From positions 22,630,001 through 22,694,000 of the forward strand of contig NW_027361827.1 of assembly GCF_039654945.1 (NCBI RefSeq): a stretch of DNA of 64,000 nt, given 5' to 3'. Within the stretch, counting starts at the first letter, position 1; every line of letters starts with the position of its first letter. Under the pieces are notes generated by a model. That model was not told where the DNA came from. It saw only the letters and a list, made by a program, of their open reading frames with translations, and did no database searches. The translations under genes and the position numbers were made by a program. Below are positions 1 through 64,000 of this stretch, piece by piece. Source of the DNA: Dendrobates tinctorius. Taxonomy: Eukaryota.

Positions 1-3000
1 GGAGCCGTGGCGAAACCAAACGGGAGGGCCACAAACTGGTAATGGTCTTGGTTGATTGCGAGTTTGAGAAATCTCTGATGGGCGAAGCAATCGGTATATG
101 CAGGTATGTCTATGGAGGCGAGATATTCTCCTTCCTCCATGGACGCAACGATTGACCGGAGGGATTCCATGCGAAGGTGACGAACTCGAACATACTTATT
201 CAGTTGCTTGAGGTCTAGTATGGGTCGGACGCTGCCTCCCTTTTTGGGCACCACGAACAGGTTGGAGTAGAACCCTCGTAAGCGCTCGTCTGCTGGAACC
301 GGTATTATGACTCCTGCTTGCAGGAGGGATGAAACCGCTTGATGGAAGGCTCGAGCTTTGAGTGGAGGTTTTGGAGGAACAGAGAAAAAACCTGTGCGGT
401 GGGCTGGTAGTAAACTCGATTTTGTATCCTGAAGACACTATTTCCTTGACCCACCTGTCTTCTGTAATAGGCAGCCAGACCTGCTGAAAGAGTAGCAGTC
501 GTCCGCCTACAAGTGGGGTGTTTTCCGGAAGGGATGAGTAATGATGAATGAAAAGTCTGAGCTTTCCCTCCCTTGGATTTTGCCTGGCTTTCCTTTGACT
601 GCCAGTTTCTGTCCGGCCTCTGTGCCGCCCGTGTGTTGTCCCTGAGAGGGGAACTGTTATGACTAGCCTGAAGAATTCCGAAAGGAACGGAAACGAGATT
701 GATTACGTCTTTTAAACGTGCGTTTTGGTTTCAGCTGAGGGAGGGAAGTACTTTTACCCCCGGTAGCATTGGATATCATTGTATCCAGCTTTCCACCGAA
801 AGGACGGCCCCTGAAGTACGGGAGATTTGTTAGGGACTTTTTTAAGGCCGCATCCGCCTTCCATTGTCTTAGCCAGAGAATATGCCGGATTGTGATGGCA
901 TTTGATGCTATTTCCACTACCCCTCTTGCAGAATCCAACGCTGCATGGACCATGTAATCTGTCACTACTGCAATTTGCACCGCCTGGTCCGCCAGCTGAG
1001 GATTTGAAGCTTGGAGGCCCTGTTGTAATCGATCAGCCCAGGCCATAATGGCCTTGGCTGCCCAAACTGAAGCAAATGCAGGAGCTAAAGAGGCACCTGC
1101 CGCCTCAAAGATTGAACGAGCCATGCGTTCTACCTGTCTGTCTGCTGCGTCCTTGAGGGTTGAGCTGTCAGGCAGCGAGAGAAGCGTTTGTGCTGTCAGC
1201 CTAGAGACTGGAGGATCCACTTTAGGTGGATCTGTCCAATCCTTAGTGTCCTTCTGTGGGAAGGGGTACTTTGCTTTCAAGTATTTGAGATTGGCGTTTT
1301 CTCAGGCTGCGAAAAATGCTTAGAAAGTATTTTTTTTTTTTTTTTTGAAATTCCGGGTGATCAAGAAAGACCTCAGATGGTTTCTGAACACTTTTAAAGG
1401 AAATCTTGTGTTCTGGTACTTCAGGGGTTGGATCAGAAAAGTCTAGCACCCGAAGGATGGAAGAGATTATATCCTCAACTAGCGCAGCATTGTTAGGGGG
1501 ACAAGGGAGCACAGCGTTCCTTGTTTCGTTATCTGAGTTGGAGTCACATATGCCCTCTGAGTCTTGTGTGGTCTGGGATCGTTGTGGAGATCCACATTGT
1601 CTCTCTGTATCAGGGGACGGTCTCTGTGACCTGTAGCCACTGTCTCTCCCTGGAGGGGGACGACCTAGTGCTATGTGAGGACGCAGATGAACGCGACCTG
1701 TGGGTCCGCTTACGTCTCGAACTGTCGTAAGCGGCCTGTTCCTGATACCGGACGTCCCTTTGCTGGGTAACGTTCATAGTCGAGACATGACCCTGCAGAG
1801 CTTGCAGTAGTGAGGTGGTCAGGTTATCTATAGACTTTGTTATAGACTGCGACATCTGAGTCGCCCATTCTGGCGCAGTAGCGGCCGCAGAAGCGTTGCT
1901 GTTCTTTGGGTACAGTCCCAGCAGTGCGGGTACGTGCTGCCGCTGGGGAGAGTGGCCTTGCAGGCTGTGCAGACTGCGCAAAAGCAGTCTTGCCTGGTCC
2001 TTTTTTGAGCCCGACATAGTAACTATTCGCAGAGGCCCTACAGGTGTATCTACGCAGAGGAAAGGAGGGGTAGGGGAGCGTTATAGGTTACAGGAACTCA
2101 CAGCTGAGTACAAAGGACCCAGCTGTGATCTTACCCCACCGGTGCTCCCCCTAGGTCCAGCGCTGGTAAATCCTCTTGTGCCCCCCAGAGACTGCTGTGC
2201 TGCCTTCAGTTTCTTCAGGTGCAGCAAGATGGCCACCGGATTCTGTGGTGTAGGGGGAATGGGGCGGAGAGCTGAAAAGGGCGCGCGGAGCTATGTAAAA
2301 GCGCGCCCTTCCTGTCTCGATCCGCCCCTTCTATGACACTGTAGTGTCATTTTTCGTCACCCGGGGGCGGGCCGGGGGGCGGGAATAAGGCGGCGACTTC
2401 GGCTAGGCCGAAGCCGCAGCCTAAATTTGATAGCTCATGCCCAGAAGGGCTCCAGGACGGCGCGGTTGTCCGGAGGAGGGTTGGATTCCAACCAGACCCC
2501 CCCGGATTGAACGGTAGGCTAGCGGTGGGGACATGAGCGCCACCTGAGCCCTGTGGGGGGTCCCTTTGAGGCGCTATGCAGCTGGTGCTGCCGCAGAGAC
2601 AGGGGTGCCGGGAGCCCTGTCTCTGACAAGTGCCATGCCTGCCTGCACCTCCCCCGGTCCAAACAGGAGCCCGCAGCTGGGCTGGGGTCCCTGGACATGT
2701 AAGTGACCGAATGGTGCCTGGTACAGGCCCTACCTGCGGTGTCTCGACCTAATGCCCCCAGAGGGGGATTAGGGAGGGTGCTACTGTCACCATCAGGGGG
2801 CTTCGTCCTACCCTCGACCTCAACCCAGAGCCCAAGGAAACTGGTGAAGGAGGGGGGGTTCTCGACTTCGAACCAGTACCCGAGGGACTGGGGAAGGAGC
2901 GACATGGGGAAGAGCCATCTCGACCTCAACCGGGTACCCCTTAATAGGGGACCGAGGAGGGAGCCATGCCGGGGGTCTCACTGGAGACCCGCTTTTCTTC

Positions 3001-3230
3001 ATCTGTAATCCGTTGAAAAAAATTAAGGAAAAAAACGGAAGAGAGAAAAAAATCTTAGGTGTGCCTCCTTGCGACACTAAGCAAAAACTGGAGAAGGCCG
3101 ACGCCGTCCAGGGGTGTATACTGCAGAGGAGGAGCCAAAGTTAATCTTTTTCAGATTATGCATAGTGTCGCCTCCTAGTGGACAGCAGCATAACACCCAC
3201 GGTTCTGTGTCCCCCAATAAGGCGACAGAG
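1..3230 (-). mobile_element. DIRS retrotransposon copy A: 5' ITR, leader, gag-like ORF1 and start of RT; continues off the left edge
   Basis: Terminal sequence 3080-3230 resembles the ITRs of copies C and E (gcagcatacacccatgg...tgtcccccaataaggcga); gag motif PPKVDPPVSRL; RT N-terminus SSGYKIEF. Confidence 0.92.
663..2017 (-). pseudogene. DIRS-A ORF1 (gag-like), frameshifted
   Basis: ORFs 1610..2017, 1243..1512 and 663..1280 are successive pieces homologous to ORF1 of the other copies. Confidence 0.85.
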
Positions 3231-3684
3231 TAATTACCTGAATGGACCGCTGTTGAATCACATGAAGGGTGTCCCTCTGTAAAGTTTATTCATTCCTGGT
3301 TGGGCCAATTTGGAAGTTGAGGTATTATACAGTTGTGCAGACATCACTGCATATTATTGGTGTTCTGTGGTGTGTACCACTAGATATTAATCATACAGCA
3401 CTTGTATTTAAAATTGTGTATACATTCCTGCTGCTATTGGCATCACATGAGATGGTAATGTTTCCCTCTCTCTCGTTTGTATTTGCACCTTTCTTGCTAT
3501 ATCTATTTTTAAAGATGTTTCAATAAAATCATTTTTAATCTTCATGGTGCTTCACTTCATTTCTCCTATACACAAGTAGGGGTGAATAGAGGTGTATGTC
3601 TTGGGTCTTATGAAGTACCTGATAGTTTAATTATTTTCTACTTAAAATTGTGAATTAATAAAAACCCTCACTGTAGCATTGATC

Positions 3685-4434
3685 CACTCCCGCCTGGATT
3701 ATTGCAACACTCTATTAAATGGCCTCCCCGTTTCTCGACTATCCCTTCTCCAGTCCATACTTAATGCAGCAGCCAGAGTCATCTATCTGGCTAAATCGGT
3801 ACTCAGACACGTCCACTCTTCGCCAGTCCTTACATTGGCTGCCCATTCATTATAGGATCCAATTCAAAGTACTTGTTCTCACCCACAAAGCTCTCCACAG
3901 TGCAGCACACCCCTACATCTCCTCCCTCATTTCTGTCTATCGGCCTAACCGACCGCTGCGCTCTGCAAACGACTTTCGACTAACCTCTGCACTAATCCGT
4001 ATCTCCCACTCCCGACTCCAAGACTTCTCCCGTGCTGCGCCAATCCTCTGGAATGCTCTACCCCAAGAAATTAGGACTATCCACAATTTGCATAGTTTCA
4101 GGCGCTCCCTCAAAACACATATATTCAGAGCGGCCTATCACATTCAGTAATCAAAGTCATTCTATGTGTAACTGTGCATGTGTAGCCCATTCACTATCTC
4201 CATCCATCCCTCACTCCCTCAAGATGGCTGGACCATCATTGTAAATACACCATTGTAAATACACACCTGTACTTTGTATCTCCCCCACCTCATTTGTAGA
4301 TTGTAAGCTCTCACGAGCACGGTCGTCTTATTTTGTTTTAATTATTGTTTTGCTAACGTTGTTACTTATGACTTGTGTTTTGAAACTGTAAAAGTGCTGT
4401 GGAATATGTTGGCGCTATATAAAGATTATTATTA
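3685..4434 (+). mobile_element. L2 LINE 3' fragment
   Basis: RLDYCN...LHWLPIHYRIQFKVLVLTHKAL...FSRAAPILWNALP...LKTHIF, the typical L2 ORF2 C-terminus; ends in an (att)n tail. Confidence 0.9.
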
Positions 4435-4439
4435 TGTAG

Positions 4440-5132
4440 ACTATTTGTGACCAGTCTCTTTCTTATGGTGGAGTCATGAACACTGACCTTAACTGAGGCA
4501 AGTGAGGCCTGCAGCTCTTTGGATGTTGTTGTGAGGTCTTTTGTGACCTCTTGGATGAGTCATTGCTACGTTCTTGGGGTAATTTTGGTTGGCCAGCCAC
4601 TTCTGGGAAGGTTCACCACGGTTCCATGTTTTCACCACTTGTGGATAATGGCTCCCACTGTGGTTTGATGGAGTCTCAAAGCATAGGAAATGGCTTTATA
4701 ACCTTTTTCTGACAGATCGATATCAAAGACTTTTCTCATTTGTTTCAGAATTTCTCTGGATTGAGTCATGATGTCTAGCTTTTTAGGATCATCTGGCCTA
4801 CAACACTTTGTCAGTCAGGTCCTATTTAGGTTATTTTTTTGTTGAGAACAGGTGTGGCACTAATTAGGCCTGGTTGTGGATAGGGAATTTGAACGCCACC
4901 AAAGATGTGATAAAATTAACTGTGGTTTAAGGGGGCAATCAATTTTTCTCACGGAAGCCTAGAGGTCTGGATTTCTTTTTCCATTAATAATAAAAGACCT
5001 TCATTTAAAAACTGTATTTTGTGATTACTTGGGTTATCTTTGTCTAATATTTACATTTGTTAGGAGATTTGAAACATTTGTGCAACAAACATGCAAAAGA
5101 ATATGAAATTAGGAAGGGGATAAACACTTTAA
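4440..5132 (-). mobile_element. Tc1-like relic (5' part of transposase and terminal region)
   Basis: Degenerate Tc1 N-terminal (HTH) coding sequence on the minus strand, followed by AT-rich terminal sequence. Confidence 0.65.
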
Positions 5133-5589
5133 CAAACCGTAAATTTAAATATTTAATATTGATTCTTTTACTATAGTATTAAGCATATGATTAGGATAAA
5201 ACTGAGTAGAAGATTACACTTAAAAATATTATCCCAAGGAGAGCCCAACTCGGATCCTTGTACAAATGTAACCAAGAACTCAACACACATGCCTTGTTAG
5301 AAAATTTGATAAGTTTTTTCAAAATTGAGCATCAAAATTTTGAATTTGACTCCCCAAAAACAACATATCAACACTCTTTTGACACATCAAATTAAAGCTT
5401 GTATTGTTCTAAACAAAACTGTGCTTCTCCTGTCTCTATCTTATTTCTAACCCGAGATATGGTCAAATAATGTAATATCATACAAGTCCAAAACTTTAGC
5501 AAAACAAGCGGAGGACATCGGGTAAAAAAAAAAAAAACAGATTTGGATCACTTAAAATGGAATGACCCTTCAGCACAAGTGAACTTTAC

Positions 5590-5728
5590 CTCTGTATCAA
5601 CCACGACATTGTACAGCCGACCACCAGCTACCACTTCTAATGCTGTTGTAGTAGAAACATCTTTCACGGAGATGAGTGAAGCTATGAGACCCTTTACACG
5701 GCCTTTATCCCAATTCTTTTCTGGGTCC
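5590..5728 (-). CDS. SMC2: SMC2 exon, start of hinge domain ([23 protein letters not shown]...[10 protein letters not shown]), 139 nt
   Basis: Hinge motif VKGLIASL...[11 protein letters not shown]; aag| and |gtaaag; phase 2/0. Confidence 0.97.
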
Positions 5729-6360
5729 CTTTGAAGACAAAGATAGTACATTGCAATAAAGATTGAACTTAGCCCAAAGTATGATCAGTCTTGTGACAAT
5801 ATTAATATGACTTCAACATATTCTTTTGTGGAATCAATTTTTTTTATTGCATTTAAATTGAAGATACAAAACAGACCCCCCTTACGCACAATACCTACTA
5901 AATATATATCCAGGTACGTAAAAACAGAAAAATATCAATTTTCCTCTGTAAAGTATATAGTGCCTATTTATCCAACGCTATGCCCCAAACATGATTTATT
6001 CCAGGTAGAGCAGGACACCACAAGGAACGTTAGAGGGCATCCATACGTTAATAATAACAAAGCAAATAGTTAGCCATCCCAAGTAAAAGATCCCCTAAAG
6101 TCACACAAATGGTGTGACGCCAGACCCGGGATCTGGTCTCATCAGTGCAGTCAGGGCCAGACCCGATGCATCTAAACGTAGTGATCGTATGTCATTACAT
6201 TTCCTCATCGATCCTCTTTAGAGACGTATATTTTATTATCCATTGTACCTAACCAGTTCAGTCCATTTATAAACTCCCTCAAAGTAGGAACAGATTTTTT
6301 TCAACCAGTACTGCGCTAAGCTTTCTGTCCATGTATAACATCCTTGCCACGGCCAACACA

Positions 6361-7316
6361 GGCTAGTTTCACACTAGCGTTACAGGGCGAAGTGCACGGC
6401 CGCAGCTAAGCTCCACTCCGGGCCGCGCCCCCTCTGGTCAGCTCCACCTCTGATCGCATGACGCTGAAGAGACAGCGCCAGGACGGGTAAGTATAGCGAA
6501 ACTCACCTGTCCTGCGTCCATGGCTGCTTGCTGCTGTCTGGCACGTCATCTGTCAGTGACGTTCAGACAGCAGAGGGCGCGGTGACGTGGTTAGTGCGCA
6601 CCGCGCCCCCTACAGTCTGAACGTCACTGACAGATGACGTGCCAGACAGCAGCAAGCAGCCATGGACGCAGGACAGGTGAGTATCTCAGGTGCCAGCAGT
6701 GACACCGGCACCTGGCCCCAGCGACTGAGAGGTGAGTATGTCATTTTTTTATTTTTAAATGCAGCAGCAGCACATGGGGCCAGCATATAGGGGCATAATC
6801 TATGGAGAATCTTATAGGGCCAGCATATGGGGGTATAATCTATGGAGCATCTTATGGGGGTAGCATATAGGGGGAATAATCTATGGAGCATCTTATGGCG
6901 GCATAATCTATGGAGCATCTTATGGGGGCAGCATATGGGGGCATAATCTATGGAACATCTTATGGGGCCATAACCTTTATGGAGCATCTTATGGGGCATA
7001 TTATTCTATGGAGCATCTTATGGGGCCATTATTAACCTTTGTGTAGCATTATATGGGGTGTATTTTGTATGGAGCATCTTATGGGACTATCATTAACTGT
7101 ATGGAACATTATGTGGGACTCCTGATTCAATATGGATATTCAAAAACATTTAACCTACTGATGTCTCAATTTTACGTTAATTGGTATCTATTCTTATTTT
7201 TTAAATTCACCAGTAGCTGCTGCATTTCCACCCTAAGATTACACTCGAGTCAATAGGTTTTCCCAGTTTTTTGTGGTAAAATTAGGGGGGGTCGGCTTAT
7301 ACTCGAATATATACGG
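6361..7316. mobile_element. Composite MITE: Harbinger-like left end, internal hairpin, minisatellite, pogo/Tc2-like right end
   Basis: Starts ggctagtttcacac (same as 42775); inverted repeat of about 68 bp at 6501-6682; ends cttatactcgaatatatacgg|ta. Confidence 0.6.
6775..7115. repeat. Degenerate minisatellite, unit about 40 bp
   Basis: Recurrent ggggcataatctatggagcatcttatgggg. Confidence 0.9.
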
Positions 7317-7367
7317 TACTTTATAACAGCAGCTTGAAATATGATTTTAGAAAATTGTAGAAAAAAT

Positions 7368-7520
7368 GCAGCACTCCCCCATAAGCAGTAATAAATTAAG
7401 TCCTTTATTCAGCCATACAAGGCATTTGGACATAGTTCATGGGACAAGCAGTTACAGGAGGGTAGCGGGGATTGAGCCGGACGACGGCCGTTTTGCGTCG
7501 TAGACGCTTCTACGGGTCCA
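7368..7520 (-). mobile_element. Penelope-like terminal remnant with hammerhead-like motif
   Basis: Minus strand reads hammerhead-like fold (7479-7519), then AATAAA, then ...ggagtgctgc. Confidence 0.55.
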
Positions 7521-8373
7521 GGTGTATAATCAAGTGAGGTTATTTCCTTTTTAAAGGGTTATGACTGCACAATTTATTTTTTTTAAAGCAATAAAAAAAT
7601 CTTATAACATTAAAAACAAATAAAATTATGGAACCTTGTTGTTCATTCTGGGAGCCCTCAGGTTGACATTGGGGTGCACCACCAGTGACAAATCACTCAA
7701 CCGTGGAGAGATCCTTACGGCTGAGAAAGTCAGTGGCCTAGTTATCCACCTCAGGGATAAGTACTGCAGAGAGACCTGGAACGTTCTGTTCAGCCCAAAT
7801 AAGGATGCGGGATACCTCTGATATGACGGATTTGCTCAGAGTTCCACCCTGGTGACTGATGTATGCCACGGTTTTAGCGTCGTCATACTGGATGCGGACA
7901 GGACAGCCAGTCAGGAGATCCTTCCAATGAAGGAGAGTCAAGTAAATGGCTCTGATCTCCAGAAGGTTGATGAGAGGAGAGGATTCTTGGTTCCCTACAG
8001 CGATCCCAGGCTGTAAGCATCTGGAAGACAGCTCTCCAACCCAAGAAGACTGGCGTCTGACGTCACAACCTTCCACCAAATTGGCTGAAAACTTCTTCTG
8101 TGGTGGATAAGGGGAGATAAGCGCCACCAAGTCAGATCTTTTATCTAAGGGGGAAGGACTATAAGCTGATCCAGGGATGCGATCGTCTTGTCCTACCGCA
8201 AAAGCAGGGCCAGTTGAAGAGGTTGAGTGTGGAACTGAGCTAAAGGAACCACTTTCATTGCCGACACCACCGTGCCCTGTAACATGCTATTGTAGAGCTG
8301 AAGAGAACAAGGAGATAGCTGACGGAGACTGAATTCAGAATAGGAGGGCAGAAATTTTTTTCTTTGGGGAAGA

Positions 8374-8562
8374 TGTGAATACTTTTCTGCCCAATGATGA
8401 CAAAAGTATTCTCAGAGTGATACCTTTATTGGCTAACCAGAAAATAATATGTTTGCAAACTATCACTCTGAGCATACTTTTGTCATCATTGGGCGTAAAA
8501 GTATTGACATCGATTTTTCTGGCTAACACGGTATTACAATATAATTTATTATTGTACATCAC
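8374..8562. mobile_element. Small hairpin insertion with about 13-bp target duplication (possibly Penelope-derived)
   Basis: Inverted arms of about 50 bp (8372-8422 / 8461-8511); ttctttggg(g)aaga is present on both flanks. Confidence 0.6.
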
Positions 8563-8704
8563 TTCTTTGGGAAGAAAAACTCTTGCATGAATGGTGTAGA
8601 ATTCTATACCTAGGAACATTAGGCACTGTGTCTGGATAAGAGAAGACTTTGATCTGTTAAAGAACCAGCCAAGGAGGAAAGATTGTCAAGAGGAAGCTGT
8701 AGAC

Positions 8705-9743
8705 CAGAGGTCTCAAACACACGGCCCCTGAGGAAGTCATCTGCGGCCCATGGTGCACCACAACCACATGTCTCACTCCGTGAGGCAGGTAGAAGGGGGA
8801 AGGCACGCATTCAGGAGCACGCGATGGCTGCTCTGTGTGCACAGGTCCTGGGATGAGGTCACAGGAGGGGAGGAGTCAGGGATCACATGATCAGGGGCCT
8901 TAGTGTATGCAGGATGCTGCTGCAAGTGCTGGTTGTCATGGTGCTGGATGCAGGTAAGTTAATGTGTGGGGTCAGGAGGGGTTTACAGGGTGCGCGGAGC
9001 CGCGAGTGCACGAGGCGCGCGGAGCCGAGCCGCGAGTGCACGAGGCGCGCGGAGCCGAGCCGCGAGTGCACGAGGCGCGCGGAGCCGAGCCGCGAGTGCA
9101 CGAGGCGCGCGGAGCCGCGTGTGCACAAGGTGGACGGAGAGGAGCCGCGCGTGTATGAGGTGTGCAGAGCCACGTGTGTACAAGGTGTCCGAAGCGGAGC
9201 CGCGCGTGTACAATGTGTGAGGAGTGGAGATGTGCGTGTACGAGGTGTGCTGAGTGGAGATGTGCCTGTATTTTGGCATGGGGGGCCCCATTTGAAAGTT
9301 CGCACCAGGGCCCATAAATTTGTAGTTATGCCACTGCTCACGCTAGAAGAGAGGAGCAGTGCGCCGCCCTGTAGTGGCTGTGGTCCTGCGTGATGACATC
9401 CCTCTGGCGCTGTGCAATGACATCATGCCAGCGCGCAGAGAGCGGAGGCGTGACTTCCCCCCATTGATGGATTTTGCAGGTGCCTGTGGCTGTGCGCGTG
9501 TACAGCGAGATGATGGCGCCGCCTCACATGCAAAGCCGACACTATCATCCGCTGAGGTAAGCTGTACATCGCAGCAGACAACCTATTTGAATGGCCACGA
9601 TCGGTATTAGCACCGATCGTGGCTGTTTAACCCCTTAGATACCGTTTCAATTGTGGCAGTATTAAGTTTGAAAGGAATGCGGGCCGCCAGCTTAAATTTT
9701 TTTTACGTGCGACCCATTTACTCTGCCGAGTTTGAGACCCCTG
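8705..9743. mobile_element. Non-autonomous hAT transposon
   Basis: TIRs cagaggtctcaaac / gtttgagacccctg; perfect 8-bp TSD CTGTAGAC (8697-8704 and 9744-9751). Confidence 0.93.
8991..9270. repeat. GC-rich 30-bp tandem repeat (about 4 perfect copies, then degenerate) inside the hAT element
   Basis: Unit gcggagccgagccgcgagtgcacgaggcgc. Confidence 0.95.
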
Positions 9744-10827
9744 CTGTAGACGGTCAGCAACCCTGATGAATGGGGGCCTTGATTAGAACGTCATCCAAAT
9801 GAGGAATAGAAATAATCCCTATGGAATCATGTATAGCGTGACCTTCATGAAGGCTCTAGGAGACAAGACTACACCAAAGGAAAGGGCCGTGAACTGATAA
9901 TGGAAGTCCTGAATAGCGAACCGGAGGATTCTTGGATGACCTAGAAAGATAGTAATGTAAAAGTAAGCATCCTGAATCTCTACAGAGCCGAGGACCTCCT
10001 CAGGTTCCATGGAGGCCATTAAACTTGAGGTCCATTAATGGAACAAACGGAGCCTTCCTTCTTTGGAACCACAAACAAGTTAGACCGGAAAAGCGTTCCT
10101 GAGCAGGAACAAGAATGATGACATCTGCTAGAGAACGAGATGCAATAGCCTTGATGAACCTGGAAGCTAGAGAGTGTTTCTTTGGTGGTTGAGACGTGAA
10201 AAATCAATTTCGAGGGAATGAAGAAAATTCGATTATGAAGCCAGAGGACCACAGAAAGCCAAATCTTGAAAAAGTAGGAGACGATTGGGAGAAGCTCCAC
10301 CTGGGGGTGCCCCGTAAAGCGGAACAGAATGTATTGGATTTGAAAGAGGGCCTTTTCTTTACTTGCCATGCAAGGCATTGTTCCTGACGTTTATGACACT
10401 CAGAAAAAAGCAAACTGACGAAAGAATTGAAAAAAATCGTAGTTACTTACCGATAGCGGTATTTCTCCGATCCCATGACGGCACCACGGAGAGAGGGGAT
10501 CCGCCCCACGGGGACTGGAAACCTACTGATAAAAAGGCGGTACCTCTCTCCCGCATCAGTTGTTTTACAGAGCATTAATGGAACTTCAGCCTAATATGAA
10601 TACAACACTTGAAAAAAAGGAATTTCTATAATTATTAAACTGCGTAGAGGAGACACCACGTGACTTTCTAACTAAACTGTATTTACAACAAGTGTGCACC
10701 CCACGCGTGTAGGGAGGGGATATACGGGTGCCGTCATGGGATAGGAGAAATACCGTTATCGGTAAGTAACTACGATTTTCTCCTTCCCCCATGACTGCAC
10801 CACGGAGAGAATTGCAGAGACTATCTA

Positions 10828-11900
10828 TTAGGGGGGGACCACTGCCTCCAGCACCCTTCTACCAATGGTTAGATCTGAGGAGGTGGCTAGGTCCAGCCGA
10901 TAGTGGTTAAAGAAAGTTGAAGGAGAGGACCAAGTAGCGGCTCTACATATCTGCTCAATGGAGACGCCTGCTCTCTCTGCCCAGGAAGTTGACACCGCTC
11001 TTGTGGAATGGTCCATTATTCTGCCTGGGATGTCCGCGCCTTCTGACGAGTACGAAAAGGTGATGGCGTCCCTTATCCACTTCGCTAGTGTGCTCTTTGA
11101 TGCCTTTCTCCCTTTCTTTGGTCCCTGGAAGCAGACAAAAATAGCCCTATCCCTCCTACACTCCCTGGTTGCCGCTAAGTATTCCACTAGGCATCTCCTG
11201 ACATCTAATGTGTGCAAGGTCTCTTCTCTCTTGTTTTTGGGATTGGGGCAAAAGGAGGGGAGGGAGATTTCCTGAGTTCGGTTGAAACGGGACGCTACCT
11301 TCGGCAGATAGGCTGGGTCTGTTCTAAGTACCACCCTGTCATCCATAATCTGTTTGAATGGAGGAAAGGCCGACAGGGCCTGGATGTCGCTATTTCTACG
11401 GGCCGATGTGAGGGCTACCAGGACGGAGGTCTTGATAGATATTAATTTCAGCTGTGCTGTCTGAAAAGGCTCAAAGGGAGGCTTGGTCAGGGCTGAGAGT
11501 ACTTAGTTTAGATCCCAGGGAGGGGTGTTTAGGGAAGACGTGGGCCTGGATCTACCGACTGCCTTAATGAACCTGGACACCCAACGATTCCCCGCCAAGT
11601 CACAGTTGTATAGGGCCCCCAGGGCTGCCACTTGAACCTTTAGTGTGCTGGTAGCTAGGCCTTGCTCTAAACCTCTTTGTAGGAACTCTAAGATGTTAGA
11701 TATGGGTACCTTCCCCTTCGGGCTAGCCTTTGATACTGAAAGGAACTTTCTCCAGACCCTCCCGTACTGTTTGGTGGTTATCGGCTTCCTGCTTCGCAGT
11801 AGCGTGGATACTAAACTTTGGGAGAAGCCTCTGTTGATTAATAGAGCCCTTTCAAATTCCAGGCCGTCATGTGTAGGTTCTCCGCCTGAGGGTGCAGTAC
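10828..11900 (-). pseudogene. DIRS-B tyrosine recombinase (ORF3), frameshifted
   Basis: PWDLN, SARR, HSTR, AATW and FFNHY motifs. Confidence 0.9.
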
Positions 11901-13740
11901 TGGGCCCTGGGAGAGTAAGTTCGGGATATCCGGGAGGACCCACAGATCGGAGATAGACATTCTCCTCAGCCACGATAACCACATCCTCCTTGGCCAAAAG
12001 GGGGCCATTAGTATTACCCTCGCTTTGTCCTCCCGAATCTTCCTCAGAACTGACAGAATTAAGGCTATTGGTGGGAACGCACATGCAAGGGGAAAGTGCC
12101 AGGGGATCATAAAGACGTCCAGAGCTAAGGGGTCCCTGGATGGGTCTATGGAGCAAAATGTTTTCACTTTCCGATTCGTATTGTTGGCGAATAGGTTTAT
12201 GTTGGGTTTTCCCCATAGTTGTGTGATCTGATTGAAAAATTTCTGGTTCAGTTCCCATTCACCCTGTCTCAGCTGTGTGCGACTTAAAAAGTCCGCCATC
12301 ACGTTGTCTGACCCTTTTATGTGTAAGGCCGTTAGTGAGCCTAGGTTCCCCTCTGCCAAGTGGAAAATTGATTTTGTCACGTCCATAAGGGTACGGGATC
12401 TCGTTCCCCCCTGATGATTTAAGTAAGCGACTACCGTGCTGTTTTCGGAGAATACTCTTACGTGGTGGCCTCTGAGGGGTTTTAGAAAAAAACAGGAGGG
12501 CGCGCTTCACCGCTAATAGCTCTTTCATATTCGAGGAGGCTGTCTTTTCGTTTTCTGTCCAGGCTCCTTGTGCTACTTGGTTGTCCCAGTGAGCACCCCA
12601 CCCCCTGGGGCTTGCGTCTGTAGTAAGGATCTGAGAGACCGGTATCACCCAAGGAACCTCCCTGGCTAGGTTGGATGGTTCCGTCCACCACTGTAGAGAG
12701 CAAACTGTTATGAGTGAGATGTTTAACTGCCCTTCTAAATTCCCGTGAAGAGAAATTTCTGCCTCTAGTATCTCCCACTGGAGATCTCTTGTATGAGCTT
12801 GGGCCCACTGGACCGCTGGTAGGCATACAGTCATTGAGCCGAGCAAGGACATGGCCTTCCTGAGTGTCATTAGTGTCCGTGTTATTGCCCCTGTTGCTAG
12901 CTGCTCTATGTGTAGCCATTTCCCTTCGGGGAGGCGGCACTCCTGCCTGATTGAGTCTACGGTTATGCACAAATATTCTTGCACTTGGCTCGGAATTAGC
13001 CGAGATTTCGGCAGGTTCAGCAGCCAACCTAGATTGGACAAAGATTCCATAGTCTGGTTCAGCTGGTTTCTGCAATGGCTCGGGGAGTTGCCCACTACTA
13101 GGAAGTCGTCCGAGAATGGGACTATTAGGGCGTCCTGTTCTCTCAAATGTGCCATAACCTCTGATATGATTTTCGTGAATACTCTTGGGGCGATGGCCAG
13201 CCCGAATGGGAGGGCTTTGAATTGGTAAGGCTTTATTTCTCCCCCTATTGTGACTGCTATTCTGAGAAACCGGCGGTAGTCCGTGTGTATAGGGACGTGA
13301 TAGTACGCGTCTTTTAAGTCGAGTACCGCCATGTAACAAGCTGGAAACAATATCTTTACCGCGGATTTTATTGTCTCCATTTTGAATGGAGGAATCACTA
13401 GATATTTGTTTAACCTTTTCAGGTTTACTATTGTACTGAACGTCCCATCTGGTTTCTTCCGCAAGAAGATAGGGGAATAGAAGCCTTCTCCTTTTTCTTG
13501 GTGGGGAACTTGCTGTAACACTGCTTTCTCCACCAGGGTCTGAATCTCCTGTTGTACTGCAACTTGCTCTACTGTCGACTGCCTCTGTGGGGTCACTACG
13601 AAAGAGGGTTTGGGTATGGTGTGGAATTTTAATTTGAGACCTGGTTTCTATAATGCTTAGTATCCAGGAACTGTCTGATATCTTTTCCCAGGCCGGAAAG
13701 AAGAGGCTCAATCTTCCCCCTACCTGGGAGACACCTTCAT
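11838..13740 (-). pseudogene. DIRS-B ORF2: RT, RNase H, methyltransferase-like domain
   Basis: LDLKDAYYH, LPFGL, FSDD (YLDD mutated), TTDAS..GWG, NLFA, AFPP. Confidence 0.92.
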
Positions 13741-15181
13741 TGGGGTTGCTTCTTGTCAGCCGGTTTCCCGAACATGAACCCCTTCCCCTTGCCTCTTCTA
13801 TCTTCCCACTTGTCCTGGGCGTTTTTAGGCGGCTTCCTCTGGATAAATTTCCTGCTCCGAAAGCGTTTGAAGGGGAAATTGGATGGGTTAGGGAAAGATT
13901 TCTTTTTATCCCCGCTTTCTCGAGTATATCATCCAGTGCAGGCCCGAAGAATTCTCCTTCACGGGATGGAGCACAACTTTATTTTTGTTTGCAGGCCTCC
14001 CGTCCAGCACTTGAGCCATAGAGCCCTTCGTGCTGCGTTCGAGAATGAGGCTGCTCTGGCTGTCAACCTGATTGAGTCCGCGGATGCGTCCGCTAGAAAT
14101 ACCGCTGCTCCTCTCATTAGCGGGACTGAGTCCAGGATTGCTGCCCTTGGCGTTTTGTTCCTTAGTTGGTCACCCAGCTGGTCCAGCCACACCATCAGGG
14201 CTCTGGCTGTGCAAGTGGCAGCTATAGCGGGTTTTAGTCCACCTCCAGCTGCCTCCCAGGCTCCTTTTAGGAATGTATCCGCTTTCTTATCCATAGGGTC
14301 TTTCAACGTTCCCATGTCCTCGAACGGCACAGAGAATTTTTTCGAGGCCTTCGCTATGGCTACGTCCACTTTCGGTGCCTTGTCCCAAAACGAACAACTT
14401 GGCTCCTCAAAGGTGTATTTTCTTTTTGGTGCTAGGAGGCCCTTTTTCTCTGGCCTTTTCCATTCCCTCTGTATAAGCGCCTGGATTTTATCATTCATGG
14501 AAAACGACCTTTTCTTCTGCTCCAATCCGCTAAACATGGCATACTGGATGGTCCTCTTAGGCCTGGTGTCTACTAGGCCCATAGTGGTTCTGATAGCTTT
14601 TATTAAGCTATCCGTCTCTTCTATAGGGAAGCAGCTGAGACCTTCCTCCTCAGACGACGAGGAGCCGGACGACAGGCTGTGTCTGATGAAGAAGAGGGAT
14701 CTCGCTAGGATCTGACTCAGCCTCCTTCCTTTTGGGTTTCTTATGCTTTTTGCTTTTCCCCTGAAGGGTTCTGACGGTGTTCTCTACCTGGTGGGCAATT
14801 AGGGCTCCAAGGTCATCCACGAACCCTGGAGATTCCTTGCATATTGTATGCTCAATGCAGGACTGGCAGAGTCTTTTTTCCCCATACCGTGGGGAGTTCC
14901 TCCTTACAAAGTGGACAAATCTTGTGGTTGGACATCTGTGTGCACTTCTTCCCCGAATCAAACGTGGGCCCCGGATCTGTACGCGGCTTGTCCTTTGGGG
15001 CTCCTGCCCCCCTGGACTCCTTGCTGCGTCGGGACGCCGAACGGCTACTGCTGCCGTGTCGTTGTGACTGCTCCTTCGTTTCCTTCTTCCGGTGCTGCTG
15101 CGGTGACTTCCGTGGTTGCTGCTGGTGTCCTGCGTCTGAAGACATGTCCAGCAGCAGCTGCTCTTCTGGCTCCGTACTCAT
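13741..15181 (-). pseudogene. DIRS-B ORF1 (gag-like, CxxC...CxxC finger), intron-less, frameshifted
   Basis: ORFs 14852..15181, 14650..14961 and 13959..14582; CPLC...CQSC; APKVDVAI. Confidence 0.88.
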
Positions 15182-16214
15182 GGCTCCAGGTGGCAGACCG
15201 CACTATGGCCTCTGTGCGCCTTTAAGCCCCGAGAAGGCAAGTTCCAAAAGGGAAACATTTTTTTTACCCCCTGTATGCGCGCCCTGGTTTGCGACGCCCC
15301 GCCCCCCAGCGTGTGCGCACCACCGTCACTCCCAGTGGTGCCCTGCGCAGACGGCGGCGCCTCCTCCTGCCCTCAGGCGCGTGAGTGTCGCCGCCCCGCC
15401 CATGCGCACCACCGCCGGCACTCCCAGAGGTGCATTGCGCGGTCGGTGGCGTCTCCTCCTGCCGCCCCCTCCCGCGCGTGTGCACCCCCGCCGGCCTTCC
15501 CAGAGGTGCCTTGCGCGGGCGGCGGAGTTCCCGGCCTGACGGCCTCTTCCGCCCTGCGCGAGCACCCCCGCCAGCGGTGTCCTGTGCGGTGGCAGCATCT
15601 CCCCTGGCTGCTGGTGCGCATGGGGATACCTGCGCCCGCTGGCGCACTCCCACCCCGGTACCTGCCCAGGGCCTGCTTCCGGCCGCCATGGAAGGACGCC
15701 ATCCCGAGGGAGGACGGATCTTCCTGCTGCCGTCTCTCCCTCTCGCACAGCCTGGAGGCCCGCTGACTCCAGCGGTGGCGCCTCGGCAACCGCCCCAGCT
15801 GGGACAGGGGGCTCCTGCTGCCATCCACCAGACTGGTCGGCCCCGGCATCCGGTAAGTCTGTAGGTTCCCTTGTGGGGACAGGAAACCAACTGATGCGGG
15901 AGAGAGGTACCGCCTTTTTATCGGTAGGTTTCCTGTCCCCGTGGGGAGGATCTCCCCTCCCTCCGTGGTGCCATCATGGGGAAGGAGAAAATGGGGTATA
16001 TCGTCTGGGCATTTGCTGGTGGAGAGAGGTGATCTTTACACCCGTAGCATCAGAAGTTATCATATCTAGCTTAGTCCTAAAAAGGCATAGGCCCTGAAAG
16101 AAAAGACTGGTGAGGGACTTTTTAGAAGCAGAATCCTCATTCCTCACTTTTAGCCATAGGATCCTATGAATGGCCATGATGTTGCTGGATACTATTGTTC
16201 AACAACTGGCAGCA

Positions 16215-16363
16215 TCTAGAGAAGCAGAGAGAAGTTATTTCACTGCATCGGCGATCTGGTCTGCCAGATCAGCTAACTCTTCAGGCAAAGGGCCTGAAGA
16301 GTTAGCTGATCTGGCAGACCAGATCGCCGATGCAGTGAAATAGCTTCTCTCTGCTTCTCTAGA
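16215..16363. repeat. 72-bp fold-back inverted duplication of DIRS gag sequence
   Basis: Arms 16215-16286 and 16292-16363, one mismatch, 5-nt loop. Confidence 0.95.
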
Positions 16364-16530
16364 ACCATTTCATTCAAAGCTACAACTCGTAGTCCTCATA
16401 TGGCTTGATAATAAATTAGAAAAGTTATGGCTCTTAGAATAAGAGGACAAAAATGAAAAGAGCAAAAAAAAAAAACATTCAATGGTCCTTAAATGGTTAA
16501 ATAACCCATATACCCATGAGTGCAGTGTAC

Positions 16531-16648
16531 CTGTATTCAAAGTGAAGACTGGAATAGCGAGCCATCAGCGATTCATAGGTCTCCCTAAGGCGTCCTACAT
16601 TCCTAGATAACTCTCGGCGCTTTTCCAGAAGCTTCTCCTCTTTTCCAT
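16531..16648 (-). CDS. SMC2: SMC2 exon (DGKEEKLLEKRRELSRNVGRLRETYESLMARYSSLHFEY), 118 nt
   Basis: Colinear with SMC2; tag| and |gtacac; phase 1/2 fits both neighbours. Confidence 0.95.
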
Positions 16649-16703
16649 CTAAAAGAACAGATTGAAGTTAAATTCTTACACAACTTTCAAAAATAATGAT
16701 TAA

Positions 16704-18014
16704 AGTGGTTGTCCACTACTAGGACAACCCCTTCTTGAACTAAATGTTTGACCATGATAAAATAAAAAAACCTTATATACGACTGTAAGGTAAATTATAA
16801 TGTCAATAGAACTGGCTAATATGCATCCACATATTGCCTCCACACAAAGCATCTAGCATCTGCTTGCTTTTATGCTGGACTTCGGACCACAGGGGGAACC
16901 TCCTGGGAGCATGTAGTGGTGTCAAACAAGGGAGCTTCAACAGCGCTAGCAGATGGTTGTAACTAGAAGACATATTTCATAATGTCTGTGTACAGAGGGG
17001 AAGGGAGGGAGGAAGACACAGGGTGTTTGAAAAGCGACAACTTGGCTCATCGTCCATTCATAGACAGCAACCTTTGAATGGGCCAATCAGAGTTATCCTG
17101 GAAACATGAACCCCTTAGTCCGGACTATAAAACGCTGGGTAATACAAAGAGGAATGGATCACATGTGGGGGCTGCCAAAAGGCTGAAGAGATCCATGATG
17201 ATCCATGATTTACTTCTCCTCTCCTCAGAAAAACATATGATAACTGTAGACAGAAATGTTTCGGCATTTCTGTTATTTCTCCCTTTTTATTTTAAAAGTG
17301 TTTTGCATATTTGTGTGTATTTTTACCTTTTTATATATTTATTGTAAGCACTGTATATTTTATTACTGAAGCTTAAAATCTTTAATATGTTAAAATAATC
17401 CAATAGCCTTTCAGCGAGAGTGTGACCTTTTGATTGTCTGATAAGTAACAACTTGGGGACTCCTCACCTCGTGTGTTTCACGAGTGGCGGTAGCGAGTTA
17501 AGAAATTTGGGTGTGCTGTATGTGTCACTTTATAGCCTAAAATGGAGGTTGCGAGCTGGATTGAGTGAGGAGATAAATTAATCTGTGCAGGCACATTCCA
17601 CGTCACGGATGAGAAGTGTATACATGACAAACATAAGTGTTCTCCCGTGCTAGCACTGTTCCAGCAGCACAGACACTTACGGTCCCAACGCTCTGGTGCG
17701 GTGGAATGACACATGGTGGCCGGCGCCAATTCAGTGCTGGCATCACTGTCCTCGCCTTCGGATTGAACATGAAGAGGAAATATGATCTCTGACTTCCTCT
17801 TCATGTTCAATCCGTATGAAGGCAGCGACAGTGACGACAGCGCTGATTGGGCACCGGCCACCACATGCGATTCCACCACATTAGAGCTCCGTGACTGCGA
17901 GTGCCGACATGGCTGGAATGATGTCGGCATGGGAGGAGAGTATAGATTTTTTTATTTTAATCAGAGCCAAATATTTAGCTCAAAAAGGAGTTGTCCTAGT
18001 AGTGAACAATCCCT
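16704..18014. mobile_element. T2/Kolobok-like MITE with nested insertion
   Basis: TTAA on both flanks; TIRs agtggttgtccactact / agtagtgaacaatccct. Confidence 0.8.
16784..17533 (+). mobile_element. Possible solo LTR nested in the T2-like MITE
   Basis: Begins tgtaagg, internal ctataaaa, ends tcactttata (imperfect inverted ends); no clean TSD. Confidence 0.4.
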
Positions 18015-18061
18015 TTAATCATAAAAACTATATGTCACGTGAATGAAACAGAAAATCATAC

Positions 18062-18221
18062 CTTCATAGTTAAGTTTCTGCATTTCCACTTCAAGCTTCT
18101 CCTTGTTTTTCTTAACGGCTTCAAATGTCTCATTGTCTTTCTTGTAACCACTGTCCATCGCCTTTACCTCGGCCTGCTTGGTTTTTAATTCCTGCTGTGC
18201 ATGCTTCAGTTTCATTTGAGC
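18062..18221 (-). CDS. SMC2: SMC2 exon ([20 protein letters not shown]...MQKLNYE), 160 nt
   Basis: Overlaps ORF 18015..18215; cag| and |gtatga; phase 0/1. Confidence 0.97.
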
Positions 18222-18397
18222 CTGAAAAACAAAATTTATGCCACATATTTATTCTAACTCTTGGGTTAACAGTTATAGCTAGTGAATTTCCATCTTTCAA
18301 TGATTTACCTTTTTCATATTGGAATATGCACATTGTAGATTCAGACTAAAGGTGTTAAACCTTAGATTCCTCAAACTAGCCTGCAGTGACAGCTTAA

Positions 18398-18817
18398 GGC
18401 CTCGCTCACACAAGCGATAATATGGCCAAGTGCTATCCGATGTTTATTTTGCATAGCATTAGGCCCAGTGTTATACTATTGGGCAGTGCAGATCAGCGAT
18501 CCGGAATGAAAAAAACAAATTCAGCATGCTGCGACTGGTAGCGAGACTTGGCTCACACGCACCCGTACAAGTCTATAGGTGCGTGTGAAATATGTGACGG
18601 AACCCTGATGTCATCCCAGTGCAGTCCAACATACGCCAAGACAGGCAATGGAGGAGATGGAGAAATTACTTTCTCCGTCTTTTCTGCACCTGAGATTCTC
18701 TCATGTGAGAGGATCGGAGCACAGGGCACTGAAACACTGCTCACGCTCGCATTAGAGTTTGAGCCGAGTGTCATTAGCATATCACATCCAATGCTATACG
18801 CTAGTTTGATTCCAGCC
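18398..18817. mobile_element. PIF/Harbinger-like MITE
   Basis: taa|ggcc...agcc|tta with degenerate terminal inverted repeats. Confidence 0.65.
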
Positions 18818-20007
18818 TTATATGCAGCTTCATTAGGTAGTCACTTGGAATGGTTTTCCATCAGTCTTAAGGACTTCTGAAAGTTGCTTATCACTTGGAT
18901 TCTTTGCTATCGAACTCATCCCAAACCATCTCAATTGGGATGAACTTAGGCGATTGTGGAGGCCATGTCATCTGATGTAGCGCTCCATCCCCATCTTTCT
19001 TGGTCACATAGCCTGGAGATGTGTTTCTGGTCAATGTTCTGTCTCTATAGAAATGATGGTCCTACAAACGAGATGGAATGGATGTCGTTGAAGAATGCTG
19101 CAGTAGCCATGTCAGGCAACTCCTTCTTGAATTTTGAATAAAACACTAACAATCTCACCAGAAAATAACCCCCACGCCATCACACCTCATCCCCCAAGCT
19201 TCACAGTGGGCACCACACATATAGAAACCATCTGCACACATTTTCTGCATCTCCGAAAGACAAAAGAAGTTACCAAAAAGCTAACATTTTGATTCATCAG
19301 ACCACATACAGATTTCCACTCATCGAATATCTAGTCCTTGTGTAGCTTGGTCAAAGGAAATCTCTTTGTTTGCAGTTCTCATTTATGGATTATTTGCAAT
19401 AATGAGGCCATTATGATCAAATTACTGCAGTCTCCTCTGACTAGTTGATATTGAGATGCGTCTGCTACTTGATTATTGTGCATCATTTATTTGAGCTGTC
19501 AACTTGCAGTTTGAGGCTGGAAACAATGAACATATCCTTTACAGCAGAGTTAATGAAGTAATATTGATCTTTTCTTCCTGGGGCGGTTCTCTGTTTCATC
19601 ATAGCAGTAGATATTTTTCCATAACTGCACTCTTTACTTTGCTGAGTGGTTATTGCCATATTCTGGCTTAGAACAGTTGTGGTATAGGGGTTCAGCTCTG
19701 TATAGAACTGTGTGCCAACAATGTCTCTGCCAAACACAACTGATGGTCTCAAACTGAAGACCATTTCCATAAATGAACTCTTGACGAGGCATACCTGCTT
19801 ATCAGTAGCCATACTAGGCAATTATCTAATGAAGCTGCTTTAGAGAATGCCAAGGAGGGTGTAAAGCGGTCATCAGGAAATTAAAAAATAAAATAAGAAG
19901 GGGCACTTTGAGGAATCTAAAATGTAACAAAGCTTTTTGTTTGTTTGTTTCCATGTGTCTTTACTTTATGTTGCAATATGTGTTCCTTTGTGGTTTTGCT
20001 GCATTAA

Positions 20008-21699
20008 GGCTAGTTTCACACTTGCTTTTTTTTGCAGCACGTTTTTCCCGCAAAAAAACGCATTGAAAAAACGCATACAAAAGCATACAACTGCTGCGTT
20101 TTTTTCAAGCATTTTTATGAGCATGCATGAAAAAAAACGCAGCGTTTTTATGCGTTTGTATGCGTTTTTAGTGCGTTTTTACCGCATTTGCGTTTTTTTC
20201 CAACATTAGGTGGCCCCTCACACTAACCCAAACCATGACTTTACTAACCCTGACCCTAACCCTTAACCCTAACCCTGACCCTAACCCTTAACCAAACCAT
20301 ACTTAACCCTAACCCAAACCCTAAACCCTAACTAACCCTAACCCTGACCTTAACCCTGACCCTAACCCTAACCCTGACCCTGACCCTAACCCTGACCCTT
20401 AACCAAACCATACTTAACCCTAACCCAAACCCTAACTAACCTTAACCCTAACCCTGACCCTAACCCTTAACCAAACCATACTTAACCCTAACCCAAACCC
20501 TAACTAACCCTAACCCTGACCTTAACCCTGACCCTAACCCTGACCCTAACCCTGACCCTAACCCTTAACCAAACCATACTTAACCCTAACCCAAACCATA
20601 ACTAACCTTAACCCTAACCCTGACCCTAACCCTTAACCAAACCATACTTAACCCTNNNNNNNNNNNNNNNNNNNNNNNNNNNNNNNNNNNNNNNNNNNNN
20701 NNNNNNNNNNNNNNNNNNNNNNNNNNNNNNNNNNNNNNNNNNNNNNNNNNNNNNNNNNNNNNNNNNNNNNNNNNNNNNNNNNNNNNNNNNNNNNNNNNNN
20801 NNNNNNNNNNNNNNNNNNNNNNNNNTTAACCCTAACCCAAACCCTAACTAACCTTAACCCTGACCCTAACCCTGACCCTAACCCTTAACCAAACCATACT
20901 TAACCCTNNNNNNNNNNNNNNNNNNNNNNNNNNNNNNNNNNNNNNNNNNNNNNNNNNNNNNNNNNNNNNNNNNNNNNNNNNNNNNNNNNNNNNNNNNNNN
21001 NNNNNNNNNNNNNNNNNNNNNNNNNNNNNNNNNNNNNNNNNNNNNNNNNNNNNNNNNNNNCCTAACCCAAACCCTAACTAACCTTAACCCTGACCCTAAC
21101 CCTGACCCTAACCCTTAACCAAACCATACTTAACCCTNNNNNNNNNNNNNNNNNNNNNNNNNNNNNNNNNNNNNNNNNNNNNNNNNNNNNNNNNNNNNNN
21201 NNNNNNNNNNNNNNNNNNNNNNNNNNNNNNNNNNNNNNNNNNNNNNNNNNNNNNNNNNNNNNNNNNNNNNNNNNNNNNNNNNNNNNNNNNNNNNNNNNNN
21301 NNNNNNNNNNNNNNNNNNNNNNNNNNNNNNNNNNNNNNNNNNNCCCTAACTCTAACCCAAACCCCTAAATTCCATGGTTAACAAAAAAAACGCATGTGCA
21401 AAAAAACGCATACATGAGCATGCCAGTGCGCACGTATGCGCATCCATAGGCTATAATGGCCATTTTTAGCGCAAAACGTGCGCATACGTGCGCATGCGCT
21501 TTTTTGCAGGGCCAAAAAATGCAACATGCTGCGTCTGGAAAATACAAACGCACACCCCAAAAAAACGCAGCGCATGAAAATCGCATACGTGCGCTTACCA
21601 GCGCGCAGGTATGCGCACCCATGTTAAATATAGGGGAAAAACGCATGCGCACGTATGCGTTTTTTTCCAGCGCAAAAAAACGCAAATGTGAAACCAGCC
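20008..21699. mobile_element. Harbinger-like MITE enclosing a telomere-like array
   Basis: taa|ggctagtttcacacttgc ... gcaaatgtgaaaccagcc|taa; subterminal aaaacgca repeats. Confidence 0.85.
20223..21368. repeat. Interstitial telomere-like array (CCCTAA/CCCTGA variants) with higher-order unit; three assembly gaps
   Basis: Repeated block cccttaaccaaaccatacttaaccctaacccaaaccctaactaacc... Confidence 0.95.
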
Positions 21700-22269
21700 T
21701 AAGTCAGAATCTACAACGTGCACATTCCAATAAGAACAAGGTAAACACTGCGTGAACTGGGGTGTTCAAACTTTTGATCAGTACTGTGTAACTAAGTTTA
21801 TAGAATATGAATTTCATTCTCAATCCGCAATTGTTATTTAACTGAAAAATATATATAGTGCCCTTGAGAAAGAATTATGAAAGACTGCGTCATTGGTAAT
21901 ATGCACTCGGCAAAGCGGCGTACAGCAAAATAAAATAAAAAGTGATAAACTAATGTGAGTTAATAACTTCCAAAACTATATAAAAAAGGACATTAAGAAG
22001 TATTGTAATCAGCCGTTAGATGCGGCCCCGGCAATGTTTTTGCCTTAACATGTTTCTTCCAGGTGTCCTTAAGTTATATACAGCTCAGTGTAAAAGCCCA
22101 CGTCTTACACACGTTCTGCCTTATTTTGTCTTCTCCTGATAGTATGACAAAAGTGGAATGAAAATTCTCAAACATTTTAGGTCATAATCTTCCAGATTTT
22201 AAGCCATAACACAAGCCATGCTTGTAGGAAAAATAAAAAATTACATAATAGCACCTCTACGAAACGTAC

Positions 22270-22503
22270 CTGCTTGGCCTCGGTTTCTGCTTTGCTGATG
22301 TCATTCTTGCAAGTCATCATCTGTCCCGCTAGCGTAGCCTCCTCTCCATCCTCATTGCTGGACAGCCCTGCAGACACTGCATTGAAATGTTGCTGTGCAG
22401 CAGTGAAGGCCTCTGTATCCTTTTGACTGGTCTCTTGCAGGGCGCTAAAGCTGTCTGTAATCTTCTTAATTTCCTTCTCCTTGTTTGTTAAAGCCTTGGC
22501 ATC
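22270..22503 (-). CDS. SMC2: SMC2 exon ([11 protein letters not shown]...[43 protein letters not shown]), 234 nt
   Basis: Diagnostic [12 protein letters not shown] motif; aag| and |gtacgt; preceded by a 77-nt intron. Confidence 0.97.
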
Positions 22504-22580
22504 CTTTAAAAGAGCAGATAAACCATGATGACTCTATAATAGACTCAGATCAGGTGCATATTTTTTTCCCACCATCACAC

Positions 22581-22730
22581 CTCTTCCATGCTTTTGACCA
22601 CTTCTTTGCGTTTCTTCTCTTCACTTTTCAAGTTTTGTTTCTTCAGATCCAGGGCACTTTGTGCTTTAGTGTCAGCTCTTTGAGCTTCAACAAGGCCTTC
22701 CTCTAGTGTACGCAGGGCGCCGCCAACTTC
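22581..22730 (-). CDS. SMC2: SMC2 exon ([50 protein letters not shown]), 150 nt
   Basis: Translation is colinear with SMC2; aag| and |gtgtga; phase 0/0. Confidence 0.95.
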
Positions 22731-23767
22731 CTTGAACATAAAGCATCATAGGTTTGGTCATAGATAAAATTAAATCCATGAAACATCTCCAAGGAAGGGG
22801 CATTCACCCCCCCTCCACCTCACACAGATCATCAGAGACAAAGCTGACACTTTGGACACATGGGGAAGAGGAAGCCAGTTATAGCAATGGGAGAAAAACT
22901 CATTAAATGACCTCTTTGAAGCAGATGGCCCACATAGCGTACAGGTCATCGACAACTCCACAATAACCCAAGAAAGATTATTAGCTGCCACAACCAATCG
23001 TTTACAGAGCAAAAGGAACAGAGCTACTGCATTTTTCATATTTAATCCTAAAAGATGAGCAGCATATGTACACACAGTGAGTTGGAGTCGCATGTATATA
23101 TACACACAAACACACAATATGCTGACTATGAGTTCCCTAATAATCAGCCTGGTAGTGGAAACAGCCGCAGCCTCCTCCGTTAATCGGTCAACTGCGTAAT
23201 TGTCCTGATGATAGGGGGCAGCAGAGGGCTGTTCGTGACAAAAAGGCAACAGCGGGGTGGTTCAGAGCGACCCAGCTGTGTATCCTTGACAGGTTTACAA
23301 AGGAATAAGGTCGTTTACCTTATTTCTAACAGTTTACGTATAGCAAAATAAACCATAGATAAAACTATGTAGGTAGTGTGAGATCTTCTGTCCTGATAGC
23401 AAGCGTATCAGTGTGGTTCTCCCCTCCATGTACATAAACTTGGATTTTACTATTTAATTTGGAGGGGAAACAACTCAGAACGTCCTACAATACGTGCCGA
23501 TGACAGTTGTCTGCAACACAGTATATTCTACAGGTAATACATCTGTATACACAATAGTCAGTGCATCAAAAGAAGGATATAGTAAATATCAACTAAAACA
23601 GGCTTTTCTCCCTCATGTCTGGTGTAAGGCAGTGACCCCTGTTACAGCTAGGGGGCGCTGTATGTGCTCCTATGGATATACATGTAGGCGTCTCCATGAT
23701 TGTGATGGGGAAACAGTGAACGGCATGGTTGTAAATGGCCGGTATGTATCACAGAGATGGGTGGCCC

Positions 23768-24471
23768 TGTGACGGAAGTCTGCATGTTTTGCTCAGCAGA
23801 TCTACTGCTGAGGGGTTTGCTATACATTGGGAGGCTTCCAGGTGACTTGGTGAGATGGGTGGGACCAGTCACCAACATACCCACCCAAGGGGGTGTGTGT
23901 CTGAACACCCAAGATGAAACCTGTGTATGGTTGTATGTTTGAGGACCTGTGGTGATGTGACGATCACCTGACTAGCCATGTGATTGGTACCTGGGTGTGT
24001 CTAGACCTATTTAAGAGTGAGTCAGAGTAGTTTGGGAGTGATGGTCTGGATGCTCTGTGTGTTGGAATGGCCTGGGACTGGACTTCCTGGAGAGCACATG
24101 GAAAGGCCCTGGACCTGGTAGAGTCTGTGACAGCTCTGCGTAGGGGAGCTACTGCCCGGCTGTGGGTCTGGAACTGTTAGGCGGCCTAGTGAGCAAGACA
24201 TTGTCTGGAATGGTGATCCCAGTGCGGCCGCTTCCCTGATAACCCGTGAGTGATACTGACCGGGGTCAGTAAGAGACTGTATTTGTGTTGTAAAGCTGAA
24301 TGTTTAAACGGACATGGTACTGGAAACTACATGCTATTAAGTTCATGAAGAGTGGTTTATGCTACAGTTTAATAAGCCGAATGAACTGCTTAACCCAGAG
24401 TGTCCCAGCGTATGCCTCAAAGACCAACCAAGCGAGTAAATCCCCATCCACACATACGGTGGATCGTTACA
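23768..24471 (+). mobile_element. Probable solo LTR
   Basis: TGTGACG...CGTTACA inverted ends, about 700 bp, internal tatttaa; TSD not evident. Confidence 0.55.
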
Positions 24472-24795
24472 CTGGTTATGAGGTGTCTTAAAAAGCTGAG
24501 GCTAAGGTCAGCTTCACAGTGACAAGTTAAGGATGTCATATAAGGTTGTCACGGTAAAAAAAACTCAAGTGGAGATGTACAATTTGTTTGTCTTGAGGGG
24601 AACTGAACACTTGTTGGCAGGTACCCTGACATATTACAGATGACGGACGGCAGTTTATGCAGCACAATAACTTTAAATTAACATAATTTTTAGCAAAGGG
24701 ACATTCCAACGAAAAAAAAAACAAAAAAAAAAAAAAAAACACACTTTAATGCCAAATTCATAACTTGTAACAATTGCTACAAAAATCCATCATAC

Positions 24796-25029
24796 CTGAT
24801 CCCTCTTCTTCTCCAGCTCCGCTATCTCTTTGCTCAGTTCTTTCACCTTCCGTTCATTCTCGGCCATTGTCTCCTGAAGTTTCTGAATAGAGTCCTGCAT
24901 TTCCGTCAGTTCCTCAGCAGAACGCACTTTGGTCTCCTCTGCACACATAAACTGGTAGGCTACATAGAGACGACTCAGATGTTCAATTTCTCTTGAGATC
25001 TTCTGGTATTCCAAATAAGAGGATCTTTC
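24796..25029 (-). CDS. SMC2: SMC2 exon ([22 protein letters not shown]...ELEKKRDQ), 234 nt
   Basis: Overlaps ORF 24790..25014; SMC2 coiled coil; tag| and |gtatga. Confidence 0.97.
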
Positions 25030-25568
25030 CTATGGAAAAAAAAACACAAGAAAACAATTATGGTATATCTTTAGAAGCTGGGCAGATAAATATAAATTAT
25101 GAAAAAATTATCCCAAAACATACTTTTACTGCCTTGCTGCACAAAAACAGGATTTTTGGGTTGCTTACCGTAAAATCTGTTTCTCGGAGCCATCATTGGG
25201 GGACACAGAGACCATGGGGTGTATGCTGCTGCCACTAGGAGGCTGACACCATGCACAAAAAAAGGTTAGCTCCTCCTCCGCAGTGTACACCCCACCGACT
25301 GGCAGGGAATTCCTTAGTTAGTGAGAAAGCAGTAGGAGAAGTAACAGAATAGATTGAAAACAGAACAAACAACTCAACTGTAACCAATCAACCAAAGTAA
25401 GAACAGGAGTTGTAGAACATGGGAGGGTGCTGTGTCCCCCAATGAAGGCTCCGAGAAACAGATTTTACGGTAAGCAACCTAAAAATCCTGTTTTCTCGTT
25501 CGCCTTATTGGGGGACAGAGACCATGGGACGTCCCAAAGCAGTCCCTGGGGTGGGAAACAAACTTCCA

Positions 25569-26640
25569 TCAGGCCAGTGGACTCACCACCGCTGCCTGCA
25601 GAATCCTTCTACCTAGGCTGGCGTCCGCCGAAGCGTAGGTGTTGACCCTGTAGAATTTCACAAACGTGTGAACCGAAGACCAGGTTGCAGCTTTGCAAAG
25701 CTGCAGCGCGGAGGCTCTGTGGCGTACCGCCCAGGAAGCACCCACTGCCCGGGTAGAGTGCGCTCTGATCCCAGGATGGGCCACTCGATGCTTAACCCGG
25801 TAGGCCTCCAAAATTGCCGATCTGATCCAGCGAGCAATAGTAGCTTTGGAAGCTGGGTGACCTTTCCGCGCCCCATCTGGAATGACGTAAAGAGAGTCTG
25901 TCTTTCGCAAGGAAGACGTCCTAGACAGAGACTCTCATCGCCCTGACCAGATCCAGCTTGTTCAGAGACCGCTCCCGAGGGTGAGTTGGACTCGGACAGA
26001 AGGACGGCAGAACAATATCCTCATTGAGGTGAAAGGAGGACACCACCTTCGGAAGAAAAGAGGGCGGAGGCCGCAGAACTACCTTGTCCTGGTGAAGTAC
26101 CAGGAAAGGATAGCGGCAAGAAAGAGCCGCCAATTCCGACACGCGCCGGATGGAGGTGATGGCCACCAGAAAAGCTACCTTCCAGGAGAGAAGGGCAAGG
26201 GAGACTTCTCTGAGAGGTTCAAAGGGAGAACCTTGCAGAACCTCAAGAACCAGATTAAGGTCCAATAGATCCACGGGCGCTCGATACGGAGGAGCCGTGT
26301 GGGCCATGCCCTGAAGAAAGGTTCTGACCTGAGGGCAGGAGGCCAAAGTCTTCTGAAATAAAATGGACAGCGCCGAAACTTGACCCTTCAAGGAACTGAG
26401 AGCAACCCCGCATCCAGCCCTGCCTGAAGAAACGCCAGAACGGAAGGGAGCGAAAAGCACATAGGCGCGATGTTATTGGCCTCACACCAAGTGAAATAGG
26501 CCTTCCAAGTACGGTAGTAAATTTTGGAAGATGATGGCTTCCTGGCTCGGATCATGGTATGAATTACTTGACCGGAGAATTCTGCTCGTTTCAAAACCTC
26601 GGTCTCAACAGCCACGCCGTTAAATTGAGCGGCCGAGAAT
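25569..26640 (-). pseudogene. DIRS-C tyrosine recombinase, frameshifted
   Basis: SIRRVSEL, AHSTRAV, AATW and FVKFY motifs. Confidence 0.9.
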
Positions 26641-28300
26641 TGGGGTGGCAAATCGGACCTTGAGACAGCAGATCTGCCCTGTCCGGAAGCTTCCAGGGGG
26701 CGTCCACGAGAAGGTTGACAATGTCCGCGAACCAAGACCTTCTGGGCCAATTCGGGGCGATGAGAATGACTGGAATTCCTTCTGCTTTGATCTTCAACAG
26801 CTTGGGAAGAAGAGGCAGGGGAGGAAACAGGTAGGGGAGCTTGAACTGTGACCAAGGAATGGCCAGAGCGTCGGCGCCCACTGCGAGAGGATCTCGAGTT
26901 CTGGATACAAACTGTGGGACCTTCCTGTTGAGGCGAGAAGCTAGCAGATCTACGTCCGGGGTTCCCCAACGACTGCAGAGCTGAAGAAATACCTCCGGAT
27001 GTAGGGACCACTCTCCTGCCGCGAGACCCTCGCGGCTGAGAAAGTCGGCGGCCCAGTTGTCTACGCCGGGAATGTGTACCGTGGAGATTGTCGGTACCGA
27101 AATCTCTGCCCACTGAAGGATCTTGGACACTTCTGCCAGGGCTGAGACACTCCGTGTCCCTCCTTGGCGGTTGACATATGCCACCGCTGTGGCACTGTGT
27201 CTGAATCCGGACAGGCAGGCCCCTGAGGAGCCTCTCCCAGTGGACGAGAGCCAGATGGATTGCTCGTATCTCTAGGACGTTGATCGGCAGAGCAGATTCT
27301 TGAGTCGACCAACGACCCTGAACAGTGTGATTGCGGAACACTGCACCCCAGCCGAGGAGGCTGGCATCCGTTGTTACAATCTGCCAGTGAACAGGAAGAA
27401 AAGACCGCCCCAAGAGGATGAGAGGTGACGTCAACCACCAGTTGAGTGACCGCTTGATCCGGCATGAAAGACGAACAGAGCGATCCAGGGACAGAGCCGA
27501 CCTGTTCCACCTCGACAGAATGGCGTGTTGGAGAGGTCTGGCGTGAAATTGGGCAAAGGGAACTGCGTCTATCGCCGCCACCATCTTTCCCAGGACCCTC
27601 ATAGCTGTTCGGAGGGACGGAAATCGTGTGGTCTGCAGCGATCGTACAGCCTGCTGCAGGGAGAGAATCTTCTCTTGTGGGAGAAAGACCCTTGATCGAC
27701 GAGTGTCGAACAGTAGGCCCAGAAACACAAGACGTTGACTAGGGACCAGACAGGACTTTTTCCTGTTGACGATCCACCCGAAATCGGAGAGAGTGTCCAG
27801 GATGATCGTCAAACTTAGGCATGCCTGTTGGAAAGAGGGAGCTTTGATCAGAATATCGTCGAGGTACGGAAAAAGAACGAGACCTCTGATCCTCAACAAG
27901 GCCATCAACGCAGCCATGATCTTTGTGAAGACTCTGGGAGCGGTGGCGAGACCGAAGGGCAGCGCGACAAACTGGTAATGTTCCTGGCGAACCGCAAAAC
28001 GCAGGAACTTCTGATGTCCGGAGAATATGGGAACATGTTGATAGGCATCTTGGATGTCTATCGAACACATGAATTCCTGCTCCTCCATGGAAGCGATTAC
28101 CGAACGAACCGACTCCATGCGGAAGTGACGAAGACGAACTCTCTTGTTGAGCAGCTTGAGATCCAAGATGGGTCGGACCGCCCCGTCTTTTTTCGGCACG
28201 ACAAACAGGTTTGAATAAAACCCTGTAAACCGCTCCGATTCTGGAACGGGCACAATCACCCCGGAACTGAGGAGAGAGTCGATGGCCGTAAAGAACCCCG
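26591..28300 (-). pseudogene. DIRS-C ORF2: RT, RNase H, MT-like; one frameshift near 27190
   Basis: IDIQDAY, LPFGL, YLDD, TTDAS, VDLLAS, YLFPP. Confidence 0.92.
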
Positions 28301-29768
28301 GATCTGGATGGTCTGCCCTGCGAAGAGTGGGAGCGCCAGGAGGGAGTGGGTCTGAAGGAAACGTTCTTCCTATCTTGGCGTGCCTGCGGTCTTTGTTGGT
28401 TGGAGGAGGTCTCCGCCGTATTGAAACGGCGGTAAGCCCAAAAGGGTCGAAACTGACGCCTCAGTGGGGGTCTGCGAGGCTTGGACTGAGGCAGGAGAGA
28501 ACTCGTGCCTCCGGTGGCATCCTTAATAATTTGGTCCAATTGGGATCCAAAGAGGCGCCCTCCCTGAAAAGGCAGATTAGTAAGAGACTTTTTAGATGAC
28601 GACAGGTCCGCCTGCCAGGCCTTGAGCCAAATTGTACGTCGGACTGCCACAACGTTACTTGACGCCTGAACTGCGCAGGATGCGGCATCCAAAGAAGCAG
28701 AAAGCAGATAATCCCCTGCATGGGAAATCTGATTGGCAAGATCGGCCAATCGATCTGGTTGTGCTTTCTCTAGGATGCTCTGACGAAGATCCTCTGCCCA
28801 AGTGGCTATGGCTTTTGCTGCCCAAGATGAAGCAAAAATTGGGCATACCGCCGTCAAAGCCGCTTCGAAGGCAGACTTCGCTAGGGATTCTATGATCCTA
28901 TCATTAGAATCCTTAAGAGACGCCACGCCTGAAAGCGGGAGAACCATGTTATTAGAAAGCCTGGACACGGGCGGATCGACTGAGGGAGAGGCAGACCAGT
29001 TGTCCGTGAGCTCTTTAGCAAACGGGTACAGAACGCCGAGACGCTTCCCTCGTTGAAAGCGTATGGTCGGATCCCCTCTTTACCTGGTAAAAATCTTTAC
29101 AAACTCGGAATGTAAAAGGAATACCCTGGAGGGTGTTTCTTCCCGTCTGAACGAAACCTCCTGATCTGAGGATTTCGCAGGAGGGTCAGCAATGTCGAAG
29201 GTCTGATGGATCACTGCAATGAGGTTCTGCACAGTAACCCTCATGTTCGCATCCTGGTCCGAATCCAGCTCTAAGATCCCCTCAGATGACCTGTCCGAGA
29301 GCGCTTCACCTGACTCGGGACAGGAGGCCCGGGAGGGAGGCTGCCGAGAAGGACTATGTGGTGACATGGGGTGAGGAGAGGATTCCGGCTGGAGATCCTG
29401 CCTGGGTCTTTTGCGACTAACGCTGGCCGACTCAGATGGAACCTCTTGAGGCCTGCTGGACCCTGTAGAGGTGTCCAGGGGCAACTTATTCAGGACGGCT
29501 ACTAGGGACTGAGACACCCTGGTGAGGTCTGCCACTGACTGTGATAGAGACGAGGCCCAGCCAGGCATGGGGGGGGGGGTTCACTCTCGCCTGGGGCCCT
29601 AGATGGCTCCTGGGCGGCGTCAGGTTGAATAGGATTGCTACAGTCCAGGCAGAGGGAAGTGGACTGACCTGAGGGAAGTTTGCGATTGCAAGAAGAGCAT
29701 GCAAAAAACTTGACGAGAGTGCAGGAGGGGGCCGCAGGGCGGTTACGGTCAGATTTGGAGTTAGACAT
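28300..29768 (-). pseudogene. DIRS-C ORF1 (gag-like with CSSC...CLDC finger)
   Basis: ORFs 29502..29768, 29080..29568 and the first half of 27739..28968. Confidence 0.88.
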
Positions 29769-29776
29769 AGTGAAAC

Positions 29777-29849
29777 CTGAGGTAGTGCCGAAAGGTTGGG
29801 GGACAGGGTGCAGAGAAGGGTGTCAGCCTGCAGATGCAGAGCTACTCAC
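29777..29849 (-). other. Putative 73-nt intron in the DIRS-C leader, ending 8 nt before the ORF1 ATG
   Basis: GTGAGT...gCTGAC...pyrimidine tract...CAG|gtttcactATG. Confidence 0.65.
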
Positions 29850-31345
29850 GATCCGGTGACCCCAGAGAAGAAGGTAGCCACCTCTCTGCAGCTGCAGGTC
29901 AGAGCGATATCCAGCTGACAGGCCCAGGGAGCGATATCCGGCTGACAGGGGCGTCCGGCTGTGCGGCTGCAAGATGGCGACCGTCTGAGAGGAATCAGGG
30001 AAAAACGCGCTCCCAGGGGAAGGAGGGCGGAGCTAACCGCCTGCTGAATCCGGCACCGCCCCTGGCCAGGAACAGGCTGAGAAGAGCGGTGGGAGGGCCT
30101 GGAAAGGGCGGGAGAGAAGCCCGCTTAGTAGAACTGTGCGGGGGGCTTGGCCGCGATACAGGAGTAGGCCCGAACTGAAGCCGGGGCCTAAATTAATGGC
30201 GGCGGCCGCGCGGAGGATCCGCAACATGAGTGCTGCCGGGAAAAGACCCCTGTCCGGAATAGGGACAGCGGCTGACCACAAAAAAAGGCTGCCTGGAGGC
30301 GCGGGACGGCCACGGAGACCCGCAGTGCTAAGGGAATCTCTCCTGACCAAGTCCAGAGACGAGTGGGGATCTAATACTCACCCTGTCCCGGGCCCGAACC
30401 CTGAAAATAAAGGTACCTTCTGATTGAAGCTTGTCTGCGTCTCATCCGACCGACAGGCTCTGGCAGGCGAGTGGGTGGGAGACGGACGACCAGCACTCTC
30501 AGAAAAGCCGACACGTATACATGTTGGCGTCCGCACGGAAGGCTGCTGGTCCTGGTGCAGAGAGCTGCGAGGATACGGGGCGGCAGTACGCGCCGTACTC
30601 GCAGCCTCTTCGTGGGACTACAGAGGTGACTATTCACCCTGTATCCCTCCGGAGAAACCTGAAAAGGAACGACGCACATCGAGGTAGATATGGGTCTAAT
30701 GAAAGACCCGTGTCCACCTCTTACTGACACTAAGCTAAACCGAGGAATTCCCTGCCGGTCGGTGGGGTGTACACTGCGGAGGAGGAGCTAACCTTTTTTG
30801 GGCATAGTGTCAGCCTCCTAGTGGCAGCAGCATACACCCCATGGTCTCTGTGTCCCCCAATAAGGCGAACGAGAAAGATCTAAATTCTGGCTTCACATAA
30901 TTGCTAGAGCCCATATCAAGGTTTCATTGCATACACACTACCAAAGAAGTAATAAATACAGCTTCATTTGATTTGACACATGCAATATTACCTATAGCCA
31001 CTATTATCAAACATACTAATAAAGTATGGGCAGCACAGCATTTTTCTGTACCAGTCCAAGCTCCAACAGATAATATAATCTAGAAAAAAAAGCAGGAGCA
31101 AAATATGGAATAATACAGCAGCATTAAAGGCTCACTTAGTGAAATGTTTTATTTGCCCATTTATCAGGAATCATGTGTGTAAGTGTAATGATGCCAGTAA
31201 TATACCCACCGGTTGCAGTCTTGTGGGGTCAGCAGTGTTCAGATATCATGTGACTGCATGTGTGACCCACCAGATCAAACAGTGGTTGTTGTGTGGAGCG
31301 GAGGGGTTACTTTTTTTTTAACTTTTCTTAATAAAAGTCTATTAA

Positions 31346-31700
31346 AAGGGAACCTGTCAGCAGGATTGTGCTCAGTAGACTACAGTGTGCGGTCGGCGCC
31401 ATTATACTGATTAAAATGATAGCTTGGTTGATGAAATCTGTCTTGTGGCGGTTTAATCTTTATTTGTAGTTTTCAATTAATGAGATTCTCATGCTTCAGG
31501 GCAGGGCTGTGGGGTGGGAGGTCTTCATGTGATGCTCTGATTAGCTATTCATGTGTATGGCATTTGATCCCTCAGTGACCTGCCCCCTATTTTACATAAT
31601 GCATATAAAATTGTTGGCTTAGAAAAAAAAAAATTAAATATTAGAAAAATGGCGCCGGCAACAGCGCATATGCAGTAGCATCTATCGCTTGATGGTGTGG
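31346..31700. mobile_element. Truncated T2/Kolobok-like MITE (left arm)
   Basis: ttaa followed by aagggaacctgtca, similar to the terminus at 34159; right end not found. Confidence 0.5.
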
Positions 31701-32699
31701 CTCGTGGCGACCGTCCTGCCTTTCCCCCGTCACTCATGGAAGGTATTCCAGCGACACCCTCACCAAGAGGCTCAGATACCGGGCTCCTGATACTGTCGAC
31801 TGGGGCTACAAGAAACAAGACAAGATGCCCTCCAGCTAAATAGGACTGTCCGCTCACTCTCAGACTCTTTTTTTTTTCCTCCAAATTTAGGCCTAGCCCC
31901 ATCTTTGTTTAGGTCATGCCCACACTGTCTTAGCCAGCCCTTTTTAGACCAATTCTTGCAATTTTTACTGCCCCTTTAGGGCAAGCTCTCGGCCAGCCCT
32001 TTCTGGGTCCACCCCCTCCCATCCGATGCTATTGCTCATACGGCCTCTTGGTCCACTGCAGCCTGCGCTCCCTGGCACAGCTCCGGCCGTGACTGTCTGC
32101 AGTCCCGGGCCAGCTCCATCTGCCCCTGGCAGTTCCGGCCACGTCCTCACACATGATCCTCTTTCAGCACTCTCATCTTTTGTGCACTGGGGTCTTCACA
32201 CAACACAAGGTAGGTCCAGTCTAGGCTATCCGGTTTTCAGGCTCAGCCTACCATCAGTCCCAGTCCAGCCTGTCAACCCCTTATAGTGTGAACATGGCCT
32301 TAAGGACACTATATGACCAAAAGTGGACACCTGCTCAGCACTCCTAGAGAGTTTGTGGGTTTTTCTCATTCCTTAAAACATAGAGCTGGTTGGTCTCCTC
32401 ATTCCAAGACCATTAATGTTATTATGGAAAAGGTCAACCGCAAGACTGCCCCCAGGTCAGCAAACAGACCTTGCACCAAGTTCAGCAGCCCAAAACACTC
32501 AAGTCTCTCGGGAGTCCCTCGCAACCAGCGAAAAGAACACACCTCCTCAGAGGATTGCTGCCCCATTTCATTTATTCCCACCTAACCAAGGTATCCCAGC
32601 CCTTGGTAAATGTCCCAATGCAACTGCCTAATAAACCCTACACTTGGTTGCTCTGATCATTTCCTGAGATGAACCAGATGCACTGCAGCTATGGCAGAT

Positions 32700-33200
32700 C
32701 ATGCATAGGTCCAAGCAATGGTTGCACTCTAGCTCCATGTCTGGATCCCCTTTGATCCCTGCGTCATCCAGGATTACGTCTATGTCTCACTCTTCTTTCC
32801 AAGAGGCAGCCCCGGGGTCGGAACCCCCCGTCCGAATAAGACGCCAATTAGACCCTCCAAGCTACAAGACATGATATATAGCCTGAAAACAGCTGTCAAA
32901 CAGACTCTCGGAGTCATGGAAGATGAGACTCCTCCCACGACGAAAGCTAAACTTCCTGAGGGACACAAACCCATTGTGCGGGAGTTTTTTCTTCAACCAC
33001 GAAAAATATGACAAAGGTTTCCTGCAGACGTGTAGCAAAGGAAATGGTATCCAGAGCAGGTAACGTTCTGTGATTCTTTTTTTCTCTTCGGCCCTGTCTT
33101 TCTGTAGGATTCTACGGACACTCCTACAGCTGGATCCGCCCGCAGCCTGAGGTCCCTGGTCAGCTAGATTCCTGGTCCCTGTCAGGGTGCACCCGTTTAA
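32700..33200 (+). mobile_element. Decayed DIRS gag fragment, antisense to SMC2
   Basis: LQDMIYSLKTAVKQTLGV resembles VQSLIVSVNQTINI of copy E; DPP motif near 33134. Confidence 0.55.
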
Positions 33201-33324
33201 AGTACAGTTGAAACTAGAAGTTTATATACACTATATAAAGAGACACATATGCATGTTTTCCTCAATATCTGACAAGAAATCAGAATAAAACTTTCCCGGT
33301 TAAGGACAATTAGGATTACCATAA

Positions 33325-34111
33325 TCTATATATATAAAAATGAGTGTATGTATGTATGTATGTATCAGCCACGCCCACTCCACATAGCCCCACCCAATCA
33401 CTCAACAGCTTTTATTTCTCCAGAGCTGTTTAAAAGAAGCGGAGCTGTGATTGGTTGCTATGAGCAACAGTTTTCCCACTCCACAACACCTCAGCAGACA
33501 CTGACCGGATGGGAGAAATCTAGCTTCCCTGGGAACATAAGCTCCCAGCCATTGTCTGCCCCCCAGAAAGGAGCAGTGAGCACATGACAGAAATAAATCA
33601 CCCCCTCCCTGCCCATATACCCATCCTCCATCCCATAGACACATCTTCCCTCTTAAAGGGATCTCCGCATGGAAGTTAGGGCAAATCCCTCAGCGCTCTG
33701 ATTCGGACACCAGACTTCTATTAAAGGGATCATTGGTATGGAAGTCAGGGCAAATCCACTCTGCGCTCTGGTTCTGACCCCAGGCTGACGGGATGATGTG
33801 GCATATTAAGGGTAGTAGTCCGGTGGCTGACGGGATGATGTGGGATATCAGGGGTAATAGTCCGGTGGCTCTGACCGGATGCTGTGGGATATTAGGGGTA
33901 GTAGTCTGGTGGCTCTGGCTGACGGGATGATGTCGTATATTAGTGGTAGTAGTCCGGTGGCTCTGACGGGATGATGTGGGATATTAGGGGTAGTAGTCCA
34001 GTGGCTCTGACGGCATGATGTGGGATATTAGGGGTAGTATATCCATAATAATTTGTTACAACTAACCGTAGTTAGTTACTATGCCCGGGCAACGCTGGCC
34101 TCTTCAGCCAT
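33325..34111 (+). mobile_element. Non-autonomous Helitron with internal minisatellite (about 41-bp unit, 33783-34040)
   Basis: 5' TC (tctatatatataa); 3' GC hairpin cccgggcaacgctgg followed by degenerate CTAG; inserted between A and T relative to the uninterrupted TIR copy near 38625. Confidence 0.75.
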
Positions 34112-34158
34112 TTATTAATATTTTCCAAATGGAAGAGTAATGAGTAAGAATGTTTTAA

Positions 34159-34760
34159 AGGGAATCTGTCACCTCATTTTTCCGCTATGAGATGCGGCCA
34201 CCGCCATCAGGGGCTTATTTACAGCATTATGTAATGCTGTAGATAAGCCCCCGATGTAACCGGAAAGATAAGAAAAACGAGTTAGATTATACTCACCCCG
34301 CGGGTCCGGTTCGGACCGATGGGTGTCATGGTCCGGTGCCTCTCATCTTCTAGTGATGACTCCCTCCTTCTTACTTCTGCCGAGGCTCCTGCGCAGGCGT
34401 ACTTACTCGGCTCTGTTGATGGCAGAGTAAAGTACCTCAGTGCGCAGGCGCCAGACCTCTCTGACCTTCCCCGGCATCTGCGCACTGCAGTACTCTGCTC
34501 TGCCTTCAACAGTGCAGAGTAAGTACGCCTGTGCAGGAGCCGAGGCAGAAGTTAGGAGGAGGGAGTCATCTCTAGAAGATAGGAGGCGCCGGACTGCAAC
34601 ACCCATCGGACCGGATACCGGGGTGAGTATAATCTAACTCGTTTTTCTTATCTTTCAGGTTACATCGGGGGCTTATCTACAGCATTACAGAATTCTGTAG
34701 ATAAGCCCCTCATGGCGGTGGCCGCATCTCATATGCCAAAAACGAGGTGACAGATTCCCT
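34159..34760. mobile_element. Palindromic T2/Kolobok-like MITE
   Basis: TTAA|agggaatctgtcacctc ... gaggtgacagattccct|TTAA; the whole element is an inverted repeat. Confidence 0.92.
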
Positions 34761-36009
34761 TTAAGGCATTTTTACTTACTGCAAAATCAAAGGTTTACAT
34801 ATTTCATTAGCATTTGGTACCATCGCCCTTAAACTGAATGAATTGGGTCAAACGTTTGGGATATCCTTCCACAAGCTTTTCACAATAGTTTTTCGGAATT
34901 TGAGCTTAATCCTCCTGACAAAACTGGTGTAACTGATCCAGGTTTGTAGGTCGCCTTGGTGGCACCTGCCTTTTCAGCTTTCCCATACATTTTCAAAAGG
35001 ATTGAGCTCAGGGCTTTGTGATGGCCACTCCGAAACATTGCCTTTGTTATCCTTAACCCACTCTGTTAACATTTTGGCAGTATGCTTTGTGCTATTGTAC
35101 ATTTGGAAGAACCATTTACGCCCAAACTTCAACTTCCTGGCTGATGTCTTGAGATGTTGCTTCAGTATTGTCACATAATCTTTTCTCATGATGCCATCTA
35201 TTTTGTGAAGTGCACCAGTCCCTCCGGTAGCAAAACAGCCCCACAACATGATGCTGCCACCCCCGTGTTTCACAGTTGGTATGGTGTGCTTAGGCCTCCA
35301 AACTTCTCCCTTTTTCCTCCAAACAGAACAATGGTGATTATGCCCAATAAGTTCAATTTTAGTTTCATTCGACCACAAGACATGTCTCCAAAAATTAAGA
35401 TATTTATTCCTCTGTGCCTTTGCAAACATTAATCTGGCTTTTTTATGTTTCTTTTGGAGTAATGGCTTCTTCCCGGCAGAGTGGCCTTTCAGCCAATGTT
35501 GATACAGTACTCATTTCACTGTGATATTGACACAATCTTACCAGCTTCCACCATCATCTTCACAAGGTCTTTTGCTTTTGTCCCTGGGTTGATAAGCACA
35601 TGTCAGACCAAAACTCGTTCATCTCTGGGACACAGAACCTGTCTCCTTCCTGACCGGTATGATTGCTGGACATTCCCATCTTGTTTGTACTTTAATGTAG
35701 TTGTTTGTACAGATGAGAGGGGTACCTTCAGGCATCTTGAAATTGTACCCAAGGATGAGCCAGACTTGTGCAAGTCCACAATTCTCTTCGTGATAGCTTG
35801 AATGATTTCTTTAGACTTTCCCATGAAGCTACACAAAGAAGCAGTGTGTTTCAGGCGTGCATTAAATACATCCACAGGTGGGTCTCCAATTAACTCAGAT
35901 GTTGCCAAAAAAACTCAGAAGCTTCCAAACACATGACATCATATGAGCAGTCAGTCCAGAATTGTTTAAAGGCATAATAATCTTAGTGTATGCAAACTTT
36001 TAACTTTTT

Positions 36010-36349
36010 CCCCATTGAGTTGCATTACCAGCGGATCTTGACGGATGGCCATACGTTGGATCCGTTTTTTGCGGATCCGCCAAGTTTTTGCCGTCCGCTG
36101 AGATCATCGAACGGAGCCTGTAACGTTTTTTTGCCCTGCGGATCCGCATTTTCCCTTTTTAACCCTGAATCTTTTCTGGCTGCTGGAAGAAAATTCTCTC
36201 TCTCCTTTAAATTTTTACCTTCGGCGGATCCGTACATCCGCCAATCCGCTCACCCACGTTTCTGTCAGTCCGCCTGCGGATCCGTTTTCTGCTATTTTGG
36301 CGCATTTTGACTGACAGAAAAAGTCAAAGTGTGAAGTGTGAAACAGGCC
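36010..36349. mobile_element. Harbinger-like MITE, right half
   Basis: cggatccg-rich interior; ends gtgtgaaacaggcc|taa. Confidence 0.65.
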
Positions 36350-36359
36350 TAAGTCACAG

Positions 36360-38480
36360 CTATCAGAAATGGGGCGAATTCTGAATTTCGGAGAATTGAT
36401 AGAAAGGGGGAGTCTTTCCAGTCGTCTTGGGCCATGAGCTCCTTGAAGTCATCTCCCCAACCTGGTAGACCAGTGTCCATTGATACTGACTACCACCGAT
36501 CAGCAAAAGGAAAGTCATGTGAGGGAAGGGGAAACCAGCTCTTCCCGGTCAGGAGATGCTTTGTCCAAGGGAGGAGAACAAAAGTTTGGTCAAGACGAAC
36601 CGTCTCGTCCATTGCAAAGGGAGGATAGAGTGGCTTCCAGCGTCTCCACAAATGTTCCCAACACGCTTGTGAATAGACTAAATTTCAAGATTAAGGGCCA
36701 AGACCTGTTGCCATGGGAGGAAAAACCTTGATGGCAACAGATAAAAAAAAAAAATAGGAGGAATAGGTATTAGAACACCTGCAAGGGATCAGTAAAGGCC
36801 GCCCTCTGAAGGGAAGACTCTGATGAGAATATCCTTGCCTGTCTCTGGAAATGGAAAACAACCAGGGCTATGGAGTCTGAGTCATGGAAATTGAGGCATT
36901 GGAGGTTTGGCTGACAAACTCCAGCCCTGAAAACAACTGACTTGTTGTGTGGTAAGCAGGATAAAGTCGGCTTTATTCTTGGCGAATGGAATAGAAATGG
37001 CATGAAAGACAACCTTGATGAGGTCATTGACTGGTTCAACCTTTGGAATCAGGTTATCAGATCTTGAGGCGTCTGAAGACCTTAAGTCTGCTCGGTCCCA
37101 GATCGGCAACTGTCTTGAAAGTAAAAAAGGTGAATACTGTGCATCTAGAGCCTCCTTGAAACAGAATATTCTGCTGTTTGTGGGGAACTGCCGACAACTG
37201 TAAGAGAGAAAACCAGGTTATAACTCGTGTAGGTACATCGCTCAGCTGGCTCCAAAAACTTAGTTGTAGAAGCCCTAGAGGGAAAACTTTAGCAGGAACA
37301 TGGGTAGACAGACAACCCAATAGCGGTAAGACCTAGTCCTGAGGGCTGATCCTGAGATCTGCGAGGGCAGAGATAGCCCCACTGTTCTAATACATATTGT
37401 GGACTGACCAGGTAAGGCCTGTTCCACACTTCAGTTTTTTTACATCAGTCAAATCAGTCAAAATCCGCCGTTTTTATAAAAACAACGGATCCGCCCCATA
37501 GACTTGCATTAGCGGCGGATTTTGACTGATGGTCGTCTGTTGCATCCGTTTTTAGATGGATCCATTAAAATTTTAGCGGCCGCTGGCTGGAGTGGACGGA
37601 CAATGTAACGTTTGTTTGTAGCGGCGGACCGCTATTTTTCCCTCTCTCCCCGGGTCGTGTTACTTTAAATTTCATGCACGTAGCAGCTAAAGCGGATCCG
37701 TTTGTGGAAAGACAGAAACGGATCCGGTTTTTTCACACTCTGGCGGATTTTGACTGACATCAAATAACTGAAGTTGAGCCTCAGGCCAATGGAGTGGAAC
37801 AACTACCATAAACAGACTAGGGCCTCTAAAGAAGGATAAAGGATCTGCAGTATGAATGGGATGGCTATCGGAGGCTTGTTCATGGACTCAAACCATGTCT
37901 GTGATACCACCTTGCCTGATAGCTTGTCGAAGACTCGAGGTGGTCTGTTTCTGCGGAGACAAAAAAAAAAAGGGAATGCTGGCAAAAAAAAACAGACACT
38001 GGATAGTGGGGTCGAGCACTACAATGACAGAATAGGCAACCACTTCAAAGCTGAGGACACACAGGTTAGTAGGCCTGACACACCATTGATGAGTGCACGT
38101 AGAGCCAGGCGGTAGTCAGCATAGATAACCTCTCCAAAGCTGTCAATGTGGAGCACCAGGTGGTTGCCTTAGGAAAAGACCACTCTCTAGCTGTGGTCAT
38201 GGAGGTTGATGGGTCTGACGCACTGCAGAGACCAGACTGTTGATGCATGGGTAACCACTCCGTAGTTGTGGTCAGAGAAGCAGGTGGATCTGACTCACTA
38301 AGAAGTTGGACAGAGTAAGAAGTGGTTGTCAGCATTTGTAATATTTAATTACTGTGATAGGGGTCTAGTGACACATTGCTTCTGACATACTAATGGCAAG
38401 AGGAGCGCTGTCTAAATGACACGGGTGGAGGTAATAGATAATCGGGTTAAGGCACAACCCTAGTGAAACTGGACTGGTCT
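36360..38480 (+). mobile_element. Possible highly decayed L1/Tx1 ORF2 3' region
   Basis: Weak resemblance only (FVQGRRTKVWSRRTVSSIAKGG to the L1 FIW..K.P....GG motif). Confidence 0.3.
37416..37787. mobile_element. Harbinger-like MITE
   Basis: taa|ggcctgttccacacttcag ... ctgaagttgagcctcaggcc; same family as 36010-36349. Confidence 0.65.
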
Positions 38481-38512
38481 TATAGGGACAGGGTGTGCGG
38501 TTTCTGTATAAT

Positions 38513-38761
38513 CAGTTGAAGCTAGAAGTTTACATACACTATGTAAAAAGACACACATGCATGTTTTTTCAATATCTGACATGAAATCAGAATAAACCTT
38601 TCTTGTTTTAGGTCAATTAGGATTACCATAATTATTTGCCAAACGTCAAAATCATGGGAGAGTAATAAGTAACGGATCCGCCAAGCAAAATGGCGGATCC
38701 GTTTTTTTTGCAAAACGGCGGATTTTGACTGATGGTGACAAACAGAAGTGTGAAACAGGCC
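38513..38761. mobile_element. Tc1 TIR fragment fused to a Harbinger-like MITE right end
   Basis: Direct copy of the 33204 TIR, followed by ...gtgtgaaacaggcc|tta. Confidence 0.7.
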
Positions 38762-38769
38762 TTAGTCTC

Positions 38770-39926
38770 CACAGCAGAACTCTAAATAGGGCAGTCTTGT
38801 GTTTTGAGCCGAGCTCAATGTTCAGCTTCTTTCCAAAGCTTCACTACTAGGGTCGATCTTATGGACTGGCCAAGGAGATCCTGTAATCTTCCCATGTCCA
38901 GACCTGCCTTCACAGGGTCCCTTCCTCCTCCAGAAATCTCAGCTTCTTAGTTTGCATCATGGATGCAGAAATTGTCTCCGACCAGGTTTCTTCATAACTA
39001 CCCATTGCCTTTTTCTCTTCCCCCTTTCCTGGCTTTTGTACAGTCTGAGCTAGACTCTGGTCTGTCTGCCTACTCTTTAAAGGGTTAGGAACCCCTTTTC
39101 CATCCCCCTCCAGAAGAACTTGTCCCTTATCGAGACTTTCCTCCTTTTTAAGGTTGTTACATTTACTCTTCCAGAAGAACTTGACTTCATCCCATGACGA
39201 TAAAAGGGTCCTTGGCCCAGGTTCCATCCCTAACTTCTAAAAGGCATTTTGTACTTCCTTCTTCCCATTCTCTAGAATGGCCTCTTCTCAACCAAGATCT
39301 TAGAGCTGAGTCTTCCAGGACAGGATTCCTCAGACCTTCAAATTCACTTTTTCTGGTGTTTTCTGATGGTAGTCTGCCCACTTCATGCACCTCCATTGCC
39401 TGGTGCACTTATCTTTTTCTTATCTTAGGAGACTACCAAGTGAAACAAAGAAAGATCACGCCTAAGATAATTGCTTGCCCCACATGACAGTGGGGCAACA
39501 TGGGCTCTTTGACCTGCTAAACGACTTCCTGGTCTTGGTGCACACCTTCTTCTAGTCATACACGAATCTCTTCTATGCTCGGTGAACGTCAGCTTGGACA
39601 GGAAGGTCCTGTGCACAGCAGTTGACATGCATTACATTTTGGCGTATATTTTTTCCCCACACTTAGGACTGCTTTAGGAAATCCCATAGTTTCCTGTGCC
39701 CCAATTGTTGGGGTCATTTTTGGTTATATTTAGGGTTATCTCCTTTTATCACCTTTCCTACTGATTCCTCACAAACTGGTTAGCTCCCAGGCTGTCAGTG
39801 GGTGTAGCCTACTGGGGAGGAGTTAGCCTTTTTTTCTGCCTAGCGTCAGCAGCATACACCCATGGTTTCCTGTGTTCCCCAATGAAAACTGAGAAAAAAT
39901 TTTTACAAGTACCCAAAATCTCCTTT
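38770..39926 (+). mobile_element. Decayed DIRS YR region, ICR remnant and 3' ITR, antisense to SMC2
   Basis: FVLPSSHSLEWPL..DL..RT...SNSLFLV..TSIAW; SVNVSLDRKVLCTAV matches the YR C-terminus ADASLGRRILQAAV; ITR motif gcagcatacacccatgg. Confidence 0.75.
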
Positions 39927-39928
39927 TA

Positions 39929-42552
39929 GTCTGTGCGCGCAAGGTGAGTATTTGCTTACAGAAATTTCTGCAAGGTTTCAGCATCTCTTGGCAGGAAAAA
40001 CACTGCAGCAAAAGCGCACATTTTTCCACAATTTGGTGCGTTTTTACATGCGTTTTTGTACAGCAATGAAGGCTTTTTGAGCTTAAGTTTTGTGATGTAA
40101 TTTCTTGGTTCAACACCACCTTTTTCATGCTGATGCAGTGGCATCAGGGGAATGGGATTAGGGCAACAGGTGTCATTGCTGTCATTGACATGTAGCTCTA
40201 AGATTAGTAATGAAAATGTTTCAGCCCGACACCCTCATTACCAAGCCAATAAGTAAACACACACAAAACATTGTCAACAGCCTATGGAGTGTAAACAGAA
40301 CGAACATTAAGGCTATGTGCCCACGTTAGCGTTTTTAAACGCTCAGGAAAAGGATCCCCTTCCCACAAAACGCGCGTCTTTTTTCAGCGCGATTATTGCG
40401 TGTTTTTGGCAAAAAAGCCGCGTGTTTTTGACGCGTGTTTTCTGGGAACATTGGGGGAAGGCAAAAACGCTCAGCTATGTGGAAATTAATGAGCATGCTG
40501 CGTTTTTAGCCGCTAAGCGATTCCTGAGCGGTTAAAAATGCATGCTTTGGCACAAAAAGCCAAAAATGCATGCAAATTAATTAGAGGCATCTTGTAAGCG
40601 TTTCTGCAGCGTCTGAGCCGGCACAAACACTGCGGAAACGCTTACAAAAACGCAACGTGGGCACACAGCCTTACAGCAACTGTTAAATTAAAAAAATTAA
40701 TAAATGGTGTGGGCTCCCGCGTAATTTTAACAACTAACAGAGGGAAAGCTGATGGTTGGGTACAGATGTTTATAGCCTTGGAAGGGGGTAATACCCATGG
40801 AGCTTCCCAGGCTATTAATATCAGCTCACAGCTGTATACTTAGCCTTCACTGGCTATTAAAATGGGGGACCCCCCCAAAAATGACGTGGGGTACCCCTAT
40901 AATTAATAACCAGCAAAGGCTATGCAGACAGCTGCTGGCTGATATTAATAGCCTAGGAAAAGGCCATGGATACTGCCCCCCTCACCCCCAGGCTAAAAAC
41001 ATCAGCTCTCAGCGGCCCCAGAAAAGGCGCATCTATAAGATATGCAAATTTTGGCACATAGCCTCGCTCTTCCCACTTTCCCTGTAGCGGTAGCAAGTGG
41101 GGTTCATATTTTTGGGGTTGATGTCATCTTTGTATTGTCAGGTGACATCAAGCCGACAGATTAATAATGGAAAGGCATCTATAAGACACCTATCCATTAG
41201 TAACTCTATAGTGATATTGTATAAAAATACAGACACCCAGAATAAAGTCATTTATTTGAAATAATGACACACTCATTTATTGAATCTTAATTAAACCATA
41301 CTTACCGAACACCTAATCCACCAACGCCAAAGTCTCCTGCAACAAAAATAAAATAAACCACAAAATTCCTCACCTGTCTGCCAAGAAGATAATCTACAAT
41401 GTCCCACCACGATCCTGATTACTTTGAGAACAGTCACATCAGTGATGTGACCGATCTCATAGACAGGCGGTGATACACGTCGGGAGCGATTACCTCCTGT
41501 CAGTGTATAAATGAGCTGCCATGAGAGAGTTCACCGGAGTTCATCAGCTGATAATCTCCAGTGATCTCTCTTATGGCACCACTGTTGCGTGGGAAAGTTC
41601 TCACGCAGCGGTGCCATAAGTGAGAGTACAGGAGCTGATGAACTCCGGTGAACTTTCTCACGACAGCTCTGTGATACACTGTGGGGGCGATTACTTCTTG
41701 TCAGTGTATCGCCGGCGGCCAGGTAGAGCGTTCACATCTGCCAATGTGACTGTTCTACACGTGAGATCGCTGTGGGACACTCTGGATTACGTGGACTACA
41801 GCGGATAGGCGAGTATATGTTGGTTTATTTTACATTATTTCTAGGAGTCGAGGGCGTCGGGGATTTGGTGTTAGGTGAGTATAATGGGTTTTTATTTCTA
41901 TGTGAATATGTATGTCATTTTACTTTTTTTTTTTTTTTTAAAATGGTGAGCACAGGCGCCGGCAGATGATACTACACCTCCCCGTCAGCGGCACCTACTG
42001 TCACTGTTATCAGTAACAGCAGACATGGCCTGATGGGAGCAGTGGTCTGATCAGACAATGCCTGCGGGTCACAGTCACAGCTGCGAGGTCACGCTGACAT
42101 CTGCCACCATGATCCCGCAGTGCTCTGACTGACAGTTTGCGGTAACTTTACAGGATCACACAGACATCTTCCAACTTGACCCCGCAGCGCTCTGACCAGC
42201 GGTAACATTACCGCCGATAAGAACCACTGTGCCGGTGTTCCCCTTGCTGTCACACAGATTACAGCGTCGGAAACACAGTAGGAAGCCGATAAACATTTTT
42301 ATACCTGCATTTTTGCTGCGGATTTGACTGACTCAATTGAAGTCAATGGGTGCAGAACGCAAAAATAATTGACATGGTGCAGAAAAAAAACGCACTGCAA
42401 ATATGCATGGAAATTTACTGATCGTGTGCGCAACACTTCAGGTTTGTCAACGAATTCCCTTGCATAAGGATTTCACTGCATTTTAATGAACCATTTTCGC
42501 GTTGGAAAAATCGCTGCGAAAACGCATCAAAACGCATTGTATGTACATTGCC
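39929..42552. mobile_element. Large composite non-autonomous DNA transposon (Harbinger-like ends, internal inverted repeats)
   Basis: tta flanks; subterminal aaaacgca repeats; internal inverted block at about 41420-41760. Confidence 0.6.
40311..40670. mobile_element. Nested Harbinger-like MITE
   Basis: taa|ggctatgtgcccacgtt ... aacgtgggcacacagcc|tta. Confidence 0.85.
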
Positions 42553-42774
42553 TTATAATATATATTTTATGACAGAAGCATGGCTGTAAACAGTGATTTG
42601 GAATTGTTGAGTTTTCCTTTTTTTTATGACATTTTGAACAATTTTTTTTTATCCCTGAAATTCAGTTACATGACTGTATAGCAGAGCTGACTGAGTGCCT
42701 TAGGACCTTGAAGATCTTGTTCCCTCGACACACTCAGCAGTTGCTTGATAGCTGGGTCCCAGGAAGAAAACAAA

Positions 42775-43190
42775 GGCTAGTTTCACACTAGCGTTTGGCA
42801 GAGCTGCGGAGGGCTGCGTAGTTCCTCCGTTAAGCCCCACCCACTGCCGCACCTTTTCCTTCAACTCCACCTACATCTGCATGCGCCCTGAGTACCCTAT
42901 CTTTAACATTGGGTACACAGGCCATGCGGATGCCTCCGCATGCGTCGTTTTGATGCTGCGCCGAGCTGAGTCGTACGCAACATGTTGCATTTTGCTGCGG
43001 TCGGTGCAGCGTCAAAACGACGCATGCGGAGGCATCTGCATGGCCTGCGTACCCAATGTTAAAGATAGGGTACGCCGGGCGCATGCAGACGTAGGCGGAG
43101 CTGAAGGAAGAGGTGCGGCAGTGGGCGGGGCTTAACGGAGGAACTACGCAGCCCTCCGCAGCTCTGCCAAACTCAAGTGTGAAACTAGCC
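42775..43190. mobile_element. Near-perfect palindromic Harbinger-like MITE (arms about 200 bp)
   Basis: ggctagtttcacac ... gtgtgaaactagcc; the two halves are reverse complements. Confidence 0.92.
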
Positions 43191-44130
43191 AAAGACAGTG
43201 CTTACTAATCTGTATATACAAGCGCTGGATCAGCACTTTGTATACAGTGATCAGGAAAGCAGAGATGCTAATAAACTCTGCCTTTTCTGTGTGTAGTTTT
43301 GGCTGAGAGCCAGCTATCTACTACAGCACAAACTCCTGCAAGCTGCAAGAAATATATATTTTTAAAAAATATAGTATAAAATAAAAATTGTAGTAAAATT
43401 CAACTTGTAATTTACTTGGGGCTGGCATTTTTATTTGCTGGTTTGTTTCAGAGCACGACACTAAGAGTTTTCTCAAATTAGCTACAAATGGGACGAGTAA
43501 TGTGAAAAAAATAAATAAAAATTGCAGCAAGCTGTATATGTGTCACAAGGAGGTTTTCTCCATCATCTCCAACTGTCAATGCGGCATCAGGATCTGTGAA
43601 TTCCACAGATTCAGACAATCCTCCTTGCGACTCCATAGATGATGGCTATGGTCAGCACAGAGTGACTCGGGCATGGACTTCTAGAGCTGCAGCTCCTAGG
43701 CAGGTTAGAAGGAGTTAAATCTTTGCTGAACTTGGCTTGTTGATTGTCTGTGCTCACATGCTGCAGGAGAACCAGTTGTGTCTGCTCTTTCCATATTTCA
43801 GCTGGTTCCACGTATCAGGGGATGCCAGCAATAGTTTTCCCTATACTGGTCTAGGAGAGGTGAACACGTTCTGGTGTACTGGTTATTACCAAAGTAGTTG
43901 CGAGCGGTATTTGGTTAACCCTTTCCTTTTTCCCTAGTTATCTTTACATTACTTTGTTGCCTATCAGGCACTTGCTACGTAAGTGCAATGTCACCTAACC
44001 ATGTTTTTCTGAATGTTGGGAGTTTCATTTCAAGTTATATATTGTATAAAAGAATAAAAAGCTCCGACACCTCTTCTACACTAGTGCATTAGCTATAATC
44101 TGTTAACAGGGCAGTAATCACTACAATTAC

Positions 44131-44175
44131 CTCCTTAAGTTTATGGAGAGTTGGGGCGATTTCTTCATCCAGAAT
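44131..44175 (-). CDS. SMC2: SMC2 exon (ILDEEIAPTLHKLKE), 45 nt
   Basis: Similar to vertebrate ILEEEITPTIQKLKE; poly-T tract with tag|, donor |gtaatt. Confidence 0.95.
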
Positions 44176-44305
44176 CTAAAAAAAAAAAAACACAAAAAAA
44201 AAACATTTTCATGTGTGCTGCAAAATGTTATAATTATCTGGAATAACTTTTTTCAAATCCCTTGTTAAAAATCCGCTCAGACTTAGCAAGAAAACCATTA
44301 TTTAC

Positions 44306-44416
44306 CGTCTGGATTTCCTTCAGCTTGACTTCCTTTTTCTCAATAGTTTTTTGGGCAGCCAGTTTTTTGCATTCATACATTCGGGTGCCTGCAGCTTCTT
44401 CAATCATAGCTACAAT
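44306..44416 (-). CDS. SMC2: SMC2 exon ([37 protein letters not shown]), 111 nt
   Basis: Conserved [12 protein letters not shown] motif; tag| and |gtaaat; phase 0/0. Confidence 0.97.
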
Positions 44417-45140
44417 CTATACAAAATAAACTTGTCATGAATTTTTTTGTAAATCATATGAAAATAAGCAAAACAATTTTTTTTTATAGTCTCATCACCA
44501 GTGTGAAAACAAAATTTTAAGGCCATGGTGAAGTTTTGAGGAGGTAAAAATAAAACTTGGCACTCAACGGAGTGCCAAGTTTTATTTTTGCTATATACTG
44601 GCCTGGAAACCTACTTGAGCACCACTGCATGGTTGTGCTACGCTCTCTGTAGTATGAAGTTTTGAGAAGGGTCTGTCGGCACAGAATGACTGTTGAAACC
44701 AAGCATAGTCATTCGGCGCTTCATGGAAGGTCAAACATTTAAATGCACCTTCCCATCTACAAGTTTTCCCTCTAGCTTCCGCCTTCCTCGATTGACAGCT
44801 CTGGCAAGAGAAGCATGGAGATAAATGGAAAACATGCAGGTGGAAAGAAGGTTCACCAAAATGTTTGGCCACACCAAGGGTGCACCAAGCGCCTGTGCTT
44901 TATTTGAACAGTTATTCTGCACTGACAGAGTTCCTTTACGTTTTCCCCACTGAAATTAACAAGGAAAAATGTTATCACTAGAAACTAATGAAGGGAGGAA
45001 AGAAAAACAAGACAAAATTGAATTTTCAATCAGTCCTATGAGCATTGCTTAGATCGTTTTTGTTATGGTTGTGCTATGACCATGAGTCACACCAATAGTT
45101 GCAAACCTGGTCTAAAATTACCATAGAGAACCATAGTTAC

Positions 45141-45179
45141 CTCTGGAGGCTTCATATTCAAAACCTTTGTTATCCTGCC
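45141..45179 (-). CDS. SMC2: SMC2 internal exon (GRITKVLNMKPPE), 39 nt; most 5' exon in the window
   Basis: Translation matches the SMC2 head-domain motif GRITKVLNMKPPE; tag| acceptor, |gtaact donor; phase 0/0. Confidence 0.96.
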
Positions 45180-45478
45180 CTACAAGTGAATAGAAAAAAA
45201 AATGAGGTGGATGTGATATTGACTTAGGAAAGCAATATGAAATATACTTTACAGCGTTTGCTTCATATCCTATACTTGTAAATAGAGACCTGAATACAAA
45301 CCAGGGCTGTGGAGTCGGAGCTCATTTTGGTGGAGTTGGAGTCGGTATAAAATGGACCGACTCCTAAAATATATAATAAATTGGGTACAGTAGTTCAATG
45401 CAGAATGTGCTTAATATTTTTTCATAGGAATTTGGGAAAGTTATGAAATGTCCTATGACTGTTCTATTCCTGATCTAA

Positions 45479-46378
45479 GGCTACATTCACACAGCGTTTT
45501 TCCTGCGTTTTTTGAGGATACGTTTTTCAGTTGCAAAAACAGATCAGCTTTTGAAAAAACCGCTTCACCTGAAAGGTTTTTGAGCTCATAGATAATGTTT
45601 TCAATAGCAAAAGCAGATTAGAAATCTGCTCTATCCATTTATCCATATCTGTCTATCCATATCGTATCTGTACCAAAAAGAATGAAAGCCGGGTAGCACA
45701 CAGACTAACACTCCTTTTTTTTAGCACCAGTCAGGGTCACCTCATAGCTGCCCAAAAGGACGCCCAGGACAGGCATTGCTCGTCTTCAGTAACATCAACA
45801 TCAACTGATAGCTGGAATAAATAGACTGCATTCATCACCACATCTTCTTAAGGTGCAGGCTTGAGGCTGTGTGCACACGATGCAGAGTTTCCGCAGCGGA
45901 TTTTACCGCGCAGAAACGTTGCATATCCGCATTGTGATGTACAGTACCTTTAAAATGAATGGAAAAAAAAAAACGCTGTGCAGACGCTGCGGATTTTTCC
46001 GCGCGGTTTTCCTGCGGTACAAAATCCGCAGCATGTTACTTCTTTTGTGCGGTTTTCTATCTCCCCTGTCTCCAAATCCGCAGGGGGAAAACCGCAATGG
46101 AAAACCGCACAAAAACCGCAGGAAAACCGCGTGAAAAATGGAAGAAATCCGCAGGAAAAATGCAGGTCATTTGACCTGCGGTTTTCTTCCATTCTGCACG
46201 GAAAAATCCGCAGGGCTCAAAACTCCGTCTGCACTCAGCCTTATTTTCAAGTGTAGGGGTGTGCAGTATGAGGTTCTGCAGCAGCTGAGGTGTGCAGTAT
46301 GAAATTCTGCGGAACAGCATGAGGTTCTGCCACCCCCCGAGGTTTGATCCTGGCTACGCCCATAGTGTGAATGTAGCC
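45479..46378. mobile_element. Harbinger-like MITE containing another MITE at 45865-46240
   Basis: taa|ggctacattcacac ... gtgtgaatgtagcc|tga; inner element ggctgtgtgcacacg ... cgtctgcactcagcc|tta. Confidence 0.85.
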
Positions 46379-46422
46379 TGAGGATCTAGGCTTTGTCTTA
46401 GCTGAGATAAGTCATAGTGTAG

Positions 46423-46449
<27 letters not shown>
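46423..46449. repeat. (TA)n microsatellite at the Tc1 insertion site
   Basis: Direct reading. Confidence 0.95.
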
Positions 46450-46451
<2 letters not shown>

Positions 46452-46454
<3 letters not shown>

Positions 46455-48041
46455 TGGGGAAAAAAAGTATTTAGTCAGTCAGCAATAGTGCAAGTTCCAC
46501 CACTTAAAAAGATGAGAGGCGTCTGTAATTTACATCATAGGTAGACCTCAACTATGGGAGACAAACTGAGAAAAAAAAAAATCCAGAAAATCACATTGTC
46601 TGTTTTTTTTTCATTTTATTTGCATATTATGGTGGAAAATAAGTATTTGGTCAGAAACAAGCAATCAAGATTTCTGGCTCTCACAGACCTGTAACTTCTT
46701 CTTTAAGAGTCTCCTCTTTCCTCCACTCATTACCTGTAGTAATGGCACCTGTTTAAACTTGTTATCAGTATAAAAAGACACCTGTGCACACCCTCAAACA
46801 GTCTGACTCCAAACTCCACTATGGTGAAGACCAAAGAGCTGTCAAAGGACACCAGAAACAAAATTGTAGCCCTGCACCAGGCTGGGAAGACTGAATCTGC
46901 AATAGCCAACCAGCTTGGAGTGAAGAAATCAACTGTGGGAGCAATAATTAGAAAATGGAAGACATACAAGACCACTGATAATCTCCCTCGATCTGGTGCT
47001 CCACGCAAAATCCCACCCCGTGGGGTCAGAATGATCACAAGAACGGTGAGCAAAAATCCCAGAACCACGCGGGGGACCTAGTGAATGAACTGCAGAGAGC
47101 TGGGACCAATGTAACAAGGCCTACCATAAGTAACACACTACGCCACCATGGACTCAGATCCTGCAGTGCCAGACGTGTCCCACTGCTTAAGCCTGTACAT
47201 GTCCGGGCCCGTCTGAAGTTTGCTAGAGAGCATTTGGATGATCCAGAGGAGTTTTGGGAGAATGTCCTATGGTCTGATGAAACCAAACTGGAACTGTTTG
47301 GTAGAAACACAACTTGTCGTGTTTGGAGGAAAAAGAATACCGAGTTGCATCCATCAAACACCATACCTACTGTAAAGCATGGTGGTGGAAACATCATGCT
47401 TTGGGGCTGTTTCTCTGCAAAGGGGCCAGGACGACTGATCCGGGTACATGAAAGAATGAATGGGGCCATGTATCGTGAGATTTTGAGTGCAAACCTCCTT
47501 CCATCAGCAAGGGCATTGAAGATGAAACGTGGCTGGGTCTTTCAACATGACAATGATCCAAAGCACACCGCCAGGGCAACGAAGGAGTGGCTTCGTAACA
47601 AGCATTTCAAGGTCCTGGAGTGGCCTAGCCAGTCTCCAGATCTCAACCCTATAGAAAACCTTTGGAGGGAGTTGAAAGTCCGTGTTGCCAAGCGAAAAGC
47701 CAAAAACATCACTGCTCTAGAGGAGATCTGCATGGAGGAATGGGCCAACATACCAACAACAGTGTGTGGCAACCTTGTGAAGACTTACAGAAAACATTTG
47801 ACCTCTGTCATTGCCAACAAAGGATATATCACAAAGTATTGAGATGAAATTTTGTTTCTGACCAAATACTTATTTTCCACCATAATATGCAAATAAAATG
47901 AAAAAAAAACAGACAATGTGATTTTCTGGATTTTTTTTCTCAGTTTGTCTCCCATAGTTGAGGTCTACCTATGATGTAAATTACAGACGCCTCTCATCTT
48001 TTTAAGTGGTGGAACTTGCACTATTGCTGACTGACTAAATA
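46452..48041 (+). mobile_element. Young Tc1 transposon with near-identical TIRs of about 200 bp; right tip lies in a gap
   Basis: TIRs 46452-46660 and 47850-48041 flank the transposase. Confidence 0.97.
46821..47842 (+). pseudogene. Tc1 DD34E transposase with a single 1-bp frameshift in a G run (47071-47075)
   Basis: MVKTKELS..., WSDETK, QHDND, 34 residues to PIENLW; adding 1 nt gives 340 aa. Confidence 0.93.
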
Positions 48042-48252
48042 NNNNNNNNNNNNNNNNNNNNNNNNNNNNNNNNNNNNNNNNNNNNNNNNNNNNNNNNNNN
48101 NNNNNNNNNNNNNNNNNNNNNNNNNNNNNNNNNNNNNNNNNNNNNNNNNNNNNNNNNNNNNNNNNNNNNNNNNNNNNNNNNNNNNNNNNNNNNNNNNNNN
48201 NNNNNNNNNNNNNNNNNNNNNNNNNNNNNNNNNNNNNNNNNNNNNNNNNNNN

Positions 48253-49833
48253 CACCTCATTCAAAGAGTTTTCTTTATTTTCATGACTGAAAATTGTAGA
48301 TTCACTCTGAAGGCATCGCGACTGTGAATTAACACATGTGGAATTATATAATTAGCAAAAAAGTGTGAAACAACTGAAAATATGTCATTCTAGGTTCTTC
48401 AAAGTAGCTACCTTTTGCTTTGATTACTGCTTTGCACACTCTTGGCATTCTCTTGATGAGCTTCAAGAGGTAGTCACCGGAAATGGTTTTTACTTCACAG
48501 GTGTGCCCTGTCAGGTTTAATAAGTGGGATTTTTTGCCTTATAAATGAGGTTGGGACCATCAGTTGTGAAGTCTGGTGGATACACAGGTGATAGTCCTAC
48601 TGAATAGACTGTTAGAATTTGTATTATGGCAAGAAAAATGCAGCTGAGTAAAGAAAAACGAGTGGCCATCATTACTTTAAGAAATGAAGGTCAGTCAGTT
48701 TGAAAAATTGGGAAAACTTTGAAAGTGTCCCAAAGTGCAGTGGCAAAAACCATCATGCACTACAAAGAAACTGGCTCTCATGAGGACCGCCCCAGGAAAG
48801 GAAGACCAAGAGTCACCTCTGCTGCGGAGGATAAGTTCATCCTAGTCACCAGCCTCAGAAATCGCAGGTTAACAGCAGCTCAGATTGGAGACCAGGTCAA
48901 TGCCACACAGTTCTAGCAGCAGACACATCTCTACAACAACTGTTAAGAGGAGACTTTGTGCAGCAGGCTTTCATGGTAAAATAGCTGCTAGGAAACCACT
49001 GCTAAGGACAGGCAACAAGCAGAAGAGGCTTGTTTGGGCTAAAGAACACAAGGAATGGACATTAGACCAGTGGAAATCTGTGCTTTGGTCTGATGAGTCC
49101 AAATTTGAGATCTTTGGTTCCAACCACCGTGTCTTTGTGCGACGCAGAAAAGGTGAACGGATGGACTCTACGTGCCTGGTTCCCACCGTGAAGCATGGAG
49201 GAGGAGGTGTGATAGCGTGGGGGTGCTTTGCTGGTGACACTGTTGGGGATTTATTCAAAATTGAAGGCATACTGAACCAGCATGGCTACCACAGCATCTT
49301 GCAGCGGCATACTATTCCATCCGGTTTGTGTTTAATTGTACCATCATTTATTTTTCAACAGGACAATGACCCCAAACACACCTCCAGGCTGTGTAAGGGC
49401 TATTTGACCAAGAAGGAGAGTGATGGGGTGCTACACCAGATGACCTGGCCTCCACAGTCACCAGACCTGAACCCAATCGAGATGGTTTGGGGTGAGCTGG
49501 ACCGCAGAGTGAAGGCAAAAGGGCCAACAAGTGCTAAGCATCTCTGGAAACTCCTTCAAGACTGTTGGAAGGCCATTTCCGGTGACCACCTCTTGAAGCT
49601 CATCAAGAGAATGCCAAGAGTGTGCAAAGCAGTAATCAAAGCAAACGGTGGCTACTTTGAAGAAACTAGAATATAAGACATATTTTCAGTTGTTTCACAC
49701 TTTAATTATATAATTCCACATGTGTTAATTCATTGTTTTGATGCCTTCAGAATGAATCTACAATTTTCATAGTCATGAAAATAAAGAAAACTTTTTGAAT
49801 GAGAAGGTGTGTCCAAACTTTTGGTCTGTACTG
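48253..49833 (+). mobile_element. Second Tc1 family element; transposase 48626-49676 with stop codon and frameshift
   Basis: [22 protein letters not shown]; long TIRs overlap the ORF end; ends tactg|ta. Confidence 0.95.
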
Positions 49834-50692
49834 TAAATATGTAATCGATATTATACAGTGTGTTACATATTTATAATTTATTACAGTTTTTTGTGTTCTA
49901 AAGTTGTATTCCAATAAATAGATATTCTGTTCTACCTAAATATCTTGATTATTGGATCATAGAAATGATCAAATGTCTGATGTTCACATTGTACTACAAT
50001 AAATTTTTCACTTAAATATAAGCAATATATGTGGGAGTCGGAGTCGGAGTTGGAGTCAGTGTAAGGGAAATTGAGGAGTCGGAGTCACAGGTTTGGCTTA
50101 CCGACTCCACAGCCCTGAATTACAAACTAAAATCTGAGTTTCACAAGACATTGTAAACCATTGTCGTCATAAGACTGACGTTAGAAGGACAGGGCTGTAG
50201 ATGTCAGAGTGGGGGGTTGGGCTAACATTTTTTAATATTGGGAGAACAGTTTTATTTAAGAAAAAAAATGTCAAAAGAGATAAACTGTATGCCAAGCTGA
50301 TTTCAAACAGATTGTGATCCCAACTAACAATGTTGATAGATCAAGATCAGGTAGGATTTGTGCATGGTCGGGAAGCAAGAGATAACACCTAACACCGTAA
50401 GGGAGAAAGGGAACATGCATCCTGTCAATCGATGCTGAAGAAGCCTTCGACAGAGTGCACTGGGAGTTCATATTCCAAGCCCTTGTGAATCTTGGAATGC
50501 AAGAAATCATGTTACAAAGAATAGCAGCCCTTATACATTCCCCCTCAGCTCAAGTTAGGGTTAAATCGATCTCTTTCACACCCATTTCAGATCCATAAGG
50601 GCATGAGGCAGGGGTGCCCCTTAGCACATTTACTATAAGTACAAACCATTGAGCATTTAGCCGTGGCTATCAGAAAAAAAATATTTCAATTA

Positions 50693-51660
50693 AGGGAATC
50701 ACACTCCGGCACCTTCTATCTTCCAGAGATGACGTCCTCCTTCTTGCTTCTGCCGCGGCTCCGGCGTACTTTATCTGCCTGTTGAGGGCAGAGTAAAGTA
50801 CTGCAGTGCGCAGGCACCGGGAGAGGTCAGAGAGGTCCGGTGCCTGCGCACTGCAGTACTTTAGTCTGCGCTCAACAGGGCAGAGTAAGTACGCCTGCGC
50901 AGGAGCCGCAGCAGAAGTAAGAAGGAGGACGTCATCGCTAGAAGATGGGAGGCATCGGACCGCGACACCCATCGGACCGGACGCCGGGGTGAGTATAACT
51001 TATTTTTCTTATCTTTCAGGTTACATCGGGGGCTTATCTACAGCATTATAGCGGTGGCCACATCTTAAGGGCCCGTTACACACAGCGATCTCGCTGGCGA
51101 GATCGCTGATTTTGTGACACATCAGCGATCTCTCCAGCGAGATCGCTGTGTGTGAGATCCAACAGCGATTGGCCCCCCAGCGGGGTATCGTTGATCGTGC
51201 TGGATCGTCCTGGCCTGTTTTTTCATCGCTGGTCTCCCGCTGGCCAGCGCGCATCGCTGCGTGTGGCAGCGGGAGCCAGCGATGAGCGACGCTGCACGCT
51301 GGTTACCAACGTAAACATTGGGTTTCTAAGGGCCGCGGTGCCCTTAGAAACCCGCTGTTTACCCTAGATACCAGCGTGCACTGCAGGCAGGGCGGGAGGT
51401 GGAGGCAGAGTGGCGCACAGACCGGAGTAGCTCTGCTATCTGCTACTCCAGTCTGTCAGAGCGGAGTAGCAGATAGCAGAGCTACGCCGGTCTATGTGCT
51501 CGCTGGTCCTGATCGCTGGACGGGCTATGTGACAGCCCACCAGCGATCAGCTAACAATATCCCAGCGATCCCATACACGTCGGATCATTGGTGGGATTGC
51601 TGGGACATTGTTATGTGTAACGGTACCCTTATAGGTCAAAAATGGGGAGACAGATTCCCT
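50693..51660. mobile_element. T2/Kolobok-like MITE (family of 34159-34760) with left-arm deletion and a nested Harbinger-like MITE at 51069-51628
   Basis: TTAA flanks, gggaatc / gacagattccct; inner element taa|gggcccgttacac ... gtgtaacggtaccc|tta. Confidence 0.85.
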
Positions 51661-54600
51661 TTAACATCTCAATTCAATCGACATTAGTAGCTTAATTACG
51701 TTCTTTACCTTTTAGAGGGCAAACAGACCCTCTTACATACCTAAAATAACTGCAGACATCTTACTTATACAACGTCAAGTTTAGTAGTGCACTGCGCAAG
51801 GCTGAATTAGATTGAGAAATGGAATAAACTCCAATTGTTGTGGTTTGGAAGGATTAATACAATAAAAATGGAGCTTCCGCCTCGCCTTCTATACTTATTT
51901 CAGACAATTCCTCTTTGCCAACCTGCCTCCTTTTTTTCATGACTAAGGTCACCATAACTAAATTCATCTGGTCACAAATGCCCCGTTTATCTTACAACCT
52001 ACTGAGCAGTCTGAAAAAAAAAAAAAAAAAAGCAGTATGTTTCTCAGAGCCTTCACTGGGGAACACACGAACCATGGGTGTATGCTGCTGCCACTATGCA
52101 CAAAAAAGTTAGCTCCTCCTCTGCAGTATACACCCCACCGACTGGCCCTAGGTTAATCAGTTAGTGAGAAAGCAGTAGGAGAAGCAACGAAATAGAGAAA
52201 CAAAATAGACAACTCAAAACTTTAACAATATAACACACTAAAAAGAGCTGATAAACATGGGAAGGTGCTGTGTCCCCCAATGAAGGCTCTGAGAAACAAA
52301 TTTTACAGTAAGCAACCAAAAATCCTGATTTCTCTATCGCTTCATTGGGGGAATCATGAGACGTCCCAAAGCAGTCCCTGGGGAGGGAACAACAGAAACT
52401 CCATTCAGGACGGAGAACTCACCACTGCCAACTGCAAGATCCTCCTACCTAAGCTGGAGTCCGGCACAGCATAGGTATGGACCCTGTAAAATGTGGTGAA
52501 CGTGTGAATGGAAGGAAAAGGTTGCCGTTTTGCAAAGTTGCAGGGCGGATGCCTTATGGTGTACTGCCCAGGAGGTGCCCACTGCCCGGGTAGAGTAAGC
52601 CTTAAAACCAGGGGGAGGTACTTTGTTCTTGACCTGGCATGTTTCCAATATTGCCATTATGATCCAGTGAGCAATCGTAGCTTTGGAGTCTGGGAGGCCT
52701 CTTTGCGCACCCTCTGGAATGACAAAAAGAGTCCGTCTTCCTAAAGGGGGCGGTCCTAGCCAGATAGACCCGCACCGCCCTGACCAGTTCTAACCTGTTC
52801 AGTGAACGTTCCAGAGGATTAATCAGAGCAGGACAAAAGGAAGGGAGGACAATGACCCCATTTAGGTGAAAGGCGGACACCACCTTGGGAAGAAGGTGGA
52901 AGAGGCCGCAAAGCCACCTTGTCCTGGTGAAGAACCAAGAAAGGAGGGCGACATGTAAGAGCCACCAATTCCTTGATGCGCCTAATGGAGGTGAGGACTA
53001 CAAAAAACGCCACCTTCCAAGACAGAAAGGACAGACAGACCTCTCAGAGGTTCAAAGGGAGAACTCCTAAGGGCCTCCAGAACTAGATTGAGGTCCCAGG
53101 GGCCCACAGGTGTCCGGTACAGAGGAGCCGCATGCACTACCCCTTGAAAAGTTCTGACCTGAGAACGCGAAGCTAAATTTTTCTGGAAACGAACAGAAAG
53201 TGCTGACACCTGGCCGTTTAGCTAACCAAGAGCAGCGTCAAGTCTCGCCTGGAGAAACGCCAAAATGGAAGGGAGAGAAAAGGACATAGGCGCGATGTGA
53301 TTATAGACTCATACCAGCTGAAATAGGCTTTCCAAGTCTGATAATAGACCACGGAAGATGACGGCTTCCTAGCTTGGATCATGGTGTTGATCACCCGATT
53401 TGAAAACCAGGAGGCTCTCAGAACCACAGTTTCAACAGCCACGCTGTTAAATTGAGAGACCGAGAATTCTGGTGGCAGATCAGTCCTTGGGACAAAAGAT
53501 CCGGACTGTCTGGGAGCCTCCAGGGGGCGTCCGCAAGAAGATTGATGATCTATGCGAATCAAGACCAGAATGACGGGCACCCCTTCCGCCTTGATCTTCT
53601 TCCACAGCCTTGGAGGGGGAGGGAGGAAACACATAGGGAAGGGCAAGTGACCAGGGTATTGCCAGAGCGTCAGTGCCCACGCGAGAGGATAGCGGGACCT
53701 GGAAACGAACCGTGGAACCTTCCTGTTCAGTCAGCACACCATGAGGGCCACATATGGAGTTCCCCATTAAAGGCAAATCTGATGGAAGACTTCCTGATGC
53801 AGGGACCACTCTCCCGCCACGAGACCCTCGCAGCTGAGAAAGTTGGCGGCCCAATTGTTCGTGCTGGGGATACGTACTGCAGAAATCTCCAGAACCGTCA
53901 CCTCTGCCCAGAGGAAAACCTTGGATACCTCGGCCATCACCAAGGGGCTCCGAGTCCCTCCCTGGTGAGCGACATATGCCACCGCCGTGGCATTGTCCGT
54001 CTGAACTCGGATTGGCAGACCCCTGAGAAGCCTTTCCCAGCAACGGAGGGACAGAAGAATAGCCCTTACCTCAAGGATGTTGATCGGCCGAGAGGATTCC
54101 TCTGCCGACCAACGTCCCTGGACAGTCAGGTGACAAAAGACCACACCCCAGCCTAGAAGGCTGGCGTCCGTCGTCACCACCTGCCAGTGAACAGGAAGAA
54201 AGGACCGACCCTGGAATATGAGAGGGGATGACATATCAAATGAGAGGTCGCTTGACTCGGGAAGAGAGCCGAATGGGGCTATCCAGAGAGAGAGAACAGA
54301 CATGCTCCACTGAGATAGGATGGCCTGCTGAAGTGGTCTTGAATGGAATTGCGCAAAAGTAATCGCTCTCAATGCTGCCACCATCCTTCCCAGGACCATC
54401 ATGGCTGAGCAGAAAGATGGAAGCCAAGGGCGGTGCAGAGAGCAAACCCCTTGCTGGAAGATGGCGCTCTTCTCTTTGGGAAGAAAAACCCTTGTCTGGT
54501 GGGTGTTGAACAGCATGCCTAGAAAAATGAGGCACTGATTCGGAACAAGACAAGACTTTGCCATCTGAAACAGGACAGAGTTTCGAGAACGATGGTCAGA

Positions 54601-56012
54601 GACTTTCCTTGGCCTGAGAAAAAGATGGAGCCTTGATAAGAATGTTGTCAAGATACGGGATGAGCACTAGACCTCTGATCTGCAGAATGGCCAATAACAC
54701 TGCTATGATTTTTGTGAAAACCCCAAGAGCAATTGCGAGACCGAACGGCAGGGAGACAAACTGAAAATGGTCCTGCTGCACCGCAAAACACAGAAATTAT
54801 GAAGATAGGGAAATGGAGATAGGCATCCTGGATGTATACGGAGCACAGAACTTCTGCGCCTCCATGGAAGCAATTATTGAACTAAGAAGCTCCATCCTGA
54901 AATGTCGCAGTCGGACCCTTTTGTTCACTTACTTTAGATCCAGGATGGGTAAAACCACGCCGTTCTTTTTCGGCACCACAAATAGGTTCGAATAAAATCC
55001 TGTGAAACGTTCCCGGTCTGGGATGGTAACAATGACACCTGAACTGAGAAGAGAGGCAAAGGACGCAAAGAAACCCAGAACTAGAGAAGCATCTCTTGGA
55101 AGACAGGATTCGAAGAATCAATCTCGGGGCCGCAAAACGAAGTCTATTTTGTATTTCGGATGATAATCTGGTTCGAGAGGTCAGCCAATTTCTCTGGTCG
55201 AGCTCCAGCAAGAATGAACTGACTGAGCTGTATAGCCCATGCAGCTATGGTCTTTGAAACCCAGGTAGAGGCAAAGGTCGGGCACAATGTACAAGCGGCC
55301 ACTTCAAAGGGAGACTTTGCGAAAGATTCTATGATCTTGTTATTGGAGTTTTTGAGGGATACTCCATTTGTTAGCGGGAGAACCGTGTTGATGGACAGTC
55401 GGGAAACTGGAGGGTCCACAGTTCGAGAAGCGGTCCAGTTCGCAGTGAGCTCAGGGATACAGGATGCCGAGGCGCTTTCCTCTTTGGAAATCTGGTCGGG
55501 ATCTCCCTTTCCCTGACAAGTACCTCCTCAAATTCTCTATGTGCGGCAAAGGCCTTGGGAGCTGGCTTCGACCGTCTAAACGAAACAGCCTGTTCTACGG
55601 GTTCCGTAGAGGTATCCTTAATGTTAATGGTCTGGTTGACCGACACAATGAGGCTCTGGACTATGCCTTTCATATCAGAGGCCTAATCAGCATCCAGGTA
55701 CGAGTCATCCAAAACTTCCTCCTCGACTGCCGGGAGAGACCGGGGGGGGGTGGTTGGGAGAGAGATGGAGCGGGAAGAGGTCCTGGAACGAACGAGAGGT
55801 CCTGGAACGAACGACGCAACTGCCGGGACCTCTTGCGGCCTAAGTTGGTAGGCACAGCCGGCGAGTCCTGCGACCCACTAGTAACAGGGGAGGCCGGAAG
55901 GGGCAACTTGTCAAGAACGGACACCAGGATCTGCGATACCTTGGTGAGGTCTGCCACTGACTGTGACAGAGAGGAAACCCACACTGGGATAAGGGCACCG
56001 CTCTCCTGGAGC

Positions 56013-56215
56013 AGTCAGGGGCTCCTGAGTGGTGAGCACAGAGTCAGGGGCTCCTGAGTGGTGAGCACAGAGTCAGGGGCTCCTGAGTGGTGAGCACAGA
56101 GTCAGGGGCTCCTGAGTGGTGAGCACAGAGTCAGGGGCTCCTGAGTGGTGAGCACAGAGTCAGGGGCTCCTGAGTGGTGAGCACAGAGTCAGGGGCTCCT
56201 GAGTGGTGAGCACAG
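56013..56215. repeat. Perfect 29-bp tandem repeat, 7 copies, within DIRS-E ORF1
   Basis: Unit agtcaggggctcctgagtggtgagcacag. Confidence 0.97.
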
Positions 56216-56363
56216 AGGGGCTGCTGCAGTCCTGACAGAAGGGAGGACTGACCTGAAGGGAGCTTGCATTTACATGAAGAGCATACAAAGTGCCTGATAG
56301 GAGAGGAGGAAGCAAGAGGATGGGAACGCTCTCCTTTAGGATTAGACATGATGAGCAGACTCA

Positions 56364-56436
56364 CTAATGCCAGAAGGTTAGGGGACAGGAAGAGAATGCA
56401 AAGGAGAGTATCAGTCTGCAGCGCAGAGCTTCTCAC
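56364..56436 (-). other. Putative 73-nt intron in the DIRS-E leader, upstream of the ORF1 ATG
   Basis: GTGAGA...CTGAT/CTAAC...pyrimidine tract...TAG|; same length and position as in copy C. Confidence 0.6.
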
Positions 56437-58202
56437 AGTAAGATGCCAGTGTCCTGAAGTCTGCATCCAGGCTGTAGAGCAATTGTAGACAGAGAAAATG
56501 CAGGTCCAGCAGGGAAATGCCACTTTCCGGATCCAAAAGTCGGAAAATGGTGACCGCAAGGAGGATGGAAGGGGCTAGCAGAGTGAAATCGCGGACTGCA
56601 TAGGGGTGGGCGACGCTAGAGAAAAAGCCTGCTCTCTGTGGCCGAAAGAAGGGGAGGAGAAAGATGGCGACGGACACAGAGATTAACTCAAAGCCGGGAG
56701 TAGGAGGGCGGAGCTAGCAGCCGGGTACAGAAAGAGCAAGTGTGGGATCGACGGGCGGGAGAAAAGCCTACCCGAAGAGCTGAAAAGAAGGGGGCAGAGC
56801 CAAACACCGAGACTAGGCCCAAGGGATGCCGGGACCTAGATTAAGGACGGTGACCGCTGAAAAGGGGGAAGCGGCGTGGAGGCCCTAAAAGTGCTGCAAA
56901 AGGTAGCCCAGGACCCAAATTCATACGGAAACAAAGACCCTAGAAATAAAGTTTTTACTTGGATCTTCATTTTTTCCTCATCCTTTGCACTTCGTATCTT
57001 CTTCTTTACTTTAATCTTTACTTGGATCTTCTCATCGCCACTGGAAGGAACCTGGGCAAGAGAGAGAAAGACGTACCTCTCCAGCCAGGAAATTTCAGAC
57101 GTCTGAAATTCCTGTATTGTGGGACGTCCACACCTCCAAAAACCGACAGGCTCTGGGACCAAATCCGGGTCACCTAAACACTCTTCCGTGTTAGGGGTTG
57201 GGGTCCTGCTGACTAGACATATGATACGGGGTGGCAGTAGACGCCGTACTCCTAGTCTCTATGTGGGAGTACAGTTGTGACTGTTCACACTGTATCCCTC
57301 CAGAGGTAGGGGAGAAAATCCATCTAAAAATAAGAGACATTACTGGAAAATGCCGAAAACCGAGATAGATATGGGTCTAGTGAAAGACCCGTGTCCACCT
57401 CCTACTGGCACCAAGCTAAAACTGATTAACCTAGTGCCAGTCGGTGGGGTTTATACTGCAGAGAAGGAGTTAACTTTCTTTTGTGCATAGAGTCAGCCTC
57501 CTATTGGCAGCAGCATACACCCCATGGTTCCTGTGTCCCCAATGAAGCGATAGAGAAATATGAATAGCAATTATCTTACGTTTCTTACTAAAATCGCATT
57601 TATTTTGTTAGTAAATGGCCTCAATACCTGGCCCCATAACACATTTATGATATCCCACTATTCCCAGCATGACTTCATAGAACATTCCTAAACAAACCAA
57701 ACAAGCACTCCATCTTATAAGGCTTTATAATCCACCTGGGTATTAGACCAATACATAGTTTTTTTTTCTCTAACACCAGCATCCCCACAGGTATTTGGCT
57801 TCTTTATACGAACAATTAAGGAGTTTTTGTTTTAATCCATATCAACATACAGTAGACTGACATTTTTAGGCCTCTCGCTCCGTTTGAAGGTCTTTGGCAG
57901 AGGACTATCCGGGACATGCCATCAAGTTATTTCAAGATGACCTGACCACTAATAAACGCCCTTCATTTTTTTTTTTTTTTTTTTACAACATGGGAGGGAA
58001 CACTAAAATTCTTCTATTTGCACAAGTCATCACTCTGATCACTGTCACAGGAGGGGAACTACAAGGCTTTATCAAAATGGTAAGGAAGTCCCTGGACTAG
58101 TCACTCCATATTCCCCATAAAATATCCATATTCCATAAAACAATTCTGGGAAGCAGTATATATTTTATTTAACAAGCTTTCAATGAACAGAATACAGCCA
58201 TC

Positions 58203-59081
58203 AATGTATTTTGCCGCAAAAAATAAGCATCCCATGCATTCCTATGGGATTCCGCAATGCTGTGCCAATGCTGCGGTTTTTACCACGGCGGAATCGCTTT
58301 GCGGTAAAAAATGCAGCATGCTCATTAATTTTGCGGAATCGCGGCGATCTCGCACCCATAGGAATGCATTGTTCTGCTTACTTTCCGCATGTGGATGTGC
58401 ACACCATGTGAAAAGTAAACAGAACATTTGCGGATGGTACCCACGGTCCGGAGGAGAGGAGACTGTCCTCCAGGCTTTGGGTACCATATCCCTGTAAAAA
58501 ATAGAATTTAAAATAAAAAATATTGCTATTCTCACCTTCCGACGTCCCGTGCAGCCTTCCCGCCTCTCTCCACGCTCCCGATCCCAGTAAGCCTTTGCGA
58601 GCGATGACGTCCATTCTCGCGGGATCGCGAAGTCTCACGGTCATCGCGAATGACCGCGAGACGTCGCGATCCCACGAGAACAGACGTCATCGCGGTAATT
58701 GTCGCAAAGGATTACTGGGACCGGGACCGTGGAGAGAGGCGGGAAGGCTGCGTGGGACGTCGGAAGGTGAGAATAACTATTTTTTTTATTATTATTTTTT
58801 ACATTCTATCTTTTACTATTGATGCCACATAGGCGGCCTCAATAGTAAAATGTTGGTCACATTCGTCAAACACTATGTTTGACAAGTGTGACCAACCTGT
58901 CAATCAGTTCTCCAAGTGATGCTCTAGATCGCTTGGAAAACGCTAGCAATTCTGCAAGCTAATTACACTTGCAAAATGCTAGTTTTTCAGCGGGAAAATC
59001 GTGCAAATTTAAAATGCGATTTTCCCGCGGAATGGAATTCTGGAATTCTCGCGGTAATTTCCGCTACGTGTGAACCCAGCC
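58203..59081. mobile_element. Harbinger-like MITE (left end lost) with central palindrome at 58520-58780
   Basis: Ends cgtgtgaacccagcc|tta. Confidence 0.7.
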
Positions 59082-59430
59082 TTAACGGTATTTCTGAGCC
59101 CACGACGGCACCATGGAGAGAGGGGATCTGCCTCACGGGGACAGGAAACCTACAGATAAAAAGGCGGTACCTCTCTCCCGCATCAGTTGTTTTACAGAGT
59201 ATTAACGGAACAACTTTAAGAAAAAGGAAATTTCTATAATCATTAAACTGCGTAAAGGAGACACCACGTGACTTTCTGACTAAACTGTATTTACAATAAG
59301 TGCGCACCCCACGCGTGTAGGGAGGGAATATACGGGTGCCGTCATGGGTTCAGAGAAATACCGTTAACGGTAAGTAACTACAATTTTCTCTTTCCCCCAT
59401 GACGGCACCACGGAGAGAATTGCAGAGACT

Positions 59431-60480
59431 ATTAGGGGGGACCACTGCCTCCAGCATCCTTCTACCAAAGGTTAGATCTGAGGAGGTGGCTAGGTCCAGC
59501 TGATAGTGGTTGGAAAAGGTTGAAGGAGAGGACCAAGTGGTGGCTCTACATATCTGCTCAATGGAGACGCCTGCTCTCTCTGCCCAGGAAGTTGACACCG
59601 CTCTTGTAGAATGGGCTGTTATTCTGTCTGGGACATCCGCCCCCTGCGACGAGTACGACAAGGTGATGGTGTCTCTTATCCACCTTGCCAGCGTGCCCTT
59701 CGATGCCTTTCGCCCCTTTCTTGGTCCCTGGAAGCAGACAAAAAGAGACCTATCCTTTCTACACTCCCTGGTGGCCGCTAGGTACTCAATTAGGCATCTT
59801 CTCACATCTAATGTGTGTAACACTTCTTCCCCCCGGTTTTTGGGATTGGGGCAAAAGGAGGGGAGGGAGATTTCCTGAGTTCTGTGGAATCGGGATGCTA
59901 CCTTCGGCAGGTAGGCTGGGTCTGTTCTAAGTACCACCCTGTCCTCTAGGATCTGTGTAAACGGAGGGAAGGCTGACAGGGCCTGGATATCACTGATTCT
60001 ACGGGCCGATGTCAGGGCTATCAGAAGGGAGGTCTTGAGTGATATCAGTTTTAGTGGGGCCTCTTGTAACAGTTCAAAGGGAGGTTTTGACAGGACTGAG
60101 AGGACTAAGTTTACATCCCAGGGAGGAGTGTTTAGGGAAGGCATAGGTCTGGATCTACCGGCTGCCTTAATGAACCTGGCCACCCAACGGTTCCCTGCCA
60201 AGTCATAGTTGTAAAGGGCTCCTAAGGCCGCCACCTGAACTTTCAATGTGCTAGTAGCTAACCCTTGCTCTAAGCCCTTCTGCAAGAACTCCAAGATCCC
60301 CCTGCCCTGGTGTTTGATACCGAGAGGAACTTCCTCCAGATCCTCCCGTACAGTTTAGTGGTTACCGGTTTCCTACTCTGTAAGAGAGTGGACACAATTT
60401 TTGGAGAAGCCTCTGCTGCTCAACAGAGCCCTTTCAAATTCCAGGCCGTCATATGTAGGTTCTCCATCCGAGGGTGCAGT
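59431..60480 (-). pseudogene. DIRS-F tyrosine recombinase; catalytic domain uninterrupted
   Basis: ORF 59350..60294 is colinear with the YR of copy B. Confidence 0.9.
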
Positions 60481-63400
60481 ACAGGGCCCTGGGAGAATAA
60501 GTTCAGGATATCCGGGAGAACCCAAGGGTCGGAGATGGACATTCTCCTCAACCACGAGAACCACGTCCTTCTCGGCCAGAAGGGGCTATTAATATTACCC
60601 TTGCTTTGTCCTCCCGAATCTTCCTCAGAACTGATGGAATTAAGGCTATTGGTGGAAACGGATAAGCAAGGGGGAAGTGCCAGGGGATCATGAGGGCATC
60701 CAGGGCTACCGGGTTCCCGGAGGGGTCTATGGAGCAGAATGTTTTCACCTTCCGGTTTGTCCTGTTGGCGAATAGATCTATGTTGGGTTTCCCCCATAGC
60801 TTCGTGATCTGAGTAAAAATTTCCTGATTCAACTCCCACTCCCCGTCTTAGCTGTGTGCGACTGTGCCATCACATTGTCTGCCCCTTTTATGTGTAGTGC
60901 GGTCAGTGAGCTAAGATTTTCTTCTGCGAACTGGAAAATTGATTTTGCCACTTCCCTTAGGGCACGGGATCTTGTACCCCCCTAATGGTTCAAGTAAGCA
61001 ACTACTGTGTGGTGGGACCTGAGGGAGCCCAGAAAACACAGGAGGGCGAGTTTTACCGCTAAGAGCTCCTTCATGTTTGAGGAGGCTGCTTCTTCGTCCT
61101 CCGCCAGACTCCTTGTGCTACCTGGTTGTCTAAGTGAGCCCCCCACCCCCTGGGGCTTGCATCTGTGGTAAGGACTCGAGATATTGGTAATACCCAAGGC
61201 ACCCCCCCCCCGAGATAGGGTGGATGGCTCCGTCCACCACTGCAGTGGGAGAGCCGTTTCGGGTGAGATGTCTAACCGCCCTTCTAAATCTCCGGGAAGA
61301 GAAACCTCTGCGGCCAGTATCTCCCACTGGAAATTCCTTGTGTGGGCTTGGGCCCACTGCCCAGCCAGGATGCAGGCTGTCATTGAGCCAAGCAGGGACA
61401 TGGCCTTCCTCAGAGTTGTTGCTGTGTAAGTTTTTGCCCGTCACTATCTGTTTCATGTCTATCACTTTCCCTTCTGGGAGACGGCACTCTTGTCTGAGCG
61501 AGTCTTTGGTAATGCCCAGGTACTCTTGTACTTGGCTCGGGACCATCCGAGATTTTGGCAGATTTAGCAGCCAACCTAGGCTGGTCAGTGCCTCCATAGT
61601 CCTGTTCAGCTGATCCCTGCAGTGAGAAGGGGAGTTGCCCATCACTAGAAAGTCATCCAAGTATGGTACTATAAGTACGTCCTGTTCCCTTAAATGTGCC
61701 ATGACTTCCGCTATGATTTTTGTGAAGACTCTCTGAGCGATGGCCAGCCTGAATGGGAGAGCCTTGAATTGGTAGTGCCTTATCTCCCCCCTTATAGTGA
61801 CTGCTATCCTAAGATACTGGCGGTAGTCCATGTGTATTGGGACGTGATAGTACGCATCTTTTAGATTGAGTACTGTCATGTAACAGGCTGGAAACAGCAT
61901 TTTTACTGCAGATTTTATTGTTTCCATTTTGAATGGATGGATTATCAGGCACTTGTTTAACCTTTTCAGGTTTATTATAGTCCTGAATGTCCCGTCTGGC
62001 TTCCTTCTTAGGAAGATAGTGGAATAGAAGCCTTCTCCTTTTTCCCGGTGGGGGACCTCTTGTAGCACTGATTTCTCCACCAGGGTCTGAATCTCTTGTT
62101 GGACTGCGTCTTGCTCTTCCACTGACCGTCTCTGCGGGGGTCACTACAAAAGAGGGTTTGGGTGAGGTGTGGAAATTTAATTTGAAGCCTGTTTTTACCA
62201 CATTTAAGATCCAGGAACTGTTTAATATCTTTTCCCAGGTGGGGAAGAAGTGGCCCAATCTTCCTCCTACCTGGGAGACACCTTCATTGGGGTTGTTTCT
62301 TGTCCGCTGGTTTCCCGAACATGAACCCTTTCCCTTTTCCTCTCCTGTCCTCCCACTTATCCTGGGTGTTTTTAGGCGGCTTTCTCTGGATAAATTTCCT
62401 GCTCCAAAACAGTTTGAAGGGAAAATTGGACTGGTTGGGGAAAGACTTCTTTTTATCCCCTGCTTTGTCAAGGATATCGTCCAATGTGGGGCCGAAAATG
62501 AATTCGCCTTCACAGGGGATGGAACAAAGATTGGATTTCGTCTGCAGGTCCCCCGTCCAGCATTTGAGCCAAAGTGCTCACCATGCCGCATTCAAAAATG
62601 AAGCTGCCCTGGCTGTCAGTCGGATTGAATCCGGGGATGCATCCGCCAGAAAAGCCGCCGCTCCTCTCATCAATGGGACGGAGTCTAAAATCACGCCTCT
62701 TGGGGTTTTGTTCTTCAATTGGTCCTCCAACTGATCTAACCACACCATCAAGGCTCTCGCTGTGTGGCAGCTATGGCGGATTTCAGTCCTCCTCCGGCTG
62801 CCTCCCAGGAACCTTTTAGGAATGTTTCTGATTTTGTTGTCCATGGGATCTTTTAATGTTCCCATATCCTCAAACAGCAGAGCGAATTTATTTGAGGCTT
62901 TTTCTATGGCTACATCTACCTTTCTCCCAATATGAGCAGCTTGGGTCTTCAAAGGGATATTTCCTTTTTGGGGCCAGGAGGCCCTTTTTTTTCGGCCTTT
63001 TCCATTCTCTCTGAATTAGTGCTTGGATTTTCTCGTTCATGGGGAATGATCTTTTTTTTTGTTCCAACCCGCTGAACATGGGGTCCTGGATAGTTCTTTT
63101 GGGTCTGGTGTCTACCAGCCCCATAGTGGTTCTAACTGCTTTTACTAAATTATCCGTTTCCTCAATAGGGAAACAGCTGCGACCCCCCCCCTCTTTAGAG
63201 GACGAAGTGTCGGATGCTGAACTGTCTGAGTTTGATGTTGAAGGTTCCCTCTACCCATCGCTGAGGTCTGATTCAGGGTCCCTGGTCTTAGCCTTGCTAT
63301 GCTTTTTGCTTCCTCCCTGGAGGGTTTTAACGGTGTTTTCTACCTGGTGTTTGATTAGGGCCCTAAGGTCGGGGGCGAACCTCGGAGATTCCTTACAAAT

Positions 63401-63508
63401 CGTGTGATCAATGCACGCTTGGCAGAGCCTTCTCCCCCACCCCGTGGGAAGCTCCTCTTTACAAAGTGGGCAAATCTTGTAGTTGGCCTTCTGCGTGCAC
63501 TTCTTCCC

Positions 63509-63589
63509 CTAAAAGAGAAGGCGGATAGGCCCTAGTTACAGCTTGTACATTCACGTAGTCCACTTACCCACCAGGCCGAAGAAGGATAC
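63509..63589 (-). other. Putative 81-nt spliceosomal intron in DIRS-F ORF1
   Basis: CCG|GTATCCTT...ccttctcttttAG|GGG; contains an in-frame TGA; precisely absent from copy B. Confidence 0.8.
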
Positions 63590-64000
63590 CGGATCTGGAG
63601 GGACCACCGGGTCTGCCGAAGCCTTGTCTTTTGGGGCCACTGCCCCACTGTACTCTTTGCTGCGACGGGATCCAGAGCGGCTGCTGCGTCGCTGTGGCTG
63701 GTCCTTGGTATCCTTCTTACGGCGTTGCTGCTGGTGCGGTGATTGCCGCGGCTGCCGCTGGTGTCGTGTGTCGGAGGACATATCCAGCTGCGGTTGCTCT
63801 TCTGGAGGCTCACTCATGCTCCCAGGAGATGCAGACATCTTTTGCCTGGTGATTTCTTTAAATATCGCTGCTCCCCTTCCGGCCACTGCCGCTTGGGGGA
63901 GCGTTCCCTGGGTGCACACCGCCCCTGCCTCCCCTACCCGGCACTCCGGGCTCCCAGGGATGCATTGCGCCGCACCCGGCGCCGACGTCATTCGGTCCCA

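What the first reader, a model, noticed from the sequence alone, without database searches (positions are those of the whole stretch)
63509..63589. A DIRS retrotransposon with an intron in ORF1, and a full-length sister copy that has lost it precisely
Seen: copy F reads PKDKASADPVVPPDP, then an 81-nt segment GTATCCTT...ccttctcttttAG containing an in-frame TGA, then GKKCTQ. Copy B reads PKDKPRTDPGPTFDS|GKKCTQ, with the junction at 14954/14953. The two align codon for codon only if exactly the GT-AG segment is removed. B keeps both ITRs and the ICR. Inference: ORF1 needs splicing to be translated through its Zn finger, and a spliced full-length RNA was reverse-transcribed and integrated in B or its lineage. 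Retroelements normally purge introns, so coexisting forms suggest regulated splicing, for example splicing gating Gag production while unspliced RNA serves as genome. The donor GTATCCTT also matches the U12-type consensus, but no TCCTTAAC branch site is present and a U2-type GGTAAGT lies 22 nt downstream. I do not know whether this has been described for vertebrate DIRS.
Basis: partly seen in the sequence, partly recalled or inferred. Interest (0 to 1): 0.85.

Follow-up and report, generated by a model that had tools for sequence, protein, structure and literature searches.

The report
Conserved spliceosomal intron in frog DIRS gag
A frog DIRS retrotransposon carries a small, genuine, evolutionarily conserved intron inside its gag gene, and a neighbouring sister copy has lost exactly that intron; this is unusual, because retroelements normally shed their introns.

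Summary
Copy F (minus strand) has an 81-nt GT..AG segment, 63589 to 63509. It is exactly absent from sister copy B at 14954/14953. It is the largest indel between the two copies.

The segment is a real, old intron:
- Thirteen related DIRS copies in four other frog species (Ranitomeya imitator, R. variabilis, Dendrobates tinctorius, Engystomops pustulosus) carry a phase-0 GT..AG intron of 74-102 nt at or within a few codons of this site, just before the gag zinc finger.
- Every intron tested has in-frame stops. Only the upstream donor yields full-length Gag.
- Exon 1 is under purifying selection, dN/dS 0.28.

B and F are sisters nested among intron-bearing families, so B is a derived, precise loss. 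Reverse transcription of spliced RNA explains it best.

The U12 idea fails: the U12-like donor is not conserved.

New here is an invariant strong donor-like GGTRAGT 19-34 nt inside every intron. One R. imitator gene model uses it and gives a frameshifted product.

Splicing was not shown in RNA of this genome. Contigs of four runs showed no junction.

First readers of this scan left 26 similar, unchecked notes elsewhere in this genome. I found no paper describing it.

The parts
59083..64000 (-). DIRS copy F (gag, RT, middle ORF, tyrosine recombinase). It is cut by the window end at its 5' side and is decayed.
   Evidence: Self-BLAST against B gives 80% identity over 4.5 kb. Pfam finds RVT_1 and a weak Phage_integrase hit. 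tblastn map.
63590..63817 (-). F gag exon 1: 76 codons from the ATG homologous to B's start, basic and disordered.
   Evidence: Translation. dN/dS against B is 0.28, with dS 0.74.
63509..63589 (-). 81-nt phase-0 GT..AG intron in gag. Retaining it gives an in-frame TGA at 63553-63551.
   Evidence: Homologous introns in 13 copies from four other frog species.
63581..63592 (-). Weak upstream donor CCG|GTATCCTTC. It is the only donor that keeps Gag in frame.
   Evidence: It matches 5 of 9 positions of the U1 consensus. The pattern (C/A)CG|GTA is conserved in all copies.
63547..63569 (-). Invariant internal donor-like GGGTAAGT (the GT at 63567-63566), followed by the conserved CGTGAATGT.
   Evidence: GGTRAGT lies at +19 to +34 in all 12 introns scored (7 of 9 positions to the consensus), and at +19 in the D. 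tinctorius copy. Gene model P0029 uses it as its donor.
63509..63541 (-). Branch-point-like CTGTAAC (A near 63536, 27 nt from the 3' splice site), a pyrimidine tract and TAG|G.
   Evidence: Read directly from the sequence. Homologues have the same layout.
63254..63508 (-). Start of F gag exon 2: GKK, then a CxxC...CxxC zinc finger. It is stopped by a TAG inside an 11-nt insertion near 63257.
   Evidence: Weak treble-clef zinc-finger hit.
10433..15990 (-). DIRS copy B. Its termini are complete (ITRs and ICR), its ORFs are decayed, and it lacks the intron.
   Evidence: Pfam finds LAP2alpha (gag) and RVT_1.
14951..14956 (-). B's exon-exon-like junction TCG|GGG (14954/14953), exactly where the intron lies in F.

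Best explanation
The 81-nt segment is a genuine U2-type spliceosomal intron. It is an ancestral, conserved part of the gag gene in a clade of frog DIRS retrotransposons.

Proposed mechanism, with its basis:
- The element's primary transcript has two fates.
- Unspliced, it is the template for reverse transcription, so the intron is inherited by new copies. This is inferred from the intron's persistence across families and species.
- Spliced from the weak upstream donor (CCG|GTA) to the acceptor, it is the only RNA from which full-length Gag can be translated (N-terminal basic region, zinc finger, LAP2alpha-like domain). The reading frames show this directly.
- An invariant strong donor-like site about 20-30 nt inside the intron either competes with the weak donor or recruits U1. 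Using it gives a frameshifted, truncated product. Its role is unexplained.
- Copy B descends from a rare event in which the productively spliced RNA was reverse-transcribed and integrated. That event removed the intron exactly.
For: 1. The 81-nt GT..AG indel is exact. It is the largest indel between B and F.
2. A homologous phase-0 intron of 74-102 nt lies before the zinc-finger exon, at or within a few codons of this site, in:
- six distinct NCBI gene models of R. variabilis and R. imitator;
- one further R. variabilis model and one Engystomops model;
- two loci of an independent R. imitator assembly;
- unannotated copies in R. variabilis and D. tinctorius.
All are full DIRS elements with gag, RT and recombinase in order.
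3. Of the nine introns aligned, 4 have lengths that are not multiples of 3, and all contain in-frame stops. Retention or use of the internal donor ends the ORF early. Only the upstream donor gives Gag.
4. Exon 1 is coding in the frame that continues into exon 2: dN/dS 0.28 in exon 1 and 0.11 in exon 2.
5. In the gag+RT tree, B and F are sisters (support 1.0), nested among intron-bearing families.
6. DNA contigs of the source species show:
- intron-bearing copies with a B-like exon 1 end;
- similar k-mer depth over intron and exons;
- small indels not divisible by 3, confined to the pyrimidine tract.
7. Identical gag proteins are encoded at 3 loci (P0005) and at 2 loci (P0001), all with the intron. 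Intron-bearing elements therefore transposed recently.
Against: - No RNA evidence from this genome. Laying contigs of four runs at 90% likeness or more gave no 63590/63508 joint. The run kinds (RNA or DNA) were only guessed, and the contigs are about 100 nt long.
- The gene models may rest on frame-keeping prediction and not on RNA reads. I could not see their evidence.
- The productive donor is weak (4-6 of 9 positions) and sits beside a stronger one. The strong donor may therefore dominate in vivo.
- Only one intronless copy (B) was seen. Its loss could in principle be a genomic deletion.
Confidence: 0.82

Rival explanations
1. B lost the 81 nt through an ordinary genomic deletion, for example a microhomology-mediated one at the flanking G's. 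Its ends coincide with the intron ends by chance, and no spliced RNA was involved.
For: The boundaries are flanked by 1-2 nt of G microhomology. Only one intronless copy was seen. B carries other small indels.
Against: The deletion matches to the base the only donor-acceptor pair that keeps Gag in frame in 9 of 9 tested homologues. It is 2.5 times longer than any other B/F indel. A retroelement passes through RNA in every generation, so a spliced template is the simplest source.
Confidence: 0.08
2. The segment is real and conserved, but the productive splice is rare or absent in vivo. The strong internal GGTRAGT is the donor actually used, or the segment acts mainly as a U1-binding or RNA element. 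Full-length Gag is then not the main product.
For: The internal site is invariant and stronger (7 of 9 positions against 4-6 of 9). One R. imitator gene model uses it. No productive junction appeared in the contigs.
Against: Use of the internal donor shifts the frame by different amounts (19-34 nt, inconsistent modulo 3). It ends the ORF after 2-58 codons. Yet the zinc finger and LAP2alpha-like gag body stay conserved and open in young multi-copy elements. B's junction records use of the upstream donor.
Confidence: 0.08
3. It is a U12-type (minor spliceosome) intron, as F's GTATCCTT donor suggests.
For: F matches the U12 5' splice-site core at 8 of 8 positions.
Against: Homologous introns match only 4-6 of 8 positions (GTACCT, GTATCT, GTATTT, GTAAAG). 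No TCCTTAAC-like branch site lies 10-20 nt from the 3' splice site. All have long pyrimidine tracts and a branch-like motif about 27 nt upstream, as U2-type introns do.
Confidence: 0.02

Closest known systems
Penelope-like elements that keep introns through retrotransposition (Arkhipova et al. 2003, as cited in PMC8557442)
   Same: A retroelement whose genomic copies retain a spliceosomal intron over many rounds of transposition. The intron lies near the 5' end.
   Different: PLEs use target-primed reverse transcription, and their intron retention is ascribed to that mechanism. Here the element is a tyrosine-recombinase DIRS, and the intron splits the gag coding sequence. PMC8557442 calls PLEs 'highly unusual among retroelements' in this respect and names no DIRS case.
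Retroviruses and LTR retrotransposons with spliced subgenomic mRNAs and unspliced genomic RNA. Examples: Cer1 (PMC10309623) and BARE (PMC3735527), both seen; copia and Ogre from my own recollection.
   Same: Two RNA pools come from one transcript. Unspliced RNA is copied and spliced RNA is translated.
   Different: In those elements Gag is normally made from the unspliced RNA, and splicing gives env, a gag-only RNA or pol. Here the arrangement is reversed: the unspliced RNA cannot encode Gag at all.
Processed (intronless) retrocopies made from spliced mRNA
   Same: B shows exact removal of an intron at its splice junction.
   Different: B is a copy of the retroelement itself, with its own ITRs and ICR. 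It is not a host mRNA copied in trans.
Exaptation of DIRS gag as the LAP2alpha-specific exon of TMPO and of ZNF451 (PMC4495291)
   Same: It is the same gag domain, Pfam LAP2alpha. [quoted passage not shown]
   Different: They did not identify such an acceptor. Here a native, conserved acceptor is seen directly upstream of the gag body in living DIRS families. Whether the mammalian exon began at this acceptor was not tested.

Membership tests
DIRS1-like tyrosine-recombinase retrotransposon | Reverse transcriptase ORF | tested here: met
   Pfam RVT_1: E 3e-16 in B and 6e-15 in F.
DIRS1-like tyrosine-recombinase retrotransposon | Tyrosine recombinase in place of a DDE integrase | tested here: inconclusive
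   The Phage_integrase hit is below the Pfam cut-off (E 0.007). The ORF is 57-80% identical to the last ORF of the Ranitomeya elements. Catalytic residues were not checked.
DIRS1-like tyrosine-recombinase retrotransposon | Inverted terminal repeats plus an internal complementary region | tested here: met
   In B: ITR arms 10491-10566 / 15884-15959 (92% complementary) and ICR 10433-10485 / 10727-10779 (96%). In F the 5' end lies beyond the window.
DIRS1-like tyrosine-recombinase retrotransposon | gag with a LAP2alpha-like domain (vertebrate DIRS) | tested here: met
   PF11560, E 1.8e-8. This agrees with PMC9210276 and PMC4495291.
U2-type spliceosomal intron | GT..AG ends, a pyrimidine tract and a branch-like motif 20-40 nt upstream of the 3' splice site | tested here: met
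U2-type spliceosomal intron | Position and phase conserved among homologues, while length and sequence drift and stop codons occur | tested here: met
   Thirteen homologous copies carry it. It is phase 0 in every gene model solved. Lengths are 74-102 nt. Four of the nine aligned introns are not multiples of 3, and all nine contain stops.
U2-type spliceosomal intron | Removal seen in RNA | tested here: inconclusive
   No joint appeared in the contigs of four runs, and their RNA status is uncertain. Two independent annotations of Ranitomeya genomes splice it out, but the evidence behind them is not visible. B's junction is indirect evidence.
U12-type intron | Conserved RTATCCTT donor | tested here: not met
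   It matches 8 of 8 positions only in F and 4-6 of 8 in homologues.
U12-type intron | TCCTTAAC branch site 10-20 nt from the 3' splice site | tested here: not met
   It is absent from F and from the homologues.
Intron loss through reverse transcription of spliced RNA | Exact junction, and the intronless state derived on the tree | tested here: met
   Junction at 14954/14953. B and F are sisters inside intron-bearing clades. Copies with a B-like exon 1 end joined to the intron exist in DNA contigs.

The most novel reading that the evidence does not exclude
The intron, and above all its invariant U1-type site, is kept because it makes the element look like a host gene. It would protect transcribed DIRS copies from HUSH-like surveillance. 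[quoted passage not shown]

On this reading, intronless copies such as B are silenced or dead-end, which would explain why they are rare. The same native acceptor would be what allowed DIRS gag to be captured as terminal exons of host genes (LAP2alpha, ZNF451).
Probability: 0.15. Interest if true: 0.9.

Novelty: new variant of a known kind. Interest (0 to 1): 0.7.

Why it matters
Retroelements pass through RNA in every generation, so they are expected to lose introns. Specialists single out Penelope-like elements as the odd exception (PMC8557442).

Here a second, unrelated order, DIRS, keeps a short intron inside gag. It is retained across at least four frog genera besides the source genome. 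Its architecture is conserved: a weak productive donor, an invariant strong decoy donor, and an acceptor directly in front of the zinc finger. This has four consequences.

1. DIRS replication must select unspliced RNA as its template, while Gag can only come from spliced RNA. That is the reverse of the retroviral arrangement.
2. A splice choice can set Gag dosage.
3. It supplies the native splice acceptor that Abascal et al. (PMC4495291) inferred for the capture of DIRS gag by TMPO and ZNF451.
4. It offers a natural test of the idea that introns shield mobile elements from silencing aimed at intronless DNA.

On the practical side, DIRS gag ORFs in frog genomes will be mis-called as broken unless this intron is modelled. 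The two DIRS surveys I read (PMC3266345, PMC9210276) do not mention introns at all.

Tried and rejected
Searches that found nothing:
- The HMMER search of 1.84 billion representative proteins with B's 109-aa N-terminal ORF gave 0 hits.
- The word search with the same ORF also gave 0 hits. The N-terminal exon is too short and of too low complexity, and the source genome's proteins are not in those libraries.
- A search with residues 1-130 of P0001 returned only NCBI proteins. It found no transcript-derived (Logan) protein that spans the junction.

Reads:
- Four runs were laid at 90% likeness or more, all held as contigs of about 100 nt.
- They gave no 63590/63508 joint and no joint at the internal donor.
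- This is no evidence against splicing, because the run kinds were guessed and unitigs drop rare forms.
- The one intronless junction seen as a loose end is identical to B itself, so it gives no copy number.

Ideas rejected or left open:
- U12-type reading: rejected.
- F-specific insertion: rejected, because all homologues carry the intron.
- A second intron difference between B and F: none found. No other indel exceeds 32 nt.
- A 5' UTR intron in the B/F family: the 5' UTRs are too divergent to test.

Literature: eight full-text searches and several papers read turned up no description of a DIRS gag intron. Goodwin & Poulter 2001 and Poulter & Goodwin 2005 are not in the library and could not be checked.

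Full report
**1. The observation**

On the minus strand, copy F reads ...PKDKASADPVVPPDP. It is followed by an 81-nt segment from 63589 to 63509, which begins GTATCCTT and ends CTCTTTTAG. Then comes GKKCTQKANYKICPLC....

Read in frame, the segment has a TGA at 63553-63551. Copy B reads ...PKDKPRTDPGPTFDS|GKKCTQ, with the junction at 14954/14953.

A pairwise alignment places a single clean 81-column gap there. Over the whole 4.9 kb shared by the two copies it is the largest indel; the next largest is 32 nt. The gap can slide by one base either way because of flanking G's, and one placement is GT..AG.

**2. What the two copies are**

- Both are DIRS elements. The gag C-terminal part hits Pfam LAP2alpha, and both have RVT_1. 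The last ORF has a weak Phage_integrase hit.
- B has ITRs and an ICR and spans 10433-15990.
- F is cut by the window end.
- They are about 80% identical and both are decayed. B is frameshifted about 70 nt after the junction. F has an 11-nt insertion with a TAG near 63257.
- The window holds at least three more DIRS copies, all on the minus strand.

**3. Relatives elsewhere**

B's N-terminal ORF found nothing in two protein libraries. A stop-free 274-aa stretch of B's gag found 26 proteins.

- The best hits, at 72-73% identity, are NCBI gene models of the poison frogs Ranitomeya imitator and R. variabilis.
- Next come Dendrobates tinctorius, Anomaloglossus, Engystomops, Dendropsophus and Bufo. 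Xenopus is a distant hit.
- The source genome is therefore a frog, probably a hyloid close to dendrobatids. This is an inference.

I fetched the DNA of these genes and solved the exon structure by brute force against the protein.

- All eight distinct gene models have one phase-0 GT..AG intron of 74-102 nt. It lies directly before the G[KR]K...CxxC zinc-finger exon, the same site as in F. In the Engystomops model the junction sits five residues further upstream.
- The flanks show that every locus is a complete DIRS, with gag, RT, middle ORF and recombinase in order.
- P0005 is encoded identically at three loci and P0001 at two, each with the intron. Intron-bearing elements therefore transposed recently.
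- The intron is also present where nobody annotated it: in a second, reversed copy in L004 and upstream of a truncated gene model in D. tinctorius.
- It is present in two loci of an independent R. imitator assembly.
- Logan contigs of an unidentified species keep a longer GT..AG intron, of about 190 nt, just before the zinc-finger exon.

**4. Why it is an intron and not coding or junk**

- Of the nine introns aligned, four have lengths that are not multiples of three.
- All nine carry in-frame stops, the first after 2-25 codons.
- All nine have a pyrimidine tract, YAG, and a branch-like motif about 27 nt upstream.
- Only removal from the first GT to the AG gives full-length Gag. Retention, or use of the internal donor, ends the ORF early in all nine.
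- Exon 1 evolves as coding sequence in the frame that runs on into exon 2. Between B and F, dN/dS is 0.28 (dS 0.74) in exon 1 and 0.11 in the first 24 codons of exon 2.

**5. Direction of change**

A tree of the gag C-terminal part plus RT puts B and F together with support 1.0. The pair is nested among intron-bearing Ranitomeya families. Engystomops and window family C branch further out. B's state is therefore a loss.

Contigs of a DNA run of the source species support this in three ways.

- They include copies whose exon 1 end is B-like but is followed by the intron.
- K-mer depth over the intron is similar to depth over the exons.
- Small indels not divisible by three cluster in the pyrimidine tract.

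The loss coincides to the base with the only frame-keeping splice pair. Reverse transcription of a productively spliced element RNA explains this best. An ordinary deletion cannot be excluded, but it is unlikely.

**6. The donor problem**

The productive donor is weak: (C/A)CG|GTA, then Y in most copies, matching 4-6 of 9 positions of the U1 consensus.

Inside every intron, 19-34 nt downstream, lies an invariant GGTRAGT that matches 7 of 9 positions. In the nearer families CGTGAAWGT follows it. This is the most conserved part of the whole region, more conserved than the end of exon 1.

In the older R. imitator assembly, one gene model (P0027) splices from the upstream donor. Another (P0029) splices from the internal one and reads ...PQPVFMGPGGGEEKRR, then a stop. 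That is exactly the frameshifted product expected.

I cannot tell whether the internal site competes with the weak donor, helps it by recruiting U1, or serves another purpose. The U12 reading fails: F's perfect GTATCCTT is not conserved, and there is no U12 branch site.

**7. What is not shown**

I found no RNA junction in this genome. All four runs laid were held as contigs of about 100 nt, and their kind was only guessed. The evidence behind the gene models is not visible to me. So splicing in vivo, and the idea that unspliced RNA is the replicated form, remain inferences from conservation and from B.

**8. Comparison with what is known**

- PMC8557442 calls Penelope-like elements 'highly unusual among retroelements' for retaining introns.
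- The DIRS overview (PMC3266345) and the Xenopus DIRS study (PMC9210276) do not contain the words intron or splic-. Eight full-text searches found no description of a DIRS gag intron.
- Retroviruses and some LTR elements use spliced and unspliced RNA pools (PMC10309623, PMC3735527). There, however, Gag comes from the unspliced RNA.
[quoted passage not shown] The acceptor seen here is a candidate for it.
[quoted passage not shown] This suggests a speculative selective reason for keeping the intron and its U1 site.

**9. Earlier notes of this scan**

First readers left 26 notes on DIRS gag introns elsewhere in this genome. One describes tandem donors and one describes a presence/absence difference. 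None was shown as followed up. I treated them as leads only.

**10. Limits I kept**

Broken frames were read only as they stand, or in pieces. N runs were left alone, and no human sequence was used.

Noticed in passing
window 29777-29849 (minus strand): The second DIRS family (copy C) has a 73-nt GTGAGT...CAG intron in its 5' UTR. It ends 10 nt before the gag ATG, which opens straight into the zinc finger. Relative to the zinc-finger exon this is the same place as the F intron, so it may be the homologous intron with a non-coding exon 1.
   Followed up: partly
window 3-1301, 10433-15990, 25587-29900, 52496-55054, 59083-64000: At least five DIRS copies from two or more families lie within 64 kb, all on the minus strand. 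This is a DIRS-rich region with a striking orientation bias.
   Followed up: no
L015, L016 and proteins P0003, P0018, P0027-P0031: Several frog gene models are chimeras of host exons (ORC5, a UBC core, KRAB and others) spliced to DIRS gag exons. Either DIRS splice sites are used in host transcripts or they mislead annotation.
   Followed up: partly
window 63511-63546: Contigs of two runs (X1, X6) carry a variant copy in which 34 nt of the 3' half of the intron are replaced by GT. The intron therefore varies in length among copies in this species.
   Followed up: no
window 15303-15528: B's 5' UTR holds three degenerate direct repeats of about 58 nt, spaced 76-92 nt apart.
   Followed up: no
window 58494-58816: A stretch of about 320 nt matches its own reverse complement at 81%. 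This long palindrome lies just beyond the 3' end of F.
   Followed up: no
L011-L013 (Logan contigs of three runs, species unknown): A more distant DIRS family keeps an intron of about 190 nt (GTAAGA...GGCAG) between a short coding exon 1 (MDSVAAACGTGTGTSKAQ) and the zinc-finger exon. The called protein P0019 starts inside the intron.
   Followed up: partly
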